A DNA stretch of 64,000 nucleotides from an uncultured Bacilli bacterium (GTDB taxonomy: Bacteria > Bacillota_I > Bacilli_A > RFN20 > CAG-449). Below the pieces are notes generated by a model, which saw only the letters and a list, made by a program, of their open reading frames with translations, was not told the origin of the DNA and searched no databases. The position numbers and the translations under genes were made by a program. The stretch is taken from positions 12,823 to 76,822 of the forward strand of contig CANQEO010000001.1 in assembly GCA_947595215.1 (NCBI GenBank). The letters are read 5' to 3'. Of this stretch, positions 1 through 64,000 are shown piece by piece. Positions within the stretch are counted from its first letter, which is position 1. The number at the start of each line of letters is the position of its first letter.

Positions 1-232
1 ATAAAGAATAGTCTCTTATACCTTCAAAAAGCTCACTGAGACTTATCTCTAATGCCATTGCGATTTGTCTTAAAACTTTAAGCGAAGGATTTCTTCTTCC
101 ATTTTCCAGATCAGATAGATAATTTCTGTTTATGTCAGCTTCGATAGATAGATCTAAAGCTGACATCTTTTTTTGTTTTCTTAAATATACGATTCTTTGG
201 CCCAGCTGCACATAAATATCCATTGATTCCAT
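1..232 (-). CDS. XRE-family helix-turn-helix transcriptional regulator (3' end cut by window edge)
   Basis: Absent from the ORF track because it runs off the window. Reverse-strand translation from the ATG at 232-230 gives MESMDIYVQLGQRIVYLRKQKKMSALDLSIEADINRNYLSDLENGRRNPSLKVLRQIAMALEISLSELFEG..., a classic HTH_3/XRE pattern. The ATG overlaps the whiA stop (TAATG). GGAGG lies 9 nt upstream. Confidence 0.6.
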   Translation of the reverse strand, partial: MESMDIYVQLGQRIVYLRKQKKMSALDLSIEADINRNYLSDLENGRRNPSLKVLRQIAMALEISLSELFEGIRDYSL

Positions 233-1194
233 TAATTATTGCCTCCATATTTACTTGCAATTTTAGCGATATTTTGAAAGATGTGGTTAACTCCAGATTT
301 AGATATTTTAATACCATAATTACTATTTAAAAGATTGGCAATATCTTTTAAAGTATACTCTTCATCTTTTTCTCTCAATTCAATGACTGCGCGCGTTTTT
401 TCATCAAGAACTTTAAAGCCTACTTTGTCTTTAATAATTTCAATATTTTTTAATTGTTCTCTTGAGGTTTTAATAGTTTTATAATAGTTAGCATTTTCAC
501 AAATTTGATAACGATTATAACTATTTACAAAATCTCTTTCGATTCGATAATTTTCAAATTTTAACCGTGATTCAGTCGCATCGATTACTGTCAAGAAAAC
601 ACATATTTGTTCAGCTTTTTTAAGATATAAAACAAATTTTGTTTTTCTTACTATTTTTTTAAAATCCATTTTCTTTTGCTCTTTGAATCTTTGAAGCAAT
701 TGCCTTAAAATAAAATCACAAAATCCTTCATCGCTGAATGATAATTGCAAATGGTAATTAGAAGTTTCAGGTCCATTTACAGTTCCAACTGCGAGAAAAA
801 CACCAATCAAATAAAATTTAAAAAGACGTCCTTTAATTTGCTCGCTGGGCAATGAAGGTAAAAAGCCTTGACTAACCTCAAGATTATTTAAGATTTCTTC
901 AACATTATTTTCAATTGAAATAGTAAAAACATCACTGCGATCTAAATTTATTTTTCGCGAATATGATAGAACTGGTTTTATTTGATAAATCATTTCAAAT
1001 GCCTTAGCTAACTTTTTAGCAATCGATTGATTCTCAGTTCGAAGTAAAATAGAAATAGGATGGAAATTTTTTGATAATGCAATATTTCCATTCGCTTTCA
1101 CAAAACCTGAAAGCAGGGCTTTTAATTCGTCGTTTTGATAATTAGAAGCAAGTAATTCTTCTTTAATCTCTTGAGTATATGATGTATTTTTCAT
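232..1194 (-). CDS. whiA: DNA-binding protein WhiA
   Basis: 320 aa from the ATG at 1194 (MKNTSYTQEIKEELL...). The length, the central LAGLIDADG-like region and the C-terminal HTH (EEYTLKDIANLLNSNYGIKISKSGVNHIFQNI) fit WhiA/YvcL. The 18 extra residues in the ORF track (MCAMFFYINYYIIIVGEV) read as upstream AT-rich read-through. Confidence 0.85.
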   Translation of the reverse strand: MKNTSYTQEIKEELLASNYQNDELKALLSGFVKANGNIALSKNFHPISILLRTENQSIAKKLAKAFEMIYQIKPVLSYSRKINLDRSDVFTISIENNVEEILNNLEVSQGFLPSLPSEQIKGRLFKFYLIGVFLAVGTVNGPETSNYHLQLSFSDEGFCDFILRQLLQRFKEQKKMDFKKIVRKTKFVLYLKKAEQICVFLTVIDATESRLKFENYRIERDFVNSYNRYQICENANYYKTIKTSREQLKNIEIIKDKVGFKVLDEKTRAVIELREKDEEYTLKDIANLLNSNYGIKISKSGVNHIFQNIAKIASKYGGNN

Positions 1195-1260
1195 AACTTC
1201 ACCAACAATTATTATATAATAATTTATATAAAAAAACATTGCACACACATTAACTTATTT

Positions 1261-1295
1261 AAAAAATAAAAAAACTAAGAGTTAAATCTCCTAGT
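1261..1295 (-). terminator. Rho-independent terminator after the small lipoprotein gene
   Basis: On the minus strand, ACUAGGAG-AUUUAA-CUCUUAGU forms an 8-bp stem with one G.U pair. It is followed by UUUUUUUAUUUUUU. Confidence 0.6.
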
Positions 1296-1307
1296 TATTT
1301 TACATTT

Positions 1308-1517
1308 TTATTCTTGTACGGTCGTTTCGTTAGAATCACTAGTATCTTCTTTTGTGGAATCTTCAGTAGTTAAACTTGAATCGCTTTCTTCATCATTTGA
1401 TGTTGTAACGCTACTTGTTGGTGTCGAACTAGATGAAGAAGAGGAACTAGGAATATCATCATTAGTACATCCAACGAAAAGGAATGATAATAGCATTAAA
1501 GCTGCTAATTTTTTCAT
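1308..1517 (-). CDS. small Ser/Thr/Asp/Glu-rich lipoprotein (69 aa)
   Basis: MKKLAALMLLSFLFVGC has a signal peptide with a lipobox (FVGC). The rest is low complexity (SSSSSSSSTPTSS, acidic tail). AGGAGG-like RBS (aaggaggtagaaaaATG). Confidence 0.6.
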   Translation of the reverse strand: MKKLAALMLLSFLFVGCTNDDIPSSSSSSSSTPTSSVTTSNDEESDSSLTTEDSTKEDTSDSNETTVQE

Positions 1518-1608
1518 TTTTCTACCTCCTTAGACAAGTTTATTATGTTCCAAAGTCGGTATTATATTAAAAAAAATAGAAGTTATATTATGGAAATAAT
1601 AATAGCAA

Positions 1609-2529
1609 TTAAAACTTTTCTTTTAAATAGCGATTTATCGAGGTAGCTGCTAGAGCTCCATCACCACTTGCAACAGCGATTTGTCTCAAATGTTTAGAGG
1701 TGACATCACCGGAAGCAAATAATCCTTCTAAGCGACTTTCCATTTCGCCATTAACTTCAATGAAACCATTACTATCAAGAATCCTTTTATCCTCTATAAA
1801 TGATGTATTTGCCTCAGAGCCAATATAAGTAAATACTGCTCGACAATCAAAAACTTCTTCTTGGTGAGATAATGTATTTTCTAATCTTAAAGAAGAGACA
1901 TGATCATCACCCAATATCTCTTTAACTACATAAGGATATTTCAAATGAATATTCATGTTATTTTCAACCTTTTGACATAACAATTGGTCCGCTCTAAAAG
2001 TATCGGAACGATGAATAATAAATACTTGATCACTCAATGAAGATAGATATAATGCTTCCTCAAAAGCCGAATTACCTGCTCCAATAACTGCTATTTTTTG
2101 ACCTTTATAAAAATTCCCATCACAAACCGCACAAGTAGAAACACCTTTTCCAAAGAATTTATCTTCACCTTCAACATGCAACTTTCTTTCACGCGTTCCG
2201 CTTGCCACCAAGATTGTTCTAGATAAATAAACTTTTTTATTAGTTTCTACTTTGAAAATATCTCCTTCTTTTTTTACCAAAGTAATTTTTTCTGTTTTCA
2301 ATAATATTTTATTATAAATTAATTGTTGATATAGTTTAAAAGCTAAATCACTACCATTAATATTTTCAAATCCTAAATAGTTTTCAACTTGATATGTATA
2401 ATTTACTTTACCTCCAGGCATACCATTGTCAAACAATAAAAAATCGACACCACTTCTTTTTAAATAAATAGAAGCTGTAATTCCGGAAGGTCCTGCTCCA
2501 ATTATAATCGCATCATAGATTTTATCCAC
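1609..2529 (-). CDS. trxB: thioredoxin-disulfide reductase
   Basis: The N-terminal GAGPSG FAD fold, the redox-active CAVCDG motif, a second GAGNSA NADPH fold and a length of 306 aa all fit TrxB. Confidence 0.92.
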   Translation of the reverse strand: MDKIYDAIIIGAGPSGITASIYLKRSGVDFLLFDNGMPGGKVNYTYQVENYLGFENINGSDLAFKLYQQLIYNKILLKTEKITLVKKEGDIFKVETNKKVYLSRTILVASGTRERKLHVEGEDKFFGKGVSTCAVCDGNFYKGQKIAVIGAGNSAFEEALYLSSLSDQVFIIHRSDTFRADQLLCQKVENNMNIHLKYPYVVKEILGDDHVSSLRLENTLSHQEEVFDCRAVFTYIGSEANTSFIEDKRILDSNGFIEVNGEMESRLEGLFASGDVTSKHLRQIAVASGDGALAATSINRYLKEKF

Positions 2530-3157
2530 TTGTTAACACCTCATATAATTTACGATATGAATCAATATAATAATCTGCCTTAATATCCACATTTTTTACT
2601 GACCATGTAACTAATCCAAAATCAACATTTGCATTATAAGCAGCGATTCCATCACTTTCATTATCACCTATATATAATGTTTCCGCTTTATCACCATTTA
2701 ACATCTCTATCGCTTTAATTATTCCATCGGGTGCTGGTTTTGGAGTACCTACATCCTCTAATGAAATAACAACATCAAACATATCTAAGTTAAATGTTTT
2801 TAAGGTCACTTCTGTATTGCTTCGCATTTTAGATGTAACGATAGCTAATTTAAAACCTTTTTCTTTTAAATTATCTAAAATATCAATTACATCATCATAA
2901 AGTGTCGCTAATTTTGAAATTTCTCTTTTTGAGAATTCAATATAGTATTTTATAGCTTCTTCTACGACTGATTGTTCTAAAAATTTGGAAAAAGAATCTC
3001 TTAAGGTAGGGCCCAAAAAAGAAACTAAATCTCTCAATGTAATAGTCGCATGATAATTAAAATGTTCTAATGTATTTCTAACACCTTCAATTACCAATAG
3101 ATCAGTGTCAACTAATGTTCCATCTAAATCAAATATGATATATTTATAAGTCTTCAT
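2522..3157 (-). CDS. HAD-superfamily phosphatase (PpaX/phosphoglycolate phosphatase-like)
   Basis: Carries the DLDGTLVDT motif I, a TSK motif and a GDNESD motif typical of HAD subfamily IA. It sits downstream of hprK-lgt, as ppaX does in Bacillus. It overlaps both neighbours by 8-14 nt. Confidence 0.8.
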   Translation of the reverse strand: MKTYKYIIFDLDGTLVDTDLLVIEGVRNTLEHFNYHATITLRDLVSFLGPTLRDSFSKFLEQSVVEEAIKYYIEFSKREISKLATLYDDVIDILDNLKEKGFKLAIVTSKMRSNTEVTLKTFNLDMFDVVISLEDVGTPKPAPDGIIKAIEMLNGDKAETLYIGDNESDGIAAYNANVDFGLVTWSVKNVDIKADYYIDSYRKLYEVLTSG

Positions 3158-4037
3158 TACGCTTATCTATAAAGTTTTTATAACCAGCCTCTGCGCTTGC
3201 AATTCGAGGTTTATAGTAGTACTTATCATATAAATGACATGCTACAATGGCAACAATTCCACCGATAAAGAATACCCAACCCATCGCGTAAGATGCAGCG
3301 ATTTTATCACCCATAATGAACTGGTCATTTCTTTGTTTTTCTAAGATAATTCTTGTTAGACCATACCAAATAAAATAAGTGGCAGCCATATCACCTGGAG
3401 CTTTATATTTTCTTAACAAGTATCCGATTCCAAAGTAAATAATTAAGAATCCGGCAAGATTAGTCAATGCTTCAATTAAGAAAAGCGGAGTTGCGATTTC
3501 TCCTTCTAAACATCCAGAGCCATTTATACCTGACATTTGATCTAAGATAAATGATGGTAAAAATCCCCATGTATTGCGATCAACACACTGTCCATAAACT
3601 TCTTGATTGAAAAAGTTTCCAATTCTTCCGATAGCTTGAGCCACAAGTATACCTGGAAACACAAAATCAATACCATCTAAAACTCTAAGATTTTTGCGTC
3701 TAAAATAAACAAATAAAATACCTGCTAGGCCACCTAGAAGAACTCCACCTTGAATTGCAAGACCACCTTCCCAAATTTTAAATACATTTTCAAAAGGTTT
3801 TCCGGCAAAAGTTTTTTGCCATTCGGCGATAACATACCATATGCGTGCTCCGATAATACCGGTTGGGAACGCGATATAAAATACACTTTCAAATATTCTA
3901 AAATCATATCCTTTTTTCTTTGCAGTGTAAGCAGCGATAAAATACGCGATAGCTGCTCCTATTAAAATAAATATCGCGTAGTAAGTGATTCTTAATGGAC
4001 CAATAACGATTTCTTTTGGTAAAGCAAATATGTTCAT
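3144..4037 (-). CDS. lgt: prolipoprotein diacylglyceryl transferase
   Basis: Polytopic membrane protein with the Lgt signature region (GARIWYV, GGLAIQGGVLLG, GRIGNFFNQEVYG). Confidence 0.93.
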   Translation of the reverse strand: MNIFALPKEIVIGPLRITYYAIFILIGAAIAYFIAAYTAKKKGYDFRIFESVFYIAFPTGIIGARIWYVIAEWQKTFAGKPFENVFKIWEGGLAIQGGVLLGGLAGILFVYFRRKNLRVLDGIDFVFPGILVAQAIGRIGNFFNQEVYGQCVDRNTWGFLPSFILDQMSGINGSGCLEGEIATPLFLIEALTNLAGFLIIYFGIGYLLRKYKAPGDMAATYFIWYGLTRIILEKQRNDQFIMGDKIAASYAMGWVFFIGGIVAIVACHLYDKYYYKPRIASAEAGYKNFIDKRNEDL

Positions 4038-4969
4038 ACTCTATTTTTCCTCGACAATAATTCATTGAGACGACTTTCAAATGCATATCCGGAGTCGTAA
4101 CCATATTTTTTTAGTTTAAGATTGGTAATAGCAACTTCAATAATTTCAGCCATAGAACGAGCACCAGAAACTGGAAGAGTCAAATATGGTATCTTCTTTC
4201 CGAGAATTTCATAATACTGTGTACTGGTTCCTAATCTTTCCATCGGAGCCTCAGGATCTAAATGCACCAATTTAATTGCAAAAGAGATATTGATACGATC
4301 TAGTAATGAGTTTATTCCAAACATACGAGGCACATCGATAATACCAATACCGCGTACTTCCATCATTCCCACTAAAAGTTCGGGAGCTCTTCCAACTAAT
4401 TCTCCTTTAAATAAAGAGATTTCAACTCGATCATCAGAAACAAGTTGATGACCTTTTTTGATTAATTCCAACGTAGTTTCTGATTTACCAATACCTGATT
4501 CGCCTAAGATTAATACACCTTCAGAAAAAATTTCTAATAACGAAGCGTGAACCGCAGTAGAAGGAGCTAATTCTTCCCCAAGATAAACAACAGCTTCATA
4601 ATTCAATTCGTTAGTATTTCTCATCGTACCAAGAATTGGAAAGTTTTTCTCTCTAGCGATTTCAAGAAGTTCTGCCGGACATTCATGATTCTTACATAAA
4701 ACAATCCCAGGACATTCATCATTAGTGATAAAATCAAAAGCTTTTTTTAACTTTTTCCGATCTTTACATGAATTAATATACGATATTTCAGTGTTTCCGA
4801 GAAAGATAATACGACTTGAGCGAGGATACTCAAAAAATCCTGCTAACTCCAATCCTGGGCGAGAAACGACATGCTCGGTGATTGGTCTTACTAAAGCATT
4901 TTGATCACCATTTATCCACTTTAGGCCAAAATGATTAGCAAAGTCTCTAATGGTTAAATCTTTTTTCAT
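4034..4969 (-). CDS. hprK: HPr kinase/phosphorylase
   Basis: 311 aa. Has the Walker A GESGIGKSE and the following LVSDDRVE motif characteristic of HprK/P. hprK-lgt synteny is conserved. Confidence 0.95.
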   Translation of the reverse strand: MKKDLTIRDFANHFGLKWINGDQNALVRPITEHVVSRPGLELAGFFEYPRSSRIIFLGNTEISYINSCKDRKKLKKAFDFITNDECPGIVLCKNHECPAELLEIAREKNFPILGTMRNTNELNYEAVVYLGEELAPSTAVHASLLEIFSEGVLILGESGIGKSETTLELIKKGHQLVSDDRVEISLFKGELVGRAPELLVGMMEVRGIGIIDVPRMFGINSLLDRINISFAIKLVHLDPEAPMERLGTSTQYYEILGKKIPYLTLPVSGARSMAEIIEVAITNLKLKKYGYDSGYAFESRLNELLSRKNRV

Positions 4970-5007
4970 AAAATATCACCTCTTGTAGTGTATCATTTAA
5001 TAGAATT

Positions 5008-7878
5008 TTAATCAACATTACGACGATTCATTCTCCCTTTATCCCGCTCAAGAATTCTTTTTAAATATTGACCTGTAAATGAATTTTCATTATTTGCAAC
5101 TTCTTCTGGTGTTCCTTTAGCGATTACCATACCTCCGCGTTCTCCACCTTCGGGTCCCATATCGATAATGTAATCAGCACATTTTATAACATCGAGGTTA
5201 TGTTCGATTACTACAACTGTATTACCACCCACAACAATCATTTGAAGCACATTTAATAAATCTTTGATGTCATGAGTATGAAGTCCTGTGGTAGGCTCAT
5301 CAAGAATATATAATGTTTTTCCAGTAGAACGACGTTGTAATTCATATGCAAGTTTAACACGTTGTGCTTCTCCACCAGAAAGAGTCGTAGAACTTTGACC
5401 AAGCTTAATATATCCAAGTCCTACATCATATAAAGTTTGGATTTTACGAGCTATTGAAGGAAGGTTCTTAAAGAACTCTTTCGCCTCTTCAACTGTCATA
5501 TCTAAAATTTCAAAAATATTTTTGCCTTTATAAGTAATTGATAATGTCTCATCATTGTAACGATGACCATGGCATTCATCACATACTACGTAAACGTCAG
5601 GTAAAAAGTTCATTGCAATTCTTCTTACGCCGTCACCATTACACTTTTCACAACGACCGCCAGGCATATTAAAGGAAAAGCGACTCTTTTGATAACCACG
5701 TGCTCTTGCTTCTTTTGTTTGAGCAAACAATTCTCTTATGTCATCAAAAACTCCAATATAAGTAGCAGGGTTACTTCTAGGGGTTTTGCCAATAGGTTCT
5801 TGAGAAACATTAATAACTTTATCAATGTTATCTAGACCGACAATATCATCGCACTCTCCACATTCAACTTTGGTTTGTGATAATTTTTGAGCCAATTTCT
5901 TATATAATGTCTCAGTAATTAGAGAACTTTTGCCAGAACCTGAAACACCAGTTACCGCAACCATACATCCTAAAGGTATGGAAACATTAATGTTTTTCAA
6001 GTTATTACAACGAGCACCTCTAATTTGAATCTCAGTTCCATGACCTTTAGAACGATATGCTGGAACCGGAATAAACATCTCACCTTTTAAATAACGTCCA
6101 GTTAATGAGTTTGGATTTTCCATTACTTCTTTTGGTGTTCCACTTGCAGTAATGTATCCACCATGTACACCTGCTCCTGGACCAATATCTACTAAATAGT
6201 CAGCCGCAAGCATAGTATCCTCATCATGTTCAACAACGATTAATGTATTTCCTAAATCTCTCATCGAGCGCATGGTTTGAATTAGACGATCGTTATCTCG
6301 CTGATGTAAACCAATTGATGGTTCATCTAAAACATATAAGACACCCGTCAACCGAGATCCGATTTGTGTTGCAAGACGAATACGTTGTGCTTCTCCACCG
6401 GATAATGTCATCGCCATTCTGGATAAAGTTAAATAATCTAATCCGACATCAATCAAAAATGAACATCGAGAATCTATTTCGCGAATAACTAAATTCGCAA
6501 TCTCTTTTTGCTCACAATCTAATACATTATCTAATTCTTTGATAAACGCTCTCAATTTTACTAAAGGTAAACAGCATACTTCATAAATGTTCAATCCATT
6601 GATTCTAACTGATAAAACTTGTTCATTGAGACGAGCACCATGACATGTAGGACATTCGCGGTCTTTCATGAAACTTGCGTAATACTCTCGAGATCCTTCA
6701 GAATTAGTGGTATCAAAAAGACGTTGAATACGATGTTTAATACCTTCAAATCCTCTTCTTTTAATAGTATTTCCCGATGCCGTTTTAATATCAACCCGAT
6801 ATTCATCTTCTGAGACGCCATTCATTAAGATATCTTTGTGTTTATCAGACAATTTACGATAAGGAATATCTAAAGGGATATCATAGTATTGCGCTAAACT
6901 TCTAAGTTCTTCCATATCGATAGTAGATTTTCCATCCATCGATTGATATTTATAGTATTTAATCGCTCCCTGATTAATTGAAAAATTATCATTAGGAATC
7001 AAAAGATCTTCACTAACTTCTTGTTTAATTCCTAAGCCCTTACAATCATGACAACATCCTAGAGGAGCATTAAAAGAAAATAAACGTGGCTCTAATTCTG
7101 GCACTGAAAAGCCGCAATATTTACAAGAATTATGTTCACTAAATAAAGTCTCTTGTCCATCACAAGAAATCAAAACATAGCCATTAGCAGCATCTAATGC
7201 GTTTTCAATGGAATCATAGATACGCGAAGTGCTGTTTTCTTTAAGTTTAAGGCGATCTACCACTATATCTATAAAGTGTTTCTTATTCTTTTCGAGTGGT
7301 TCAACTTCGCTTATTCTTATCGTTTCACTCTTATCAATTCTTACACGTTCATAACCTTTTGAGGCAAACTTTTTTAATGTTTCAATGTGAGTTCCTTTTT
7401 CATTACGAACGATTGGAGCCATTATGACAACTCTCGAATCAACCGGATTTTTCATCACAAAATCAACCATTTGTTTAGTTGTAATTTTAACAATAGGTTC
7501 ATGATGAGTCGGGCAATACGCAACACCAATACGTGCGAATAGAAGACGTAAATAGTCATATATTTCAGTAACTGTTCCGACTGTAGAACGTGGATTATGA
7601 GATGTGGTTTTCTGATCAATAGCAATTGCAGGTGATAAACCTTCAATAGAATCTACATCAGGTTTTTCAACATTGCCTAAAAATTGACGAACATAGCTAG
7701 AAAGTGATTCGACATAACGTCTTTGTCCTTCATTAAAAATAGTATCAAATGCAAGTGTTGATTTTCCTGATCCTGAAACACCAGTAAAAACAATTAATTT
7801 TTCTTTCGGTATTTCTAAATCGATATTCTTTAGATTGTTTTCACGAGCACCTTTTATGACAATTTTTTTATTTTCCAC
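5008..7878 (-). CDS. uvrA: excinuclease ABC subunit A
   Basis: 956 aa. Has two ABC ATPase modules (GVSGSGKST and GVSGSGKSS; LSGGEAQR twice) and zinc-finger Cys clusters. Full-length UvrA architecture. Confidence 0.98.
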
Positions 7879-8231
7879 TTCTCATCACCTCAAAAATATA
7901 TTGTATAATACTTTCGACTTAATCTCGATAATATTGCTCAATTTCGACAAAAAATCATACGCTGCGATTAAACAATATCTCTTTTTAGTATTTGATTAGA
8001 AGCTCTTAAAAATTCACATATCTAAATGAATCTGTTTTATTCATATAATCGTTTTTTACAATAGTTTCATAAATTCATAATAATACAATTTTTTTGCAAT
8101 ATATACATTCAAAAACACAAGCCACCCTGATTCCAGGCATAATGTACAACAAGTGCGATAACTATTATTAATAAAAGAATAATTTATATTTATTGCAGAA
8201 GCGTAAATAAAGGTGAAAACCGTTGATTATA

Positions 8232-8260
8232 TTGAAATTGGAATAAAAGTAATGTAGTAT
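8232..8260 (+). promoter_or_regulatory. sigma-A-type promoter for tRNA-Pro
   Basis: TTGAAA (8232-8237), a 17-nt spacer, then TAGTAT (8255-8260). It ends 10 nt before the mature tRNA 5' end. Confidence 0.45.
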
Positions 8261-8270
8261 AAATATACTT

Positions 8271-8347
8271 CGGGACGTAGCACAGCTTGGTAGTGCACTA
8301 CCTTGGGGTGGTAGGGGTCGTGCGTTCAAATCGCATCGTTCCGACCA
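8271..8347 (+). tRNA. tRNA-Pro, anticodon read as GGG
   Basis: A hand-folded 77-nt cloverleaf. Acceptor CGGGACG/CGTTCCG; D arm GCAC-AGCTTGGTA-GTGC. Anticodon arm CTACC-TTGGGGT-GGTAG, so positions 34-36 are GGG and position 37 is G. Variable loop GGGTC; T arm GTGCG-TTCAAAT-CGCAT. Discriminator A and an encoded CCA. Confidence 0.85.
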
Positions 8348-8360
8348 TTTATTAATTCGA

Positions 8361-8388
8361 GATATCAAGAATACTTGATATCTTTTTT
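8361..8388 (+). terminator. Rho-independent terminator of tRNA-Pro
   Basis: GATATCAAG-AATA-CTTGATATC forms a perfect 9-bp stem followed by TTTTTT. Confidence 0.8.
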
Positions 8389-8396
8389 ATAGAAGG

Positions 8397-9248
8397 ATGG
8401 AGATAGCCTTGGGATTTAAAAAAATCGAATTAAAAGATATAAATATAGTAAACCACTATTTGCAAATGCAAAGTTTTAGATCTTCTTTATATACCTTAGG
8501 AGTTCTTTTTTATTACGATGATCATTTTGCTCCTGAATATGATATTATCGATGACACTTTGCTAGTTAGAGTTAAAGATCTAAATGGAAAAACAAATTAT
8601 CTTTATCCTATCGGAAAGAATCAAGACAAGATAGCTAGAAGTTTGAAAACTTTGACTTATGTTCCTAAAGAAGCTAAAGATACGTTGTTAAATGATTACG
8701 AAGAGTCTTTAATTCCAAATTGGTTTGATTATCTTTATCGATATGAAGATCTTTTAAATTTAAAAGGAAAAAAATATCAAAAGATTCGCAATCATATAAA
8801 TCGCTTTATGACAAAGTATCATGAGTATCGATATGAAGAAATTTCCAGAGACAACTTTGATGATATTTTCAAAATTATTAATACTGTAATACCGCAAACC
8901 GAAGGTGCAAAAGTTGAACTAGAGCGCGTCAAAAGATGGATTCCCTACTATTTTTCTTTTCCATTCAAAGGTGGTATTTTATATGTAAAAGATGAACCCG
9001 TAGCGTTTTCTTTTGGTGAAGTTATAAAAGATACTCTTCACGTTCAAATCGAGAAAACAATAAAGACTTACGAAGGCGCGGGAGATATGCAAAGAAATCA
9101 ATTTTTGAAACTTTTCAAAAATAAAAATATTACGTATGTTAATAGACAAGAAGATTTAGGAGATCCAGGTTTACGCTTTCAAAAAAAGTCACTAAATCCT
9201 TGCGCTCTTTTAGACAAATTTAATTTAGAAAAAAAATATTACAAATAA
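8397..9248 (+). CDS. DUF2156-like (lysyl-phosphatidylglycerol synthase C-terminal-domain-like, GNAT-fold) protein
   Basis: 283 aa, soluble. The N-terminal pattern FKKIELKDINIVNHYLQ...SSLYTLGVLFYYDDHFAPEYDIIDDTLLVR, and the length, resemble stand-alone DUF2156 proteins. This family call is from memory and was not searched. Confidence 0.45.
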   Translation: MEIALGFKKIELKDINIVNHYLQMQSFRSSLYTLGVLFYYDDHFAPEYDIIDDTLLVRVKDLNGKTNYLYPIGKNQDKIARSLKTLTYVPKEAKDTLLNDYEESLIPNWFDYLYRYEDLLNLKGKKYQKIRNHINRFMTKYHEYRYEEISRDNFDDIFKIINTVIPQTEGAKVELERVKRWIPYYFSFPFKGGILYVKDEPVAFSFGEVIKDTLHVQIEKTIKTYEGAGDMQRNQFLKLFKNKNITYVNRQEDLGDPGLRFQKKSLNPCALLDKFNLEKKYYK

Positions 9249-9277
9249 ATTTGAGATACCTTTAAATATTTGTATAT

Positions 9278-9318
9278 AAAAACCCAATGAATTCAAATTA
9301 TTCACTGGGTTTTAATTT
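9278..9318. terminator. bidirectional terminator between convergent genes
   Basis: ACCCAATGAAT (9282-9292) pairs with ATTCACTGGGT (9300-9310) in an 11-bp stem with one mismatch. It is flanked by an A-run upstream and TTTTAATTTTT downstream. Confidence 0.7.
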
Positions 9319-9335
9319 TTCTATATTTTAGCTAA

Positions 9336-11738
9336 TTAAGCAACTAAAGTGAAGACAGTTTCCCTACCAGCAACTATACTTGGAAAATTAGTAGTCATAG
9401 TCAATGTTGTAAAATCAGCATTGAATTGGAAACTTACGTTGTAAATTCCAACTTTGAAAGTGACAGTTCTTGCTCCTGATTCATAATTGTAAGAAATATC
9501 TTCAAGATTGTAATCAGATGATTTTAAGCTTGCATTATCAGAGACTTGTGTAAGAGAAAGTTTTCCATCTTCCGAGAATGAAATCGTATCATTGAATGTC
9601 ACATTGCGAACCATAGCACTTCCAGCGTCATTCCATTCTTCATCTAACAAACAAGAACCTTCAAAACTTAAACCATAGAAAGGAAGAGGATCATCTTCAC
9701 CAAGGACCTCTTCAATGCTAACGACAGTATAAGATCCGTTAGTCATATCTAAACTTAAAACATAATTAAATCCATCTAAAGTAAAGGTAACAGTTTGTTC
9801 AGCCTTATCAAAAACATATTCGATATTTTCAACACCGCCAAGAGAAGCTTTTCCAAAACCATCTAATACTAATGTTTCTTCTTCTCCTTCGTACGTTCCT
9901 TCTTCGATTCCAATTCCAACTCCTTTAAGTCTTACATCATCTTTCTTAACGAAGAACTTAGCGTCTGCATCAGTTAAACTTTCTCCTTCGACATATTCAA
10001 TTTCGACGTCGACATAATATTTAAAGTCTAAATCAGCTTTATTATCTCCTAAGACAGTTCCAATTAGAGTTTTTTCTTGATCATCAGTAATTTCATAGAC
10101 TTCAGTTACAAACCATTCGTCAGAACTATTAGTATAAGTTTTAAACTCCGGATTATTTTCAGTTTTTGCAAGAATATAAGCATCGTTTGCTTTATTGATA
10201 TAACTGGTACCATATTCCATAACACCAACTTTTTTGTTTGCAGTCAATTGCAATGTTCTTTTATCACTCAAAGCAAAAGTATTACCTTCAATAGAATCAA
10301 TGCTAATTCCTTTTAAATAACTAGTAGAACTAATGAAATCACCGGCAGAATCAATTTCAACGGATTGCATATTTCCATATGAATGATAATTGTAAAATTC
10401 TTGAGCTTTCCAAACACCGACAAAGGGCTCACCATTATAAAGATTGAAATCTTTTTCTTTTAACACAACATTCAAAGTATTATCAACCCAGTAAACACTT
10501 CCCGGAACAGTAAACTCTTTTGTATTTTCATCTATGGATTTAAACGTAGTGTAATAACTGGTTGATGTATCAGACCAATCAGTGCCACCAGTAACCAAAC
10601 TATTATTGACTACTTCTTGAGAACGGTTATTGTAAAAAGTATCGTATGTAGCATTAACACTCTTAATTGCAAAATCTTCGCTCTTACCTTCTTTTAAAGT
10701 AGCTTGAATTCTCAAAACATCACCTGTTTTTGCAGAACTAATCGGAGTTTTAGTTTCATCATCAGCCTTATAAACAAATGCAGATATTACCTCTTCATTG
10801 AAATTGACATTAACAGCAATCTCACGAGTTTCGGCAACAGCTTTGATTTCAACATTTTGACCAGGCATCATTGTAGTAAACACAAAGTAATCATTTTCCA
10901 AATCGCGAACCATTTCAACACCATTAGCGTAATAATGAGTTCCTTGATAAGAATATTGGTGTTTACCAACAAGTTGAATCATTTCACCGGCTCTTACAAA
11001 GGTAGATAATCTATCTTCCGGTTCATTTTTTGAATTCATAAAGCCGTAAATGATATCACTAGTCTTTATTGTATCATTACCTTCCATTACTAATTCATCA
11101 GCAACATCAACTGCAAAGTATGCACCTTGAGTATGAGCTACAACTTTAATGTCAGCATCCGGCATTTCAAAAGAATAACCAGTAAAGACATCGCCAGTTA
11201 ATTCAACTGCTTCTTCATCTTCGCCAGCAAGAACTTCTACTGAAACAAGTTCATTACCTGTAACAACAGACATTTTAAAATTAACAACATCGCCAACATT
11301 GGCACCAGTTGGAAGATCGACCGGGAACGCAAAATCATTATTTTCGAATAAGATAGTGTGATCTCTATAAGTTGTATCAATTAAATCAACACTAATATTA
11401 GCATCTTCCTCATCCATCAAGAAATTGAAGCGATAGACGTTATCATTATCTTCATCTTGAGTACCATTTAAGGTTTTGTCATTCATAGTGACACTGCTTA
11501 ACATAAAATCACTATTAGTTACCGCAACAGTGATAGTGACTTCTTCATCTGCAACAGCTTTAGTTTTTGACGCTGTAACATAAGCATTAGCTAAGTTAGT
11601 AGGCAAAACAACATCATAGTAAGTAGAAGTTGGTTCGCTTGATGTACTTGGTTCGCTTGATGTACCAGACGTATCAGCACCGCCACAAGCTACTAACATG
11701 AAGGCACTAAGTAATAAGAGATATTTAGTTTTCTTCAT
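9336..11738 (-). CDS. large surface lipoprotein (800 aa)
   Basis: MKKTKYLLLLSAFMLVAC has a lipobox, followed by an S/T/E/P-rich linker. The body is beta-rich and repetitive. The C-terminal module is shared with other lipoproteins in the window. Confidence 0.8.
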   Translation of the reverse strand: MKKTKYLLLLSAFMLVACGGADTSGTSSEPSTSSEPTSTYYDVVLPTNLANAYVTASKTKAVADEEVTITVAVTNSDFMLSSVTMNDKTLNGTQDEDNDNVYRFNFLMDEEDANISVDLIDTTYRDHTILFENNDFAFPVDLPTGANVGDVVNFKMSVVTGNELVSVEVLAGEDEEAVELTGDVFTGYSFEMPDADIKVVAHTQGAYFAVDVADELVMEGNDTIKTSDIIYGFMNSKNEPEDRLSTFVRAGEMIQLVGKHQYSYQGTHYYANGVEMVRDLENDYFVFTTMMPGQNVEIKAVAETREIAVNVNFNEEVISAFVYKADDETKTPISSAKTGDVLRIQATLKEGKSEDFAIKSVNATYDTFYNNRSQEVVNNSLVTGGTDWSDTSTSYYTTFKSIDENTKEFTVPGSVYWVDNTLNVVLKEKDFNLYNGEPFVGVWKAQEFYNYHSYGNMQSVEIDSAGDFISSTSYLKGISIDSIEGNTFALSDKRTLQLTANKKVGVMEYGTSYINKANDAYILAKTENNPEFKTYTNSSDEWFVTEVYEITDDQEKTLIGTVLGDNKADLDFKYYVDVEIEYVEGESLTDADAKFFVKKDDVRLKGVGIGIEEGTYEGEEETLVLDGFGKASLGGVENIEYVFDKAEQTVTFTLDGFNYVLSLDMTNGSYTVVSIEEVLGEDDPLPFYGLSFEGSCLLDEEWNDAGSAMVRNVTFNDTISFSEDGKLSLTQVSDNASLKSSDYNLEDISYNYESGARTVTFKVGIYNVSFQFNADFTTLTMTTNFPSIVAGRETVFTLVA

Positions 11739-11865
11739 ACTTTTTTTTCTCCTTTCTTTAGAAAAGTATTATTTCTAATAGGATATTCTTTAGAATTTTA
11801 AAATACAAGTTTTTTTTACAAATTTTTATTCAAAAATGTATAAAAGCGCTTTCAAAATAAAAAGA

Positions 11866-11896
11866 TTACAAAAAAAGGAGATTTTGCTATCTCCTT
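11866..11896 (-). terminator. Rho-independent terminator
   Basis: On the minus strand, AAGGAGAU-AGCAAA-AUCUCCUU forms a perfect 8-bp stem followed by UUUUUUGUAAUC. Confidence 0.75.
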
Positions 11897-11912
11897 TAAG
11901 AGTAAATATTTT

Positions 11913-12797
11913 TTAACTTATATAGTTATTTGGATCAAAACGCTGACCTTTAAAAGTATCAAATTCACCTTGAGTATATGTTTTAATCATAACTGATTCA
12001 TTCCAATTTGCTTTGATACCGCCAGTATATAACTCGTTATAGTATTCTTGTTCTACTTTAATAATGATGTTATTTTCAATAGTTAACTTGTTTCGATAAC
12101 CAATTACTTGAGCGGGAATTGAAGTAACTCTATCGTTTTCGGTTTCAAAAATGGTTAATTCATACGAATATTCCCATTCCCCATTTTCCACAATAGCATC
12201 TATATTTTCATATTTAACACCATAACCAGGAACATTGTAGCATTGCTTCATGAAATCCACATTTGCTTTTTCAGTAACAGAAAAACCAAGACTGAAATTT
12301 TCTTCTTCAAAGTTAGGATCATAATTAATTACTTGTTTTGAATCAGGGGTACTTTGATTTTCATAGTCAGTAATTTTATAGAACTTATTGGCATCATGAA
12401 ATAATTGAAGTTCGAAATTTTCTTTACTATGTGCTTCTTCATTTATATCATCAGCAAATCCGACATATCCTTTTTGCACAACAATTGTTCCAAGATCGCT
12501 TCCAACATATCTAGATGTTGTAGAAACTTCTTTCATACCGACTGATAAAGGTTCGACATCGGTAAGATAATATCTCACCGAAAGAATTGTTTGCTCTGTA
12601 GATTTAACCTTTCCTTCTAATGAAGAAATTCGAGCGTAAAACTCACTCAATTGCTCCGCAACATCAATTTCCTCATTCGTGTCACTTGACCTATTTTCTT
12701 CAGAGCTAGAACTATCGTTTGAGGTTGGATTGCCATTACCGCTGCATGAAATTAAAGAAAGAAGCAATAATCCACTCAACAGAATTCTTTTTTTCAT
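11913..12797 (-). CDS. lipoprotein (294 aa)
   Basis: MKKRILLSGLLLLSLISC has a lipobox, followed by an S/N/E-rich linker. It lies immediately downstream of the 631-aa lipoprotein gene. Confidence 0.75.
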   Translation of the reverse strand: MKKRILLSGLLLLSLISCSGNGNPTSNDSSSSEENRSSDTNEEIDVAEQLSEFYARISSLEGKVKSTEQTILSVRYYLTDVEPLSVGMKEVSTTSRYVGSDLGTIVVQKGYVGFADDINEEAHSKENFELQLFHDANKFYKITDYENQSTPDSKQVINYDPNFEEENFSLGFSVTEKANVDFMKQCYNVPGYGVKYENIDAIVENGEWEYSYELTIFETENDRVTSIPAQVIGYRNKLTIENNIIIKVEQEYYNELYTGGIKANWNESVMIKTYTQGEFDTFKGQRFDPNNYIS

Positions 12798-12808
12798 TCA
12801 GGTATCAC

Positions 12809-14704
12809 CTATTCAGCTTTAAAGACATCGGTACCATAGTAAACGGGGTCATAACAACTGATGCTATTTCCATTATCTAAAATAGTTCCTGTTTCATATT
12901 GATGAGGAGCACCTTCAGTCCAGTTGCTAAAACTTATGACATTTTCTTCTATGGTATAATCAAATTCATCTACATATGTTTTTCCAGTGTCAAATACATA
13001 TTGGACTCTGGTTCCATGACCACTGCCATCAAATGTCATTGTGAAAGTATATTGTTGTTGACCTGCCCAACTATATAAAAATCCATATGTCTTCGATGAA
13101 ATTATCGAATTGAAATCTTGATCTCCATTCATAACTTTAAGTGTTTTTTTGGCACTTAGGCTTGGATTAGCAACTGAAGTAATGGTAATAGTTGCTTCAC
13201 CGACTTCCTTAGCTAAGATTACTAAATCATTATCTTCATTAACACTTACTTCTAAAATCGATGTATCACTACTTGAAGCAGTAATGCGTTGATCAGCTTT
13301 TGATGGACTGACATAAGTTCCCCAAATATAAGTTTTATCTTTAAGTAAAGTATTATCTTCAACATCATAATTGTAAGAAAAAGAAATTCCCGTTGCTTCT
13401 GGTGTGACTATGGTGACTTCTTTTTCAATGATTGTTTTACGATAAACTCCATCATCCCCTTTTTCGTAATATAAGAATGATAAAGTTGCAATGCCAGTAC
13501 TTTTCACATAGAAGTATCCATTATCAAATTCAATTACATCTTCATTAGAAGAGCCATAACTGATTAAATCGAGATTGGTTGCTAAACTCGGCGAATAAGC
13601 CTTTGCTTTTCCCCACAAATAAGAAGCATTCGCCGGAATACTATCGGCATCGATAGTTACACGATTTCCATCCATTGAAGCGATAATCTCAACATCTTCT
13701 GCCTTTGCTAAGAAATAATCGTTAGCATTAGTAATTCCCTCTCTTACTGCTTCTCTTTCATCGAATGTAACACTTGATTCAATAGTATAACCTGTTAAAT
13801 AATGATCATCTGGATCAGAGGAAGCAACATCATCCATTGTATAGGTATAATTAGCCTTTAATAATTGGCTTAAATCGGATGAGAACTTTAATTCCACGTT
13901 AATTACACTATAAATTGTATCGCCATCATCCCAGTCACCATTATAGCTATAGTTGGCATTGAAACTTAAAGTGAAGCTTTCTTCAGTTTTAATATAACTA
14001 AATGTTTGTTTGCCAAGTTGGGAAACATAGATACTTTCAGCAATGTTACTTGCAGTAAAAATCAAAGCATCATAAGCAACTTTTGCAGAAGATTGAACCG
14101 GATATTGGCTTGCGAGAATATAAGAGGAACTAGACAAACCACCATTGATAGCATCTTCTTCAGAGTTAACAATATAAACTTTAGAAGCACTATCTCGATA
14201 ACTGTTATTATCGATGACATCATCAGTATAATCAGTTATTTGAGCAAACATTGGATAACTATAAACTTCTCCATTATCTTCGATTTTATCTGTGACAACC
14301 ATCGAACGACGAACAAAGGTATCTGATTCATCATCCTTACCTTCTTCTCTACGAGAAATAATACCTTGTGAAAATGAAGAATAATCATCAAACATTTCAT
14401 ATGTCTCTTCACTAATATAGGAAATATCACCCATGAATTGTGTTTTTTTAACATTAGCGCTAGATGAGTATAAAGCTTCTTGAGCAGCCGCTCTTTCTAA
14501 AATATCTAATGTTTCATCAAAGGTTAATAAACCATTATCCGAAAGATCTAAAGAACTAGATGATTCATTAGAGTCTGTAACACTGATAGTTCCGTCATCG
14601 CTGATGGTAATATCAGAACTGCCACTCTCAGAAGGATTATTTTTACCACATCCAACTAGCGACATTAATATTACTGTAGATAGTAATAAGATTTTTCTTT
14701 TCAT
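12809..14704 (-). CDS. lipoprotein with Ig-like (Big_2-type) domains (631 aa)
   Basis: I place the start at the ATG at 14704 (MKRKILLLSTVILMSLVGC), with AAAGGAG 8-9 nt upstream. Big_2-like segments are present, e.g. ITASSSDTSILEVSVNEDNDLVILAKEVGEATITITSV. It ends in the shared C-terminal beta module. Confidence 0.8.
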   Translation of the reverse strand: MKRKILLLSTVILMSLVGCGKNNPSESGSSDITISDDGTISVTDSNESSSSLDLSDNGLLTFDETLDILERAAAQEALYSSSANVKKTQFMGDISYISEETYEMFDDYSSFSQGIISRREEGKDDESDTFVRRSMVVTDKIEDNGEVYSYPMFAQITDYTDDVIDNNSYRDSASKVYIVNSEEDAINGGLSSSSYILASQYPVQSSAKVAYDALIFTASNIAESIYVSQLGKQTFSYIKTEESFTLSFNANYSYNGDWDDGDTIYSVINVELKFSSDLSQLLKANYTYTMDDVASSDPDDHYLTGYTIESSVTFDEREAVREGITNANDYFLAKAEDVEIIASMDGNRVTIDADSIPANASYLWGKAKAYSPSLATNLDLISYGSSNEDVIEFDNGYFYVKSTGIATLSFLYYEKGDDGVYRKTIIEKEVTIVTPEATGISFSYNYDVEDNTLLKDKTYIWGTYVSPSKADQRITASSSDTSILEVSVNEDNDLVILAKEVGEATITITSVANPSLSAKKTLKVMNGDQDFNSIISSKTYGFLYSWAGQQQYTFTMTFDGSGHGTRVQYVFDTGKTYVDEFDYTIEENVISFSNWTEGAPHQYETGTILDNGNSISCYDPVYYGTDVFKAE

Positions 14705-14785
14705 ATTTTTTTCTCCTTTCATGCTAGAAATTAATGTTATTTTTATACTTTATTATTCATTTAGTCAACAAATCTATGACAATTC

Positions 14786-15574
14786 TTAAAATAAAACATC
14801 GTAATTGTAAATAAATACCGTTAAATTTCCCTCTCCAAAATATTGTATACGTAAACTATATTTTTTTTCAGCATCATGTCCGACGTAGAAACCAAAACCA
14901 TCTTTTTGTTGAGAGAAGTTATATCCTTCTTCTTCAAGCATGTTTATATATTCTTGTGATGAATTATCAGGAGCGTCAAATATATCGATCATAGCATATT
15001 TTTCATCATATATTTGAGAAATACTATTCAATAAGCTGTATTCAGAACTAGGATAACTTGGAATATTTCCTTCTAATTCAAGCCATTCATTAATCTTTTC
15101 CATCGGCCAATCGGGACCAACATAATCATACTTGAATCCAATTTCTATAGGTTCCTTACCAGCGACACCAATATCGCTAGTTCCATTTATATCAATAAGC
15201 CCCCAATTAATTACTCCTTCATCAAAAGATGCAATAAAAGTAGTATTCTTGCTTTCACTTATAAATTGACAAGCTCCTTCATATTCTTCATATAATCCTA
15301 CAAAATCAAAATTAATATCTTGAATTTTAAGTGTGTAATCATCAAATATTTCAAATTCAGTATTAATAGGTAAAACATCCATATTGTTAGAATTGACATA
15401 CCATTTGCCAATAAGGTTTTCATCGAAAGAAGAATAATCAACAATATCAGTACTAGAATATGAGACATCACTATCTGAATTTGGCTGTGAAGAAACGACA
15501 TCGCTTGTATCATTATTAATTTCACAACTACATAATCCAAGAGTTAATAAGATAAGCAATACAATCTTTTTCAT
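14786..15574 (-). CDS. lipoprotein (262 aa)
   Basis: MKKIVLLILLTLGLCSC has a lipobox. The second ATG (15574) has better RBS spacing (AAAGGAG + 7 nt) than the ATG given by the ORF track. Confidence 0.7.
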   Translation of the reverse strand: MKKIVLLILLTLGLCSCEINNDTSDVVSSQPNSDSDVSYSSTDIVDYSSFDENLIGKWYVNSNNMDVLPINTEFEIFDDYTLKIQDINFDFVGLYEEYEGACQFISESKNTTFIASFDEGVINWGLIDINGTSDIGVAGKEPIEIGFKYDYVGPDWPMEKINEWLELEGNIPSYPSSEYSLLNSISQIYDEKYAMIDIFDAPDNSSQEYINMLEEEGYNFSQQKDGFGFYVGHDAEKKYSLRIQYFGEGNLTVFIYNYDVLF

Positions 15575-15649
15575 AGACATACTCCTTTGCTATTTATTAA
15601 CAAATAATATTTATATTAATATCAAATTGCAACTTTTTTAGTAATCCAA

Positions 15650-15682
15650 ATTAAAAACCCCTCAGAATTTATCTTTGGGGTT
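15650..15682 (-). terminator. Rho-independent terminator after the yebC-family gene
   Basis: On the minus strand, AACCCC...GGGGUU forms a stem followed by UUUAAUUU. Confidence 0.6.
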
Positions 15683-15694
15683 AAGTATTTAAAT

Positions 15695-16408
15695 TTATAA
15701 TTTCGCGTTGTGATAAACTTCTTGGACATCTTCTAACTCATCGAGCATCGCAAGCATTTCTTCGAATTTTTGCTTATCTTCACCTTCGATAGTTACTAGT
15801 TCTAATGGTAACATCGTGATTTCACAAGTAGAGAATTCTTTAATTCCTAAATCCATCAAGCATTTTTTCGCTTGCATTAAAGAAGTTTTTTCAACTGTGA
15901 CTACGATAAGATCCTCATCTTTCTTAACTTCGTCAATTTCGATATCACCCAGAATTAAGGCTTCTTCAACTTCATCAAGATTATCGCCGACAAATTCAAT
16001 TAATCCAACTTCTTTAAAGTTAAATGAAACTGAGCCTTGAGATCCTAGATGGCCACCCTTTTTGTTAAACACATTTCTGATAGCATCGAACGCTCTTCTA
16101 ACATTTGAAGTTAAAGAATCAACGATAACTGAAACATTGCCAGCGCCATATCCTTCATAACGACCGCTGATGTAATTTTCTTCTTCACCACCAGCCGCCT
16201 TTTTAATAGCTCTCTCAATGACGTCTTTAGTAACGTTTTGACCTTTATATTTTTCGATGACACTGCGTAACGCTAAGTTACTATTTGGATCCGGTACTCC
16301 TGATTTAGCCGCTAAATAAATTTCTTTTGACGCTCTCATAAATAGTGCTGAACGTGCCGCGGCAGTTTGAGCCATTGACTTTGCTCTAACTTCATGTGCT
16401 CTACCCAT
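15695..16408 (-). CDS. YebC/PmpR-family (TACO1) DNA-binding regulator
   Basis: 237 aa. MGRAHEVRAKSMAQTAAARS...AAKSGVPDPNSNLALRSVIEKYKGQNVTKDVIERAIKKA is the conserved YebC/YeeN N-terminal pattern. Confidence 0.9.
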   Translation of the reverse strand: MGRAHEVRAKSMAQTAAARSALFMRASKEIYLAAKSGVPDPNSNLALRSVIEKYKGQNVTKDVIERAIKKAAGGEEENYISGRYEGYGAGNVSVIVDSLTSNVRRAFDAIRNVFNKKGGHLGSQGSVSFNFKEVGLIEFVGDNLDEVEEALILGDIEIDEVKKDEDLIVVTVEKTSLMQAKKCLMDLGIKEFSTCEITMLPLELVTIEGEDKQKFEEMLAMLDELEDVQEVYHNAKL

Positions 16409-16471
16409 ATTAATAACACCTCGTTTTCGTACTTTAGTATACTATAGAATTCTTTAATTTACAAAGATATC

Positions 16472-17920
16472 TTACATCAGTGAAGCAAAAATTCTAAATA
16501 TTCGTTCCTCTAATCTTTCAAATAATGTTCGTTTGTTAAAATCTTCTATTTTAAATTCCTTTGAATTTAAAATATCCTTTTTAAATATTTCAATTTGCTT
16601 TAAGACAAATTCTTGATCGTAAATAATCGCATTAACTTCAAAGTTTAAACTGAAGGAACGAATATCCATATTTGCGGTTCCTATAGAAGCAACTTTATCA
16701 TCCATTATTAAGGTTTTAGAATGAATAAAGCCGTTATATTTATATACTTTTACACCGGCATCTATCATATCTTTTAAATATGAACATGTTACTCGATAAG
16801 GAATAACTTTATCGTAGACACCTGGCACCATCAGATAAACTTGAACTCCAGTTAACTGAGCAAGAAGGATAGTATTCAAAAATGCTTCATCGGGAATAAA
16901 GTATGGTGTTTGAATATATATTTCTTTTTTTGCACTAGTCATCATCTGTTGATAGCAATACTTAATTGATTCATCGGCGCTATCTGGTCCCGATGAAATA
17001 ATTTGCATAGGGCATTCATTTCTAATACGTTTTATTTGAAAATATTCTTCTTTATTTTGATATTCTTGTGCTTCAGTTTTCTTTCTTGTTGTACAATAAT
17101 AAAAATCTTGAAGAAATCTTTTTTGTAGAAATAGGACCGATTCACCAACAATACGAATATGAGTATCTCGCCATGGTTTGATGCGGCGATGCTTAGAGCG
17201 ATATTCGTCACCAATGTTCATACCACCAACATAGCCAATCGCTCCGTCGATAACATATATCTTACGATGATTACGATAATTGAAGTTAAGGTTAAAGCCT
17301 CTAATTCTACTAGGGAAAAAACGATATATTTCTGCACCGGCTTCTTTTAGTTTTTTAAAAAAGAAGTTTGGTGTTTTTAGATTACCGCTATCATCGTAAC
17401 ATAGTTTAACTTTAACACCCTCTTGAGCTTTTGTTATAAGCATATCTCTTATTTTCTTTCCTATTTTATCCGCTCGATAAATGTAAGATTCGATATGAAT
17501 GGTTGATTTCGCCTGTTTTAAATCTTCCAATAAAGTATCATACATACTTTGCCCATCAGTGAAAACGTCAATTTTATTATGTAATGTACAATGATTTTCA
17601 CCAAATGATGAATTTAAATTAATAATACGTTTAACATCATAATCATCACTGATTGCACCCGAATCAAAATCAATTTTACTCAATCGATCTTCTATCATTT
17701 TATCAGTAAGCTTCTTTTTAATACTCCACTTCTTTTTTGAAAATCTTGGACCTTTTCCCCACATGATATAGAAGAACCATGCCACATAAGGAAAAGCAAT
17801 TGTACCTAAAATCCATAAAACGATTGATCGTTGGTTTTTACGTTCAAGAAAAATTACGGAAATAATAGTGATGACATCTAAAACTATAGCTATTATCAAT
17901 AAAACTTGAAGAGGATGCAT
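16472..17920 (-). CDS. cls: cardiolipin synthase
   Basis: 482 aa. Two N-terminal TM helices and two HKD motifs (HRKIYVIDG...GGMNIGDEY and HSKTLIMDD...GTANMDIRS). Confidence 0.93.
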   Translation of the reverse strand: MHPLQVLLIIAIVLDVITIISVIFLERKNQRSIVLWILGTIAFPYVAWFFYIMWGKGPRFSKKKWSIKKKLTDKMIEDRLSKIDFDSGAISDDYDVKRIINLNSSFGENHCTLHNKIDVFTDGQSMYDTLLEDLKQAKSTIHIESYIYRADKIGKKIRDMLITKAQEGVKVKLCYDDSGNLKTPNFFFKKLKEAGAEIYRFFPSRIRGFNLNFNYRNHRKIYVIDGAIGYVGGMNIGDEYRSKHRRIKPWRDTHIRIVGESVLFLQKRFLQDFYYCTTRKKTEAQEYQNKEEYFQIKRIRNECPMQIISSGPDSADESIKYCYQQMMTSAKKEIYIQTPYFIPDEAFLNTILLAQLTGVQVYLMVPGVYDKVIPYRVTCSYLKDMIDAGVKVYKYNGFIHSKTLIMDDKVASIGTANMDIRSFSLNFEVNAIIYDQEFVLKQIEIFKKDILNSKEFKIEDFNKRTLFERLEERIFRIFASLM

Positions 17921-17921
17921 C

Positions 17922-18710
17922 TTAAATCTCCATTTCGTCTAGAACGTCAAGGCCCCATTCCTTAACAAGGCGATATCCGTAATCATTTTTGTCGGTTGAA
18001 ATATCTTTAGGTGCATGGGCGTCTAAACCTAATATAATTTTAACCTTATATTTTTTAGCAATTTCCCAAAATCTCTTATAAGGATAAGCAAAGCGATATT
18101 CATCTCCGATTTGTCTTTTACCACGTCTAATGGCTCCGAAATTAAATTCGAGAGGCATATTCATTTTACGAGCGACCTTACAAATATCTTTCGCAACCTT
18201 TTCACATGTGCGATCCCATTTTAAATAACTTCCCATATAATAATCAGGATGTGCGACATATTTGAATAATCCACTTTTCATCCCATTAACACAATATTTT
18301 CCGTAATCTAAAATATCTTGTTTTGTAGTTATTTGCGAAAAGAAAAATTTTACTTCTTTTTTATCATTTAGATAACAATGGTTGCCTAAAATTAAATATT
18401 CTACTTTTTTAGAATCTAAAAGCATCTTATAATGATCAAAATACTGTTCAAAAGCTTCAGCTTCATATCCGATTCGAATCTTAATACGATTTTTATATTT
18501 CTCTTTAAGTGCGTTTATAGAGCGAAGATATCCTTCTTCTAATTCATAGTCTCCACGTATGTTTTTTTGTGAAAAGTTAGGAAGCATAATATGATCCGTA
18601 AATCCTAATTCAAGTATTCCTTGAGCAATCGCTTCAACTACATATTCTTCATCATTACCTTCGGCATGGCCGCAACGATATGTATGAGTATGATAATTAT
18701 GTCTTAACAT
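17922..18710 (-). CDS. PHP-domain histidinol-phosphatase-family hydrolase (HisJ-like)
   Basis: MLRHNYHTHTYRCGHAEG is a PHP metal-binding motif. The start is set at the ATG at 18710 (AAGGA RBS, downstream of the truA stop). The ORF-track start would overlap truA by 74 nt. Confidence 0.8.
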   Translation of the reverse strand: MLRHNYHTHTYRCGHAEGNDEEYVVEAIAQGILELGFTDHIMLPNFSQKNIRGDYELEEGYLRSINALKEKYKNRIKIRIGYEAEAFEQYFDHYKMLLDSKKVEYLILGNHCYLNDKKEVKFFFSQITTKQDILDYGKYCVNGMKSGLFKYVAHPDYYMGSYLKWDRTCEKVAKDICKVARKMNMPLEFNFGAIRRGKRQIGDEYRFAYPYKRFWEIAKKYKVKIILGLDAHAPKDISTDKNDYGYRLVKEWGLDVLDEMEI

Positions 18711-18726
18711 ATCATCAAGTTCCTTT

Positions 18727-19455
18727 CTAATAAATAACATCGTAGAGATATAATCCTTCAGCTGGTGCTTTATAAGATATTCTATCATTAATACATTCAT
18801 TTAAATAGTATGGTATTTTATTAATAGACAATCGATTTAATCCTATTTCGACCAAAGTACCTACTATCATTCTAACCATGTACCGTCGAAAACCATTACC
18901 ACTAAAATCAAGATAAACCCAATTTTCTCTTTTTTCAATCGAGATTTCATAAATTTTGCGAACAAAGTCATCATCATTGCTGCAAAAGTTATGAAAACTA
19001 TGTTTTCCAACAAAATATTTAGCGGCTTCTTTCATTTTTTCAATATCGAGCTCTTTTCTTAATTGCCAAGCAAACTTTCTAAAAAATGGCGAATATTCAC
19101 CTAAATAAATTTGATAGCGATATTTTTTTTCCTTAACAGAAAAACGAGCGTGAAATGAATCTTCCACATTCTCAATAGTTTTAACATGGATATCTTCTGG
19201 CAATAGACAATTAACGCTATGTGTTAATCTTCCTAAATCCATCTTCAATTGTTGAACATCAAAATGAGCAACTTGCTTTAAAGCGTGAACACCTCGATCA
19301 GTTCGTCCAGACGCCACCAACTTTATTTCAGTATTTAGAATTTTTGATAAGATTTTTTCTAATTCTAATTGGACACTTCTCTCGTCTTCTTTAGTTTGAA
19401 CTTGGTAACCATAGAATTCACTACCATCATAACAAAAAATAATCTTCAATCTCAT
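18727..19455 (-). CDS. truA: tRNA pseudouridine(38-40) synthase
   Basis: 242 aa. MRLKIIFCYDGSEFYGYQVQ...ASGRTDRGVHA contains the catalytic Asp motif. It follows ecfT, as in Bacillus. Confidence 0.95.
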   Translation of the reverse strand: MRLKIIFCYDGSEFYGYQVQTKEDERSVQLELEKILSKILNTEIKLVASGRTDRGVHALKQVAHFDVQQLKMDLGRLTHSVNCLLPEDIHVKTIENVEDSFHARFSVKEKKYRYQIYLGEYSPFFRKFAWQLRKELDIEKMKEAAKYFVGKHSFHNFCSNDDDFVRKIYEISIEKRENWVYLDFSGNGFRRYMVRMIVGTLVEIGLNRLSINKIPYYLNECINDRISYKAPAEGLYLYDVIY

Positions 19456-20300
19456 AATTCAATACCTAAAAGTGCAAAGACATCAAATGAGGTTATTGAT
19501 AAAGTGATTAGACCACCTAAAATAATTACAATAAACCCTAATGATAATGTATCTCGTAAGCACCATTTCATTTTGCGATAACGCGTTCTTTTTCCTGAAG
19601 GGTCATATCCACGAGCTTCCATAGCATTAGCTAGTTCTTCGCTTCTTTGAATCGATGAGATAAATAAAGGTATAATTAAAGAAATAATCGCTTTTATTTT
19701 ATCTTTTAATTTACCATCTTCAAAATCGACACCACGAGATGACTGTGCTTTCATAATTCGATCTGTTTCTTCAAGTAAAGTAGGAATAAATCTTAACGCT
19801 AAAGAAATAATCATCGATATTTCATGAACTGGGAAACGAATTAATTTTAACGGAGTCATCAACCATTCCAAACCATAAGTTAAATCAAGTGGTTTAGTTG
19901 TAGAAGTTAAAATCATCGTCAAAGACAACATTAGAACTAATCTAATGATGATATAGAGAGTGTTAAAAATAGCGTTATAGTATATCTTAAATCCGTTTAT
20001 CTCCACTAATACATCACCAGTTGAGGGAATTAAGATGTTAATTATAAGTAAAAAACAAATCATTAGCCACATTGGCTTTAATGACTTAAATAGAGTTATT
20101 AACTTAATTTTAGCAATTCTCATCATTATATAAATTACAATTGCTAAAATTCCGTATATCAAAAAATTCATTGCAGTCGATACAAATTTAAAAAATATCA
20201 TCACCATAAAAGCGATTAACGCAACGATTTTTAATCGTGGATCCAAACGATGAATTAAGGAATTATAAGGTACATACCTTCCTAAAGCGATTTCTTTCAT
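19452..20300 (-). CDS. ecfT: energy-coupling factor transporter transmembrane protein
   Basis: Polytopic membrane protein with the conserved ARG/ALESRG-type coupling helices (ISLALRFIP...AQSSRG...AMEARGY). Confidence 0.92.
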   Translation of the reverse strand: MKEIALGRYVPYNSLIHRLDPRLKIVALIAFMVMIFFKFVSTAMNFLIYGILAIVIYIMMRIAKIKLITLFKSLKPMWLMICFLLIINILIPSTGDVLVEINGFKIYYNAIFNTLYIIIRLVLMLSLTMILTSTTKPLDLTYGLEWLMTPLKLIRFPVHEISMIISLALRFIPTLLEETDRIMKAQSSRGVDFEDGKLKDKIKAIISLIIPLFISSIQRSEELANAMEARGYDPSGKRTRYRKMKWCLRDTLSLGFIVIILGGLITLSITSFDVFALLGIEL

Positions 20301-21157
20301 TTATTTTTTCTCGCTTTCACTATTTCATCAACCAACGAATTTAAATCTCGTATCAAATTTAGATTTAGATTCAGGCCTTTTTTAATGAGTTTTTTTGCAA
20401 ATGAAATAATATGTGGCTCTTCAAGTCCAACATTATGAAGAATGTTATCATCTTTAAATAACTCAATTGGAGTACATACTTTTTCAACTCTTGCTTTTTT
20501 CATTACTACAACTTGATTGCAATATGTAAGAACATTATTCATATCGTGAGTAATCATAATGATAGTAGTACCATTTTCATTATTTTGTTTAAAAAGATTC
20601 ATCATCTCTTTAGCGCCTTTGGGGTCTAAGCCTGCTGTCGGTTCATCTAACACTAAAATCTTTGGCTCTAAAGCGATGATTCCGGCTATTGCTACGCGAC
20701 GTTTTTGTCCCCCAGATAATTCAAACGGAGATTTATCAAAAAGATTCTCATCAATTCCAACCGATAACAAAGCTTTCTTTGCTTTATCAAAAGCAACTTT
20801 ATTATTTTCTTTAAAATTTTTAGGACCAAAAGCAACATCTTTTAAAACAGTTTCTTCAAATAATTGGTATTCTGGAAATTGAAAAACTAATCCTGCATAT
20901 TTTTTTAAATTAACTAATCCTTTTATTTTTTTAGTACTAGAAGAGATTACAAAATCTCCAACAGTTACTTCTCCGCTTGTTGGGCGAAGTAAAGCATTAA
21001 TATGTTGCACTAAAGTTGATTTCCCACTTCCGGTGTGACCGATTATCGCTGTGAATGATCCTTCCTTAATACCCAGATTAATATTTTCTAACGCAGTATA
21101 TTCAAATGGAGATTTTGGAAGATAAGTATAATATACATGTGAAAAGTTTATTGGCAT
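20297..21157 (-). CDS. ecfA2: ECF transporter ATPase A2
   Basis: ABC ATPase with GHTGSGKST, LSGGQKRRVAIA and LVLDEPTAGLD. It is the second of two tandem ecfA genes. Confidence 0.93.
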   Translation of the reverse strand: MPINFSHVYYTYLPKSPFEYTALENINLGIKEGSFTAIIGHTGSGKSTLVQHINALLRPTSGEVTVGDFVISSSTKKIKGLVNLKKYAGLVFQFPEYQLFEETVLKDVAFGPKNFKENNKVAFDKAKKALLSVGIDENLFDKSPFELSGGQKRRVAIAGIIALEPKILVLDEPTAGLDPKGAKEMMNLFKQNNENGTTIIMITHDMNNVLTYCNQVVVMKKARVEKVCTPIELFKDDNILHNVGLEEPHIISFAKKLIKKGLNLNLNLIRDLNSLVDEIVKARKNK

Positions 21158-21963
21158 AAAAATTCCACCACCTTATCTTCATCTTCAATACTAGCAACAT
21201 CAATTCCTTTTTTATAAAGAGCATTTTTTAAACTAGTTAGAAACGGGATATCCAAATCAATAGTTAGTAATTCATCTGTTTTTGAAAACACCTCTTTTGG
21301 TGTTCCATCTAAAATTATATTTCCATCCGAAAGAACAATCACTCTATCCGAAGAAGCGGCTTCTTCAATATCATGAGTGATAGAAAGTACTGTAAGATTT
21401 GAATTTTCATCTTTCATCTTCTTAACTAATGAAATAACTTCATTTCGACCTTTAGGATCAAGCATTGCAGTCGCTTCATCGAGGATCAAAATATCGGGAT
21501 GCATCGCTAAAATACCAGCAAGAGCAACTCTTTGTTTTTGTCCACCAGAAAGATTAGATGGTTCTTTATCTAAAAAGTCAATCATACCAACTTTAACGGC
21601 AAATTCGTTAACAATTTTATCCATGTCTTCATGTGGAATACAACGATTTTCAAGTCCAAATGCAATATCATCTCTAACAGTAGAGCCGATAAATTGGTTA
21701 TCCGGATTTTGAAAAACGATGCCTGTCTTACTTCTAATCTTTTGTATGTTCTTTTCATTAACATCTAAATTCATTATTTTAATGTTTCCGGAGTTTGCCT
21801 CTAATAAACCTACTAATAACTTGGCTAAAGTTGATTTGCCACTACCATTATGACCGATTATAGACACAAAACTTCCTAGTTCTATTTCTAAAGACAAATC
21901 GTGTAAGATTTCTTTATCCTTCGCATAGGAAAATGATAGGTTAGTAATCTCAATTGCTTTCAT
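21148..21963 (-). CDS. ecfA1: ECF transporter ATPase A1
   Basis: ABC ATPase with GHNGSGKST, LSGGQKQRVALA and LILDEATAMLD. The start is set at the ATG at 21963 (MKAIEITNLSF, AAGGA RBS). Confidence 0.93.
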   Translation of the reverse strand: MKAIEITNLSFSYAKDKEILHDLSLEIELGSFVSIIGHNGSGKSTLAKLLVGLLEANSGNIKIMNLDVNEKNIQKIRSKTGIVFQNPDNQFIGSTVRDDIAFGLENRCIPHEDMDKIVNEFAVKVGMIDFLDKEPSNLSGGQKQRVALAGILAMHPDILILDEATAMLDPKGRNEVISLVKKMKDENSNLTVLSITHDIEEAASSDRVIVLSDGNIILDGTPKEVFSKTDELLTIDLDIPFLTSLKNALYKKGIDVASIEDEDKVVEFLCQ

Positions 21964-21967
21964 TATC

Positions 21968-22168
21968 TCATTTTCCTTTCTTATTTCTAGATAAAAAATA
22001 TACCACAATACAATATATTATGGTGGCCAATAAGAAGACACCAAAGAATATTAAATGATGTTGTACACTTTTAATGTGAAGTAATTCGTATGTAGTTGAA
22101 AAGATTGGCACAAACAACATCAGATATACTATAATCCAAATAATTATTTTTTTAGTTTTACTAGACAT
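21968..22168 (-). CDS. small membrane protein (66 aa, two predicted TM helices)
   Basis: Hydrophobic segments [16 protein letters not shown] and [21 protein letters not shown]. It is tightly coupled, overlapping the deaminase stop and ending 4 nt before the ecfA1 start. Confidence 0.5.
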
Positions 22169-22655
22169 TGATTACATCCTTAACTTTAATATCGATTGCT
22201 CTTCCTTCATATTGACGATATTTTATTTTAGCTAAGTCAAAAAGACGTTTGGACGCTCTTGTTTCAATTGTATTAGCATATTTATCTTCAATATAAATAA
22301 CCTCTTTAATCCCAGCTTGAATAATAGCTTTAGCGCACTCGTTACAAGGAAATAAAGTGACATAAATTCGACATCCTTGAAGAGAACATAAAGAATTTAA
22401 AATCGCATTAAATTCAGCATGGCATACATATGGATATTTAGTATCGTATTTGCTTTCAGCTTCACGTTCCCATGGAAGTTCATCATCAGGGCAACCGCTC
22501 GGCATACCATTATAACCCATTGTTACGACTTTATTCTCAGGTGAGGCTACACATGCACCAACTTGAGTTGAAGGATCTTTACTTCGAAGAGCCGATAGAA
22601 CAGCTACTCCCATGAAGTATTCATCCCAATTTAAATAATCTTCTCTCTTTGGCAT
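22161..22655 (-). CDS. comEB: dCMP deaminase (ComEB family)
   Basis: 164 aa with the zinc motifs HAEFNAI and PCNECAK. Confidence 0.9.
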
Positions 22656-22726
22656 TTATATCACTTCCTAATTTTTAATTTTACCATTTCATTGCTGTCT
22701 TTTAAATAATTTGAACTAATTGTTTT

Positions 22727-22765
22727 ATTAAAAAAGGTTGGATTATAGCGTTCCAACCTTTTTAA
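22727..22765. terminator. terminator after lipoprotein A1 (bidirectional form)
   Basis: AAGGTTGGA (22734-22742) pairs with TCCAACCTT (22752-22760) in a perfect 9-bp stem. An A-run precedes it and a T-run follows. Confidence 0.75.
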
Positions 22766-22789
22766 CTCATATGTTTACTTAACTTTAAT

Positions 22790-24658
22790 CTATGCTAAAT
22801 CAAAGATTAAAGTTAATTTAAATCTATCTCCACTAAAGTTTTCAGTAGAAACACCAATAGATAATTGAGTTTTTTCATCATTTACTCTTTCGCTTTCGTA
22901 ATCTTTCGAAATAGCAGCAAAATCATCCTCATCACTAAAACTAGATTTCCAATTTGAAATTACAAATGCGGATCCATCATAATTCCATTTAAATGTTGCA
23001 TACGAGGATACCATATATAATCTATTTGTAGGGTTAGCACTCCAAACACCGCTCATTTTTAATGAGCCTGTTTTATCCGCATTCAGTTTTAATACTGATG
23101 TGACATCGACTTCAACACCATCAAAATCAACAGTGTCAATACGAGAATGAGTACCTACTAAGAAAGAAACATCTACTCTTTCGACAATCGTTAAATCGAC
23201 AGAAGCAGTTTTACTTGAATCAGAACTTGAAATCGCAGTTACAGTTACTTTTCCCGGATTAAGTCCAGTAATTGTTAGAGCACTATAATCTTCACTTATT
23301 TTATAACTAACAATAGAATCTTCACTAAGTTCAACCGTGAATGCATGGTTAGCTCCTGTTGGCATAATACTCATTCCAATTTCAAGAGAATCTTCAACTT
23401 GAATAGTTTTCTGTTCTTCAGAGAGCGCTTTGAAGCCAAAACTGACAACAGGAGGATAAATAGCGGTAACCTCAATAGTTTTGGTTATCAAACCAAATTT
23501 ATCACCTACAACAAGATTAGTTGTACCTTCATCAATGACCTCAAATGTATCTATATATTGAGTTTTTCTTATAACATTTTCATTATCACTGCTCAAAATT
23601 TTGAACATGCTTGAATCAATCGCTGTAGCGGGTAAGAAATTATTGATATTAATCTGTAATTGTTTTCCTACTTCAACTTCATTCTTATTATGAGAACTAG
23701 AATTATAATAACTGCTAGAAATAGAAACATCTCCTAATTCTGAAATGTAATAAGATGATTTATCAAAATCTAAATTTTCAACACTGCCGTACACAATATT
23801 GCTAATTTCCCTTCCGGTTTGAGAAGCAGGTTTTTGATTGGCATCAATTAGTTTATTAATATCACTATCAAAGTTTTTAGAGTTCCATGTGTTGTAATAA
23901 AAAGAACCGCTGACAAGATTATTTTCACTATCAAATTTATAAACTGTATGATATGTAGCAACAACCGAAATAGAATTTGAAAGTGCATCGTATGTAAATG
24001 TAAATCCTCCATCTTTATCACGTACAATTTCCATTTGATTATCTTTATCAGGCAGTGGGTTTACCCCGGGAACAACAGATTTCAAACTATAAGAATCTCT
24101 CGCACCTTCGACAAACCAAGCTAAATCATAATTTATATTGTTTTGCATCTCAGTTTTTGCTTCATCTAACGTCTTTTCTAGATTAGAGTCAGTTACCGAT
24201 TCAACAATCTTAAACTTATCCGCAGGTTTAGAACTATCTGGTTCGATTGCATAATAATATTCTGAATCATAACCATGGTATAACATATATTCCACATTAA
24301 GATCGTCGAGATCTCTCATTCCTTCTTCTAATACACCATCATTAGCAATTTTTACGATACCATATCTACCAAGGCTTGCGATATCCTTAAACGATAATGA
24401 GGTAATACTCTTATCTAATGAAGCATTTACTAAAGCAACAACTTCATCTAGTGTTTTGGGAAGTGGTGTTTCTTCTTCGGATGATTCTTCTTCACTGCTA
24501 TCTTCAGAACTAACTTCATTTGATGTATCATTTTCAGTTAGAGAATCAGAAGTTGGATTAGAATTAATATCTGACTGACTGCTTCCTTCATCGCCGGGAT
24601 TACATGCCATTAATGATAAGGTAGTAAGAGATACTAGTAATAATTTTATTTTTTTCAT
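22790..24658 (-). CDS. large surface lipoprotein, paralog A1 (622 aa)
   Basis: Start at 24658 (MKKIKLLLVSLTTLSLMAC lipobox; GAAAGGAAGGAAAG RBS). It has an acidic S/E-rich linker, Big_2-like segments and the shared C-terminal module. The ORF-track extension MLYIFISHNIILNNFERKERF covers the promoter. Confidence 0.85.
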   Translation of the reverse strand: MKKIKLLLVSLTTLSLMACNPGDEGSSQSDINSNPTSDSLTENDTSNEVSSEDSSEEESSEEETPLPKTLDEVVALVNASLDKSITSLSFKDIASLGRYGIVKIANDGVLEEGMRDLDDLNVEYMLYHGYDSEYYYAIEPDSSKPADKFKIVESVTDSNLEKTLDEAKTEMQNNINYDLAWFVEGARDSYSLKSVVPGVNPLPDKDNQMEIVRDKDGGFTFTYDALSNSISVVATYHTVYKFDSENNLVSGSFYYNTWNSKNFDSDINKLIDANQKPASQTGREISNIVYGSVENLDFDKSSYYISELGDVSISSSYYNSSSHNKNEVEVGKQLQININNFLPATAIDSSMFKILSSDNENVIRKTQYIDTFEVIDEGTTNLVVGDKFGLITKTIEVTAIYPPVVSFGFKALSEEQKTIQVEDSLEIGMSIMPTGANHAFTVELSEDSIVSYKISEDYSALTITGLNPGKVTVTAISSSDSSKTASVDLTIVERVDVSFLVGTHSRIDTVDFDGVEVDVTSVLKLNADKTGSLKMSGVWSANPTNRLYMVSSYATFKWNYDGSAFVISNWKSSFSDEDDFAAISKDYESERVNDEKTQLSIGVSTENFSGDRFKLTLIFDLA

Positions 24659-24689
24659 AAATCTTTCCTTCCTTTCAAAGTTATTTAAA

Positions 24690-24718
24690 ATTATATTGTG
24701 AGATATAAAAATATACAA
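24690..24718 (-). promoter_or_regulatory. sigma-A-type promoter of lipoprotein A (duplicated at 29671-29699)
   Basis: On the minus strand: TTGTAT, a 17-nt spacer, then TATAAT. It lies about 30 nt upstream of the RBS. Confidence 0.6.
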
Positions 24719-24821
24719 CATTTTTATTAAAAAATGAAAATAGCTGTGTAAAATTATCAGCTTTTTTGTAAATTAATTTCAAAATCTTTGCTAAATTCTT
24801 TTAAACATTATTTAAACTGCT

Positions 24822-24851
24822 TATAATGTGATAAACAATCATATTGTTTAT
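24822..24851 (+). promoter_or_regulatory. -10 box plus 9-3-9 palindrome upstream of lipoprotein B (duplicated at 29803-29832)
   Basis: TATAAT at 24822-24827. It is followed by the perfect palindrome ATAAACAAT-CAT-ATTGTTTAT (24831-24851), just before the AAAGGAGA RBS. Confidence 0.45.
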
Positions 24852-24873
24852 TTAACTAAAGGAGATGGAAGTT

Positions 24874-26283
24874 ATGAAAAAAAGAAAGCTATTATTAACT
24901 TTGACTACTGTCGTTTTAGTTGGTCTTGTCGGCTGTGATCAAGAAAATCCTTCAACAAGTAGTAGTGATAGTGAACACCCAACTGTCGATCAAAGTTTTG
25001 CTCAAGTTTTAGCTAACGCCAAAAAAAGTGTCAATATCGTTGGTGAATATATATCCGTTTATACAGATGATGGAGAAATTGATGAAGAAGGAAGTTACGA
25101 TATTACTATCGCCTCTGATTTCTATCAAACATCTCGTTACTATACGGGTTCTTACGGAAGAGAATATGATGAAAATTATACTTTTGTAAAAGGTGATGAT
25201 GGAAAGATTTACGAACGTACTCTTTCTCTTAAAAATACACCCACTGATGTGATTTATAAAAATAGTTTTAATGGCGAAGAATTAAATTATGATGAACTTT
25301 GCTTAAATCCCTTTGAATCATTAGAAATCGATGATTTTTATGTTGATGAAAATGGACGCTATTCAGTAAATACAAACGCTGTCAACGCTTTTAAAGGAAT
25401 TACTATCCTTGAAAGTATTCGTGATATTTACTTCTTCCCTGAATTACAAGTTGAAAGTGTTTCATTTGAATATAATAATGGTGTTTTATCCGATGGTATT
25501 ATTTCTACTGTGCCACAAAAAGATCATACCGTATTTGAATGGAATTTCTATTATGAATTTACTTTCGAAATTGATTTCCCCGGTGAATTAGATATTCCTG
25601 AGGTTGAAACTCTCCCAAGCAATGAATCACATGAAATTTTAAAAACTGCATTAAATAAAATGCATGAAAAAATGTCTGGAAACAACTATACCATTCACGC
25701 TTACTATGGTGACGATGAACTCGATTCAGAATATGACACTTACTATTATGGAGATGGGTGTTATAGCGAATTCCACCCTCTTCTTTACTCATATACCCAA
25801 GGGTATAAATTACATGCAGATGGAAAATATTATCGCTATAGATATTATTTAGCCGATGATTCATTTGATCATAAAGCCGGAGAATTAATTTATGATGTTG
25901 ATCTTGGAGGATACTATGTAGGTAGTAAATCCGTTATCAATAGTTTAGAAGAAATAGGTGCTGATTTTTCAATTTTTGCGCCAGAATTTTTCAAAAGCAA
26001 TACAGCGAATACTCTCTTCACTACAAGTAACAGAAAATATAGCGAAGCTATTTATAATGCTTTTACTCCATTTGTTGATAAATCAGATGGTGATTATGAT
26101 GTTAGAAGTATCACAATCGAATTAGATAGCACTACGAAAGAAATCACTTCTATCAGCGGTGTCGCTTACGATAATTACGCAGAATATGAATATGAATTCA
26201 CATATACCTATGGCTCTTTTGGATCAACTGTAAATCCTCTCGATGACCAAATTCGCGGTGGCGTACCTGATAAGAATTCATAA
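24874..26283 (+). CDS. lipoprotein, family B copy 1 (469 aa)
   Basis: MKKRKLLLTLTTVVLVGLVGC has a lipobox. The start is at the second ATG, 9 nt after AGGAGA. The body has two tandem modules, each beginning with a helix and an N-Y/F-T motif (ALNKMHEKMSGNNYTIHAYY). Confidence 0.85.
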   Translation: MKKRKLLLTLTTVVLVGLVGCDQENPSTSSSDSEHPTVDQSFAQVLANAKKSVNIVGEYISVYTDDGEIDEEGSYDITIASDFYQTSRYYTGSYGREYDENYTFVKGDDGKIYERTLSLKNTPTDVIYKNSFNGEELNYDELCLNPFESLEIDDFYVDENGRYSVNTNAVNAFKGITILESIRDIYFFPELQVESVSFEYNNGVLSDGIISTVPQKDHTVFEWNFYYEFTFEIDFPGELDIPEVETLPSNESHEILKTALNKMHEKMSGNNYTIHAYYGDDELDSEYDTYYYGDGCYSEFHPLLYSYTQGYKLHADGKYYRYRYYLADDSFDHKAGELIYDVDLGGYYVGSKSVINSLEEIGADFSIFAPEFFKSNTANTLFTTSNRKYSEAIYNAFTPFVDKSDGDYDVRSITIELDSTTKEITSISGVAYDNYAEYEYEFTYTYGSFGSTVNPLDDQIRGGVPDKNS

Positions 26284-26300
26284 TATGTAGGTGTAAAATT

Positions 26301-27584
26301 ATGAAAAAGAATTTAATTGTCGCATCGGTTCTACTTGTTTCAGTATTTGTCATTGCCAGTTGCGAAAATGGCGCAGAACCAACTTCAAGCGAATTACCGA
26401 GTCAAACATTTAATTACAATAACGCTCTTCAATATGTAAAAAATCATACCTTCTCTCTTGAAGGTGATGTCAACATGGTCTTTGATGAATATGGTGACAC
26501 AATCGGTACTAAAAGTAATCATGTGAAAAGTGCCTTTAACGAAAGCATTGTCTCTTTTTCTAATAGTTACTATTACGAAATATCTGATGATGAAACAATA
26601 TCGATGGACTCTACTGGATATACGGTATTTGAAAAAGAAGATGGTAAAGCTTACGTTAGAACCATCACCATGCAAAACAAAGTTAAAGATGTTGTTTATA
26701 CTGATGATAACGAACAACCAATAATATTTAAAGATTATTTTTACAACCCATTCAAGGATTTAAAATTCAGCGATTTCACCAGATCCGGAAATAATGTTTT
26801 ATTGAAAACAACTAAACGCGATACCTTAGCATCAAAGTTATTTCCACAAGCTGATATGATCTATTTCAGTAGTGGAGATACCTTATCATTTACAGTGAAA
26901 GATGATAAATTTGACACATTGACCTTCGACGTAAGTGCTGGCTTCTTAGACTTTTCGGTTTCTTATCGCTACACTTTACAATTTACTTACGATGTCGAAT
27001 TAGAGATTCCAAATATCACCCCATATCCACATCGCGATGAACATGATGATCTTAAAGAAGCTTTAGACAAACTTCAAGATTCCATCAGAGATTTGAACTA
27101 TACTACTTTTGTTTCATTAGATGGAGTAAGTTCATTTAATATTTATGAAACTTATAATACCATTTACACTTCCGCAGTTGATGAAACGGGATATACTTAT
27201 GGTTTAGTAGAAGAAAATGATGGGATGTATTATTTTAACTATGATGGTGAAAAAGTAACCATCGACCATAGTGAAAATTATGGTGAACGAGAATATTACG
27301 AACCAAGTTTCCTTAACTTTGCACCAGAATTCTTCACTTTATATGATGATGGCAAATACTATGTAGAAGATGCATTTGTTGCATCTGTCGCCCTATTAAT
27401 AGCCCCATTCAATTTACAATACTCCTTCTATAATAATGCTTATACAATAGCAATAACCTTAGATAATGGAGAAATCTCTACTATTGAAGTCTCTTTCTTC
27501 GATATGAATTACTTTAGTTCTGGAACCTATACTTTAGAATATGGTGCTTTCGGTACTACTCATCTTCCTTTTTCTTATAATTAG
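26301..27584 (+). CDS. lipoprotein, family B divergent paralog (427 aa)
   Basis: MKKNLIVASVLLVSVFVIASC has a lipobox. Alignable by eye with family B, e.g. EALDKLQDSIRDLNYTTFVS and NFAPEFFTLYDDGKYY versus IFAPEFFKSNTAN. Confidence 0.8.
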   Translation: MKKNLIVASVLLVSVFVIASCENGAEPTSSELPSQTFNYNNALQYVKNHTFSLEGDVNMVFDEYGDTIGTKSNHVKSAFNESIVSFSNSYYYEISDDETISMDSTGYTVFEKEDGKAYVRTITMQNKVKDVVYTDDNEQPIIFKDYFYNPFKDLKFSDFTRSGNNVLLKTTKRDTLASKLFPQADMIYFSSGDTLSFTVKDDKFDTLTFDVSAGFLDFSVSYRYTLQFTYDVELEIPNITPYPHRDEHDDLKEALDKLQDSIRDLNYTTFVSLDGVSSFNIYETYNTIYTSAVDETGYTYGLVEENDGMYYFNYDGEKVTIDHSENYGEREYYEPSFLNFAPEFFTLYDDGKYYVEDAFVASVALLIAPFNLQYSFYNNAYTIAITLDNGEISTIEVSFFDMNYFSSGTYTLEYGAFGTTHLPFSYN

Positions 27585-27599
27585 TTTATCAAAAAAATT

Positions 27600-27637
27600 A
27601 ATCGCAGTTTAATTCGTTGAACTGCGATTTTTTATTA
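27600..27637 (+). terminator. Rho-independent terminator
   Basis: AATCGCAGTT-TAATTCGTTG-AACTGCGATT forms a perfect 10-bp stem followed by TTTTTATT. Confidence 0.8.
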
Positions 27638-27697
27638 AATTCTTTCTATAAGATACTAATAAAAAGTCAACTTGTTTTAAAATAAAACTTAAACTAT

Positions 27698-27730
27698 CTA
27701 AAAAGGATTAGATTAGCTAATCCTTTTTAA
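27698..27730 (-). terminator. Rho-independent terminator after lipoprotein A2
   Basis: AAGGATTAG (27703-27711) pairs with CTAATCCTT (27717-27725) in a 9-bp stem with a 5-nt loop. A U-run follows on the minus strand. Confidence 0.7.
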
Positions 27731-27755
27731 ATTTATTTACTTATTAACTGAAATG

Positions 27756-29639
27756 TTACACATTCAAATCAAAAACCATTTGAATTTCGTATTTATCATC
27801 CATGTAATCATAACTTCTGGTTTTAAAAGTAAGTTGAGTTTTATCAGCATTCAAAGTTGGATTACCAGTTATACTAAAGTATAATTCTCCTGAAGTATCA
27901 TATCCAATCCAATTAGTAAACGTTACTTTTTCTCCATTATAACTCCAGTTAAATGTAGCAGTTGAGTTAATACTCATATAAATGCTTGTATGGTCGATAC
28001 TTACTTGTTCAAGAGAACCTGTTTTATCATCATTTAAAGTCAATGTTGAAACAACTGTGAGATTATTTATAATAGCAGTATAAGTGAAAGTACCAATCAA
28101 GAAATCTTCATATATTTTTTCAATGATTGTAAGGTTCATGCTAGCAATTTTACTGGGATCTGAAGTTGCAGTTGCAGTAATTGTTGCAGTGCCCGGATTA
28201 ACACCAGTAACTTTTATGGATTTGTAATCTTCACTTATTTCGTATTCGATTACATTTGGGTCACTAACTTCGACAGTAAAAACTTTATTAGCGCCAGCAG
28301 GTGAACCATTAACTTGAATTATTAAAGATTCATCAACTTGGAAAGTCTTTTGGCTATCAGGAATAAAAACAAAGTTGAAAGAGGAAAGTGGTGGTTCAAC
28401 AACAGTAACTTCAACAATTTTCGTTATTAAACCAAACTTGTCACCAACGACAACATTCGCGATTCCTGAAGCTACCGCTTCGAATTTATCAGCATTATAT
28501 GCAGAAGTAGATTTTCTAATAACATCTTCATTATCGCTGCTTAACACTTTAAAAGATTTAGCATCCAAAGCCGTTGTCGGTAAATAACTTACAATATAAA
28601 CATCTAATGTATAACCTATTTCAGCTTTATTCTTATCACCATCATCCGGACGAAATGAATCATAAGTTGTTGAAACAAACACTTCCGATAATTCGCTAAT
28701 AAAATATGGAGAAACATCAAAGTTTAAACTTTCTTCTTCACCATACACAATGTTAGAAAGCTCTCTTCCAATCATCGAATTTGGATTTTGATCTGAATCG
28801 ATAATTTTATGAGATTCCGAATCAATATTGGTACTTTTCCATGAATAGTAATAATATGATCCGCTGACAAGATTATTTTCACTATCAAATTTATAAACTG
28901 TATGATATGTATTTGAACTAAGAGATGAAATTGAATCAAAGGAGAAAGTAAATCCTCCATTATCATCGCGAACAATCATCATTTGATCGTCTTTATCTGG
29001 CAGTGGATTTACACCTTCAATGATTGAATTTGAGGTAAATGTTTCTTTGGATTTTTCTATTAGCCATTTTAAGTTATAAGTAGAACTATTTTCAATTTTT
29101 GATTTGGCATCTTCCAATGTAATTTCTAAGTTTTTATCCGCAACATTTTCTACTAAGTTATATTTTTCAGCAGTTGTATTTGAATTTATATCATAATAAA
29201 AATTGGAATCGAAACCTTTATATATTAAATAGTCTTCATAATTCTTATTTGCATCTTTTGAAATCATAAATAAATCAGTATTTTCTTTAACTTCTTGTAT
29301 ACCCTGTTCTAAGGTTCCTTCATCAGCAAATTTAACATTTCCCCTTTTTTCAGTAGACGAAAAATCCTTAAACGATAATGAGGTAATACTCTTATCTAAT
29401 GAAGCATTTACTAAAGCAACAACTTCATCTAGTGTTTTGGGAAGTGGTGTTTCTTCTTCGGATGATTCTTCTTCACTGCTATCTTCAGAACTAACTTCAT
29501 TTGATGTATCATTTTCAGTTAGAGAATCAGAAGTTGGATTAGAATTAATATCTGACTGACTGCTTCCTTCATCGCCGGGATTACATGCCATTAATGATAA
29601 GGTAGTAAGAGATACTAGTAATAATTTTATTTTTTTCAT
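27756..29639 (-). CDS. large surface lipoprotein, paralog A2 (627 aa)
   Basis: The first 92 aa are identical to A1. The rest is a clearly related but much more divergent paralog, e.g. HTVYKFDSENNLVSGSYYYYSWKSTNIDSE versus HTVYKFDSENNLVSGSFYYNTWNSKNFDSD. Confidence 0.85.
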   Translation of the reverse strand: MKKIKLLLVSLTTLSLMACNPGDEGSSQSDINSNPTSDSLTENDTSNEVSSEDSSEEESSEEETPLPKTLDEVVALVNASLDKSITSLSFKDFSSTEKRGNVKFADEGTLEQGIQEVKENTDLFMISKDANKNYEDYLIYKGFDSNFYYDINSNTTAEKYNLVENVADKNLEITLEDAKSKIENSSTYNLKWLIEKSKETFTSNSIIEGVNPLPDKDDQMMIVRDDNGGFTFSFDSISSLSSNTYHTVYKFDSENNLVSGSYYYYSWKSTNIDSESHKIIDSDQNPNSMIGRELSNIVYGEEESLNFDVSPYFISELSEVFVSTTYDSFRPDDGDKNKAEIGYTLDVYIVSYLPTTALDAKSFKVLSSDNEDVIRKSTSAYNADKFEAVASGIANVVVGDKFGLITKIVEVTVVEPPLSSFNFVFIPDSQKTFQVDESLIIQVNGSPAGANKVFTVEVSDPNVIEYEISEDYKSIKVTGVNPGTATITATATSDPSKIASMNLTIIEKIYEDFLIGTFTYTAIINNLTVVSTLTLNDDKTGSLEQVSIDHTSIYMSINSTATFNWSYNGEKVTFTNWIGYDTSGELYFSITGNPTLNADKTQLTFKTRSYDYMDDKYEIQMVFDLNV

Positions 29640-31257
29640 AAATCTTTCCTTCCTTTCAAAGTTATTTAAAATTATATTGTGAGATATAAAAATATACAAC
29701 ATTTTTATTAAAAAATGAAAATAGCTGTGTAAAATTATCAGCTTTTTTGTAAATTAATTTCAAAATCTTTGCTAAATTCTTTTAAACATTATTTAAACTG
29801 CTTATAATGTGATAAACAATCATATTGTTTATTTAACTAAAGGAGATGGAAGTTATGAAAAAAAGAAAGCTATTATTAACTTTGACTACTGTCGTTTTAG
29901 TTGGTCTTGTCGGCTGTGATCAAGAAAATCCTTCAACAAGTAGTAGTGATAGTGAACACCCAACTGTCGATCAAAGTTTTGCTCAAGTTTTAGCTAACGC
30001 CAAAAAAAGTGTCAATATCGTTGGTGAATATATATCCGTTTATACAGATGATGGAGAAATTGATGAAGAAGGAAGTTACGATATTACTATCGCCTCTGAT
30101 TTCTATCAAACATCTCGTTACTATACGGGTTCTTACGGAAGAGAATATGATGAAAATTATACTTTTGTAAAAGGTGATGATGGAAAGATTTACGAACGTA
30201 CTCTTTCTCTTAAAAATACACCCACTGATGTGATTTATAAAAATAGTTTTAATGGCGAAGAATTAAATTATGATGAACTTTGCTTAAATCCCTTTGAATC
30301 ATTAGAAATCGATGATTTTTATGTTGATGAAAATGGACGCTATTCAGTAAATACAAACGCTGTCAACGCTTTTAAAGGAATTACTATCCTTGAAAGTATT
30401 CGTGATATTTACTTCTTCCCTGAATTACAAGTTGAAAGTGTTTCATTTGAATATAATAATGGTGTTTTATCCGATGGTATTATTTCTACTGTGCCACAAA
30501 AAGATCATACCGTATTTGAATGGAATTTCTATTATGAATTTACTTTCGAAATTGATTTCCCCGGTGAATTAGATATTCCTGAGGTTGAAACTCTCCCAAG
30601 CAATGAATCACATGAAATTTTAAAAACTGCATTAAATAAAATGCATGAAAAAATGTCTGGAAACAACTATACCATTCACGCTTACTATGGTGACGATGAA
30701 CTCGATTCAGAATATGACACTTACTATTATGGAGATGGGTGTTATAGCGAATTCCACCCTCTTCTTTACTCATATACCCAAGGGTATAAATTACATGCAG
30801 ATGGAAAATATTATCGCTATAGATATTATTTAGCCGATGATTCATTTGATCATAAAGCCGGAGAATTAATTTATGATGTTGATCTTGGAGGATACTATGT
30901 AGGTAGTAAATCCGTTATCAATAGTTTAGAAGAAATAGGTGCTGATTTTTCAATTTTTGCGCCAGAATTTTTCAAAAGCAATACAGCGAATACTCTCTTC
31001 ACTACAAGTAACAGAAAATATAGCGAAGCTATTTATAATGCTTTTACTCCATTTGTTGATAAATCAGATGGTGATTATGATGTTAGAAGTATCACAATCG
31101 AATTAGATAGCACTACGAAAGAAATCACTTCTATCAGCGGTGTCGCTTACGATAATTACGCAGAATATGAATATGAATTCACATATACCTATGGCTCTTT
31201 TGGATCAACTGTAAATCCTCTCGATGACCAAATTCGCGGTGGCGTACCTGATAAGAA
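29364..31257. repeat. 1894-bp direct repeat, copy 2
   Basis: See copy 1. Identity ends inside the last codons of the B gene: AAT TCA TAA in copy 1 versus AAC TCT TAA in copy 2. Both encode N-S-stop. Confidence 0.9.
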
Positions 31258-31264
31258 CTCTTAA
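29855..31264 (+). CDS. lipoprotein, family B copy 2 (469 aa, protein identical to copy 1)
   Basis: The ORF-track translation is identical to 24865-26283. Confidence 0.85.
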   Translation: MKKRKLLLTLTTVVLVGLVGCDQENPSTSSSDSEHPTVDQSFAQVLANAKKSVNIVGEYISVYTDDGEIDEEGSYDITIASDFYQTSRYYTGSYGREYDENYTFVKGDDGKIYERTLSLKNTPTDVIYKNSFNGEELNYDELCLNPFESLEIDDFYVDENGRYSVNTNAVNAFKGITILESIRDIYFFPELQVESVSFEYNNGVLSDGIISTVPQKDHTVFEWNFYYEFTFEIDFPGELDIPEVETLPSNESHEILKTALNKMHEKMSGNNYTIHAYYGDDELDSEYDTYYYGDGCYSEFHPLLYSYTQGYKLHADGKYYRYRYYLADDSFDHKAGELIYDVDLGGYYVGSKSVINSLEEIGADFSIFAPEFFKSNTANTLFTTSNRKYSEAIYNAFTPFVDKSDGDYDVRSITIELDSTTKEITSISGVAYDNYAEYEYEFTYTYGSFGSTVNPLDDQIRGGVPDKNS

Positions 31265-31285
31265 CTATATTCTTACTCATAATCA

Positions 31286-31325
31286 AAAATAAAACTACCG
31301 TTTGATAGCGGTAGTTTTATTTTAA
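31286..31325. terminator. bidirectional terminator between lipoprotein B copy 2 and rplQ
   Basis: AAAACTACCG (31291-31300) - TTTGATAG - CGGTAGTTTT (31309-31318) forms a perfect 10-bp stem with A/T runs on both sides. Confidence 0.8.
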
Positions 31326-31727
31326 TTAGTCGACGAAACTGACAATAGCCATCGCCGCATTATCACCGCGACGATTACCAGTTTTAAGTACTCTAGTGTA
31401 TCCACCATTGCGATTTTCGTATCTTTTAGCAAGATCATCGAAAAGTTTCTTTAACGCAGTATTACCATTTTTATCAGCGACTACGTTACGAACAGTTCTT
31501 GCCGCAAGACGACGAGCTGCTAAATCACCTTTTTTACCATAAGTGACCATTCTGTCCGCTAAAGCGGAGAGTTCTTTAGCAACCGGTAATGTGACTTCAA
31601 CTTTTTCATTAACGATTAATTCGGTAACGAGGTTTCTTAGCATCGCTTTGTATTTAGATGGGGTAAATGCCGCCTTAAAACGGACACCACCCTTACCATG
31701 TACATTTTTACGTCCTTGTGTACGCAT
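31326..31727 (-). CDS. rplQ: 50S ribosomal protein L17 (bL17)
   Basis: The translation fits bL17 (HGKGGVRFKA...LVTELIVNEKVEVT). It lies downstream of rpoA. Confidence 0.96.
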   Translation of the reverse strand: MRTQGRKNVHGKGGVRFKAAFTPSKYKAMLRNLVTELIVNEKVEVTLPVAKELSALADRMVTYGKKGDLAARRLAARTVRNVVADKNGNTALKKLFDDLAKRYENRNGGYTRVLKTGNRRGDNAAMAIVSFVD

Positions 31728-31740
31728 TTAACTTGTCCTC

Positions 31741-32691
31741 CTATTCGTATTCTCTGAAGCCAAGTCCGATGCCTGCAAGCTTTTCTTTGACTTCTTTTAA
31801 AGATTTCTTACCGAGATTTCTGACTTTCATCATATCCTCCTCAGTCTTTTGTGTGAGTTCCATAACTGTAGCGATAGCCGCTCTTTTTAGGCAGTTATAA
31901 GAACGAACTGAAAGATCGAGTTCTTCGATAGTCATGTCTTGATATTTGTTCTTTGGTTCTTCAACAGTTTCCGCGAGAACTTCGGTAGATTTAGCAATTT
32001 CACTTAATTCTTCGAATAACTCAAAGTGAGTAACTAAGATTTTCGCTGCTAAAGCAACCGCATCGTGAGGAAGCATCGAACCATTAGTCCAAACTTCCAA
32101 ATCGAGTTTGTCATAATTTGAATTATGTCCGATTCTAGTCGGTAACACTTCATATTTAACTTTAGTAATTGGGGAGTAATTGGAATCGGTTGGAATCACA
32201 CCAAGCGGTAATGATTTTGATTTATTACCTTCTCCTGTTACATAACCTCTACCATTACGAGCGTAGATGGTCATAATAAGTTTTCCCGTCTCGTTAACAT
32301 GAGCGATGACAAGATTTTTGTTGATGACTTCAACACCGGCCGGGCAGACGATATCTGCAGCGGTAACCACTTTACTTTCTTGAACGTTGATAGTTAATTT
32401 GTAATTGCTATCGACGTCTTCGTCGATTTTGAGAACTAAACTCTTGAGATTTAAAACGATGCTTGTGACATCTTCTTCGATACCCTCAAGAGATGAGAAC
32501 TCATGACGAGCTCCTTCGACCTCGATTGCGTAAACGCTAGCACCCGGAAGTGAGGAGAGTAATACTCTTCTTAAAGCATTTCCAATCGTCATACCAAAAC
32601 CACGTTCTAATGGTTCGATGACGAAATGACCGTAATTAGATGTTGTATCGTAACTAGCGATCTTAAATTCTGGCTTTTCAAATTTTTTCAT
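31741..32691 (-). CDS. rpoA: DNA-directed RNA polymerase subunit alpha
   Basis: 316 aa. Carries an N-terminal dimerisation domain and a C-terminal domain (IEELDLSVRSYNCLKRA). Confidence 0.98.
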   Translation of the reverse strand: MKKFEKPEFKIASYDTTSNYGHFVIEPLERGFGMTIGNALRRVLLSSLPGASVYAIEVEGARHEFSSLEGIEEDVTSIVLNLKSLVLKIDEDVDSNYKLTINVQESKVVTAADIVCPAGVEVINKNLVIAHVNETGKLIMTIYARNGRGYVTGEGNKSKSLPLGVIPTDSNYSPITKVKYEVLPTRIGHNSNYDKLDLEVWTNGSMLPHDAVALAAKILVTHFELFEELSEIAKSTEVLAETVEEPKNKYQDMTIEELDLSVRSYNCLKRAAIATVMELTQKTEEDMMKVRNLGKKSLKEVKEKLAGIGLGFREYE

Positions 32692-32719
32692 AGTTTTCCT
32701 CCCTGGTTAACATGCACGA

Positions 32720-33118
32720 CTATCCGCGTGGACGTTTTGGTGGCCGACATCCATTGTGTGGAATCGGTGTAGTATCAGTAATAACTTGAATTGAAAGACC
32801 AGCTGCTTGAAGACTTCTTAAAGCAGATTCACGGCCTTGTCCAGGTCCTTTGACGTTGACATCAACAGTCTTTAAACCTTGATCGAGAGCAGCTTTAGCA
32901 CATTTTTCAGCAGCCATTTGAGCTGCGAATGGTGTCGATTTCTTTGAACCTTTGAAACCTAAAGCGCCGGCTGAACTCCAAGCAATCGCATTACCGGCTT
33001 CGTCGGTAATGGTGATGATTGTGTTGTTAAAGGTCGAATGAATGTGGGCGATACCTTTAGTATAACTTCTTTTAATTTTCTTCTTACGAGTAGTAGAAGA
33101 TTTTTTTGCTTGTGCCAT
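32720..33118 (-). CDS. rpsK: 30S ribosomal protein S11 (uS11)
   Basis: [18 protein letters not shown]...[14 protein letters not shown] is the canonical uS11 sequence. Confidence 0.98.
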
Positions 33119-33137
33119 ATACTATTTACCTCACTTT

Positions 33138-33515
33138 CTAACCTTGAGTGGCTTTCTTCTTGTTCGCGATAGTCTTTTTCGGTCCTTTGCGAGTTCTCGC
33201 ATTGGTCTTTGTTCTTTGACCACGAACTGGTAAGCCTTTACGATGTCTAAGTCCACGATAGCAGCCAATTTCGCTTAAACGTTTGATGTTTAATGAAATT
33301 TCTCTACGAAGGTCACCTTCGACCTTGATAGCGCTGACTTCTTTTCTAATCGCGGTGAGTTGTTCTTCGGTTAAGTCTTTAACGCGAACATCTTCACTGA
33401 CGTTAGCAGCCGCTAAAATTTTCTTCGCGGTTGTTGGTCCGATACCAAAGATGTAAGTTAAAGAGACAACTACGCGTTTTTCATTGGGTATATCTACTCC
33501 AACAATACGTGCCAT
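33138..33515 (-). CDS. rpsM: 30S ribosomal protein S13 (uS13)
   Basis: [26 protein letters not shown] is the canonical uS13 N-terminus. Confidence 0.98.
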
Positions 33516-33533
33516 TTTTCTTTTCCTCCTAAA

Positions 33534-33647
33534 TTAGCCTTGTCTTTGCTTATGTTTGGGGTTTTGGCAGATGACCATGACGCGGCCTTTTCTGCGGATT
33601 ACCTTGCACTTGTCGCAAATCGGTTTTACTGAGGGTCTCACTTTCAT
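33534..33647 (-). CDS. rpmJ: 50S ribosomal protein L36 (bL36), zinc-binding type
   Basis: Too short for the ORF track. The reverse translation is [37 protein letters not shown] (37 aa). It lies between infA and rpsM. Confidence 0.95.
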
Positions 33648-33682
33648 AAAATTTCCTCCTCGTTTTGTTTCTTTTCGATCAC

Positions 33683-33901
33683 TTATTTATATCTAAATGT
33701 GATCCTTCCACGTGTTAAATCATATGGCGATATTTCTACAGTAACTCTATCACCTGGTAAAATGCGGATGTAATTCATACGGATTTTACCAGAAACGTGG
33801 GCGAGAATTACTACACCGTTTTCTAATCTCACATTAAACATCGCATTAGGTAAGGTTTCAACGACTACCGCTTCTACTTCAATGACATCTTCCTTTGCCA
33901 T
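33683..33901 (-). CDS. infA: translation initiation factor IF-1
   Basis: 72 aa. [29 protein letters not shown]...[14 protein letters not shown]. Confidence 0.98.
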
Positions 33902-34663
33902 TCAATCCTCCTTGTTGCTTAGCATAGTTAGAATTTCATAACCCGTGCTAGTGATTACGATCGTATTTTCATAGTGACTGGCTAATTTGCCATCAATCGT
34001 TTTCGCCGTCCACCCATCATTCATCAATCTGGTTTCTCTTCTTCCTTGATGGATAATCGGTTCAATTGCGAGGCACATTCCTTCTTTTAGAATGACTCCG
34101 CGTCCTGTTTCTCCATAATTAGGAATTACCGGGTCTTCATGTAACCCTCTTCCGATTCCATGTCCTGTATAATCTCTAGGAACTGAGAATCCATGATTTT
34201 CAGCATGTACTTGAATCGCATGTGAGAGATCACCGAGATGATTTCCGGGTTTTGCGAATTTGAGTGCTTCGAAGAAGCATTCTTCTGTCACTTGCACTAA
34301 CTCTTCCGCTTCTTTAGATACCTTACCGACCAGATAAGTTCTACAAGCGTCACCATTATACCCGTTTAATGTAGCTCCGACGTCAAGAGAGACGATGTCT
34401 CCTTCTTTAAGTTTTTGAGAAGACGGTATCCCGTGGACCAAGACATCATTTACCGATGTACAAATGGCCCCGGGAAAACCATTATAATTCTTAAAGGTCG
34501 GATAAGCCCCGAAGCTTCTAATGACTTCTTCAGCTTTATGAGCGAGTTCTTTAGTCGTAACTCCAGGTGTGATCATAGGTTTAACCGCTTCAAATACTTC
34601 GGCAACTACTTTTCCGGCTTGTCTCATAAGCTCGATTTCGCGCTCTGATTTGATAATGATCAT
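33902..34663 (-). CDS. map: type I methionine aminopeptidase
   Basis: 253 aa with metal ligands in conserved contexts (DVGATLNGYNGD, HGIGRGLHE, LAIEP). Its stop codon is TGA. Confidence 0.96.
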   Translation of the reverse strand: MIIIKSEREIELMRQAGKVVAEVFEAVKPMITPGVTTKELAHKAEEVIRSFGAYPTFKNYNGFPGAICTSVNDVLVHGIPSSQKLKEGDIVSLDVGATLNGYNGDACRTYLVGKVSKEAEELVQVTEECFFEALKFAKPGNHLGDLSHAIQVHAENHGFSVPRDYTGHGIGRGLHEDPVIPNYGETGRGVILKEGMCLAIEPIIHQGRRETRLMNDGWTAKTIDGKLASHYENTIVITSTGYEILTMLSNKED

Positions 34664-35317
34664 TTACTTTGCTACCTCAGATATAATCTTTTGAATGTCA
34701 GAGAAGACATCACTTATGTCTTTCAAACCATCTACTTCTTTAAGAAGTCCTTTTTTCGCGTAAAAATCGATTAAAGGTTTAGTTTGATTTTCATAAGCAT
34801 CGAGTCTCACTGCTAGCGATTCTACAGTATCATCTTTACGTTGAATGAGTTCGTTTCCACAACTATCGCAAACTCCTTCTTTCATCGGTTTTTTAAATTC
34901 GACGTGATAGGAATTACCACAGTTTTTACAAACTCTACGTCCAGAGATTCTCTTGATTAAAGCATCTTTATCACAAGTGATATTGATAACTAATTGAATC
35001 GGGCGTGAGATCTCTTTAGTCAAAGTCTCTAAGGCTTCCGCTTGTGCGATGGTACGCGGAAAGCCATCGAGAAGATAACCACTTTCACAATCTGGTTTTG
35101 CTAATCTTTCTTTAACTAAACCGATTGTAACTTCATCAGGAACTAAAAGTCCTTGATTGATATAAGAACTGGCGAGTACACCTAATTTAGTACCTTCTTT
35201 AATGGCCTCACGGAACATATCCCCAGTGGAGATATGTGGGATGTCACAATAAGCCAGAATCTTTTCAGATTGTGTTCCTTTGCCAGCTCCAGGCGGGCCC
35301 ATAATGATGATATTCAT
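34664..35317 (-). CDS. adk: adenylate kinase (four-Cys zinc lid)
   Basis: Has GPPGAGKGTQ and the lid CKNCGNSYH...CDSCGNEL. Confidence 0.97.
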   Translation of the reverse strand: MNIIIMGPPGAGKGTQSEKILAYCDIPHISTGDMFREAIKEGTKLGVLASSYINQGLLVPDEVTIGLVKERLAKPDCESGYLLDGFPRTIAQAEALETLTKEISRPIQLVINITCDKDALIKRISGRRVCKNCGNSYHVEFKKPMKEGVCDSCGNELIQRKDDTVESLAVRLDAYENQTKPLIDFYAKKGLLKEVDGLKDISDVFSDIQKIISEVAK

Positions 35318-35328
35318 TTTGTATCCTC

Positions 35329-36672
35329 CTAATTAACTGACGCATGGGATGAAGCCGCTGCAAGTAAACCATTAATTTGATTCATAGTTTCAAGCGCCAC
35401 ACCGACGACGATGATCATACCAGTTCCACCTAACGCGAGTGATTGAGGAACCACTTTTAATAAAGTAAGTACTACTGGTAAAGCGGCGATTAAAGTTAAG
35501 GCTGTCGCACCGATGAAGGTAACTCTATTAAGTACTTTCTTTACATAACGATGCGTTTCATTGCCTGGTCTTACACCTGGGATGTAAGTACCATTCTTTT
35601 TAAAGTCTTCTGCTAAACGCTCAGGATTGATTGTTAAATTTGAATAGAAGAAACTGAATGCAAAAGTCAAGATAATATAAATTATAAGACCCCAAGGCAT
35701 ATACCAAACACTTCCGTTAATACCAGGCATTTCCACTAACGCTGACGAGACGAAAATATTTAAGATATTTTGTAGTGTCGCATCAGTTGAGCTAGTTGCG
35801 AAACTCACAATGACGGCTGGAGCCATCATAATCGAGCTAGCGAAGATAACCGGAATAACACCGGCTGAGTTAATTTTAATCGGTAAGAATGAGGTGTTAT
35901 TGATCTTTTGATTTAAAGCACCACCTGTTCCTGAGTGTTGGACTGGGATTTTTCTTATCGATAATTCGACGAAGACCACGAAGACGATAACAAGAATATA
36001 AGTCAAGATATAGACACCTAATGATAAGGCACCACGAATGATGTATTCTGAATCTCCAGTGATCAATTGTTGTCCGAAGAAATAGACGAATGCATTATAT
36101 ATCTGCGTCGGTAATGATGAAACAATACCGGCGAAGATAATCATTGAAATACCATTTCCGATACCTTTGGTAGTAATTTGGTCTGCCATCCACATCACTA
36201 GCATCGAACCGGCGATTAAGAAGATGACAATTTTCATATAACCAAAGAAGGAACCATCAAGAACTTCCAGTCCGGAAGTGTTCTGCATGGTAACTGTAAT
36301 GCCATACGCTTGAACAGATCCGAGTAATAAAGTTAGATAACGAGTTGCCATTTCGATTTTCTTTCTTCCGCTTTGACCTTGCCTTGAAAGTTCAGTTAAG
36401 GCTGGAAGAACATCCATCGATAGCAACTGAATGATAATCGATGAAGTGATGTACGGCGATACACCTAGCGCAAACACAGAGAAACTTTGTAATGCCCCAC
36501 CACCTAATAAATTCATTAAGCTAAGAACATCGCTATCACCCATGCTTTGATTGACCTTGACGCCTGGCACCGTAATCGCGGAGCCGATTCTAAAGATTAA
36601 GAAAATTCCTAAGGTAAATAGGATTCTTCCTCTAATATCTTTGTTCTTAAAGATGGCTGCGAGTTTCTTCAT
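35329..36672 (-). CDS. secY: preprotein translocase subunit SecY
   Basis: 447 aa, 10-TM profile. The position between rplO and adk is conserved. Confidence 0.97.
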   Translation of the reverse strand: MKKLAAIFKNKDIRGRILFTLGIFLIFRIGSAITVPGVKVNQSMGDSDVLSLMNLLGGGALQSFSVFALGVSPYITSSIIIQLLSMDVLPALTELSRQGQSGRKKIEMATRYLTLLLGSVQAYGITVTMQNTSGLEVLDGSFFGYMKIVIFLIAGSMLVMWMADQITTKGIGNGISMIIFAGIVSSLPTQIYNAFVYFFGQQLITGDSEYIIRGALSLGVYILTYILVIVFVVFVELSIRKIPVQHSGTGGALNQKINNTSFLPIKINSAGVIPVIFASSIMMAPAVIVSFATSSTDATLQNILNIFVSSALVEMPGINGSVWYMPWGLIIYIILTFAFSFFYSNLTINPERLAEDFKKNGTYIPGVRPGNETHRYVKKVLNRVTFIGATALTLIAALPVVLTLLKVVPQSLALGGTGMIIVVGVALETMNQINGLLAAASSHASVN

Positions 36673-36673
36673 C

Positions 36674-37114
36674 TTAGATCACCTCAATTTTTCCACCGGC
36701 ATCGACGATGGCCTTTTTGGCCGCTTTCGAGAACTTGTTAGCAGAAACATTAAGTTTCTTTTCCAAAGTTCCGTTGCCTAAGATTTTCACTCCTTCGTAT
36801 TCTTTGTTAACCAATCCGGCCTCTTTTAAAAGTGTCGGAGTGACATTAACACCATCATCAAATTTATTTAAGTCTTTGACATTAACGATCGCATAGCGAA
36901 CTTGAGTATAATTGGTAAATCCTCTTTTTGGTAATCTACGATAAATTGGGTTTTGACCACCTTCAAAGCCGAGACGAACTCCGCCACCACTTCTAGATTT
37001 TTGACCCTTGTTACCGGTACCACAGTTCTTGCCTTTGCCGCTTCCTAATCCGCGACCGACACGCATTTTCTTTTTACGAGCTCCAGCTTCATAATTTAAT
37101 TCATTAAGTTTCAT
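36674..37114 (-). CDS. rplO: 50S ribosomal protein L15 (uL15)
   Basis: [32 protein letters not shown] is the canonical uL15 sequence. Confidence 0.97.
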
Positions 37115-37125
37115 GTGCTGACCTC

Positions 37126-37704
37126 CTATTTGCGAAGCGCATTAATTTGCGCTGTGGTCTTGAGGTTACTCAAACCATCTACCGTCGCTCTAATGCAGTT
37201 GATGGCGGTTCTTGAGCCATATACTTTGGAGTAGATGTTTTTAACACCCGCTAATTCCAAAATAGCACGAACTGGTCCACCAGCGATAATTCCAGTACCT
37301 TCCGGTGCTGGTTTTAAGAAAACATTACAAGCGCCGAATTTACCGACGATCTCATGAGAGATGGTACCACCTTTTACGATGGTGATGTGCAACATATTTC
37401 TTTTAGCTGCCTCAAGCGCCTTTTTGATTGCATCTGGGACTTCGCCGGCCTTTCCGGTACCAAAACCATAATTGCCTTTTCCATCACCGACAACCACTAA
37501 TGCGGCAAAACGCATACGACGTCCACCTTTAACAGTCTTTGAGACTCTATTGATAGCGACGACACGTTCTTCATATTGTTTTTCAAAGCGATTTACGCCT
37601 GGTTTTCCGCCCATTTTACGACCCGGACGTTCGGAACGGTGAGCTCTTTCTTGTTTTGGAGCTGGTTTATTTTCGGTTTCAACAACCATATTTTCTTCTG
37701 CCAT
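37126..37704 (-). CDS. rpsE: 30S ribosomal protein S5 (uS5) with an extended basic N-terminus
   Basis: The core [22 protein letters not shown]... is canonical. About 44 residues precede it, compared with about 13 in my recollection of B. subtilis S5. Confidence 0.96.
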
Positions 37705-37715
37705 TTCCTTACCTC

Positions 37716-38072
37716 CTAGAATTCTAAGCCGTTAGCACGGGCTGCATCGGCTAAAGCCTTGATACGTCCATGATAAAGATATCCGGAACGATCGAAGACT
37801 ACTTTTTTGATTCCTTTAGCGACTGCTAGTTTAGCGATATCTTCACCAACTTTTTTCGCCGCTTCAATATTGGAACCATTTTCTAATTTCAACGATAATG
37901 AAGAACTAGAAACAAGTGTAACACCCTTCATATCGTCGATTAATTGTGCATGAATGTGCGCATTTGAACGATAGACACTCAAGCGTGGACATTCGTTGGT
38001 ACCGCTGATTTTGCGTCTTACACGAGCGTGACGTCTCATACGGCTGACATTTTTTGATTCTTTTGTAATCAT
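37716..38072 (-). CDS. rplR: 50S ribosomal protein L18 (uL18)
   Basis: [15 protein letters not shown]...[19 protein letters not shown]. Confidence 0.97.
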
Positions 38073-38092
38073 ACTTATCCCCTTTCTTGAGT

Positions 38093-38635
38093 CTATTTCT
38101 TACCGGCGCGTTTTCCTTCTTTACGGAGGATGTATTCGCCTTTGTATTTGATACCTTTGCCTTTATAAGGTTCCGGTTCTCTAACTGCTCTAATTAAAGC
38201 AGCGGTTTGACCAACAGCTTGCGCATCGTAACCTTCAACGGTAATATTGACGTTATCAGCAACGGATACTTTAACTCCTGGCTCTGGTTTTAACACTACT
38301 TCGTGGGAGTACCCCATGTTGAGAACGATGTTTTCTCCTCTCATCGCAGCACGGTAACCGATACCGACGATTTCAAGTTGCTTTTTAAAGCCTTCACTAA
38401 CTCCGACAACCATGTTATTTAAGTTTGCACGGGCAGTGCCGTGAAGTTCTTTCATTCTTATTGAATCATTTGGACGCGCAACCTTTAATTGATCTCCTTC
38501 TAATTCAATCTTTAATTCAACTGGGAATTCTCTTTTTAAAGTTCCTTTTGGTCCTTTGACTTCAACGACATTTCCGTCAATTGAAACATTAACACCTGTT
38601 GGAACGACAATCGGTTTTCTTCCTACTCTAGACAT
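38093..38635 (-). CDS. rplF: 50S ribosomal protein L6 (uL6)
   Basis: [31 protein letters not shown]. Confidence 0.97.
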
Positions 38636-38645
38636 ACATTACCTC

Positions 38646-39038
38646 CTACCACACATAGGCGATAACTTCGCCACCGACACCATTCTTACGGGCTTCTTTA
38701 TCAGTCATAACACCTTTTGAGGTAGAAATAACAGCGATACCTAAGCCATTTAAGACGCGTGGAAGTTTATCCGCCGGAACTGTAACGCGAAGACCTGGTT
38801 TTGAGATTTTCTTTAAACCAGAGATTGCTCTAGCTCCTTTATAACCATATTTAAGAGTGATGGTTAACACTTTTTTTACATCACCTTCGACTGCAAAGTC
38901 GACGATGAATCCTTCTTCTTTCAAAATTTCGGCAATGCGAACTTTCATGGTGGAAGAAGGCATTGAAACAGTTTCATCGTGATTTTGATTTGCATTACGG
39001 ATTCTTGTAAGCATATCCGCGATTGGATCTATCATCAT
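38646..39038 (-). CDS. rpsH: 30S ribosomal protein S8 (uS8)
   Basis: [15 protein letters not shown] is the canonical uS8 N-terminus. Confidence 0.97.
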
Positions 39039-39056
39039 ACTTATCTTCCTCCTATT

Positions 39057-39242
39057 CTACCAACTGGATTTTTTCATACCCGGAATTTCGCCTTTATAAG
39101 CGAGTTCTCTAAGGCAGATACGGCATAAACCGAATTTTTTAATAACTGAGTGTGGACGTCCACAGCGTTCGCAACGAGTATATTCTCTCACTTTAAACTT
39201 TTGAGGACGATTGCAGCGAACAACGATTGATTTCTTTGCCAT
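39057..39242 (-). CDS. rpsZ: 30S ribosomal protein S14 type Z (zinc-binding, 61 aa)
   Basis: [20 protein letters not shown] carries the CxxC...CxxC motif. The short form is typical of spc operons. Confidence 0.96.
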
Positions 39243-39254
39243 TTTTCTATCCTC

Positions 39255-39929
39255 CTATTTGTGGAACGGCATTCCTAACATTTCAAGAAGTGTGTAAGCT
39301 TCTTCGTCAGTGTTAGCGGTTGTGACAATAACAACGTCCATGCCTCTAGTCTTTGAAACTTTATCAAAATCGATCTCTGGGAAGATCAATTGTTCTTTAA
39401 CACCTAAGGTGTAGTTTCCTCTTCCGTCAAATGCATTTTTACTGACACCACGGAAATCTCTAACGCGTGGAAGTGAAATGGTGACTAACTTGTCGAGGAA
39501 TTCATACATTCTCGCGCCTCTTAATGTTACTTTACATCCGATTGGCATACCTTCTCTTAATTTAAAGGAAGCGACGGATTTCTTAGCTTTGGTAACCACT
39601 GGTTTTTGACCGGTAATTTCAGCTAATTCACGAACTGAGTCGTCGAGTAATTTTGAATTTGAAGTCGCATCTCCAACACCGACATTTAAGACGATCTTTT
39701 CGAGATGTGGAACTTGCATGATTGATTTGTAATTGTACTTGCTCATTAAGGCTGGTACGATTTCATCATCATATTTTTTCTTTAAGCGAGCGACATATTT
39801 GTTTTCGTCGACTACTTTCTTGGCTTTTGGAGCCGCTTTTGGTTCGGCCTTAGCCTTAGGAGTCGCTTTCTTGGCTGCTGGTTTTTTGACTTCTTCAGCT
39901 GCTGCTGTGGTTTTCTTTGCTGTTGCCAT
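39255..39929 (-). CDS. rplE: 50S ribosomal protein L5 (uL5) with a 45-aa Lys/Ala/Pro-rich N-terminal extension
   Basis: The core starts at [21 protein letters not shown]. It is preceded by [47 protein letters not shown] strong RBS (GGAGG + 9 nt) serves the upstream ATG, and there is no Met at the canonical start. Confidence 0.95.
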
Positions 39930-39943
39930 TACTCACTACCTCC

Positions 39944-40252
39944 TTAATCTAACTTAGTGCCACTCTTTTTGGTGACACGAACTTTTTTACCATCGATGAT
40001 TTGATAAGACACTCTAGTAGCTTTCTTAGCTTTAGCGTCATAGATAGCGACGTTAGAAGCATCGATTGGTGCATACATTTCAACGATAGAGCCTTCAGCG
40101 TTATTTTGTCTTGGTTTTTGATGTTTTTTGACTAAGTTAACACCATCAACTACAACTCTATTTAATTTTGGAAATGCCTTTTGGACAACTCCAACTTTAC
40201 CCTTATCAGCGCCTGCGATAACGATAACTTTATCACCTTTTTTTACTCTCAT
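39944..40252 (-). CDS. rplX: 50S ribosomal protein L24 (uL24)
   Basis: [21 protein letters not shown] contains a KOW motif. Confidence 0.97.
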
Positions 40253-40263
40253 GATGAACCTCC

Positions 40264-40638
40264 TTATAAAACCTCAGGAGCCAAGGAGACAATTTTCATG
40301 AATCCTTCACCCTTGTCACGAAGTTCGCGGGCAATTGGTCCGAAAACTCTGGTTCCGCGAGGAGATCCGTCTTCGTTAATTAAAACGATGGCATTATCAT
40401 CAAAGCGGACATAAGAACCATCTGGTCTATTAATTCCTTTTTTGGTTCTGACGATGACGCCTTTAACGACATCACCTTTCTTGATTTTACCATTTGGAAT
40501 CGCCGCTTTGACCGCACATAAGACAATATCTCCGATCGAAGCGGATTTACGGTGACTTCCGCCATATAAACGGAAGATACGAACCGATTTGGCACCGGAA
40601 TTATCGGCTACCACTAAATTTGTTTCAGTTTGAACCAT
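40264..40638 (-). CDS. rplN: 50S ribosomal protein L14 (uL14)
   Basis: [19 protein letters not shown]... is the canonical uL14 sequence. Confidence 0.97.
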
Positions 40639-40655
40639 ATTCGTTTGTCCTCCCT

Positions 40656-40922
40656 TTATTTGACGTCTTCAGCCTTCATAACGACATTTAAGAGACGGAA
40701 GTGCTTGGTCGCTGATAATGGACGAGTTTCCATAATCGCGACGACATCACCCATCTTAGCTTCGTTGTTTTCGTCATGAGCTTTATACTTTTTGGAATAT
40801 TTAACGCGTTTTCCATATTTTGGATGGCGTTTGTGTGTTTCGATTAAAACCGTGATGGTTTTATCCATTTTGTCGGAGACAACTACACCTTGTAGGACTC
40901 TTCTTGTTTTTCTTTCTTCCAT
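40656..40922 (-). CDS. rpsQ: 30S ribosomal protein S17 (uS17)
   Basis: [34 protein letters not shown]. Confidence 0.97.
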
Positions 40923-40936
40923 GATTTAGTTCCTCC

Positions 40937-41137
40937 TTAGTTAAGTCCGATCTCGCGTTCTTTTAAAACTGTATAGATGCGAGCGATGGTCTTACGAATT
41001 TCGGTTAATTTTTTACCATTTTCGAGTTGGCCAGTTGCATGTTGGAAACGAAGGGACATTAACTCTTGTTTCAATTCATATGCCTTCTCGTTGAGTTCTT
41101 CATTTGAAAGTTCTCTGATTTCATTTAATTTCATCAT
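40937..41137 (-). CDS. rpmC: 50S ribosomal protein L29 (uL29)
   Basis: [29 protein letters not shown]. Confidence 0.96.
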
Positions 41138-41139
41138 GA

Positions 41140-41556
41140 TTACTCACCTTTTCCTTTCGCAACGATGCGTGTTTTGAGTGGGAGTTTGTAGCTTGCTAAG
41201 CGTAAAGCTTCGCGAGCGACTTCTTCAGGAACTCCAGCGATTTCAAACATCACGCGGCCTGTTTTTACAATGGCAACCCATGAATCTGGGCTACCTTTAC
41301 CAGATCCCATACGAACTTCCGCTGGTTTCTTAGTTTTTGCTAAGTGTGGGAAGATTCTAATCCAGATCTGACCAGTTCTTTTTGTGTAACGAGCGAGGAC
41401 GATACGAGCGGCCTCGATTTGACGCGAATTAATCTCATTACCCGAGATAGCTTGGAGACCAAATTCACCAAATGATACTTCGTTACCAGCTTTTGATAAG
41501 CCTTCGTATTTGATTCCATGAGGTCTTCTGTATTTAACTCTCTTTGGTTGTAACAT
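41140..41556 (-). CDS. rplP: 50S ribosomal protein L16 (uL16)
   Basis: [19 protein letters not shown] is the canonical sequence. Confidence 0.98.
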
Positions 41557-41562
41557 CGTGAA

Positions 41563-42240
41563 CTACTCTCCTTTCTTTTGTTCGGGTTTCGCATTTAAAT
41601 TGACGACACCACGGGAGATCCAAACTTTAACGCCTAATCTACCATAGGTGGTGTGTGCTTCTGCTAAAGCATAATCGACATCTTGACGAAGTGTATGAAG
41701 AGAAACAACACCTTCTTTATAACCTTCGCTACGAGCGATATCAGCACCGGCTAAACGACCAGAAACCATTGTTTTGCAACCGACCGCACCGGCTTTTAGA
41801 ACTCTTTGAATCGCTTTCTTTTGAACGTTTCTAAATGAAGCACGATCTTCAAGTTGCTTAGCGATATCTTGAGCGATGATGTTAGCATCGAGTGAAGGAT
41901 TCTTCACTTCGACGACGACAAGTTTAACTTCTTTCTTAGCTTTGGCGCCTTTGTTAACTAGCTTAGTTATCAATTTATTGAGTTCTTTAATGCGAGCACC
42001 ATCTTGTCCGAGGACCATACCCGGACGAGCGGTGAAAATCATAACATTGATAACTTCTTTGATTCTCTCAATCTCAATGTGTGAGAGTAAAGAGTCTTTT
42101 AATTCTTTAGTGAGATATTTTCTGATTTCAATATCTTCTTTCAAGAAGGTAGCATAGTCTTTCTTGCTAGCATACCATCTAGAATTCCAGTCACGGCTGA
42201 CACCGATTCTCATTCCTACCGGATTAACTTTTTGACCCAT
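41563..42240 (-). CDS. rpsC: 30S ribosomal protein S3 (uS3)
   Basis: MGQKVNPVGMRIGVSRDWNSRWYA. Confidence 0.98.
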   Translation of the reverse strand: MGQKVNPVGMRIGVSRDWNSRWYASKKDYATFLKEDIEIRKYLTKELKDSLLSHIEIERIKEVINVMIFTARPGMVLGQDGARIKELNKLITKLVNKGAKAKKEVKLVVVEVKNPSLDANIIAQDIAKQLEDRASFRNVQKKAIQRVLKAGAVGCKTMVSGRLAGADIARSEGYKEGVVSLHTLRQDVDYALAEAHTTYGRLGVKVWISRGVVNLNAKPEQKKGE

Positions 42241-42249
42241 ATGCCCCTC

Positions 42250-42582
42250 CTATCTTTCTTTTACCACACATGTGATGTGGCAGGTTCTTTTAACGAGTGA
42301 CGAAGCGGAACCTTTCGCTCTCGGGAGATATCTCTTAAGACGTGGACCATCACCAGCATAAATTTCGGCGATGTATAATTTTGATTCGTCCATCTTATTG
42401 TTATTAACTGCATTTGCAGCAGCACTCTTAATCAATTTGACTACTGGAGCAGTAGCGGATTTGTTAACGTTAGCAAGAATTCCTAACGCTTCAGCGACAT
42501 CCTTACCTCTTACTAAGTCGATTACTAAGCGTGCTTTTCTTGGAGTGACGCGCACTCCGGTTGCTTTTGCCATTGCTTGCAT
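42250..42582 (-). CDS. rplV: 50S ribosomal protein L22 (uL22)
   Basis: AKATGVRVTPRKARLVIDLVRGK. GGAGG lies 8 nt upstream of the ATG at 42582. Confidence 0.96.
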   Translation of the reverse strand: MQAMAKATGVRVTPRKARLVIDLVRGKDVAEALGILANVNKSATAPVVKLIKSAAANAVNNNKMDESKLYIAEIYAGDGPRLKRYLPRAKGSASSLVKRTCHITCVVKER

Positions 42583-42587
42583 CTTAA

Positions 42588-42884
42588 TTACCTCCGAGCG
42601 GCCGCAGCAGCTTTATCTTCTGCTGTGTGACCGGTATGTCCTTTATAGGTACGGGTAGGAGCAAATTCTCCTAACTTATGTCCGACCATATCTTCCGTGA
42701 CGTAAACGGTGATAAATTCATGACCGTTATAAACAGCGAAAGAGTGTTCAATGAATTGTGGAAAAATTGTCGATCTACGTGACCAAGTTTTAATTAACTC
42801 TTTTTTTCCAGAGGCATTTAATGCTTCGACTTTTTTCATTAAATGATCATCGACGAAAGCGCCTTTTTTCAAACTACGAGCCAT
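42588..42884 (-). CDS. rpsS: 30S ribosomal protein S19 (uS19)
   Basis: [20 protein letters not shown]...[24 protein letters not shown]. Confidence 0.98.
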
Positions 42885-42903
42885 ATTTCCTTACCTCTCT
42901 TTC

Positions 42904-43737
42904 CTATTTACCATTACGTCTTCTGACGATTAATTTATTGCTAGCTTTCTTAGTGTCACGTGTCTTAACACCGAGAGCTTTCTTACCCCATGGGGTACGC
43001 GGAGCGCTACGGCCAACCGGTGATTTACCTTCACCACCACCATGTGGGTGGTCATTAGGATTCATGACAGAACCACGAACAGTTGGGCGAACGCCTAACC
43101 ATCTTGTTTTACCTGCTTTACCGAGATTAATTAAGTTATAGTCTTCATTACCGACAACACCGATAGTGGCACGGCATTTTGCTAAAACTTTTCTAACTTC
43201 TCCAGAAGCGAGACGAACAAGAACATATTTGCCTTCTTTACCAAGGACTTGTGCGGAAGTACCGGCAGCGCGGCAAAGTTGTCCACCCTTACCCGGATTT
43301 AATTCCACATTGTGAACCATGGTACCTTCAGGAATGTTTCCTAATTCCATCGCATTACCGACTTTGATATCAGCTGCGACACCTGAGATGACGATATCGC
43401 CAACTTCAATGCCTTTTGGAGCGATGATGTATCTCTTTTCACCATCAACATAAGCAACTAAGCAAATGTTGGCATTTCTGTTTGGATCGTATTCAATTGT
43501 TTTGATTTTTCCGGGAATCTCATCCTTATTTCTCTTGAAATCGATGATTCTATATTTTCTTTTGTGACCACCGCCGATGTGGCGTGTCGTAATCATACCG
43601 GTGTTGTTACGACCTCCAGTTTTTGAAAGTGAAACTAATAAGCTTTTTTCAGGAGTACTAGTAGTGATTTCGCTAAACGTAGAGTTGGTCATATGGCGAC
43701 GAGACGGAGTCGTCGGCTTATAACTTCTAATTGGCAT
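42904..43737 (-). CDS. rplB: 50S ribosomal protein L2 (uL2)
   Basis: 277 aa. [26 protein letters not shown]...[12 protein letters not shown]. Confidence 0.98.
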
Positions 43738-43777
43738 TTTTTCTTTCTCCTATATTTAATTAATAGCCTTTAATGGC

Positions 43778-44125
43778 TTATTCACTGACAACGTTGAGGT
43801 TTTCAGATGGATCAAGAGTGACTATAGCTTTCTTGTATCCGCTGATTGAACCTTCATAACGTCCCATTCTCTTGGCTCTTGGGCCAACATTCATGACCTT
43901 GACATCAATAACTTTGACATTGAAGATCGCTTCAAACGCGAGTTTAATTTGAACTTTGTTCGCGTCTTTTTTAACGACTACGGTTATTTTGTTTTGTTCT
44001 TTTTGAAGATTCATCGTTTTTTCGGTAACGATTGGTTTTACGATGACATCGAAGTCTCCTGTTTGTGGAGCCGCATATTTTCTTTCTTCGACGACTTCTT
44101 CAACAGCTTTCTTTGCTTTAGCCAT
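43778..44125 (-). CDS. rplW: 50S ribosomal protein L23 (uL23) with about 22 aa of charged N-terminal extension
   Basis: The core is DVIVKPIVTEKTMNL..., preceded by MAKAKKAVEEVVEERKYAAPQT. The ATG overlaps the rplD stop (TAATG), with GGAGG 10 nt upstream. Confidence 0.95.
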   Translation of the reverse strand: MAKAKKAVEEVVEERKYAAPQTGDFDVIVKPIVTEKTMNLQKEQNKITVVVKKDANKVQIKLAFEAIFNVKVIDVKVMNVGPRAKRMGRYEGSISGYKKAIVTLDPSENLNVVSE

Positions 44126-44769
44126 TATTTAAGTTCCTCCTCAACTGCTTTGATTGCATCGAGAGTCATCACTACACTATCAGCATTTAAGATGTCATAG
44201 ACACATAAATTGTTGAAGCCTGTGATTATTACACCCGGGATATTACGGGCAGAAGCAACGAAGTTATCGTTATCTTCAGCGATGACAAACAAAGTCTTTT
44301 CTTTTGCATTGATGTTTTTCATAACTTTGACCATCTCCTTAGTTTTTGGAGCGTCGAAGTTGAATGCATCGACAACAATCATATCTTTATCGTTAACCTT
44401 GAGGGTTAAAGCAGATCTAACTGCGAGATTGTGTGACTTTTTGTTCATTTCTAATTTGAAGTTTTGGTTGCCTTTTGGACCAAAGACGATACCACCATGT
44501 CTCCATAAAGGCGAACGAGTGGAACCAGCTCTAGCACGTCCGGTACCTTTTTGACGGAATGGTTTTTTACCGCCGCCTGAAACTTCAGCTCTAGTCTTGG
44601 TCTTAGCTGTCGCTTGTCTCATATTCGCTTGATAAACCTGAACGGCATCGAACATGACTTGGTTGTTAACTTCACAAGCGAAGACATCACTACTTAAGCT
44701 AACTTTGCTAACTTCTTCACCAGCTTGATTGACGACTGGCAAAGTTACTGTATTTGCTTTTTTTGCCAT
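44125..44769 (-). CDS. rplD: 50S ribosomal protein L4 (uL4)
   Basis: KTRAEVSGGGKKPFRQKGTGRARAGSTRSPLWRHGG. Confidence 0.98.
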   Translation of the reverse strand: MAKKANTVTLPVVNQAGEEVSKVSLSSDVFACEVNNQVMFDAVQVYQANMRQATAKTKTRAEVSGGGKKPFRQKGTGRARAGSTRSPLWRHGGIVFGPKGNQNFKLEMNKKSHNLAVRSALTLKVNDKDMIVVDAFNFDAPKTKEMVKVMKNINAKEKTLFVIAEDNDNFVASARNIPGVIITGFNNLCVYDILNADSVVMTLDAIKAVEEELK

Positions 44770-44794
44770 TTCTAATTCTCCTTTCCGTTACAGG

Positions 44795-45481
44795 TTATTC
44801 ATTACCTTGAGAAGCGGAATAGTTGACTAAGTCTTTAACTTTTTCAACGTTCTTTTGAGCCTTGACGGCTGTTCTCAAAGTGACAATTGATTTTTTAGGT
44901 CCTGGAACCGCACCTTTAACTAAGATGGCATTCTTTTCGGCATCGACTGCGACAACGAGAAGATTTAAGATTGTAGCGCTATTTCCACCAGCGTGACCAG
45001 CCATTTTCTTACCTGGGTGGACACGGTTATTGCATCTACCATTAGTAGCGAATGATCCTGGACCTCTATGGTAACCAGATCCGTGACCTTTTGGACCAAT
45101 GGTGTAGTGCCAACGTTTAATAGCACCTGTAAAACCTTTTCCTTTACTAGTTCCGATAACATCGATTACATCACCGGCTTTAAAGATATCTGCTTTAACT
45201 TCTTGACCGACTTCGTATTTCATCTCGTCTCCAGTTAACTCTTTGAGTTCATATTTTGGAGAGACGCCAGCTTTCTTAAAGATACCTAATTCTGCTTTGT
45301 TGCAACGATTTTCTTTCTTTTCTTCATAACCGACTTGAATCGCATCATATCCATCTTTTTCTTTTGTTTTTACTTGAGTGACGACATTTGGTAAAACTTC
45401 AATGACGGTGACAGGATACATTTTTCCGTCCGTACTGAATACTTGGGTCATCCCCATTTTACGTCCTACGATTGATTTCAT
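44795..45481 (-). CDS. rplC: 50S ribosomal protein L3 (uL3)
   Basis: MKSIVGRKMGMTQVF...GKGFTGAIKRWHY. Confidence 0.98.
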   Translation of the reverse strand: MKSIVGRKMGMTQVFSTDGKMYPVTVIEVLPNVVTQVKTKEKDGYDAIQVGYEEKKENRCNKAELGIFKKAGVSPKYELKELTGDEMKYEVGQEVKADIFKAGDVIDVIGTSKGKGFTGAIKRWHYTIGPKGHGSGYHRGPGSFATNGRCNNRVHPGKKMAGHAGGNSATILNLLVVAVDAEKNAILVKGAVPGPKKSIVTLRTAVKAQKNVEKVKDLVNYSASQGNE

Positions 45482-45495
45482 CGTTTCCTGCCTCC

Positions 45496-45804
45496 TTATA
45501 ATTTAATTTCGATATCAACACCACTTGGCAAATCCAAACGAGTTAAAGTATCGATGGTTTGCTTATTTGGATTGATGATATCGATCAATCTCTTGTGAGT
45601 TCTGATTTCGAACTGTTCTCTTGCGTCCTTATATTTGTGGACCGCTCTTAAAATTGTATAGACTTGTTTCTCCGTTGGGAGTGGGATTGGACCAACTACT
45701 GTGGCTCCCGTGTTTTTGGCCGCTTGAACGATCTTTTCGACTGATAAATCCAAGATTTTGTGATCATATGCCTTTAAGCGGACTCTAATCTTTTTATTTG
45801 CCAT
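45496..45804 (-). CDS. rpsJ: 30S ribosomal protein S10 (uS10)
   Basis: [22 protein letters not shown]...[14 protein letters not shown]-type sequence. It is the first gene of the cluster. Confidence 0.98.
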
Positions 45805-45922
45805 AAATTTCCTCCTTGTCTAAATCTGGCTAGACATTACGCTCCATGGAAGTTCCCCTATGACAACTGATGTCGGTGTTCAGCAATCTTCCACTTCATA
45901 GCGCACGTTAAAAAGCGTCGAC
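45805..45922 (-). promoter_or_regulatory. structured 5' leader of the S10 operon (possible r-protein autoregulatory leader)
   Basis: A locally GC-richer 5' UTR of about 115 nt. On the minus strand CGCU-[AUGAA]-GUGGAAG pairs with CUUCCAU-[GG]-AGCG (plus-strand coordinates 45840-45903). A second small hairpin, GUCUA-GCCAGAUU-UAGAC, lies immediately before the AAGGAGG RBS. Confidence 0.4.
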
Positions 45923-45928
45923 TTCAAC

Positions 45929-45958
45929 ATTCTACCTAATGTCATATGCATAAGTCAA
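45929..45958 (-). promoter_or_regulatory. sigma-A-type promoter of the S10 operon
   Basis: On the minus strand: TTGACT (45958-45953), an 18-nt spacer, then TAGAAT (45934-45929). Confidence 0.6.
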
Positions 45959-46280
45959 CAAATTTTAAATAAATTTTAATATATGTTCAAAATCTATTTT
46001 TTAGACGATTTTACTATATCCTTAATTTAATATATAAGAATTACAAAACCACTCTATTAACAAAATTTTTCAATTGATTTATATATATTCATGGAAACTT
46101 TAATATCTAATTTGTCAGAACACTTAACATAAATTAAACATTCTAATTGATTTATGGAAAGACTTTCTTATTATAAATTTCTAATATATACAAACAAAAA
46201 ATTCCATAAGTATTATAAAGTTGCTATATTTAGTTCTATAGTTATATAGAATATTTTTATTAATTTACAACTATAAGATT

Positions 46281-46327
46281 AAATTAAAAGTCAAACTTTT
46301 GCAAAATTGAATTTTGCTTAGTTTGAC
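46281..46327 (-). terminator. Rho-independent terminator of the ClpP/T4CP-like operon
   Basis: On the minus strand there is a compound hairpin: GUCAAAC-UAA-GCAAAAU-UCA-AUUUUGC-AAAA-GUUUGAC. It is followed by UUUUAAUUUAAU, 24 nt after the stop codon. Confidence 0.7.
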
Positions 46328-46350
46328 ATATAAGTTTTTCGATTTATCTA

Positions 46351-48054
46351 TTACCAGTCCTCATTGAATTTTGTTCTATATGACATTAGTTTAGAAATAT
46401 CATAATCGTATTTTGAGTCGTATGGATTAATCTTAGATTGATATTCAAATACATCATCTTTTTCGTAATTAGAAAACTCTTCACAACGATAAAACCTTTG
46501 TAATTTGCTTTTTAAAACATAGGGACAATTAGCTTCAGTAATAATGCATTCCCCTTCTTTTAAATATGCTAAATCGCTTTTGGGTATGAGCGGAATAGTT
46601 TCTATGCTGATATCAGTCAATTTTTCTCCTTGACCTTTTAAAGCACATATCGGAGATATGCGTGTATATTCGCCACATTCTCTTTTAAACGCTTCCAATG
46701 TTTCTGGATTATTACTACCTAAGAAAATATGAATATTAAGATTATCTCTAATAATAGTGGCTACATTTTTGCCATAAACATTATCTAATTGAGCATAAGA
46801 TTGAATTATCAAAATAAAGAAAATATTTCTTCCTCGACATGCTGATATCGTAGTGTCCAGATCAATTATAGGTGGAAAATTGCCAAATTCATCAAGAATA
46901 AAATAAAATGGTTTATCTAATTTTCCGGTTTTCAATCTACTTACATTTTCAATTAAAAAATTATATGCACTTTGAACAAAAAGACTAATCATTTGATAAT
47001 GTGTTTTAATCTCATCATGATAATCAATAAAGATAGCAACTTTATCTTCTAAAAGAACATTTAAATCGAATGAATTACAACTAGTGATAGTTTGAATCGT
47101 ACTATTCTTCATGACCGCTAACTTTGATTGGAAGGTAGTCATATAACTAGATCGAGTTCTTTCCGCACAATCAAAAGGTCCCCTTGAAAATAAATACGCT
47201 TTTGAATTGTGCGGTCTTCTAGAGAAGTATCCCCTATCGAAGTTTAATGGATTTTCATTCGAACCCATACCATCAAAACTAGCAAGAATCTTAAAAATTG
47301 TGCTGAACGAGAAAGTATCTTCAGTAATCCTCTCAAAAGAACTCTCATCAAGTTTTGAATCTTCAAGCATTGCCCATAAGAAAGATTTTAAGATATCTCT
47401 GGCACCCAAATCCCAAACCATATCATGCTTATCATCAATTGTGATAAGCATATTAGCCATGTGATCAATTTTATTACCAACCTCAGAAAGCATTAATTTT
47501 TTTTCAAATTGCGCATTTTTTTCTGCTTCTTTCAAAGTATCGTAAATCTTATCTTGAAAGCGATACTTGATACGTTGATTAATAGTTACTCTTTCAATTT
47601 CCTTAGTAACATCAAAAGCACGTTGATATTCTCGGTATATCGGAGTTAACGGATTCCAATATTCGCTGTGACGATGATCTCTAAAATTTAATAGATAAAC
47701 TTTATACCCTTCTTTACGCAGTTTTTTTGCAGTAATCCGATAGTTTTCTCCTTTAGGATCCGAAATAACCATGCTCTTTTTTATCGCTTGACTTGCAAAC
47801 GATAAAATGGTTGGAATGACATACGATGTGGTCTTTCCTAATCCAGTTGCCGAAATTACCGCAACATGGCAATCATTTTTTGAATATTTTTGCATAAGTT
47901 CTCCATTAATGGAAAAACTCGCTTTCAATACACCATTCATTTTGCATTTAGGAAGATCTTTAAAAGAGACTAACTCGTCTCTATCGAGTTCATTATATGA
48001 AACGAGTTTTTGATTTTCATGCCCTTTTATTAATTCACTGATTTCCTTATACAT
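46351..48054 (-). CDS. VirD4/TraG-like type IV coupling protein-family ATPase, soluble (no N-terminal TM segment), 567 aa
   Basis: Walker A context NDCHVAVISATGLGKTTSYVIPTIL; Walker B FYFILDEFGNFPPI; then IFFILIIQSYAQLDNVYGKNVATIIRDNLNIHIFLGSNNPETLEAFKRECG. These are the hallmark T4CP blocks. The start is set at the ATG at 48054 (GGAGG + 8 nt). It overlaps the upstream stop by 8 nt (ATGTATAA). There is no hydrophobic N-terminus. Confidence 0.8.
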   Translation of the reverse strand: MYKEISELIKGHENQKLVSYNELDRDELVSFKDLPKCKMNGVLKASFSINGELMQKYSKNDCHVAVISATGLGKTTSYVIPTILSFASQAIKKSMVISDPKGENYRITAKKLRKEGYKVYLLNFRDHRHSEYWNPLTPIYREYQRAFDVTKEIERVTINQRIKYRFQDKIYDTLKEAEKNAQFEKKLMLSEVGNKIDHMANMLITIDDKHDMVWDLGARDILKSFLWAMLEDSKLDESSFERITEDTFSFSTIFKILASFDGMGSNENPLNFDRGYFSRRPHNSKAYLFSRGPFDCAERTRSSYMTTFQSKLAVMKNSTIQTITSCNSFDLNVLLEDKVAIFIDYHDEIKTHYQMISLFVQSAYNFLIENVSRLKTGKLDKPFYFILDEFGNFPPIIDLDTTISACRGRNIFFILIIQSYAQLDNVYGKNVATIIRDNLNIHIFLGSNNPETLEAFKRECGEYTRISPICALKGQGEKLTDISIETIPLIPKSDLAYLKEGECIITEANCPYVLKSKLQRFYRCEEFSNYEKDDVFEYQSKINPYDSKYDYDISKLMSYRTKFNEDW

Positions 48055-49618
48055 TTTTGTAACCTCCAAATCCATAAATTGTATGATCCTCACGATATTG
48101 AGTTAACTCGCTAATCGTTATCACTTTATTACAATCAACTGAAGATAAAAGCGATGTTAATGTTTCAGAAGCATCTTTCAATGACAAAGCATAAAGATGC
48201 TCTAACGAATTTTTGTCAAATTCAACTTCAACGCCAAACTCTTCAGTTTTTGTTTTGATTAATTTCGATAATAAAATTTCCTTTTCGACATTTTCGATGT
48301 TTTTTAAGAAAATTGTTTGTAGTATTTTTAAGTGCTTAGCATTTTTGCTATCACACAAGAAGATAGGATAAACAGAACTTAAATCGATAGAGATTCCTAA
48401 TCCACTTAAAAAGAACGCTTTTCTTTCTTCGTTGTTAGCAAAACTTTTTATTGCATTGAGATAATTAGAGTTAACATCTCCATGAACAATAAAAACGTAA
48501 ATATTCGCTTTATCTTCCTCGCAACTACGAACAAGGATATTATGGCGACTTGATTCTAGATCGAACGGCTTCAATTGTGATACATCAATTTTTACAATAT
48601 TAGCATCTTTAAATCGCAAAGAAATATGATTATAATAGTCTTCTAACAAGAAAGCATCTTCATTAATAAGGCACAAAGCGTTATAGCAATTATTGTTAAA
48701 TTGCTTAGCAATTTTATTTATAATCTTATCTTGTTCATCCTTGCGCGATACCATCGATTGCCCTTGATAAACCAAAAGTTTAACTTTGTTTTTCATTAGG
48801 CATAATGGTAAGTCATTTGCAGCATCTAATACATCCTGATTTCCAAATACAATTTTGCGTTTATCCTTTTCATTGATTAATGTAGACATTAAAATACGTG
48901 CATATTTAGGTACATAAACATTAGGATTAAGTTGTTCGGATCCTATAAGTTTTTGCAATAAATATGTATTTTCGTGAAACTTGATATTTATGCCTCGATA
49001 AAAAGAATTTGCTCTTTCAAAAATATAATAGGTAGGTAAATTATTAAGAAGTGTATAAAGATGACTCAAATACTCATCGCGACTTTTTTTATTAAAGTAA
49101 AGACACATCAAAATGCTATCAACATCATTCCAATTAGCCGCTTTTTCTAGCGTTTTAAGCGATTTATCTTCATAAGTTTCAATAATCTTTAATGCTTGAA
49201 TTAATCCAAAAAGCCTTAATGAAATAATTTTATTTTTATAGGAACTTGAAACTAAAAAGTTAATCGCTTCAGATTGACTCGGTTTCAAGTTGACATTATA
49301 GCCTTCTTTGATTAATAATTTCATCGCTTGACCTTTAATTTTAATGATTTCTTCTTGTTTAGAATCAAAAGTATATTGACTACCATTAAGGTAAAATACT
49401 TCTTTAATTCTTTGATGGCGATCATAATCAATTTCAGTGGCGATATTATTAACCGCTTCAGACTTAACGATATCGTATAATTCGTCGCAAGTTTCATTTG
49501 ATAACATATACACATTCGCAAGTTCATTAAAGAGCGTTTTATTATTTTTTCCAGTCAAACACTCTACTTGGAAATAGCATCTGAGAAAATTTTCTTCCAA
49601 CATATTTAATAAATTCAT
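48047..49618 (-). CDS. 523-aa protein: unknown helical N-terminal half plus a degenerate Hsp100/Clp D2-like AAA+ module
   Basis: Start at the ATG at 49618 (GAGAGG RBS, 7 nt after the ClpP stop). The C-terminal half aligns by eye to Clp/Hsp100 D2. IVFGNQDVLDAAND resembles VIGQDEAI. LLVYQGQSMVSRKDE sits where GPTGVGKTE would be. NIYVFIVHGDVNSNYLNAIKSF sits where [23 protein letters not shown] would be. PIFLCDSKN sits at sensor-1 (IIMTSN). EEFGVEVEFDKNSLEHLYALS resembles the D2-small lid. It ends in TIYGFGGYKNV. Confidence 0.45.
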   Translation of the reverse strand: MNLLNMLEENFLRCYFQVECLTGKNNKTLFNELANVYMLSNETCDELYDIVKSEAVNNIATEIDYDRHQRIKEVFYLNGSQYTFDSKQEEIIKIKGQAMKLLIKEGYNVNLKPSQSEAINFLVSSSYKNKIISLRLFGLIQALKIIETYEDKSLKTLEKAANWNDVDSILMCLYFNKKSRDEYLSHLYTLLNNLPTYYIFERANSFYRGINIKFHENTYLLQKLIGSEQLNPNVYVPKYARILMSTLINEKDKRKIVFGNQDVLDAANDLPLCLMKNKVKLLVYQGQSMVSRKDEQDKIINKIAKQFNNNCYNALCLINEDAFLLEDYYNHISLRFKDANIVKIDVSQLKPFDLESSRHNILVRSCEEDKANIYVFIVHGDVNSNYLNAIKSFANNEERKAFFLSGLGISIDLSSVYPIFLCDSKNAKHLKILQTIFLKNIENVEKEILLSKLIKTKTEEFGVEVEFDKNSLEHLYALSLKDASETLTSLLSSVDCNKVITISELTQYREDHTIYGFGGYKNV

Positions 49619-49625
49619 AATTAAA

Positions 49626-50201
49626 TTACCTCTCTTTATCTTGTTTTTTAGATGGTATAACCATGTCAATGAGACCATATTGCAAAGCGGTATCAGCATC
49701 CATAATATTGTCTCTATCGGTATCACGTTGAATTGTTTCAATTGATTTACCAGTGTTTTGAGCCATTATTTGATTGAGCTTGTTTTTAATTTTTTGAATG
49801 TGCTCAGCGGCAATCATAATATCTGAAGCTTGACCACTCACACCACCTAAAGGTTGATGGATAAGAATCTCACAATTTTGAGTTGCTTTTCTCATTCCTT
49901 TAGTTCCCGAACAAAGTAAAAAAGCTGCCATTGAGGCTACCATTCCGATTCCAACAGTTGCAATCTTGGCTTGGATGAAATTCATGGTATCATAGATTGC
50001 TAATCCTTCATTGACACTGCCACCTGGACTATTGATTTGAATTGTAATGATTCTTTCATCCAGTGGCGCATTCTCAGTTTTAAATTTATTATCAAGATAG
50101 AGCAACTGACTGATAACTCTATATGATGTATCAACATCGATTGGTCCAAAAAGATTTATCGTGTTGTGATATAGTGAATAATTCATTGAGAACTCTTTCA
50201 T
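49626..50201 (-). CDS. ClpP-family serine protease paralog (191 aa, shortened N-terminus)
   Basis: INSPGGSVNEGLAIYDTMNFI; GMVASMAAFLL (catalytic Ser); ILIHQPLGG (His); RDTDRDNIMDADTALQYGLID (Asp). It is close to canonical ClpP over the core. It starts at MKEFSMNYSLYHNTINLFG, so the axial N-terminal loop region is missing. Strong RBS (AAAGGAGG + 6 nt). Confidence 0.88.
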   Translation of the reverse strand: MKEFSMNYSLYHNTINLFGPIDVDTSYRVISQLLYLDNKFKTENAPLDERIITIQINSPGGSVNEGLAIYDTMNFIQAKIATVGIGMVASMAAFLLCSGTKGMRKATQNCEILIHQPLGGVSGQASDIMIAAEHIQKIKNKLNQIMAQNTGKSIETIQRDTDRDNIMDADTALQYGLIDMVIPSKKQDKER

Positions 50202-50511
50202 AAATTCCTCCTTTACTATTTTGTAAGTGCCATAATTGACTTATCCCGCATGAAAGTATGATTTTCATTTCTTAAAGCAAAATGAAAAATAAAGAATCAG
50301 AATAAATAATATTTGAAATGATTATGAATATTTTACTAATTTTGGTCGCTATCCGTGAAAAACCTCATCGTGACAAAGGCACTATTGTTAGCGAAGGCAA
50401 AATATATAATTTTTGCGAATAATTTTTCGATAATTATCTCTATTTTCCGTACATAGACGCATTAAAACTATGTATAGTCAATTTCGACAATCTGTCTGGG
50501 ATAGCGGCTAA

Positions 50512-50799
50512 TTATATTTCTAGCAGATGCTCTCTTGGTGCTCCAAAGTAACCAACTATCAGTGCATTTTCATTTATACATTGGAGATGATAGGAAGTTC
50601 CCACAACAACCTTACTAGCGCTATTATCGCATTCATCCAGAGATAGTAATTGATCTTTTCCTACATCGATAGATGAAGTGCTTACTCCTAGGCAATTATT
50701 AACTATTATTTGATTATTATTTTTAGAGCATGCTAAACCATTGTTCATGTGAACAAAAATATTAACAGTTTTAACGTTAGTCATAGTTAATGTTTTCAT
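50512..50799 (-). CDS. hypothetical 95-aa protein (four Cys, no recognisable family)
   Basis: Strong RBS (AAGGAG + 6 nt + ATG) and a good promoter about 100 nt upstream. No signal peptide, TM segment or HTH was recognised. Confidence 0.5.
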   Translation of the reverse strand: MKTLTMTNVKTVNIFVHMNNGLACSKNNNQIIVNNCLGVSTSSIDVGKDQLLSLDECDNSASKVVVGTSYHLQCINENALIVGYFGAPREHLLEI

Positions 50800-50908
50800 A
50801 ACATGCTCCTTTCCAAGCCAAAGAAAAACTAAAGCAAAATTTTAATAAAGCGTGATTTTGATGTTTTGCTGAAGTCCTCTACTAACTGACCTCATTCGGC
50901 AAGATAGC

Positions 50909-50937
50909 ATTATGAACTTTAAATGCGATTAAGTCAA
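50909..50937 (-). promoter_or_regulatory. sigma-A-type promoter heading the 95-aa / ClpP-like / T4CP-like unit
   Basis: On the minus strand: TTGACT (50937-50932), a 17-nt spacer, then CATAAT (50914-50909). Confidence 0.6.
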
Positions 50938-51050
50938 TAATTTATTTCATTTTTTTACAATTCAAAGTTTCAAAAAACGCCTGATTTTAGGCATTTATAT
51001 TTTCAATATAAAAATTAGTCTTTCGACTTATTTTATTGTCAAAACTAAAA

Positions 51051-51059
51051 TGCTATAAT
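51051..51059 (+). promoter_or_regulatory. extended -10 promoter element for the 280-aa lipoprotein gene
   Basis: TGCTATAAT (TGnTATAAT) lies 26 nt upstream of the ATG at 51085. The -35 is weak. Confidence 0.4.
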
Positions 51060-51084
51060 CGCATTGGTGGTGATTAAAATTAAA

Positions 51085-51927
51085 ATGAAAAAGTTTATAG
51101 TTTTTGTTCTCTCAACTTTATTGCTATTTGGAGCTTGTAATAATCAAAATGAAAATATCTCTTTTGAATCAAGTGTTCCAGATAGCAACGAACCTTCAAG
51201 TAGCGAAGAAAATAGTGACTCCTCTAACGATATTTCTGAAGAAACTTCATCGATAGCATCTTCCGAAACTCAAGAATCAAGTGAAGAAGTTATTACTTCA
51301 GCAAAAGAAAGATATGAAATATTCATGTCATACGAAGAAGAAGAAATCGGATATTTTATTGGAACCGCAATATCAATAGAACAATATCCTTATAATGCTA
51401 ATGCCAATGTGTTTTTTATGGATGGAATATATGGATATTACGCCATTAATCTTCCCGTATCTGAAACTCCAATTGAAATCGGCATGAAATATATGATTTG
51501 TGGCTTTGTCGATATCACTCCAGAACCAGAAAGTCTCCATCGACTTAACGCGAAGAACTTTAACGCTGATAGTATCTTTCGTTTAAGTGAAGAATATCTA
51601 GATTATTGCGATGAGCCTATAATTGAAAATATCACTGAAAATATCGAAGATATTTCCATAAATAAAACTCTCGCTTCTGTAGATGTTGATGGACTTACAA
51701 TTACCGACATATCGAAACTCGGTAATGGCGGTACTTCATTATTCACAGCTAAACTAAATGAAAATACCTACTATATATATTGCAATGGAAGTCTCATTGG
51801 TGGAAACGAAATGATTAATCGCATAAAACAATTGGGAGTTGGTACAAAAATTAATCTTCGCGGAGTAATAGTTATCACTGAATTTTCATTTAGAGCAATC
51901 AATCAAAATATGATTATTCCAGTTTAA
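51085..51927 (+). CDS. lipoprotein (280 aa)
   Basis: MKKFIVFVLSTLLLFGAC has a lipobox, followed by an S/E-rich linker. The ORF-track start at 51064 is a TTG read-through. Confidence 0.75.
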   Translation: MKKFIVFVLSTLLLFGACNNQNENISFESSVPDSNEPSSSEENSDSSNDISEETSSIASSETQESSEEVITSAKERYEIFMSYEEEEIGYFIGTAISIEQYPYNANANVFFMDGIYGYYAINLPVSETPIEIGMKYMICGFVDITPEPESLHRLNAKNFNADSIFRLSEEYLDYCDEPIIENITENIEDISINKTLASVDVDGLTITDISKLGNGGTSLFTAKLNENTYYIYCNGSLIGGNEMINRIKQLGVGTKINLRGVIVITEFSFRAINQNMIIPV

Positions 51928-51932
51928 AAATC

Positions 51933-51965
51933 AAAACCCTCTTAAAAGTTTAAGAGGGTTTTTAA
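51933..51965. terminator. bidirectional terminator overlapping the 3' end of the aldo/keto reductase gene
   Basis: AAAACCCTCTTAA (51933-51945) - AAGT - TTAAGAGGGTTTT (51950-51962) forms a perfect 13-bp stem. Confidence 0.75.
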
Positions 51966-52751
51966 ATCTTCATCTTTTATTTTGAAATCAACTTTAGTAT
52001 TATCGATTATATACTTTTCATGTACTGATTTTGGCACTGAAACGGTTCCTAATTCCAAAGTAAATCTAATGCATAATTGAGGAACACTAACTCCATATTT
52101 ACGTGCCATCTCTTTTAAAAGCGGATTATCTAACAAGCGTCCGGTTCCTAATGGCGAATATGCCATGATAATAATACCGGTTTTATTGCAATATGATATA
52201 ATATCCTTTTGTAACCATCCAACATGAAGTCCAATTTGATTAACTACTGGTTTTATCGCAGCGTTATTGCTGATATTCTCCATATCAACAACATCGAAGT
52301 TTGAAACGCCAAGAGAACGAATTTTACCATCATTATAAGCTTCTTCCATTGCTTTCCAAACTTCAAGATTCTCTTTTAGATAACGTTTTTCTCCTTGAAA
52401 CATCTCGCTCCATGGTTTGGGTGCATGTATCAACATTAAATCAATATAATCAAGGTCTAATTTGCGAAGAGACTCCGCAATTGATTTTTTCGCACCATCA
52501 TACGTCTTCACTTCAGCCGGAATTTTTGTGGTGACAAAGATTTTCTCGCGTGGAATACCACTATTTTTGATGCCTTCACCGACTCCTTCTTCATTACCAT
52601 AGGCTGCGGCGGTATCTATATGGCGATAACCATTTTTTAGTGCTATAAATGTAGCGTTTTTCGCATCTTCTATACTAGATTGCCATGTACCCAAAGAAAG
52701 TTTTGGTATTTTATAACCATTTTTAAGTGTGTAAAATTCATCTAAAATCAT
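51942..52751 (-). CDS. aldo/keto reductase (2,5-diketo-D-gluconate reductase-like)
   Basis: 269 aa. LGTWQS...GYRHIDTAAAYGNEEGVG...LIHAP...GVSNF are AKR signature blocks. Confidence 0.9.
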   Translation of the reverse strand: MILDEFYTLKNGYKIPKLSLGTWQSSIEDAKNATFIALKNGYRHIDTAAAYGNEEGVGEGIKNSGIPREKIFVTTKIPAEVKTYDGAKKSIAESLRKLDLDYIDLMLIHAPKPWSEMFQGEKRYLKENLEVWKAMEEAYNDGKIRSLGVSNFDVVDMENISNNAAIKPVVNQIGLHVGWLQKDIISYCNKTGIIIMAYSPLGTGRLLDNPLLKEMARKYGVSVPQLCIRFTLELGTVSVPKSVHEKYIIDNTKVDFKIKDEDLKTLLNF

Positions 52752-52762
52752 ATCAAACTCCT

Positions 52763-55084
52763 TTATTTCATTTCCGGTATTTTCGCAAAGCTTGGTATTT
52801 CTGTAGTTCCGATATCTTGAAATATTGCACTAGCAAAAACTGAATATGTTTCATGTCTAACATTATCACTATCATATTCGATTTCAATTTCATCCAAAAC
52901 AGAAACAATTAAATTTTCATCTTTGATTTCTAAAATAACACCACAGAAACCCAAGTAACTGCTTCCTCCTAATTGCATTGCTTCGACAAATATATCGTAA
53001 ATTTCCTCATCAAGAGAAAGATATTTATCATCTTCATATGTTGCAATAGTTTCAATCATGCTAGCTTCAAAGCGATTAAAAGCATTAAAATCAGATACTT
53101 TCTCTAAAGATAGTGAAGGATGAGATGAAACTGTAAATGTCGAAGTTTCCGTTTCTTCATCAACTAACCAACCGAAATTATAGACATATTTAGACTTACT
53201 TGAGGTGATAAAACCATCTTCATAAGTACCAAAATATATCGTATCTTCAGTATAGTAATCATAATCAGTTTCATCAAAATAAATTCCATATTCAGGATCA
53301 TCTTGATAAGCGATGGTAAAATTATCTAAATCTTTCATTTTATTAATAATCTCTTTTAATTCACGATTTTCATAAGTCGGAAATGATGGCTCATCATGAG
53401 AAGATTTGTAATTATCAATTAAATTTAAAGAAGTCTCATTAATTTTCTCCAGATGTCCTGAGGTATTCGTATATCCTAAAGAATTAATAATCTCAAACTC
53501 TAAAGTTCCATCATCTTTTATGGTGACATACGCTTGCAATTGATTATATGGATTACTTCCTAAAATTAAAGACAATATTTTCATATATCGAGATGAATTC
53601 GTTACAAAACGATTATCACCTAATGGTTGAAAGTAATGAAAATCTAAGGCTTTAAAGGAATATGTTGCATCGTATTCTTCTCTTAATAACGTTTTATTTC
53701 TTGTAGGAGTTATCTCACCTTGATCAATTACGTAATTGTAAGCATAATCTTCATAAACAATATAATCGGTCGATGGGAAATTATTATAATAATCTTTATA
53801 TTCTTTACGACCACCTTCAGTTGAAATGATTCCACGAAATTCAGTTTCATCTTCTTCTAAATTTTTAACATAGGTAAAATTGGTATCTAAATCTTTAACG
53901 GCCTCAATTAATGTTTCATTTTCATAATACGTTAATGTCGGTTTAATAGTCCCATTAAGATAATCATTCAATGCAGGTAAGCCAGTTGTTCCAATATTAA
54001 ATATTTTTCCTTCGTAAACCGAACTATGATTTCTCATCAAAGAAATAAAGGCACTCCTAGTTGCAGGATCAACTTCAATTTGCACCATGTTGATTCCATC
54101 ACCTTCAACAATTAATAAATCACAAATATTTTGAACATTATAATAATCTGAAGAAACATAAGTGTTAGTAGCAACTTCCTTAAATTTAGAAAAATCGTGG
54201 CGCTTAAAAGGATAGTTTTTTTCTATAAAATCTGTACTTTCAACAATTTCAAAATCAACTGTAGCAACATTTTCTACAATATCATAATAATGAACTCCAT
54301 CTTCTAATGCGATAATTCCACTACTCGATACAATATTGCTTCCATCACCTTCAAAAGTACCTACGTAATCTTTTGTTAGCAATGTCGTTATCCCACGTTT
54401 AGTAGTAAGATTTTGTCCGATGAAGGTAAAGTTATCATTAAGAGATCCTAATACCTCTAATAAGGGATCATTTTTAAAAGTTTCGAGTTCCGGATCGATT
54501 CTAGAATCTAGATAATCAGAAACCGGTTTATAGGAAGTTTCGTTAATTCCATATATAGTTCCACTCATCACTACCCGATTATAATCATCGAAGAATCGGA
54601 AATTAAGCAGTCCATTATCCATAAATAAATCTGCCGCAACATAAGGTTTCGAGTTAGTTAAAAACGATAAAGCCTCCATAGCGATAGGATCATTTGTATG
54701 GTAAGTATCATCTTTTTCTTCTAAAACACTTGTATCGATGTCAAATGGCACATAATGAGAATCAAAATCAGCTTTAGTACCGCTATAAGGAACATGTGGA
54801 ATTACAATATCATTATGGATAGTATAAACATACATAGTTCCATCATAAAGTACAAATTGCCCCCCACCCAATTCTTCATCATAGATATAATCTTGATTTC
54901 GATAAATATGATAACGTCCATTTGAGGTAATATAATTTATTGTATAATTATCTCTAATTGATTCTAAAGTTTCGATTACTTTTGATGAAGTAGTCGATGA
55001 AATAGAATTATCTCCATTATCACTTGGATTGCAAGAAACTAATAGGGCGAGTGATATTATTAATAAAAAACCATTCTTTTTCAT
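52763..55084 (-). CDS. large lipoprotein built of four family-B-like modules (773 aa)
   Basis: MKKNGFLLIISLALLVSC has a lipobox. The helix + N-Y/F-T motif recurs about every 185 aa: LESIRDNYTINYI, LGSLNDNFTFIGQ, VKDLDTNFTYVKN, MKDLDNFTIAYQD. Confidence 0.8.
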   Translation of the reverse strand: MKKNGFLLIISLALLVSCNPSDNGDNSISSTTSSKVIETLESIRDNYTINYITSNGRYHIYRNQDYIYDEELGGGQFVLYDGTMYVYTIHNDIVIPHVPYSGTKADFDSHYVPFDIDTSVLEEKDDTYHTNDPIAMEALSFLTNSKPYVAADLFMDNGLLNFRFFDDYNRVVMSGTIYGINETSYKPVSDYLDSRIDPELETFKNDPLLEVLGSLNDNFTFIGQNLTTKRGITTLLTKDYVGTFEGDGSNIVSSSGIIALEDGVHYYDIVENVATVDFEIVESTDFIEKNYPFKRHDFSKFKEVATNTYVSSDYYNVQNICDLLIVEGDGINMVQIEVDPATRSAFISLMRNHSSVYEGKIFNIGTTGLPALNDYLNGTIKPTLTYYENETLIEAVKDLDTNFTYVKNLEEDETEFRGIISTEGGRKEYKDYYNNFPSTDYIVYEDYAYNYVIDQGEITPTRNKTLLREEYDATYSFKALDFHYFQPLGDNRFVTNSSRYMKILSLILGSNPYNQLQAYVTIKDDGTLEFEIINSLGYTNTSGHLEKINETSLNLIDNYKSSHDEPSFPTYENRELKEIINKMKDLDNFTIAYQDDPEYGIYFDETDYDYYTEDTIYFGTYEDGFITSSKSKYVYNFGWLVDEETETSTFTVSSHPSLSLEKVSDFNAFNRFEASMIETIATYEDDKYLSLDEEIYDIFVEAMQLGGSSYLGFCGVILEIKDENLIVSVLDEIEIEYDSDNVRHETYSVFASAIFQDIGTTEIPSFAKIPEMK

Positions 55085-55085
55085 A

Positions 55086-56420
55086 TTAAGCCTCCAAAAC
55101 TTCTACTTCGACGAAGAAAATTACTTCCGGTGAGAATATCATTTGACATTTAATATATGCAATACCACTACTCATAGCAACATAACCGATATTATCACTA
55201 TCTTCCATAATAACTACTTGATCAGGCGGATTTTGAATGCCGACAATGTTAAAATTCTTAGTATCTAACGATTTTTCTCCTTCATATTCCACCAAAGAAA
55301 TATAATCAGTTCTTATACGATCTCCAACATGAACATCGCCTTCGTAATTTGCAACAGTTACCGAAGTCACAAAATATTCACTCGGATTGAAATCAATATC
55401 AGACGAATTGTATTTTTCTCCACGTATCGCTTTAAAAGCATAACTTTCAGTTTTTGATACGACTGGATTCTCTACGAACGATTTAGAGGAAACATCATAT
55501 TGATTTTCATCATAATATGTCTTTTTTAAAGAACCTTCTTTAAAAAAACCATCATTATTAAATTTTAATTCCGCTTCATATAAACGAGAATCATTGCTTA
55601 CCTCATCAGCCCAAACAAAGAGATAAATATTTTTTAAATTTAAAGTAAATCCGTCATCATCTTTTTCGCCATTAATTTCAAGAGTTAAAGTTCTCGCTTC
55701 CCACATGGAAACTAATTCATTATAGAAACTAGAAATATATGAAGGACTATCTCCTCTTTTTTCAGCTTCACTGCGCAAAATATCATACGTAGAGGGATTG
55801 GCATCAACTAATTTTCTTTTAATTCCATAACCAGTCACATCACTATCAATTACTTGATAATAATAATCACCACTAATACCATCAAACTTTGTAGAATGTT
55901 CTTCATGTTTTCCTGAATAGTTTTCATATTTTTCTTCTAGTGTTTCAAGATAGAAATGATCTTTATACATTTTAGCGGAACGTTTTAAATCTTGTTTGAT
56001 ATTCGATGCTTTAGTTTCTAAATAAAACTCATTTGCATCACCTTCTAAATTAAGGGCTTGATTAAATAATTGAGTTAATTCTAATTGATTATGGGGAATA
56101 GCCATCTCATCTTTAACTTCTACTTTTAATGATGCAGTTAAAGTTGAATTTATAACAGTTGCGGTGATTTCTACTTCTCCGACTTTATATGCTATAGCTT
56201 CTCCACGCGAATTAATAGATAACACTAATTCATCGCTACTTTCAAAATTTACTTCCATTTCAGAAGAAACTTCATATTTAGCTATTTGACCAACATTTAA
56301 AGTTTCAGGACCGATAATGTTAAATTCACTTATCGAAGTATTTTCTGATCCAATATTTTGGTTATTGTTACAACTTCCTAATAATAAAACTATACTAAAT
56401 AGTACACATAATTTTTTCAT
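55086..56420 (-). CDS. lipoprotein with Big_2-like domains (444 aa)
   Basis: MKKLCVLFSIVLLLGSC has a lipobox. There is an N-terminal Ig-like segment (FNIIGPETLNVGQIAKYEV...GEVEITATV). Confidence 0.8.
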   Translation of the reverse strand: MKKLCVLFSIVLLLGSCNNNQNIGSENTSISEFNIIGPETLNVGQIAKYEVSSEMEVNFESSDELVLSINSRGEAIAYKVGEVEITATVINSTLTASLKVEVKDEMAIPHNQLELTQLFNQALNLEGDANEFYLETKASNIKQDLKRSAKMYKDHFYLETLEEKYENYSGKHEEHSTKFDGISGDYYYQVIDSDVTGYGIKRKLVDANPSTYDILRSEAEKRGDSPSYISSFYNELVSMWEARTLTLEINGEKDDDGFTLNLKNIYLFVWADEVSNDSRLYEAELKFNNDGFFKEGSLKKTYYDENQYDVSSKSFVENPVVSKTESYAFKAIRGEKYNSSDIDFNPSEYFVTSVTVANYEGDVHVGDRIRTDYISLVEYEGEKSLDTKNFNIVGIQNPPDQVVIMEDSDNIGYVAMSSGIAYIKCQMIFSPEVIFFVEVEVLEA

Positions 56421-56431
56421 AATAACCCTCC

Positions 56432-59170
56432 TTAATGAGATAACTGAATCGAAATTGTCACATATTCATCTAAATCGTATATTCTTAAATTAATACTATT
56501 ACCATCATCCAAAATACTAGATCCTGACGCTCCTTTAAAATCATACCATTTATCAGGTTGTACCATTGTTTGAACGTTGGTAAATGAAATAGTTAAATCG
56601 TCATTCAGATTCCAATTAAACGAATAAACTCCACCACCTTGTAATGATAAACTTCCGGTGCCATCTTCATTAAATATTATTGTGTGGTTACCATCAGAAT
56701 ATGGAGCGCTACACATATTTTCAATAGTAGAATCAAGATTAGGTTTCTCTTTGATGGTAATAGTTTTTGTACTCCTAATAGAAGGATTAGCATTTGCGGT
56801 AGCGATTAAAGTCGCACTACCGGCACTTATCGCAGTAACAAGATATTTTCCATCACCTTGATCTTCTAAAGTGACAAATTTCTCACTTCCTTCTTGTAAA
56901 GAAATAGTATAAGAAGAATCGTCTACTTCACTAGGTAGCACAGAAGCACTAACAATGTAATTATCACCCACCATTAAGAAATTAGGAATGTAGTCAAAGT
57001 TAATCGCTTTGACAGTTGGTGCAACCACTTCTAATTCTATATTCTTGGAAACACCTGTATCGGAAGTGATAGTAATTGTAGTGGTACCAATGTCCTTACC
57101 TAATACATAAAGAAGTGAGTCAAACGAAGAATCGGTGACCACTTCATCGTTTTCAATTGATATAGTATACACGGCATCTAAATGTCTTGATGGTTTTTCA
57201 TCAATAATATTGATTGCTTTGCTTTCACCTCTATCAATTACTAACTTATCTCCTTTTTTATTAAAATTACTTACATCAATATCGAAGTCACTTACTTTAT
57301 ATGAATCAATATTTATTCTTTGAGAATCGGTAGGTAATCTTGTTCCATATGTAAGAGAAGCGTTAATTGTTTCGCCTGTCGAAGGAACTGCCCCTTCTTT
57401 AAGACAATTATTTATTTGGTCGTAAGCGTCTTGGTCATATTTATTCACATTAGAGTTAAATAATATAATTTCTCCTTCTAAATTAAAGATGATTTTCATA
57501 TTTACACTCATAAAGGATTTATTATCATCCCATGACCAATTTTTATAGGCGCATGCTCCAGAAATTGATATGACCTTTTGATTATCTTTATTTGTTATAA
57601 TAACACGAATATTTTGGAGAATTTCTTCTTTATTAAAAGAGGAAGAATCTTGCAAAATCTCTTTAATCTTTTTAGAAACACCATAGGTATTATCAATATT
57701 TGGAAGTTGCACCATTTGATTAGCTTCTTCTTGAGTTACACTATAATAATCTTCGCCAATTGAATATTCGTTAAGCGATACACCATTATTATAAAAACTA
57801 TCTGAAACTTTATCTTCAAATACAAATACTGAATTATTATCTTTATAAGTAAGTGAAGTAGTAACACCACTATAATTTTCTACATTCATTTGAATAGCAT
57901 CGCTATAATTGCGCCATTCATAGGTATCTTCAAAATATGTAGTATCACTTTTATATTGGCCACCGCTTGAATTTAACTGTTCTAATAATAAAGCTTCATC
58001 TAATAAATCGTAAATTTCACTATATGTAGCGCTTTTTAAAACTGTTACATTGATAGTTTTTGAGATATTAGAGTTATTAGTAGTAAAAGTCAAACTACCC
58101 TCTCCATCTTTTAAGGCCGTTATTTTTTTATATTCAACTTTAAAAATATCCGGTGTAAAAGTAGTAATCGAATATGATTTATCACTAGCATTTTCCGGAT
58201 AAATTGTCACTTCATATTTTATTTCATCACCGGGAATAATCTCATTTGATAATAAATTGATATTGATATCGGTAACATCAATATTATTAGCTATAATTTC
58301 CAAAGCGATGCTATCTTCTTTTTCACCATCTTCAGAAAGAACATTAATTATGACATTTTCTCCTTCTGGTGTTTCTTTTAAGCCGGTTATTAAACCTTTT
58401 TGATTGACAATTGCATATTCGTTATTGCTAGAAGAATAACTCAAATTCATATTGTCTGCATTTTTTGGTAATACTTCAACATTCAGTTGCAAAGAAGAGC
58501 CCACAACTAAAGAAGTTTCTTCATTTAAAATAGTTACACTTGAAACATGAACTACACGTTTAGTTATTGTTAGTTCAAAAAAATCATTTACTTTTTGATC
58601 ACGAGAAGTAACGCCGATAGTTGTAGTACCCGGAATTAAAGCGCGTATCACACCCTCATCATTTACACTTGCGATAGATGGCACTGATGATGTGAATGTC
58701 AATTTCTTATCAGTAGCGTTATCCGGTGTAATTAAACATTCCAAGGTATATTCTTCATCTTGAGCCAAACTTTGTATCTTATTTGTGATAGTTAAAGATT
58801 CTATCTCAATAATTTTATCTTTTACTGTAATAACAAGTTGATCACTTAAGTTATATTCTTGTTCCTCAACTTTTAAAGTGGTAGTACCAGCCTTCAAAGC
58901 GTGAACATGGCCATCATTGCTAACAGAAGCAACTTCTTCATTTGATGATGTGAATGTTACTACATAATCATCGCAAGAAGGAGTTATTGCATAAGTTAAA
59001 TTCATCTCTTCACCAATATCTAATACTTCTTTAGGTGCATATAGTATTATGCTTTTAGAATCATCACTAGCATCAAATGACGAGTCCGTAGTTGACCCGT
59101 TAAGAGTACCTTGATTAGCACAACCACATAAAGTTAAAAGCAATATTACTAATAATATTCTTTTTTTCAT
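56432..59170 (-). CDS. large lipoprotein with at least five tandem Big_2-like domains (912 aa)
   Basis: Start at 59170 (MKKRILLVILLLTLCGC; AAAGGTGAG RBS). It has repeated units of about 85 aa, of the form ...TFTSS..SIASV..DG.I.AL.PGTTTI.V. It ends in the shared C-terminal module. Confidence 0.85.
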   Translation of the reverse strand: MKKRILLVILLLTLCGCANQGTLNGSTTDSSFDASDDSKSIILYAPKEVLDIGEEMNLTYAITPSCDDYVVTFTSSNEEVASVSNDGHVHALKAGTTTLKVEEQEYNLSDQLVITVKDKIIEIESLTITNKIQSLAQDEEYTLECLITPDNATDKKLTFTSSVPSIASVNDEGVIRALIPGTTTIGVTSRDQKVNDFFELTITKRVVHVSSVTILNEETSLVVGSSLQLNVEVLPKNADNMNLSYSSSNNEYAIVNQKGLITGLKETPEGENVIINVLSEDGEKEDSIALEIIANNIDVTDININLLSNEIIPGDEIKYEVTIYPENASDKSYSITTFTPDIFKVEYKKITALKDGEGSLTFTTNNSNISKTINVTVLKSATYSEIYDLLDEALLLEQLNSSGGQYKSDTTYFEDTYEWRNYSDAIQMNVENYSGVTTSLTYKDNNSVFVFEDKVSDSFYNNGVSLNEYSIGEDYYSVTQEEANQMVQLPNIDNTYGVSKKIKEILQDSSSFNKEEILQNIRVIITNKDNQKVISISGACAYKNWSWDDNKSFMSVNMKIIFNLEGEIILFNSNVNKYDQDAYDQINNCLKEGAVPSTGETINASLTYGTRLPTDSQRINIDSYKVSDFDIDVSNFNKKGDKLVIDRGESKAINIIDEKPSRHLDAVYTISIENDEVVTDSSFDSLLYVLGKDIGTTTITITSDTGVSKNIELEVVAPTVKAINFDYIPNFLMVGDNYIVSASVLPSEVDDSSYTISLQEGSEKFVTLEDQGDGKYLVTAISAGSATLIATANANPSIRSTKTITIKEKPNLDSTIENMCSAPYSDGNHTIIFNEDGTGSLSLQGGGVYSFNWNLNDDLTISFTNVQTMVQPDKWYDFKGASGSSILDDGNSINLRIYDLDEYVTISIQLSH

Positions 59171-59310
59171 AGTCTCACCTTTCTTTAATATCCTAGATAT
59201 TAGAATAAATAATATCATAAATAAATATTTATATATACAAAAAAAGAAAAACGCCTAAAATTAGGAGATATTTAGATGCTTTTAAAGGATTTTAATCAAA
59301 ATTAATAAAG

Positions 59311-60228
59311 TTACATATTTTTATGTTTCAATAAAGCATATTGCACCGCTATTTCACTTCCAAGAACAGCATTATTTAAAACTAATCTAATATTGGCATC
59401 TAAAGATTTACCGCCTGTTAATTCCACTATTTTCTTTAACAAGAATGGGGTCGATTCTTTTCCGTGTATTCCTAATTTCTTTTCTTCGTCAAGAGCGAGT
59501 TCTATCGCTTTATCAATATCTTCTTTAGAGATAATTGAGTCGTCCGGAATGGGATTAGAAATTAACATTCCACCTTCGAGATTATACTCTTTTTTGACCA
59601 TCATTGCTTTAGCGATTTCAAGCGGTTCATCCATTTGATAATCAACATTTAATCCGGAGTCAGAATTATAGAAGCTAGCAAGATGGTTTGAGCGATATCC
59701 AATCACAGTTACACCTTTAGTTTCTAAGTACTCTAATGTTTTAGGTAAATCCAATATTGCTTTAATACCTGCACAAATCACAGTTACCGAAGTCTTTGCC
59801 AATTCTTCTAAATCCGCTGATATATCAAACGTTTCTTCAACGTGACGATGAACTCCACCAATTCCACCTGTTACAAATACATCGATACCTGCTTGCGCAG
59901 CAAATATCATCGTGGTAGCTACTGTGGTGGCGTCCCACTTTTTGGCGCTTAATACATAAGGAAGATCACGTCTAGAAACTTTAAGAATATCTTTTCTTTG
60001 ACCGAATTTTTCTATTTGTTCTTCACTCATTCCTACTATAGGTTCACCATCAATAATTCCAATGGTCGCCGGAATAACCCCATGTTTGCGAATAACTTTT
60101 TCAACTAACAATGCAGTTTCAACATTTTTAGGATAAGGCATACCATGTGCGATTATAGTAGATTCTAACGCTACTACTGGTTTATTTTCTTCTATTGCCT
60201 TTTGTACTTCTTCACTAATTCTTAACAT
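59311..60228 (-). CDS. psuG: pseudouridine-5'-phosphate glycosidase
   Basis: 305 aa. VVALESTIIAHGMPYPKNVETA...VTGGIGGVHR is characteristic of PsuG/IndA. Confidence 0.92.
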   Translation of the reverse strand: MLRISEEVQKAIEENKPVVALESTIIAHGMPYPKNVETALLVEKVIRKHGVIPATIGIIDGEPIVGMSEEQIEKFGQRKDILKVSRRDLPYVLSAKKWDATTVATTMIFAAQAGIDVFVTGGIGGVHRHVEETFDISADLEELAKTSVTVICAGIKAILDLPKTLEYLETKGVTVIGYRSNHLASFYNSDSGLNVDYQMDEPLEIAKAMMVKKEYNLEGGMLISNPIPDDSIISKEDIDKAIELALDEEKKLGIHGKESTPFLLKKIVELTGGKSLDANIRLVLNNAVLGSEIAVQYALLKHKNM

Positions 60229-60466
60229 GATAGTTCCTCCAACTATTTATTGAATTTTTATATTAGAAATTTCTGATATTAAGTTATTTATATCGTTCTG
60301 ATTTAATTATATCACAAAGAATTTAACTCTTTATAATTTAGATTTTTTTAGAACAAAATCGATTTAAATCTATACTAGAAATATTAAAAAATTAACTAAC
60401 TATGTTGTTAGATATGCTTCTCATCTTCCTATTTCTTAAAAAAGAATTTTTAATTTTAATGTTTAC

Positions 60467-60649
60467 AAAAAAATAACACCAAAGGAGATTGTGTCGTTAT
60501 AAGTCATTTTCCAACATAAGCCACCAATCATATCCTTGAATTCTGTCAGGTTCAATCTCACATTATCAGTTTTTACCTTTATTCCGCTCCTCTTGTACGC
60601 CACAAGGCGGCAGGGTGGCGCGCGATTCGTCGGATGATCTCCTCATATT
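60467..60649 (-). ncRNA. unclassified structured RNA candidate (about 180 nt)
   Basis: A GC-rich island in an AT-rich intergenic region. A terminal helix is formed by AGGAGAU (plus strand 60483-60489) and AUCUCCU (60637-60643). Internal helices include GCCACC/GGUGGC, the hairpin CCGC-CUUGU-GGCGU-ACAAG-AGGA-GCGG and the hairpin UUGAA-N10-UUCAA. It has its own promoter upstream and a U7 tract at its 3' end on the minus strand. The strand assignment rests on the promoter and U-tract. Confidence 0.4.
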
Positions 60650-60655
60650 AAGTTA

Positions 60656-60685
60656 TTTATATCATTATTTAATTTTTAAATACAA
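60656..60685 (-). promoter_or_regulatory. extended -10 promoter for the structured RNA
   Basis: On the minus strand: TTGTAT (60685-60680), an 18-nt spacer ending in TG, then TATAAA (60661-60656), i.e. TGATATAAA. Confidence 0.5.
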
Positions 60686-60699
60686 TTTCCTAGTTAATT

Positions 60700-60749
60700 A
60701 AAAAAGCTGTTAAGCCTTCATTCACTTTCGTGATTTATTACTTAACAGC
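60700..60749 (-). terminator. Rho-independent terminator of the hydrogenase operon
   Basis: On the minus strand, GCUGUUAAG ... CUUAACAGC forms a 9-bp stem. It encloses an inner UCAC-GAAA-GUGA hairpin. UUUUUU follows. Confidence 0.7.
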
Positions 60750-60766
60750 CTTAAGTTTTATATTAC

Positions 60767-62536
60767 CTATTTTGGAAAACGTTCTCTTGCCTTATAGGAA
60801 GTATGTAATAGTTCATGAGCTTTATGACCATTAGGTTCACCTAAGTAATCGTTATATAAAGCTTGAATTTGTTTATTGTTGTGAGATTGTCTTACAACTT
60901 GTTTTTCATCTTCAGAATATAATACTTTTGCACGTTTTTCTCTATAAGTATCTAAAATATCCGGATCTTCGTTTGGTAAGAAGCAAGGTTTAACAAATGG
61001 TTGTCCACCACCATTGATACATCCACCTGGACATCCCATAATTTCAATGAAGGTATATGGGGATTTTCCCGCTCTAATATCATCTAATAATGGTTTAGCA
61101 TTTTTCATACCATGAGCAACAGCAACCTTTACTACTGTTCCACCCATGTCGATTGAAGCTTCTTTAACTCCTTCAAATCCACGTACTTCTTCAAACTTAA
61201 TTAAGTCGTGTTCTTTTCCAGTTAAAGCGTGATATGCTGTTCTTAAAGCCGCTTCCATAACACCACCTGTGACACCAAAGATGACACCAGCACCCGTGTA
61301 TTCGCCTAATAAGTCTTGATCGAATTCTTCGTCTGGTAAACGAACAAAATCAATACCAGAACGCTTAATAAGTTTAGCAAGTTCTCTTGTTGTTAATACT
61401 GCATCAACATCTTTTAAGCCGTCTTTGTTAGCGTTTTCTGGTCTTTCTTTTTCATACTTTTTAGCGGTACATGGCATAATTGATACAACAAATATATCTT
61501 TTGGATCTAAGCCATTCTTTTCGGCAAAGTAAGATTTAACGATAGCACCCATCATTTCATGCGGAGATTTACAACTTGATAAGTGATCTAATAAATCACC
61601 ATAGAAATATTCAGCATAATTGACCCATCCCGGTGAACAAGATGTAATCATTGGGAGTTGTCCGCCATTTTTAATACGATTTAATAATTCGGTTGCTTCT
61701 TCCATAATGGTTAAATCAGCGCCAAAGTTTGTATCGTAAACTCTATTAAAGCCTAAACGTTTTAAAGCTGCAACCATCTTACCGGTGACAGATGTACCAA
61801 TCTTCATACCGAATTCTTCACCTAATGCAGCACGAACGGCAGGAGCTGTTTGCACAACGATGAATTTACCTTCTTTACGAGCTTTATCGACTAAATCAAT
61901 TTCACTCTTTTCCATTAATGCGCCAGTTGGACAGACATTAACACATTGTCCGCAAAGAATACATGGCGATTCTGCCATAGAACGATTGTAAGCAGGTCCT
62001 ACAATTGTTTTGAAACCACGATTTTCAAAGCCAAGAATACCAGTGCCTTGAACTTTTTTACATCTTTCAACGCAACGTCCACATAAGATACACTTTGATG
62101 TATCACGAATGATGGATGGTGTTAATTTATCTAATGTAGTAGGGGTTTTAACACCTTCGTACATATCATCTCTTGCGCCGGTAATTTTTGCAACGTGTAA
62201 TAATTCACATTGACCATTCTTTGCACATTGTTGACAATTTTTTGAGTGGTTTGATAATAAAAGTTCAACGCTTGTTCTACGAGCCGAAACAGCTTTTGGT
62301 GAAGAAATTGTGATTTCCATACCTTCAGAGATTGGATAAACACAAGATGCAACTAAGCCCCTTGCACCAGTAGCTTCAACTAAACAAACACGACAAGATC
62401 CTCTTGAGCATTCACCATGATTAAAGTGGCATAATGTTGGGATAGTATATCCACAACGTTGAGCTGCTTCGAGAATTGTTAGTCCTTTTTCTACTTGATA
62501 AGGGTGACCTTCGATTTTAATATTTACCATTTCCAT
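60767..62536 (-). CDS. hydA: [FeFe]-hydrogenase catalytic subunit (HydA, multi-cluster form)
   Basis: N-terminal 2Fe-2S fold (CHFNHGECSRGSCRVC) and several 4Fe-4S Cys clusters. The H-cluster motifs are ITSCSPGW, MPCTAKKYE and EIMGCPGGCINGGG. The start is ambiguous between 62545 (GTG), 62536 and 62530; I chose 62536. Confidence 0.92.
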   Translation of the reverse strand: MEMVNIKIEGHPYQVEKGLTILEAAQRCGYTIPTLCHFNHGECSRGSCRVCLVEATGARGLVASCVYPISEGMEITISSPKAVSARRTSVELLLSNHSKNCQQCAKNGQCELLHVAKITGARDDMYEGVKTPTTLDKLTPSIIRDTSKCILCGRCVERCKKVQGTGILGFENRGFKTIVGPAYNRSMAESPCILCGQCVNVCPTGALMEKSEIDLVDKARKEGKFIVVQTAPAVRAALGEEFGMKIGTSVTGKMVAALKRLGFNRVYDTNFGADLTIMEEATELLNRIKNGGQLPMITSCSPGWVNYAEYFYGDLLDHLSSCKSPHEMMGAIVKSYFAEKNGLDPKDIFVVSIMPCTAKKYEKERPENANKDGLKDVDAVLTTRELAKLIKRSGIDFVRLPDEEFDQDLLGEYTGAGVIFGVTGGVMEAALRTAYHALTGKEHDLIKFEEVRGFEGVKEASIDMGGTVVKVAVAHGMKNAKPLLDDIRAGKSPYTFIEIMGCPGGCINGGGQPFVKPCFLPNEDPDILDTYREKRAKVLYSEDEKQVVRQSHNNKQIQALYNDYLGEPNGHKAHELLHTSYKARERFPK

Positions 62537-62547
62537 TTTTTCCACCT

Positions 62548-64000
62548 CTATCTCTTAATAATCGCGTGGAATGGACAGGCACTTATACACATACCACACT
62601 TAATACATTTAACTGGATCGATAACAAATGGAGTTTTGCCAACTTCACCAGAGATAGCATTGACAGGACATCCACGTGCACATTTGCTACATTTCTTACA
62701 TTTTTCAGGAACAATGTAGTATTCCATTAAATTCTTACAAACTTTTGCAGGACATTTTTTATCAACCACATGAGCGATATATTCATCTCTGAAATGAGTT
62801 AATGTCGACATAATTGGGTTTGCGGCAGTTTGACCTAAAGCACATAGTGATCCCGCTTGTACCGCTTGTCCTAATTCTTCTAAGTCTCTAATATCATCTA
62901 ATGTACCTTTGCCATCAGTAATCTTAGTTAATGTTTCTAACATTCTCTTGGTACCAATACGGCAAGGTGAACATTTTCCACATGATTCGTCACAAATAAA
63001 CTCCATATAGAATTTTGCGACGTCAACCATACAGTTATCTTCATCCATGACGATAGCTCCACCGGAACCCATCATTGAACCTAAGGCAACTAAGTTATCA
63101 AAATCAATCGGAGTATCTAAGTATTCCGACGTTAAGCATCCACCTGATGGACCACCGGTTTGAATAGCTTTAAACTTTTTATCGTTCGGAATTCCACCAC
63201 CGATATCGTAAATTAATTCACGTAAAGTTGTTCCCATTGGGATTTCAACTAAACCGACATTATTAATTTTTCCACCGAGAGCGAAAACCTTGGTGCCTTT
63301 TGATTTTTCCGTTCCGTATTTAGTAAATGCTTCAACACCTTCTCTTAAGATGTATGGAACACACGCTAGTGTTTCAACGTTATTAACAATTGTCGGTTTA
63401 TCCCATAGACCTTTAATCGCTGGGAATGGAGGTCTTGGACGAGGCATACCACGTTGACCTTGGATAGAATTTAGCAATGCGGTTTCTTCACCACAAACGA
63501 AGGCACCAGCACCTAAGCGTAAATGACATCTAAAGCTAAATCCCGTACCGAGAATGTTATCACCAAGCAATCCTAATTCTTCTGCTTGCTTAATAGCGAT
63601 TTGCAAACGATGGACAGCAATTGGGTATTCGGCACGAACATAGAAATAACCGTTTTTTGCTCCGATAGCGTAACCTGCGATCATCATACCTTCGATAACC
63701 GCTAATGGATTACCCTCTAAGATAGAACGATCCATAAATGCACCCGGATCGCCTTCATCACCATTACATACAACATATTTTTCGTCATTTTCTTGGTTGT
63801 AAGCAAATTGCCATTTTCTACCCGTTGGGAATCCACCACCGCCACGACCACGTAAGCCAGAAGCTAAAATCATATTAATGACTTCTTGGCGATCCATTTT
63901 TAATGCTTTCTCTAAACCTTGGAACGCACCAAAGCCAAGGGCTTCATTAATATTTTCCGGATTAATACGACCACAACCATGTAAGGCAATACGTACTTGC
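62548..64000 (-). CDS. hydB: NuoF-like flavoprotein subunit of a multimeric [FeFe]-hydrogenase (HydB), 5' end outside the window
   Basis: GLRGRGGGGFPTGRKW is the FMN/NADH site. A 4Fe-4S motif and two C-terminal ferredoxin CxxCxxCxxxCP motifs are present. The frame stays open upstream of the ORF-track Met (..VRIALHGCGRINPENINEALGFGAFQGLEKALKMDRQE), so the gene continues past 64000. Confidence 0.9.
   Translation of the reverse strand, partial: QVRIALHGCGRINPENINEALGFGAFQGLEKALKMDRQEVINMILASGLRGRGGGGFPTGRKWQFAYNQENDEKYVVCNGDEGDPGAFMDRSILEGNPLAVIEGMMIAGYAIGAKNGYFYVRAEYPIAVHRLQIAIKQAEELGLLGDNILGTGFSFRCHLRLGAGAFVCGEETALLNSIQGQRGMPRPRPPFPAIKGLWDKPTIVNNVETLACVPYILREGVEAFTKYGTEKSKGTKVFALGGKINNVGLVEIPMGTTLRELIYDIGGGIPNDKKFKAIQTGGPSGGCLTSEYLDTPIDFDNLVALGSMMGSGGAIVMDEDNCMVDVAKFYMEFICDESCGKCSPCRIGTKRMLETLTKITDGKGTLDDIRDLEELGQAVQAGSLCALGQTAANPIMSTLTHFRDEYIAHVVDKKCPAKVCKNLMEYYIVPEKCKKCSKCARGCPVNAISGEVGKTPFVIDPVKCIKCGMCISACPFHAIIKR

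Follow-up and report, generated by a model that had tools for sequence, protein, structure and literature searches.

An exact 1.9-kb repeat among old lipoprotein paralogs of an uncultured gut Bacilli bacterium, and its probable origin by gene conversion

How can two lipoprotein genes share every base of their first 92 codons, of the DNA upstream, and of nearly all of the gene beyond it, when the rest of their sequence has diverged so far? This question arises from a window (the whole stretch of DNA that was analysed, 64,000 nucleotides) from an uncultured Bacilli bacterium. The original prediction was that a perfect direct repeat had been produced by a very recent duplication or by ongoing gene conversion, and that recombination between its copies would switch the cell's surface lipoproteins. 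We will argue that the repeat is real, that gene conversion between old paralogs is the best explanation for it, and that a role in switching is doubtful.

The repeat, its genes, and its support in the reads

By direct string comparison, positions 24383-26276 and 29364-31257 are the same (1894 bp, 0 mismatches, offset 4981), and extending the match by one base breaks it at either end. So the proposed repeat exists, with the right coordinates and offset, and the scattered mismatches that would mark an ordinary pair of paralogs are absent over all 1894 bp. Judging from the sequences, this identity is far beyond chance; the adjoining paralogous DNA is about 60% identical. The features of the locus are as follows.

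22700-31280 (edges approximate), unstranded: lipoprotein island (A1, B, B', A2, B), between a dCMP deaminase gene and the terminator of rplQ
22790-24658, minus strand: lipoprotein A1, 622 amino acids by translation, with codons 1-92 in repeat copy 1
23907-23957, unstranded: 51-nt exact tract in the body of A1, identical to 28861-28911
24383-26276, unstranded: repeat copy 1 (R1), 1894 bp, string-identical to R2; one 1894-bp Logan contig at about twofold depth
24659-24873, unstranded: divergent intergenic region, 215 bp, with its second copy at 29640-29854
24874-26283, plus strand: lipoprotein B, copy 1, 469 amino acids by translation, lipobox LVGC
26301-27584, plus strand: lipoprotein B', 427 amino acids, within the unique unit Y
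27756-29639, minus strand: lipoprotein A2, 627 amino acids, with codons 1-92 in repeat copy 2
28861-28911, unstranded: second copy of the 51-nt exact tract (identical to 23907-23957), within the body of A2
29364-31257, unstranded: repeat copy 2 (R2), 1894 bp, string-identical to R1; seen in Logan contigs
29855-31264, plus strand: lipoprotein B, copy 2, the same protein as copy 1, with synonymous differences in its last two sense codons

As had been described, each copy of the repeat contains codons 1-92 of A, the 215-bp intergenic region, and all of B except its last 7 bases. The right end is the second base of B's second-last sense codon, and the correctly predicted synonymous difference there (AAT TCA TAA in copy 1, AAC TCT TAA in copy 2) can be seen in the sequence. 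Our codon count for A uses the start that is supported by a ribosome-binding site (MKKIK, at 24658 and 29639). For B, the anatomy of the predicted 472-codon reading frame was right and its start was not: translation probably begins at the ATG at 24874 (29855 in copy 2), which gives 469 amino acids; the GGAG lies directly against the ATG at 24865.

A1 has a signal peptide, a lipobox (LMAC), an acidic Ser/Glu linker, and a Big_2-like domain, whose match to the Pfam family Big_2 (E = 2.8e-4) is short of the cut-off. (The A1 sequence is P0027 in our protein collection.) B' is a distant paralog of B, with 25% amino acid identity. The gap between B copy 1 and B' is 17 nt, and the two probably form one operon; a terminator-like hairpin follows B' at 27600-27629. 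Another hairpin, after B copy 2 (31293-31320), is common to rplQ. In the intergenic region, a consensus scan found -35/-10-like pairs for B at 24800-24827 (plus strand) and for A at 24782-24753 (minus strand); the number of such sites is not above that in shuffled sequences, and it is their positions alone that are suggestive. The same region has a 9-3-9 palindrome (24831-24851). There is also a 26-nt inverted repeat, which is simply two signal-peptide starts (MKK...) that face each other. A Pfam scan identified the island's neighbors as rplQ, rpoA, and the genes for dCMP deaminase and an ECF transporter, and between 22000 and 32000 there was no match to Rfam.

The original prediction proposed that read depth and junctions be checked. 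We used Logan contigs, which are independent builds from four runs of one rabbit-gut sample (probably the source of the genome assembly as well); searches for other samples with this species gave only these four runs. The repeat appears as a single contig of 1894 bp, with a word depth of 29-34 as compared to 10-20 in its four neighbors. The ratio of repeat depth to flank depth is 1.91-2.00 across the four runs of this sample, and neighboring contigs overlap the repeat by k-1 = 30 bases at 4 of 4 junctions. Together, the doubled depth and the junctions argue against a single repeat that was falsely duplicated by the assembler.

The assembly could also be wrong in subtler ways. If R is the repeat and Y the unique unit, then a k-mer graph cannot tell X-R-Y-R-Z from X-R-Z plus a 4981-bp circle of R and Y, and the circle would contain exactly one canonical trio, A and then B and B'. 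The tandem copy number might also be different, or differences between the copies might have been lost by bubble popping. The genome is, after all, a metagenome bin from short reads (851 kb in 24 contigs, 65% complete). Nevertheless, Y joins the repeat at both sides and joins nothing else, and its depth matches that of the left flank (16.0 versus 15.9; 16.2 versus 16.1), which is what one chromosome should give. For an episome without replication genes, such equality would be a coincidence. The depth of the repeat itself also fits two chromosomal copies, and no alternative contig lies on it at 85% likeness and a 1% share (in Logan contigs, which drop rare variants). Elsewhere, the same assembly retained near-identical repeats with their mismatches. 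We consider it very improbable that the structure is even partly a product of assembly. Bubble popping is a feature of both assemblers, so the copies may differ at a few sites, and the exact identity may be slightly overstated.

Two apparent irregularities in the reads were set aside. A deletion joint from 24741 to 26298 turned up in 4 of 4 runs, but it is spurious: the contig behind it is unrelated, has low depth, and matches only 21-23 bases per side. And where depth falls on the rplQ side (10-15 versus 16), our tentative explanation is the higher GC content there (40.7%) and the fragmentation of conserved ribosomal genes, rather than structural heterogeneity. For those who scan genomes, the lesson is that a kilobase-long exact repeat may be real even in a bin from short reads.

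A probable recent overlay on old paralogs

Outside of the repeat, the bodies of A1 and A2 have 60% nucleotide and 46% amino acid identity, and identity at third codon positions is 27-57% in most blocks of 30 codons. So the adjoining paralogous sequence is indeed far more diverged than the repeat, as had been noted (about 60% in the A bodies versus 1894 of 1894). At the left edge, the alignment of A1 and A2 runs across without a gap and identity falls at once. Because this edge is in register and the drop to 60% is abrupt, we conclude that the A paralogs are old and were overlaid later by the identical tract. This excludes a simple recent tandem duplication of the 4981-bp unit, after which the bodies would be nearly the same. 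Of the two origins that had been suggested, then, the general class holds up, while a plain duplication of the unit does not.

The right edge is also informative. Here B keeps its stop codon and its two final sense codons, with two synonymous changes, so that 5 of the next 7 bases match; of the 8 bases after those, 0 match. We estimate that this much likeness would arise by chance with a probability of about 0.03 at this base composition, with the homology resting on 7 bases. The sequence suggests that a homologous end of B was already present at the second position, and gene conversion is favored because the two synonymous differences occupy the last two codons of B.

The repeat is not the only exact tract of this kind. 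There is another of 51 nt inside the diverged bodies of A1 and A2, 425 nt from the repeat. When codon columns were shuffled, 0 of 20000 shuffles reached a run of 51 (the largest was 32 and the mean was 14.6). Also, contig C10 of the same genome carries two tandem genes for papain-family protease/lectin proteins of about 1225 amino acids, which share an exact 3' tract of 1485 nt. The tract stops 5 nt beyond the stop codon and has about twofold depth, and the N-terminal halves of the two proteins have 33-70% amino acid identity.

Given boundaries in register (clearly so at the left edge, suggestively at the right), the 51-nt tract, and the second locus, we favor ectopic gene conversion, with old tandem paralogous modules as the partners, either very recent or frequently repeated, and we give this a probability of roughly 60%. 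We infer the mechanism, direction, and timing as follows. There would have been two old tandem modules in the same orientation; in each, A would lie on the minus strand and B, divergently, on the plus strand, and the first module would also have B'. Non-reciprocal homologous copying of the RecA type would then have overwritten one module with the sequence of the other, over a stretch that begins at codon 92 of A, takes in the shared promoter region, and stops 7 bases short of the end of B. This would have happened very recently, or so often that 1894 bp gathered no substitution. The genome encodes RecA (441 bits) and MutS as well. A difficulty is that, at an identity of only about 60%, recombination between two DNAs is as a rule strongly suppressed. 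It is hard to see how a 1.9-kb tract could start and end in such DNA, unless the replaced segment was much closer to its donor than the A bodies are to each other.

Other genomes help to place the event. The 8.5-kb island is absent from 3 of 3 genomes of the same genus, in which the deaminase gene comes straight after rplQ, and an intergenic alignment places copy 2 right at the island's margin, with some 16 nt between it and the ancestral intergenic sequence. At every other locus that we found (L013, L119, L120, L121-124, and G011), the trio of A, B, and B' is single-copy, so the doubling is peculiar to this genome. The rest of the genome contains no further copies of A or B. The composition of the island gives no signal of foreign origin, as its GC content (31.4%) equals that of the genome (31.9%).

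The location of copy 2 could be explained differently, as the end-point of a deletion. Suppose that unequal crossing-over between A1 and A2, or template switching during replication, duplicated the segment to give A1, B B', A2::A1-5', B B', A2, and that the extra B' and A were then deleted, up to the rplQ terminator. Unequal crossing-over predicts a left edge that is in register inside the A paralogs, as is seen, and RecA is available. Yet this scenario requires two events, no remnant of B' was found after B copy 2, and the same two final residues and stop of B, in synonymous codons, would have had to reappear by chance when the extra sequence was lost (the probability of about 0.03 given above). 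It also leaves the separate 51-nt tract unexplained. We consider duplication followed by deletion to be unlikely.

Comparison with known surface-variation systems

If gene conversion is correct, then the closest worked example that we have found is in the bab genes of Helicobacter pylori, with their babA/babB/babC chimeras. There, conversion at 60-240 bp from the start codon moves the 5' region of babB onto babA or babC (PMC4552749). In both cases there is non-reciprocal copying among the paralogs of a surface protein, and the 5' regulatory region of one gene becomes joined to the body of another. In A, the join lies 276 bp from the start codon. In contrast to the bab genes, the tract also includes an entire divergent promoter region and a complete neighboring gene (B), the paralogs are in tandem and 5 kb apart, and the host is an uncultured gut bacterium of the Gram-positive type, represented by one sample.

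The arrangement also resembles the lipoprotein families of Mycoplasma (Vpma, Vsp, and Vsa; VlhA and MgPar), which have a conserved promoter, leader, and signal peptide in front of divergent bodies, and in which recombination yields new combinations (PMC2268961, PMC4206340). Vpma, Vsp, and Vsa vary by site-specific recombination, while VlhA and MgPar vary by conversion from silent cassettes. These families have one expression site and many silent or invertible copies, whereas both copies at our locus are complete and, from their sequences, look as if they are expressed. Cassette-type antigenic variation (as in VlhA, MgPar, pilE/pilS, or vlsE), with its promoterless and partial silent copies, does not fit, as each of the two A and two B genes is a complete open reading frame with the same upstream region. 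A switch of the Vpma, Vsa, or Vsp type does not fit either. Vpma has an adjacent Xer-type recombinase and short sites; here, the sole long repeat is direct and 1.9 kb long, and there was no recombinase among the neighboring genes that we scanned with Pfam.

It could still be that the cassette is held identical as a device, so that recombination deletes, amplifies, or reshuffles the A bodies and the cell surface differs among members of one population. The bacterium lives in the gut and has a small genome, these are surface lipoproteins, and their constant 5' part and variable bodies are like those of the Mycoplasma families. The genome even has a second pair of surface-protein genes of the same design, the protease/lectin pair. 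But there are just two copies, both of them complete and with promoters; the repeats are direct, not inverted; 0 recombinases were found in the scan of neighboring genes; and the trio is single-copy at the other loci. Nor does depth show a sign of deletion or amplification variants: that of Y equals that of the left flank, which leaves no sizeable subpopulation with the deletion, and in the Logan contigs (from which rare variants are dropped) no variant contigs or letters were seen across the region. So we doubt that the variation is programmed. The prediction that the repeat is a substrate for deletion or amplification by RecA is sound in principle, as RecA is present, while its operation as a switch of the surface-lipoprotein repertoire has no support, given the equal depths, just two copies, and two complete A genes with the same promoter. 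A broader version is that the repeats at the island and on contig C10 are both maintained parts of RecA-driven surface variation, with identical cassettes (promoter and leader, or anchor) and exchangeable bodies. This is a long shot; if true, it would be a Mycoplasma-like strategy of surface variation outside of the Mollicutes, in uncultured gut Bacilli with small genomes.

Under gene conversion, the consequences would be as follows. A1 and A2 would differ in their bodies, but their promoters, 5' leaders, signal peptides, linkers, and first helices would by now be the same. There would be two identical copies of B, one co-transcribed with B' and the other alone. The repeats may recombine with each other and so delete or amplify the 4981-bp unit, which would be a by-product with no demonstrated function. 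Most likely there is nothing unusual about the mechanism, a known process, and what is new is the little-known lineage in which it is seen. The main value of the repeat is as a clean case, supported by reads, in which old paralogs have probably undergone gene conversion, in a lineage of uncultured gut bacteria with small genomes (probably the RFN20/CAG-449 group of Bacilli). It suggests that homologous copying remodels the surface-protein genes of this lineage at two loci at least.

A rare lipoprotein module

What might the B proteins do? Neither Pfam nor NCBIfam has a family for B, and sequence searches of the PDB with A and B gave no match. An AlphaFold model of B from an alignment of 13 sequences (pLDDT of 84.6) has two domains, each with a helix and a half-barrel; from the single sequence, the pLDDT is only 33. 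With this model, Foldseek matched BFA1, LolA, LprG, and RseB, and the best match was to the two-barrel BFA1. The probabilities for LolA and LprG are 0.96-1.00, with TM-scores that are low (0.35-0.43 per target). LolA/LprG-like proteins are recognized by an unclosed beta-barrel, a helical plug, and a hydrophobic cavity. The model of B has a helix and a curved antiparallel sheet, twice over, as in the half-barrel lipid-binding fold of LolA, LolB, LprG, and RseB. By predicted fold, then, B would be two LolA/LprG-like half-barrels.

The B family amounts to 21 representative clusters among 1.84 billion proteins, and each of the island's proteins is the sole member of its 90%-identity cluster. Word-indexed searches for homologs turned up a single further cluster for B; for A, they gave no cluster apart from its own paralog, A1. 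A search of genome contigs with B alone gave no match. There was also no record of contigs that encode the window's own B, although records from this genome or very near ones may have been excluded. These results flag a rare three-gene lipoprotein module, with a Big_2-bearing A and, by their modeled fold, LolA-like B and B'. This module is not annotated anywhere, and it is found in differing contexts in several gut metagenomes.

Extent and gene content of the repeat

The segments 24383-26276 and 29364-31257 are identical (1894/1894 bp; offset 4981 bp), and on direct comparison the match cannot be extended by one base at either end, so the predicted coordinates are exact. Each copy contains codons 1-92 of a minus-strand lipoprotein gene (A1 or A2), a 215-bp divergent intergenic region, and nearly all of a plus-strand lipoprotein gene (B). 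At their N-termini, all four proteins (A1, A2, B, and the distant B paralog B') carry a lipoprotein signal peptide and a lipobox.

Genes at the repeat (window coordinates)
22790-24658, minus strand, A1, from its RBS-supported MKKIK start
24874-26283, plus strand, B copy 1
26301-27584, plus strand, B'
27756-29639, minus strand, A2
29855-31264, plus strand, B copy 2
31326-31727, minus strand, rplQ

The B part of the repeat stops at the second base of B's second-last sense codon, and the sequences of both copies bear out the endings that had been described, AAT TCA TAA (copy 1) and AAC TCT TAA (copy 2).

In three genomes from the same genus, rplQ leads directly to a dCMP deaminase gene and then to ECF transporter genes. 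Because these genomes have no insert between rplQ and the deaminase, the ~8.5-kb lipoprotein island is specific to this species. By intergenic alignment, its right edge is ~16 nt past the second B stop, just before the conserved rplQ terminator. The island's GC content (31.4%) matches the genome's (31.9%).

Both repeat copies also include a perfect 9-3-9 palindrome, ATAAACAAT CAT ATTGTTTAT (24831-24851 and 29812-29832). The palindrome at 24831-24851 lies 3 nt past a TATAAT box and 6 nt ahead of B's AAAGGAG RBS, and might act as an operator or form a 5' stem-loop. The intergenic region is also spanned by an inverted repeat of 26 nt (85%; 24635-24660 versus 24872-24897). We rejected it as a recombination site: it arises because both divergent genes start with ATGAAAAAAA... 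(MKK.KLLL signal peptides).

Read support for two copies

The genome is an 851-kb bin (24 contigs, 65% complete) from a rabbit gut metagenome. Among public genomes, the closest are uncultured Bacilli from short-read "Lapin" bins; farther off are relatives with the names CAG:449 and Candidatus Caccosoma, which points to the RFN20 group. Because a 1.9-kb exact repeat within a short-read contig is suspect, we checked the region with Logan contigs, which were built independently from four sequencing runs. In each run, the repeat is a single contig of exactly 1894 bp with a word depth of 29.2-33.7. Its four neighbors (on the A1-body, B', A2-body, and rplQ sides) each overlap it by 30 bases (k-1) and have depths of 10-20. 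The original prediction had proposed a check of junctions and depth; in these short-read contigs all four joins are present, and the repeat has about twice (1.91-2.00 times) the mean depth of its flanks. Furthermore, the unique unit between the copies (B' plus the A2 body) connects at both ends to the repeat and has no other joins, so any genome with this unit holds two repeat copies. No alternative contig on the repeat was found in the four runs, even at 85% similarity.

It is very unlikely that the locus was misread at the assembly level. Such a misreading could take the form of a chromosome with one repeat copy between the left flank and the rplQ side, plus a 4981-bp circle, which k-mers alone do not tell apart from the assembled order. 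Also, bubble popping could have erased a few differences between the copies. The four runs are short reads throughout and come from one sample, probably the assembly's source.

On the rplQ/rpoA side (31228-33600), the read-derived depth is 10-15, versus ~16 on the island and left flank, and the contigs are short. We attribute this, tentatively, to higher GC content (40.7%) and to sequence common to related organisms.

Origin of the identical tract

It had been proposed that the repeat reflects a very recent duplication or ongoing gene conversion. A1 and A2 align without gaps across the repeat's left edge, where identity drops at once from 100% to ~60% (nucleotide) or 46% (amino acid). This drop excludes a recent event that simply duplicated the 4981-bp unit in tandem. 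In most 30-codon blocks of the A bodies, third-codon-position identity is 27-57%; orthologs from different species of the genus are 62-92% identical (amino acid). Judging from this divergence, the A paralogs are old: they differ at least as much as orthologs from separate species of the genus do, and the identical tract is a later overlay on them. We favor gene conversion, with a probability of roughly 60%: homologous, non-reciprocal copying between old paralogs would have laid the tract over them.

At the right edge, B's last two codons and stop are kept, with two synonymous differences. Past the tract, 5 of 7 bases match and then 0 of 8, which by our estimate has a probability of ~0.03 by chance. 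This result suggests that copy 2 had a homologous B end before the event. There is also a separate 51-nt exact tract within the diverged A bodies (23907-23957 = 28861-28911). The next longest common word is 16 nt, and 0 of 20000 codon-column shuffles gave a run of over 32. Finally, whole-genome self-comparison identified a second case on contig C10 (locus L118), where an exact direct repeat of 1485 bp (2217-3701 and 7777-9261) runs through the 3' 493 codons of each of two ~1225-aa genes in tandem and ends 5 nt after the stop. These encode secreted papain-family protease/lectin proteins (with Peptidase_C1, lectin-like, and MBG domains) whose N-terminal halves are 33-70% identical in amino acids. 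The two genes are separated by one for a DUF4143 AAA ATPase, and the tract has ~2x flank depth in read-derived contigs. Together, the synonymous differences, the 51-nt tract, and the C10 case point to homologous, non-reciprocal copying, and we consider duplication plus deletion to be unlikely.

The genome encodes RecA. The main difficulty for conversion is that it also encodes MutS, so recombination that begins and ends in 60%-identical DNA should be rare. Possibly the two sequences were closer to each other in the replaced segment than the A bodies are today, or selection may have retained a rare event.

The closest analogue is ectopic gene conversion between surface-protein paralogs, as in the bab genes of H. 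pylori, where a conversion event at 60-240 bp from the start codon joins the 5' region of one paralog to the body of another (PMC4552749). A1 and A2 share a "constant leader, variable body" design with Mycoplasma lipoprotein families. Those families rely on silent cassettes that serve an expression site, or on a neighboring recombinase that acts at short sites (PMC4206340, PMC2268961), whereas neither is present here, and programmed variation seems quite improbable. Given the known analogue and the absence of these switch features, we assign the repeat to a known kind of event: it is real, well delimited, and mechanistically ordinary.

There are further repeats in this genome. Right of the window, C1 84699-84982 and 87016-87299 form a 284-bp direct repeat (99.3% identity), with weaker matches nearby (85347-85436 versus 87317-87406) and an 80% match to C17. 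Here, too, a paralog cluster contains a nearly identical tract. C21 1-965 holds diverged tandem repeats in a long array (period ~66 nt; shifted copies are 75-78% identical), and this contig end probably encodes a repetitive surface protein.

Consequences, and the module elsewhere

A1 and A2 now have a common promoter, leader, signal peptide, acidic linker, and first helix, and the remainder differs. The conserved PLP-x-TLD-x-V motif of the A family is in the shared part, so the join cuts inside the folded region and not at the linker. B copy 1 is followed by B' after 17 nt, and B copy 2 ends at a hairpin in common with rplQ. As had been suggested, the copies can in principle recombine, which would remove B' together with the A2 body, or amplify the unit. 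The depth of the unique unit between the copies equals that of the long left-flank contig (16.0 versus 15.9 and 16.2 versus 16.1), which argues against a sizeable deletion or amplification subpopulation in the sample; small fractions would be invisible.

Together, A, B, and B' make up a three-gene lipoprotein module that is conserved and lacks annotation; it occurs in unrelated contexts in several gut metagenomes, in three gene orders. At each of the loci listed below, A, B, and B' are single-copy; the window alone carries A and B twice.

Gene orders of the module
A (minus), B and B' (plus): four different metagenome contexts (L013, L119, L121-124)
B, B', then convergent A: L120
B, B', A on a single strand: a genome of the same family (G011:C46)

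The B family is very small, as 1.84 billion proteins include only 21 representative clusters of it, and B has no match in Pfam or NCBIfam or to PDB sequences. An AlphaFold model of B (13-sequence alignment, pLDDT 84.6) has two helix-plus-half-barrel domains, which Foldseek relates to BFA1, LolA, LprG, and RseB with high probability and low TM-scores. The fold predicted for B comprises two half-barrel domains that are LolA/LprG-like. A has a weak match to Big_2.

Follow-up and report, generated by a model that had tools for sequence, protein, structure and literature searches.

A conserved chromosomal operon of gut Firmicutes that may encode a non-canonical ClpP machine combining a pseudo-AAA+ adaptor with a motor of the VirD4 type

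In ClpXP, ClpAP and ClpCP, a ClpP-family peptidase with a Ser-His-Asp triad works with a partner of the HCLR-clade AAA+ fold that carries a flexible hydrophobic-G-F motif, as in the IGF loop of ClpX. Type IV coupling proteins are a separate family, which natively recognise relaxase translocation signals and handle relaxase-DNA adducts. To our knowledge, no combination of a ClpP, an ATPase-dead Lon-like scaffold and a soluble VirD4-like ATPase has been described. The locus analysed here, in a window of 64,000 nucleotides from an uncultured Bacilli bacterium, encodes such a trio. It resembles the Clp systems in its peptidase, in the fold and GF motif of the partner, and in having the genes adjacent and co-transcribed. 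Unlike in those systems, none of the 135 members of the AAA+ partner family has Walker A or Walker B, the axial N-terminal loop of the ClpP is missing and four of its eight docking-cleft residues are replaced, and the sole active ATPase of the operon is of the RecA-fold VirD4 type, not an AAA+ unfoldase. Our preferred interpretation, to which we give an even chance, is that this conserved operon of the chromosome encodes a non-canonical, composite ClpP machine, in which a pseudo-AAA+ protein serves as adaptor and a VirD4-type ATPase as motor; the three-gene unit may represent a protease with an unusual driving motor. The features of the locus are as follows.

50909..50937, minus strand: TTGACT-17-CATAAT, a promoter-like sequence preceding the 95-aa ORF (10/12 consensus matches)
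50512..50799, minus strand: ORF of 95 aa, containing Cys and preceded by a strong ribosome-binding site (homologue search of related loci)
50202..50511, minus strand: 310-nt spacer, 95-aa ORF to ClpP (Rfam, folding and promoter scan)
49626-50201, minus strand: ClpP gene, 191 aa (ORF call)
48047-49618, minus strand: gene of the 523-aa protein, "MID" (ORF call); the product has a helical N-terminal half with Sel1-like repeats (about aa 1-290) and an AAA+ module of alpha/beta and lid domains that lacks nucleotide-binding motifs (about aa 310-510)
48062..48076, minus strand: YGFGG motif, aa 515-519 of the 523-aa protein, with the candidate ClpP-docking tripeptide (tail conservation)
46351-48054, minus strand: VirD4-like ATPase gene, 567 aa (ORF call)
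47827-47847, minus strand: Walker A TGLGKTT, ATPase aa 70-76 (sequence)
46888-46905, minus strand: Walker B YFILDE, ATPase aa 384-389 (sequence)
46281..46327, minus strand: intrinsic terminator, a nested hairpin (46290-46327) then a U-tract (46281-46289) (folding against shuffles)

A first-pass annotation had placed four minus-strand ORFs here, all confirmed by the ORF coordinates, and had described a tight unit of the last three, which agrees with both the junctions and the recurrence of the gene order in related loci. The ClpP stop is separated by 7 nt from the ATG of the 523-aa protein gene, which in turn overlaps the ATPase gene by 8 nt (ATGTATAA), and the codons GGA TTT GGA GGT of the YGFGG motif double as the GGAGG ribosome-binding site of the ATPase gene. 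Translational coupling links the ClpP, 523-aa and ATPase genes, and the same gene order is kept across many gut Firmicutes. The terminator said to close the unit also held up: the hairpin at 46290-46327, followed by UUUUAAUUU, folds at -14.8 kcal/mol (z = -2.98 vs shuffles, 2/200 of which fold as well), and it was missed by a consensus scan because its stem has few G-C pairs. The proposed fourth gene and its promoter did not hold. The 95-aa ORF has matches only at L001 and L002, which belong to the same organism, does not resemble the small genes that lie upstream at related loci and has no credible Pfam match; it is species-specific and lies outside the conserved module. Since its homologues are confined to the same species, and the spacer at 50202..50511 has no Rfam match and no unusual structure (z = -0.11), the conserved unit consists of three genes, not four. 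The TTGACT-17-CATAAT site is indeed present, but such sites occur in the region at the frequency of shuffled sequence (33 observed vs 32.2 expected), so that by itself it is no evidence of a promoter. The operon's own promoter probably lies within the 310-nt spacer, which contains several weak promoter-like sites, at chance frequency. As had been claimed, the usual partners of clpP and of coupling protein genes are missing: ClpX, ClpC, ClpA, relaxase, VirB4, integrase, portal and capsid genes were found neither among the called genes up to 10 kb on either side nor among ten further large ORFs of the window that were scanned. Other window content includes UvrA, a phospholipase D-family protein, an Fe-hydrogenase and ribosomal-protein operons.

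The three-gene neighbourhood recurs, as the earlier reading required. Of the 83 related loci where the ATPase was matched, 81 have the 523-aa gene directly upstream of it, the two genes mostly overlapping by a short stretch (another four loci end at a contig edge, and at L040 the ATPase has another partner), and the unit occurs in many uncultured gut Firmicutes. ClpP directly precedes the 523-aa gene in 47 loci of different lineages and is missing in 29 loci with readable upstream DNA. Because this amounts to some 40% of loci, ClpP is not essential to the pair; the conserved core is the 523-aa protein with the ATPase, and ClpP is an optional member. In a sample of 150 nearest neighbours, taken as the gene on either side of each locus, FtsK_gamma was the commonest family (24/150), and in four of the 150, e.g. 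at L021, the FtsK-gamma gene carries a full FtsK/SpoIIIE motor. The FtsK-gamma-domain gene often lies directly downstream in other genomes and is not present at the window's own locus. Other nearest neighbours encode HTH proteins, DUF1292 proteins and housekeeping functions. The loci do not lie in defence islands, and T4SS, relaxase and phage genes are not recurrent around the related loci.

The ClpP matches Pfam CLP_protease (3.5e-61) with a catalytic triad S90/H115/D164, which bears out its annotation as a ClpP paralogue, and the triad (S97/H122/D171 in E. coli numbering) is kept in 47/47 sequences of the subfamily. The protein falls under every NCBIfam cutoff (TIGR00493, 193 vs 308.6). Alignment to solved ClpPs begins at query residue 12-14 vs chain residue 27-29, the axial N-terminus being truncated with about 13 residues missing, and the subfamily N-terminus reads KEEFSWxYSLxRNTINIFG. 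In the docking cleft, whose positions in the computed alignment carry what we take to be the numbering of the E. coli ClpP literature, Y60 is replaced by T, Y62 by Q and L114 by T in 39-46 of 47 sequences, and F112 by R, A, S or K in 42/47; a 7-residue insertion (KFKTENA) adjoins the cleft. Its sequence identifies this ClpP as belonging to a distinct, specialised subfamily with an intact triad.

The 523-aa protein has no Pfam, NCBIfam or PADLOC match and belongs to a family of 249 cluster representatives (E<=1e-3), nearly all of 510-560 aa, whose profile matches the Lon AAA+ region (~6e-4) as well as proteins with Sel1 repeats (5e-9). The AlphaFold2 monomer (pLDDT 94.3, pTM 0.89) has LonA/LONP1 as its top Foldseek matches (E = 7e-8 to 1e-5), Walker A is found in 0/135 members, and a flexible tail with a terminal hGFG motif stands in place of the Lon protease domain. 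The AAA+ module of this protein is derived from Lon and retains none of the nucleotide-binding motifs. The first-pass description of a dead Hsp100 D2-like module was therefore right as to the dead AAA+ ATPase; the Hsp100 D2 assignment was dropped, the structure and the family profile both pointing to Lon for the AAA+ region.

The tail is predicted to be disordered (mean pLDDT 54 and 43 in the last two 10-residue blocks, aa 511-523), with G516 invariant and F517 nearly so. GF is found in the last 25 residues of 134/135 family members and hGFG in 115/135; the E. coli ClpX loop, when checked, reads GSGIGFGATVK and contains IGFGA. The residue before GF is Y in 38/47 ClpP-adjacent loci and L, I or M in 21/29 ClpP-less loci (Fisher p = 7e-12), and 11 phylogenetically independent pairs gave 9 concordant, 0 discordant and 2 tied for tail and ClpP (sign test p = 0.002). 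That a dead AAA+ protein docks onto ClpP had been a guess of the earlier annotation, and it gains real support because the ClpX-like tail is present and its first residue covaries with ClpP adjacency in 9/9 informative contrasts. The [LI]GF tail of the ClpP-less loci is better explained by use of a ClpP from another locus than by the lack of any ClpP. However, a canonical IGF-type insertion into the dedicated ClpP is not guaranteed, because four hydrophobic residues have been lost from its cleft.

The 567-aa protein matches T4SS-DNA_transf (3.4e-49), TraG-D_C (6.5e-24) and TrwB_AAD_bind (3.7e-16), and scores 236.8 bits to NCBIfam conju_CD1115, under the cutoff of 250. Both Walker motifs are intact, and the sequence, read directly, has no hydrophobic N-terminal segment, which agrees with the soluble coupling-protein-like ATPase of the first-pass annotation; solubility is predicted on this basis. 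G73, K74, T75, T76, D388 and E389 are invariant in 30 family sequences, and the C-terminal tail turns from basic to acidic/aromatic (...KFNEDW). There are 658 homologues at 50-56% identity, all of about 560 aa, while the closest plasmid coupling proteins are just 26-31% identical and the five phage-contig relatives 23-26% identical over most of the length, or 37% over a 131-residue fragment. A weak PADLOC match to mad8 (8.8e-14) is generic, because neighbouring FtsK ATPases match mad8 better (2.2e-28).

Taken together, it can be hypothesized that the dedicated ClpP, having lost the axial loop and with its docking cleft remodelled, would not be served by ClpX, ClpA or ClpC. The tail of the 523-aa protein may plug into it as the IGF loop of ClpX does, as the covariation suggests, and this would make the 523-aa protein a scaffold or adaptor. 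The VirD4-like protein would then be a hexameric motor, giving the ATP-driven substrate engagement that a dead AAA+ ring cannot. The substrates would probably be DNA-associated proteins, considering the ancestry of the ATPase and the frequent downstream FtsK-gamma gene in other genomes. The role could be clearing DNA-bound proteins, excluding incoming DNA, or a regulated proteolytic switch.

An anti-mobile-element system, in which the ATPase recognises incoming relaxase-DNA or phage nucleoprotein and passes it to ClpP for destruction, would draw on the native recognition of relaxase signals by coupling proteins. The patchy occurrence of ClpP on the tree, the two copies of the pair in some MAGs (L012 with L065, L024 with L035), the variant locus L040, where the ATPase is preceded by a 1280-aa TIR-STAND-kinase protein, and a TIR_2 domain on one neighbour gene all point the same way. 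As a proposal about biological role, this reading could hold alongside the composite-protease mechanism. We nevertheless think it unlikely. Contrary to the defence setting first suggested, no PADLOC model matches ClpP or the 523-aa protein, the mad8 match being generic, and most of the genes next to the loci, or recurring around them, have housekeeping functions (dnaA/dnaN, the S10 operon, FtsH, ABC-F, MatE). Moreover, the mean column identity of the ATPase (66% in the 30-sequence alignment) is unusually high for a defence gene, and its clade was not found in the plasmid and phage collections.

It is also improbable, in our judgement, that the 523-aa protein and the ATPase form a functional core that cooperates with FtsK-gamma proteins on DNA, during segregation, repair or uptake of DNA, with ClpP an accessory regulator turning over the complex or a partner and the GF tail otherwise used. 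The 29 loci where the pair has no adjacent ClpP, the FtsK-gamma genes with their occasional full motor, and the several related loci close to dnaA or dnaA-dnaN would fit such a core, but the ClpP-less loci keep the canonical [LI]GF tail, the coupling of the ClpP and 523-aa genes is tight, and the dedicated ClpP is remodelled subfamily-wide at exactly the partner-binding surfaces. Least credible, and strongly disfavoured, is a housekeeping clpP beside two unrelated genes or a decayed ICE or prophage remnant. The similarity to solved cellular ClpPs (176 bits) is about that of a divergent orthologue, the ATPase does come from a conjugation family, and L006 has terminase and portal genes 5-8 kb off. 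Against this, an identical three-gene order is found in those 47 loci of different lineages, ClpP is under all NCBIfam ClpP cutoffs with features of its own subfamily, and every motif is intact, with strong conservation. The ClpP scores lower to the PHROGs prohead proteases than to Pfam CLP_protease, and the scanned window parts and recurrent neighbours hold no T4SS, relaxase or integrase, as the first-pass annotation had argued in setting aside a conjugative element or prophage.

Among other known systems, the MADS anti-phage system is an 8-gene operon (bioRxiv 10.1101/2023.03.30.534895); our ATPase resembles it in the weak mad8 match, which ordinary FtsK ATPases exceed, and the other seven MADS genes are missing. 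The ClpP fold also occurs in phage prohead (head maturation) proteases, and our ClpP matches PHROG head-maturation families, but at lower scores than Pfam CLP_protease; the operon has no capsid, portal or terminase gene, and the viral contig collection contains essentially no instance of the module. LonA is the best structural match to the 523-aa protein, with its helical N-region, AAA+ alpha/beta and lid, whereas the latter has a short GF tail instead of the C-terminal Ser-Lys protease domain, lacks ATP-binding motifs and carries Sel1-like repeats in its N-terminal half. With type IV coupling proteins (VirD4, TrwB, TraD, TraG and the CD1115 family of Firmicutes), the ATPase shares T4SS-DNA_transf, TrwB_AAD_bind and TraG-D_C, intact Walker motifs, and an acidic/aromatic tail end reminiscent of TraD, whose tail binds TraM. 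In contrast to them, it has no transmembrane anchor and no relaxase, VirB4 or other T4SS genes nearby, is at most 31% identical to the plasmid proteins and under NCBIfam cutoffs, and is paired with a pseudo-AAA+ protein in nearly every related locus (81/83).

The unit centres on three adjacent genes, encoding a ClpP, a middle protein and a VirD4-like ATPase, and the four minus-strand ORFs that the first-pass annotation had placed within 46281-50937 were recovered at the same positions, together with the terminator:

50512-50799, minus strand: 95-aa ORF, from ORF reading
49626-50201, minus strand: ClpP, 191 aa (Pfam CLP_protease, 3.5e-61)
48047-49618, minus strand: 523-aa middle protein, starting 7 nt past the ClpP stop
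46351-48054, minus strand: 567-aa VirD4-like ATPase, overlapping the 523-aa gene by 8 nt (Pfam T4SS-DNA_transf, TraG-D_C and TrwB_AAD_bind)
end of the unit, minus strand: terminator, a nested hairpin followed by a U-tract

The closing terminator, proposed from the sequence, held up on folding (-14.8 kcal/mol, z = -2.98). The proposed TTGACT-17-CATAAT promoter is present as a site, but promoter-like sites occur here at chance density (33 seen against 32.2 expected). The 95-aa ORF had been counted as part of the unit, but it is confined to this species, homologues outside it not being found, and the small genes found upstream in related loci do not resemble it. The 310-nt spacer gave no match in an Rfam search of the whole window, which returned none anywhere, and no unusual structure in a folding test. 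Both the ORF and the spacer were left out of the unit for these reasons. A GC-rich hairpin (GCCTAAAATCAGGC) followed by a T-run lies at 50979-50992 on the minus strand. It stands upstream of both the 95-aa ORF and the divergent lipoprotein gene, in the gap that separates them, a place with no transcript in evident need of a terminator.

The window itself reads as ordinary chromosome, with UvrA, a phospholipase D-family protein, an Fe-hydrogenase, the S10/spc ribosomal operons and many lipoproteins, and the locus adjoins the S10 operon. The usual partners of the two hallmark proteins are indeed missing, as had been remarked at first reading: there is no relaxase, VirB4 or other T4SS gene within 10 kb on either side of the locus, and among the annotated genes of the window there is no T4SS, relaxase or phage gene and no Clp AAA+ unfoldase (ClpX, ClpA, ClpC or ClpE). 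Elsewhere in the window, a tandem duplication of about 5 kb (22790-31264) spans a divergent lipoprotein gene pair; its 472-aa lipoproteins (24865-26283 and 29846-31264) are 100% identical, while the 643-aa (22790-24721) and 648-aa (27756-29702) lipoproteins are 53% identical overall with their first 113 residues identical. Either an assembly artefact or a variable cassette of surface lipoproteins could account for this duplication. On the other side, 51064-59218 holds a series of large proteins with lipoprotein-like or signal-like N-termini, three of them without Pfam domains (287, 773 and 444 aa) and one a 928-aa ORF, with its product called at 912 aa, carrying Big_2 domains; together with the GC content of 30%, this series points to a gut Firmicute that has a reduced genome and an elaborate surface.

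The gene order recurs widely. Word-indexed protein searches with the 523-aa protein, as a single sequence or as a 63-sequence profile, returned only the protein itself; exhaustive HMMER searches found a family of 249 cluster representatives, nearly all of 510-560 aa. For the ATPase there are at least 658 homologues, at 50-56% identity and uniformly of about 560 aa. Scanning its alignment against one genome per GTDB species gave 160 relatives, of which 80 loci were examined, all from gut MAGs labelled Clostridia, Christensenellales, Anaeroplasma, Mollicutes, Erysipelotrichales, Coproplasma or similar; six more loci were added by exact look-up of three homologues. In the whole set ORFs were called and then searched with HMMs. 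Of the 83 loci that have an ATPase match, 81 carry the middle gene immediately 5' of the ATPase gene, as a rule with an overlap of a few bases; apart from these, four further loci end at a contig edge, and the locus designated L040 has another partner. In 47 loci a ClpP gene stands immediately upstream of the middle gene. The neighbourhood survey proposed in the first-pass annotation thus bears out a recurring gene order, and from these counts we take the pair of middle protein and ATPase to be the conserved core and ClpP to be a frequent third member. An exact look-up of the S10 protein, meant to reveal presence/absence polymorphism, matched only contigs that carry the module. Two copies of the pair were seen on different contigs of a single MAG in two cases (L012 with L065, and L024 with L035), and in the former the dedicated ClpP is beside one copy and absent from the other.

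Although the middle protein has no match in Pfam, NCBIfam or PADLOC, its fold could be assigned. AlphaFold2 with a 135-sequence alignment modelled it at pLDDT 94.3 and pTM 0.89 (a single-sequence run gave pLDDT 33), and the top 38 Foldseek matches in the PDB were LonA/LONP1, with E values down to 7e-8, followed by FleQ/NtrC1, ClpB and Skd3. A viral structure library yielded giant-virus Lon proteins, and the family profile matched the Lon AAA+ region at positions 396-503 (about 6e-4) and Sel1-repeat proteins at about 113-195 (5e-9). The earlier label of a dead Hsp100 D2-like module therefore stands in its first half and falls in its second: a Walker A motif (G....GK[ST]) is found in none of the 135 members, the P-loop position reading CLINEDAF here and PLCxxSDSxY in the family consensus, and there is no DE Walker B, but AAA_2 and ClpB_D2-small are not matched and ClpB appears at Foldseek rank 42 (E = 5e-5), behind Lon. 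The middle protein shares the Lon-type AAA+ fold with LonA but lacks functional Walker A and B motifs and the C-terminal Ser-Lys protease domain (no Pfam match to Lon_C), stopping 13 residues past the lid domain. Where Lon would run into its protease domain there is a disordered tail, with mean pLDDT of 54 and 43 over the last two 10-residue blocks. All this marks the middle protein as a pseudo-AAA+ module derived from Lon.

The module ClpP shares its catalytic triad with canonical ClpP (S90/H115/D164 in the window, kept in 47/47 module ClpPs), but departs from it in the axial loop, in the docking cleft and in scoring under the family cutoffs. The window ClpP falls below the cutoffs of all 8 NCBIfam ClpP models (TIGR00493, 193.2 against 308.6; PRK00277, 208.8 against 249), and the 47 module ClpPs make up a subfamily of their own, with the N-terminus KEEFSWxYSLxRNTINIFG. 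In alignment with references that we take to be the E. coli and B. subtilis ClpP sequences, a loop of about 13 residues (..P.VIEQT.RGER) is absent from the window ClpP and the aligned module ClpPs; this axial N-terminal loop is needed for gating and for binding of ClpX and ClpA. Many members also carry a 7-residue insertion beside the apical surface. The cleft of E. coli ClpP that accepts IGF/LGF is presumably formed by Y60, Y62, F82, I90, M92, F112, L114 and L189; in the module ClpPs Y60 is replaced by T, Y62 by Q and L114 by T in 39-46 of 47, and F112 by R, A, S or K in 42 of 47. Since the loop and the cleft, both used by canonical unfoldases, are changed, their sequences argue for a ClpP reserved for the module and against a housekeeping enzyme that works with ClpX or ClpC.

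A candidate docking element lies in the disordered tail of the middle protein, which in the window reads YGFGG (aa 515-519). G516 never varies and F517 hardly does; GF lies within the last 25 residues in 134 of 135 middle proteins and hGFG in 115, and the ClpP-docking loop of E. coli ClpX is GSGIGFGATVK, as confirmed against PDB sequences. The residue before GF varies with the presence of ClpP: at ClpP-adjacent loci it is Y in 38/47 and F in 6/47, and at ClpP-less loci it is L, I or M in 21/29 and Y in 1/29 (Fisher p = 7e-12). Among 11 phylogenetically independent ClpP+/ClpP- pairs, drawn from a neighbour-joining tree of the ATPase, 9 were concordant, none discordant and 2 tied (sign test p = 0.002). 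The simplest reading of this covariation is that the tail contacts ClpP, such that YGF would match the remodelled cleft and the canonical [LI]GF a canonical ClpP encoded elsewhere. The codons for GFGG double, in the window, as the GGAGG ribosome-binding site of the ATPase gene, and we considered whether the motif is conserved merely as the Shine-Dalgarno of the next gene. That role cannot explain it, because across loci the motif lies anywhere from 0 to 12 residues from the stop and because it persists in a ClpP-less clade (around L003, L004, L007 and L010) where the next gene begins about 100-250 nt downstream.

The third protein, the ATPase, shares with type IV coupling proteins the VirD4-type nucleotide-binding domain (T4SS-DNA_transf, 3.4e-49) and the all-alpha domain (TrwB_AAD_bind, 3.7e-16), and neither its Walker A (GKTT) nor its Walker B (DE) varies in a family with a mean column identity of 66%. 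However, both the N-terminal anchor and the association with T4SS or relaxase genes are missing: the first 70 residues contain no hydrophobic segment, members of about 560 aa share the same start point, and at related loci neither the nearest neighbours that were sampled nor the recurrent families that were tested include a relaxase, VirB4 or other T4SS gene. The best NCBIfam model, conju_CD1115, scores 236.8 against a cutoff of 250, with the VirD4, TraG and TraD models far under theirs. The nearest plasmid coupling proteins, of the CD1115 family and Spiroplasma plasmids, are 26-31% identical, the clade being absent from the plasmid collection above 31% identity, and IMG/VR contains only five distant relatives. 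In most members the C-terminus is a basic stretch and then FDF, FDFDF, LF or WF, which may be a partner-docking tail; other ends include DDDDLF, and the window ATPase ends NEDW (46351-46425). By analogy, and as a lead only, this stretch recalls the C-terminal tail of TraD, which binds TraM.

We sampled the 150 nearest genes, one upstream and one downstream per locus, and the commonest Pfam families were FtsK_gamma (24), HTH_3 (10) and DUF1292 (7). The FtsK_gamma genes are mostly directly downstream of the ATPase and some encode full FtsK/SpoIIIE proteins; a complete soluble FtsK/SpoIIIE motor was seen in four sampled genes, while the window locus has no FtsK-gamma gene. The product of this downstream gene often has FtsK-gamma-like winged helices at both termini and a long poly-acidic linker (for example L017 7040-8407 and L021 9713-12262, the latter one of the four). 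At L040 (2538-10611) the ATPase is preceded by an unrelated 454-aa protein and a 1280-aa TIR / STAND (NPHP3_N) / TPR / APH-kinase protein and followed by an FtsK-gamma-family gene, with no pseudo-AAA+ protein before it; the 454-aa partner was rejected as a middle-protein homologue (hhalign probability 0.2%). The arrangement is a hint that the ATPase may also serve in a conflict system. At one further locus, and at no other, a phage terminase and portal lie 5-8 kb downstream of the trio (L006 15423-17698).

We give about even odds to the module being a composite ClpP machine, which is the best-supported mechanism. Starting from the directly observed gene coupling, motif states, folds, covariation and neighbourhood statistics, we infer physical contacts in which the pseudo-AAA+ middle protein would serve as the ClpP-docking scaffold, and a motor role for the VirD4-type ATPase, which would be the only possible energy source; substrates are probably DNA-associated. 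More tentatively, and in our view less likely than not, an FtsK/HerA-superfamily VirD4-type hexamer might drive ClpP through a Lon-derived pseudo-AAA+ ring docked by the YGF tail, extracting and destroying proteins bound to DNA or covalently joined to it, such as relaxase-DNA adducts or DNA-protein crosslinks. If so, this would be the first ClpP protease powered by a non-AAA+ motor.

The biological role would be a separate matter, and the defence or exclusion role raised at first reading is compatible with the composite mechanism. The two copies of the pair in some MAGs, the patchy ClpP content and the L040 variant with its TIR-STAND-kinase protein favour an accessory or conflict role, but the neighbour pattern is unlike a defence island: the wider recurrent neighbours are FtsH, ABC-F, MatE, TPK and BspA-type LRR proteins, dnaA or dnaA-dnaN is near several loci, the window locus has S10, and PADLOC matches among neighbours are FtsK cross-matches and singletons. 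In PADLOC-DB v2 the ClpP, the middle protein and the 95-aa ORF are unmatched, and the ATPase has a generic mad8 match and a DinG match at 0.0028. We therefore consider a defence role unlikely. It is likewise improbable, in our estimate, that the pair is a DNA-transaction core with ClpP a mere accessory. Chance adjacency or a mobile-element remnant is scarcely credible; PADLOC, PHROGs, viral contigs and plasmids gave no evidence of a known defence system or of mobile-element origin, and the worry that the locus might be the edge of an ICE or prophage was not borne out.

As far as its sequences can tell, then, the module appears to be new in kind at the system level, with known folds as its parts; we rate it so because it fails the tests that define conjugative coupling proteins, canonical ClpP systems, Lon and every PADLOC system, and because nothing that came up in full-text literature searches describes a module combining a coupling protein with ClpP. 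The module is limited to gut lineages that have had little study and are for the most part uncultured (MAGs labelled Christensenellales, Anaeroplasma, Mollicutes and Erysipelotrichales), which would account for its having been overlooked. To our knowledge, AAA+ unfoldases drive every ClpP and Lon protease known so far, and the characterised VirD4-type ATPases all act at secretion or conjugation channels. A specialised ClpP joined to a VirD4-type ATPase through a dead Lon relic suggests that compartmental proteases can use another class of motor, and the same operon suggests that coupling proteins have been co-opted for work in the cytoplasm.

Follow-up and report, generated by a model that had tools for sequence, protein, structure and literature searches.

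A predicted LonA-like pseudo-ATPase encoded between a ClpP paralog and a VirD4-like ATPase is most likely a ClpP-tethering adaptor

The window analysed here, a stretch of 64,000 nucleotides from an uncultured Bacilli bacterium, contains a translationally coupled operon of three genes on the minus strand, which encode, in this order, a ClpP paralog, a protein of 523 amino acids and a soluble ATPase of the VirD4/TraG type. The module is flanked by a ribosomal operon and lipoprotein genes. The first gene (49626..50201) codes for a dedicated ClpP paralog of 191 amino acids (PF00574, E 3.5e-61), and its stop codon is separated by 7 nt from the start of the middle gene (48047..49618). The bounds of the latter, an ATG at 49618 and a TAA at 48047-48049, were found identically by independent gene callers, so that the open reading frame of the first-pass annotation is real and its placement directly after the clpP-like gene holds. 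A Shine-Dalgarno-like GAGAGG (49629..49634, minus strand) is found 10 nt before this ATG, within the final clpP codons. The third gene (46351..48054, 567 amino acids) overlaps the middle gene by 8 nt, and its Shine-Dalgarno sequence GGAGGT (48062..48067, minus strand, 7-nt spacer to the ATG at 48054) also provides the codons for G518 and G519 of the middle protein.

The product of the third gene is matched by PF02534 (E 3.6e-49), PF12696 (E 6e-24) and PF10412, and its Walker A (GLGKT) and Walker B (ILDEF) motifs are intact, with G73, K74, T75, D388 and E389 invariant or nearly so. Foldseek searches with its AlphaFold2 model (pLDDT 88) returned Cag-beta (E 9e-19) and TrwB as best matches, and it shares with TrwB, VirD4 and Cag-beta the T4CP fold, the all-alpha domain and the intact Walker motifs. 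Unlike these proteins it possesses no membrane anchor (maximum 19-residue hydropathy 1.18), and its vicinity is free of T4SS and relaxase genes; no T4SS or relaxase family recurs near the cassette in 80 loci. The protein terminates in an acidic/aromatic tail, NEDW. Structures of the SIR2-HerA and DUF4297-HerA defence complexes are also among the Foldseek matches. In defence systems, HerA-type hexamers serve effector enzymes as scaffolds, but the ATPase described here is partnered by a pseudo-AAA+ protein and ClpP, and not by a nuclease or NADase. Among the defence-system models of PADLOC 2.0, it weakly matched mad8 (E 9e-14), and neither the ClpP paralog nor the middle protein had a match. Its closest plasmid relatives are the CD1115-family coupling proteins of conjugative plasmids, with 25-31% identity. 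This kinship could be read as a sign that the cassette is a decayed and functionless piece of a conjugative element, made up of a coupling protein and accessory genes. We consider such a view barely credible, as the open reading frames are intact and co-diverging across 119 species-level genomes (Spearman 0.45-0.67 among the three proteins), as the middle protein was not found in plasmid and phage collections, and as both the anchor and a recurring T4SS or relaxase family are missing.

The 523-residue protein is a member of an uncharacterised family, for which an exhaustive HMMER search gave 249 cluster representatives, nearly all of 525-545 amino acids, and it has no matches in Pfam, NCBIfam, PADLOC or PHROG. 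Its AlphaFold2 model is of high confidence (pLDDT 94.5, pTM 0.89) and divides the protein into a helical N-terminal domain, an AAA+-like module and a short tail. The N-terminal domain (residues 1-290; 48749..49618, minus strand), which could not be placed at first, consists only of helices according to DSSP of the model, and R70, K95, W163, K253 and P271 in it are invariant or near-invariant across the family. It comprises a putative Sel1-type (TPR-like) repeat region at residues about 106-190 (49049..49303, minus strand), recognized at the family level, where profile positions 113-183 match Sel1-repeat proteins with E 6.8e-11; the copy in the window is degenerate and on its own gives no Pfam Sel1 match. 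Sel1-like repeats typically form a protein-binding surface.

The C-terminal half had been described in the first-pass annotation as a catalytically dead Hsp100/Clp D2 module, and while the dead AAA+ module stands, its assignment to the Clp D2 type had to be given up. Residues 293-510 of the model have their strands and helices in the order that characterizes AAA+ modules, and Foldseek matches the model to many AAA+ structures with a probability of 1.00. Strand order, Foldseek and column composition delimit a predicted large (alpha/beta) subdomain with degenerate sites (residues 291-440; 48299..48748, minus strand), which is followed by a predicted small (lid) subdomain (residues 441-510; 48089..48298, minus strand), supported by the alignment of the family profile to Lon and by model helices at 443-461, 469-477, 480-493 and 502-509. 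LonA occupies all of the top 43 PDB places in the Foldseek search (best E 7e-8, probability 1.0), and six of the first seven matches in a viral structure library are Lon proteins. The comparison of the family profile with PDB sequences gave the same picture, matching about 24 Lon sequences in their AAA+ modules (E 4e-5 to 3e-4, profile positions 387-519) and not a single Clp ATPase. Also Lon-specific are a sensor-1 strand of the DLSxVLFIC type and the subsequent E-K, with E445-K446 opening the first lid helix. By these profile and model comparisons, the nearest relative of the module is LonA, rather than Hsp100/Clp D2.

A degenerate D2 (AAA_2 plus ClpB_D2-small) derived from ClpA, ClpB or ClpC would not be far away in relationship, as Hsp100/Clp D2 and Lon belong to a common AAA+ clade, HCLR. 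Viral Clp-type ATPases do occur in the Foldseek results, although ranked lower with E of about 1e-4, and the by-eye alignment to D2 had put its Walker B strand (372-378), sensor-1 strand (416-422) and lid on the correct structural elements. However, neither AAA_2 nor ClpB_D2-small gave a Pfam match at E up to 1, and as Lon dominates both the profile and the structural searches and the Lon-specific elements are present, a Clp origin is very improbable. The by-eye alignment had furthermore misplaced Walker A by about 30 residues. In the model, LLVYQGQSMVSRKDE, which had been taken for this motif, lies mostly in an unstructured linker and only with its last residues in the subsequent helix 293-307, whereas the block likened to RIDMSEY is, judged from model and column composition, really the Walker A strand plus helix.

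The replacement of the nucleotide-binding motifs is extensive. Strand beta-1 (315-318, ALCLI) of the model leads at the P-loop place into N319-E320-D321 and then directly into a helix; the Walker A pattern GxxxxGK[ST] is absent and the family consensus, which reads Y-R-P-L-C-x-x-S-D-S and then -x-Y at this place, contains no Gly-Lys-Ser/Thr. A Walker B motif hhhhDE is likewise missing, since the strand 372-378 (NIYVFIV) is followed by H-G-D, and across the family this place reads hhhh[RK]G[ED], with G380 at 84%. In a sequence register with Lon, which is not a superposition, no conserved arginine is found where Lon has the arginine finger in LLDRME, and in the same kind of register the pore-loop-1 aromatic is absent, the family consensus there being D-x-E-P-T-x-N-N. 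The sensor-1 strand at 416-422 (PIFLCD..N) is retained, and its region DLSxVLPICFCDxxN resembles the Lon motif DLSKVLFICTAN. As the residues for nucleotide binding, hydrolysis and the pore loop appear to be lost, the middle protein presumably cannot be a motor.

The best structural and profile matches, LonA of E. coli (6u5z) and human LONP1, thus have in common with the middle protein the alpha/beta plus lid architecture, the type of sensor-1 strand and an E-K that opens the lid, and in both cases an element contacting the protease would come directly after the lid, which for the middle protein is a putative contact. Unlike LonA, the middle protein lacks Walker A and B, the arginine finger and the pore-loop aromatic, and it ends 13 residues past the lid where LonA continues into its S16 protease domain with the Ser-Lys dyad; its N-domain appears to carry Sel1-like repeats, and neither LON_substr_bdg nor Lon_C was matched among the Pfam domains. 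LonC of Meiothermus taiwanensis is an ATP-independent Lon-like protease whose degenerate AAA module no longer possesses Walker motifs. It resembles the middle protein in this loss from a Lon-derived module, but retains its fused protease domain, whereas proteolysis by the middle protein would be outsourced to the separate ClpP.

The last 13 residues (511-523; 48050..48088, minus strand) form a flexible tail that is disordered in the model, where pLDDT drops from above 90 elsewhere to 54 and 44 in the two final blocks. The protein indeed ends in ...HTIYGFGGYKNV, as noted at the outset, and the tail contains Y515-G516-F517 (48068..48076, minus strand), a candidate ClpP-docking tripeptide. In all 138 aligned family members an x-G-[FY] is present within the last 30 residues, G516 being conserved at 100% and F517 at 98%, and 123 of the 138 have Y, F, L or I before it, which makes hydrophobic-Gly-Phe the best-conserved element of the tail. 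This conservation could in principle reflect the nucleotide sequence, as the reading frame runs into the ribosome binding site of the next gene. However, the glycine codon varies synonymously across loci (GGA 32, GGT 23, GGC 21, GGG 5), as does the phenylalanine codon (TTC 39, TTT 35), and an L-G-F-stop is retained in loci whose next gene starts 195-249 nt away; from this variation and retention it follows that the G-F tripeptide is selected at the protein level. Hydrophobic-G-F is retained without an overlapping ribosome binding site in the loci L003, L007 and L010. The residue following the tripeptide behaves differently, its glycine codon being GGA in 54 and GGG in 7 loci and never GGT or GGC, and GGAGG is located 13 nt from the downstream start in most loci. 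Of the YGFGG end that had been proposed as a docking tail, only Y-G-F is therefore clearly a protein-level motif, whereas the GG is confounded by dual coding, because its codons GGA GGT contain the GGAGG that is the ribosome binding site of the VirD4-like gene.

ClpX, ClpA and ClpC dock on ClpP through [ILV]-G-[FL] loops. The tail of the middle protein is likewise flexible, carries a tripeptide of the same chemistry and is encoded next to clpP, and its I/L-G-F variants are identical to the canonical motifs; E. coli ClpX, for example, has GIGFGA in its docking loop. Different from these unfoldases, the motif is located at the extreme C-terminus instead of a large-subdomain loop, the protein is ATP-dead, the tripeptide starts with Tyr or Phe at ClpP-linked loci, and the pocket of the cognate ClpP is remodelled. 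A tail position is known from the HbYX motifs of PAN, Rpt and Mpa and from the C-termini of HslU, where the tail of an AAA+ ring opens the gate of a self-compartmentalised peptidase by entering its pockets, but these involve another peptidase family, another motif and active ATPases. Taken by its sequence, its flexibility and the linkage to clpP, the tail fits a ClpP-docking element. Of the two outcomes that would have overturned the first-pass annotation, a missing AAA+ kinship and a tail not conserved among homologs, neither was obtained.

The ClpP paralog itself is distinct from the housekeeping enzyme. Its catalytic triad S90/H115/D164 is complete, as in all 49 ClpPs of such systems, but it scores 193 bits with the clpP equivalog model TIGR00493 of NCBIfam, below the cut-off of 308.6, and PDB alignments show an N-terminal gating segment shortened by about 15 amino acids. 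ClpX-type docking loops bind the H sites of ClpP (PMC9035409). The docking-pocket tyrosines at these sites are substituted in the window paralog (T53, Q55), which reads IITIQINSPGG where the housekeeping protein reads IYLYINSPGG. Across the system ClpPs, the equivalent of SaY63 is Gln in 48 of 49, that of EcL114 is Thr in 48 of 49, and that of EcY60 is never Tyr (n = 49). As several hydrophobic pocket residues are gone, the pocket could be altered or lost; the Y63A variant of SaClpP is a constitutively open mutant (PMC9035409).

The most constant partner of the middle protein is the VirD4-like ATPase, whose gene follows directly downstream in 74 of 77 loci, while clpP is located directly upstream in 49; in 25 loci no ClpP is encoded within 7 kb, and L038 contains a solitary VirD4-like gene. 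The type of tail covaries with the presence of ClpP. At ClpP-linked loci the residue before G-F is Tyr in 39, Phe in 7 and Gly in 3 cases, so that the motif is Y/F-G-F, whereas without ClpP it is mostly the canonical I/L-G-F (L 10, I 7, F 4, N 2, Y 1, C 1). The association (Fisher p = 1.2e-10, computed ignoring kinship) recurs in at least six clades of a crude tree, with exceptions at L020, L054, L061/62 and L082/84. This pattern bears on the possibility that the tail is unrelated to ClpP and instead serves the ribosome binding site overlap and translational coupling or binds the VirD4-like protein, the middle protein being an accessory or receptor subunit of that ATPase with clpP as an optional neighbour. 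The constancy of the VirD4-like partner, the absence of ClpP from one third of the loci, the partial loss of the pocket hydrophobics and the fixed 13-nt position of GGAGG would all agree with this. Neither function, however, predicts that the class of residue preceding G-F should differ between loci with and without ClpP, and as the synonymous variation of the G and F codons and of the preceding residue and the L-G-F-stop far from the next start also speak against it, we regard this explanation as improbable.

In our view, the most likely role of the middle protein is that of a pseudo-ATPase adaptor tethering ClpP. A LonA-type AAA+ module would have lost its residues for nucleotide binding, hydrolysis and the pore loop, and a Sel1-like helical N-domain as well as the flexible tail ending in hydrophobic-Gly-Phe would have been added. 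The tail would enter the hydrophobic docking pockets of the ClpP ring like the loops of ClpX, ClpA and ClpC, which we consider rather probable and which the covariation supports indirectly. The body of the protein would link ClpP to a hexameric VirD4-like ATPase, from which recognition and energy would come, as no other component has retained an intact ATP site; such a three-part complex is possible, and our proposal of it is tentative. As a whole, the reading of the protein as the middle subunit of a conserved ClpP/pseudo-AAA+/VirD4-like module, with its tail on ClpP and its body linking both, has in our estimate a probability of roughly 0.55. What speaks against it is the placement of the motif in a C-terminal tail, the loss of hydrophobic residues from the ClpP pocket, the loci without a nearby ClpP, the explanation of the GG by the ribosome binding site and the exceptions to the covariation.

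The same tail and ClpP evidence would also permit a simpler arrangement, in which the tail contacts ClpP without any bridging ring, either to open its gate in the manner of acyldepsipeptides and isolated IGF peptides or to inhibit it by blocking the pocket, and in which the VirD4-like ATPase is separate, for example a controlling DNA sensor. H-site ligands by themselves open ClpP (PMC9035409), and the dedicated ClpP already lacks gating loops. Yet the family alignment shows AAA+ body and lid conserved along their whole length, beyond the needs of a tail carrier, and the middle gene is more tightly coupled to the VirD4-like gene than to ClpP (74 versus 49 loci), so that we consider this arrangement rather unlikely.

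With a modified ClpP gene on one side of the middle gene and a VirD4-like gene on the other, the adaptor reading suggests a previously undescribed three-part protease. Going further, this might represent a new class of energy-dependent protease, in which a soluble coupling-protein hexamer of the FtsK/HerA superfamily, in place of an AAA+ unfoldase, selects substrates and feeds them into ClpP, while a putative nucleotide-dead ring derived from Lon, fastened by its C-terminal G-F tails, passively adapts the six-to-seven symmetry; loci without their own ClpP would borrow that of the host via canonical I/L-G-F tails. This extended scheme, including its possible use as an anti-plasmid or anti-phage device, is speculative and on balance unlikely, and it is, taken by itself, somewhat doubtful that the cassette has a role in conflicts with mobile elements or phages. 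Coupling proteins recognise relaxases and other proteins linked to DNA, from which such a role could follow, and if the scheme is true, the machine could destroy incoming plasmid or phage proteins.

The middle gene is the central member of a tight operon of three genes on the minus strand. It lies at 48047-49618 (523 codons), its product starts with MNLLNMLEENF and ends with HTIYGFGGYKNV, and an identical 523-aa protein was called independently in two public assemblies that contain this sequence. The ClpP-like gene (49626-50201, minus strand; 191 aa; PF00574, E 3.5e-61) ends 7 nt before the middle-gene ATG, which has GAGAGG 10 nt upstream of it. The VirD4-like gene (46351-48054, minus strand; 567 aa), whose product matches PF02534, PF12696 and PF10412 and is thereby a type IV coupling-protein ATPase, starts 8 nt ahead of the middle-gene stop. 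About 550 nt downstream of this cassette the S10 ribosomal-protein operon begins.

The surroundings of the cassette in the window have some features of their own. A 95-aa ORF on the same strand (50512-50799, minus), about 310 nt upstream of clpP, gave no meaningful family match, with a sub-threshold CRT-like hit in Pfam (E 0.008) only, and no counterpart of it was seen among the related loci; it is perhaps not a real gene. No Rfam family scored above threshold anywhere in the window. The ribosomal-protein block (32000-46000) has a G+C content of about 40%, as compared to about 30% in the rest of the window, the cassette included. Two genes for 472-aa lipoprotein-like proteins (24865-26283 and 29846-31264, plus strand) are 100% identical, and their divergent neighbors (22790-24721 and 27756-29702, minus strand; 643 and 648 aa) are 53% identical overall and share identical first 113 or so residues, which suggests that some 1.9 kb were recently and exactly duplicated within a paralogous lipoprotein gene array.

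As a single sequence, the middle protein matched nothing meaningful in Pfam, NCBIfam, PADLOC, PHROGs or the PDB sequences, and word-indexed homolog searches with this sequence or with a 4-member alignment returned only the query itself. Its relatives were found via the neighbors of VirD4-like homologs, of which there are more than 650 at 50-56% identity and which are adjoined by unannotated genes of 530-541 aa with about 30% identity to the middle protein. An exhaustive HMMER search then gave 249 representatives at 50% clustering, 213 of them at E <= 1e-10 and nearly all 525-545 aa long. The middle protein belongs to a real but unannotated family. No match was obtained by tblastn against phage and plasmid collections, and full-text literature searches found no description of a cassette of ClpP, middle protein and VirD4-like protein.

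The first-pass annotation had read the C-terminal half of the middle protein as a catalytically dead Hsp100/Clp D2 module. An AlphaFold2 model computed from the 138-member alignment (pLDDT 94.5, pTM 0.89) is all helical in residues 1-290, follows in residues 293-510 the AAA+ pattern of strands and helices for a large subdomain with its lid, and is disordered in residues 511-523 (pLDDT 54 and 44). The AAA+ assignment is borne out by this model as well as by Foldseek and the family profile, which place the module in another branch of these proteins. Against the PDB, all top 43 Foldseek matches are LonA (best 6u5z_A, E 7e-8, probability 1.0), with sigma-54 activators next, and against a viral library Lon proteins hold most of the top ranks, with Clp-type ATPases appearing only at about 1e-4. 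The family profile finds some 24 distinct Lon matches among the PDB sequences at profile positions 387-519 (E 4e-5 to 3e-4) and zero Clp ATPases; the same search matches Sel1-repeat proteins at profile positions 113-183 (E 6.8e-11). Based on the Foldseek and profile matches, the nearest kin is LonA and not an Hsp100 D2 module. Unlike Lon, the middle protein possesses neither the Lon protease domain nor the Lon N-domain.

The by-eye register of that annotation is right in part. Its Walker B, sensor-1 and lid blocks sit on the right structural elements, whereas the proposed Walker A block, LLVYQGQSMVSRKDE, was set about 30 residues too early and falls for the most part in an unstructured linker, and the 'RIDMSEY' block is in fact the Walker A strand and helix. 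The beta-1 strand A313-L-C-L-I is separated from its helix by only three residues, N-E-D, and at the place of the P-loop the family consensus Y-R-P-L-C-x-x-S-D-S-x-Y lacks G-K-[ST]. H-G-D comes after the Walker B strand NIYVFIV ([RK]-G-[ED] in the family), the pore-loop-1 place reads D-x-E-P-T-x-N-N with no aromatic residue, and no arginine is conserved in the family at the Lon finger position. The sensor-1 strand DLSxVLPICFCDxxN and the following E445-K446 are Lon-like when compared with what we take to be the Lon motifs. The earlier suggestion that the nucleotide-binding residues are replaced thus holds, as Walker A and Walker B are absent throughout the family, in contrast to active AAA+ ATPases. 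Judged from these motifs, the ATP site is lost across the whole family.

The distribution of the cassette was surveyed by a pattern scan with the VirD4-like alignment, one genome per species, and from its 119 hits 80 loci were retained. These are all from animal-gut MAGs, labeled as Clostridia, Christensenellales, Anaeroplasma(taceae), Erysipelotrichales, "Mollicutes" and Ca. Coproplasma, and several MAGs carry two cassettes. The middle gene directly precedes the VirD4-like gene in 74 of 77 distinct loci; among the exceptions, two have too short an upstream sequence (L016, L075) and one, L038, with 7 kb upstream, truly has no such gene. A ClpP gene immediately precedes the middle gene in 49 loci, and in 25 loci with enough upstream sequence ClpP is absent within 7 kb. 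In the 49 loci with ClpP, the middle protein has a mean pairwise identity of 33.5%, the VirD4-like ATPase one of 57% and ClpP one of 67%, and the distances among the three proteins are correlated (Spearman 0.45-0.67). The three genes are inherited together, and the middle protein is the fastest evolving of them.

The VirD4-like protein retains the features of an ATPase. Its AlphaFold model (pLDDT 88) is closest in Foldseek to Cag-beta (E 9e-19) and TrwB, followed by HerA including the HerA of defense complexes, and the family shows little or no variation in the Walker A (GLGKT) and Walker B (ILDEF) motifs. The VirD4-like protein differs from membrane-anchored coupling proteins in that no hydrophobic segment was found in it by hydropathy. 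The cassette was considered as part of a conjugative element; this was rejected, because no T4SS or relaxase family recurs beside the VirD4-like gene in the 80 loci and because of the missing hydrophobic segment. On plasmids, the closest relatives of the VirD4-like protein are coupling proteins of the CD1115 family, with no more than 25-31% identity. A mixture of aromatic and acidic residues in the last five positions, often preceded by a basic stretch, occurs in 62 of 83 distinct VirD4-like sequences: NEDW in the window (46351-46365, minus strand), and FDF, YDF, WDF or DDLF in the numbered related loci of other genomes (L003-L086). One may speculate from these sequences that this terminus is a second short docking peptide.

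The C-terminal tail of the middle protein had been noted in the first-pass annotation as YGFGG and compared to the ClpP-docking loops. The homologs keep it: x-G-[FY] occurs within the last 30 residues of all 138 members, with G516 conserved to 100%, F517 to 98%, G518 to 88% and G519 to 80%, and Y (50), F (45), L (14) and I (14) are the commonest residues before G-F. For the two glycines that follow G-F the codons are GGA GGT, and this GGAGGT, located 7 nt before the VirD4-like ATG, is the GGAGG(T) Shine-Dalgarno sequence of that gene (48062-48067, minus strand). Across the loci the first of these glycine codons is GGA (54) or GGG (7) and never GGT or GGC, and in most loci it lies 13 nt from the downstream start, an offset that is nearly fixed over about 70 of them. 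Owing to this codon bias and spacing, the GG of the tail is confounded by the Shine-Dalgarno sequence; it is a clear case of dual coding that inflates the apparent conservation of the motif. An artefact of the ribosome-binding site was therefore considered for the whole of YGFGG and rejected, as it is true of the GG alone. The G516 codon uses all four glycine codons (32, 23, 21 and 5), the phenylalanine codon is TTC or TTT about equally (39 and 35), the codon of the preceding residue varies synonymously, and in three loci (L003, L007, L010) the protein ends L-G-F-stop with the next gene start 195-249 nt away. This codon variation and these three loci indicate that hydrophobic-G-F is the protein-level motif under selection. 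ClpX, ClpA and ClpC use this tripeptide, hydrophobic-G-F, for docking in the H sites of ClpP (PMC9035409). The docking loop of E. coli ClpX reads GIGFGA, and a difference from ClpX, ClpA and ClpC is that the tripeptide of the middle protein is located at the C-terminus and not in the canonical loop.

The residue before G-F varies with ClpP linkage. In ClpP-linked loci it is Y (39), F (7) or G (3), and in ClpP-less loci L (10), I (7), F (4), N (2), Y (1) or C (1), with a Fisher p of 1.2e-10 that is not corrected for phylogeny. On a crude neighbor-joining tree, from which the tail was left out, there are about 11 changes in ClpP linkage and about 9 in the aromatic/aliphatic class, and the two go together in at least 6 clades; L020, L054, L061/62 and L082/84 are exceptions. 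Aliphatic tails may represent the canonical motif and use a ClpP encoded elsewhere, and aromatic tails may accompany the dedicated ClpP.

This dedicated ClpP has several peculiarities. It scores below the NCBIfam clpP cut-offs; its identity to the Firmicute ClpPs of the PDB is about 55%, with an alignment that begins about 15 residues later, so that the N-terminal axial gating segment is missing. The idea that it is a phage prohead protease was rejected, since the protein scores far higher to cellular ClpP and has no phage context. The catalytic triad is intact in all 49 system ClpPs, and the tyrosines of IYLYINSPGG are replaced. At what we take to be the pocket positions, with E. coli and B. 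subtilis ClpP sequences as presumed references, the equivalent of S. aureus Y63 is Gln in 48 of 49, that of E. coli Y60 is Thr, Ile or Val, that of E. coli L114 is Thr in 48 of 49, and that of L48 is Gln in 41 of 49; the main differences are also visible in the PDB alignments. In S. aureus ClpP, residue Y63 is part of the H site, and the Y63A exchange leaves the protease active and constitutively open (PMC9035409). That the gate is missing and the pocket re-lined is in keeping with a dedicated partner; equally, the pocket could have fallen out of use.

Further genes accompany the cassette in other loci. In 21 or more loci (L004 3481-3807, L037 4424-4759, L003 3746-4168 and about 20 others), the gene immediately before clpP or before the middle gene codes for a small DUF1292-like protein of about 105-140 aa (PF06949, E 6e-6 to 1e-3), which could be a fourth component; it is absent from the window. 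Upstream of the cassette, 13 loci encode a roughly 110-aa XRE-type HTH protein, a putative regulator containing a Cys-rich segment, and a second putative regulator of 170-290 aa with the motif A-[LI]-x-I-G-L-R-L-N...E-T...L...A-G-Y has no Pfam match (putative regulators: L026 3689-4045, L019 4878-5216, L045, L056, L008, L009, L011, L030, L048, L052, L054, L070). L038 (1538-5380 and 6998-8680), the sole locus with ample upstream sequence and a VirD4-like gene lacking the middle gene, has a 1280-aa ORF about 1.6 kb upstream of the VirD4-like gene, in which a TIR-like N-terminus, a P-loop STAND NTPase, TPR-like repeats and a kinase-like C-terminus can be seen by eye, suggesting a defense-type architecture. 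Directly downstream of the VirD4-like gene, some 16 loci encode unannotated proteins of 230-450 aa with winged-helix-looking N-termini (e.g. L016 2223-3578, L042 8677-9378, L038 8691-9611, L043 10877-12412), and further downstream an FtsK-like ATPase occurs in five loci and a calcineurin-like phosphoesterase in ten; none of these three types is found in the window.

The mechanism that we propose starts from what the sequences and models show: the middle protein has a nucleotide-dead Lon-type AAA+ scaffold, a Sel1-like helical domain and a flexible hydrophobic-G-F tail, and its gene is obligately paired with that of a soluble coupling-protein ATPase with active-site motifs and, in 49 of 77 loci, with that of a modified ClpP. 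We consider it probable, at roughly 60%, that the tail docks on ClpP. More tentatively, the body of the protein might link ClpP to the ATPase, resulting in a three-part regulated protease. A role in conflict with mobile elements or phages is suggested by the sporadic distribution, the multiple copies per genome, the frequently adjacent XRE-type regulators and the one TIR-STAND-adjacent locus; we think that this role is rather unlikely. Against a defense label stand the lack of a PADLOC match and the absence of the family in the phage and plasmid collections. Still more doubtful is the possibility that the module in its entirety constitutes a novel kind of protease with a coupling-protein ATPase as its motor.

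To our knowledge, every characterized ClpP partner is an active AAA+ unfoldase that docks via an internal loop. The middle protein would work like a ClpP docking partner and looks like a Lon AAA+ protein, and it is a member of neither family; by its sequence it is a candidate ClpP partner that is ATPase-dead, Lon-derived and equipped with the tripeptide at its C-terminus, and its constant companion is a conjugation-type ATPase with another fold. If the docking is real, non-motor adaptors would be able to recruit ClpP, a RecA-fold translocase possibly drives a Clp protease, and the occurrence of Y/F-G-F with and I/L-G-F without the dedicated ClpP would be a natural experiment in the co-evolution of pocket and motif. 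For an unannotated family present in at least 119 gut Firmicute and Mollicute-like species, this provides a function-level handle.
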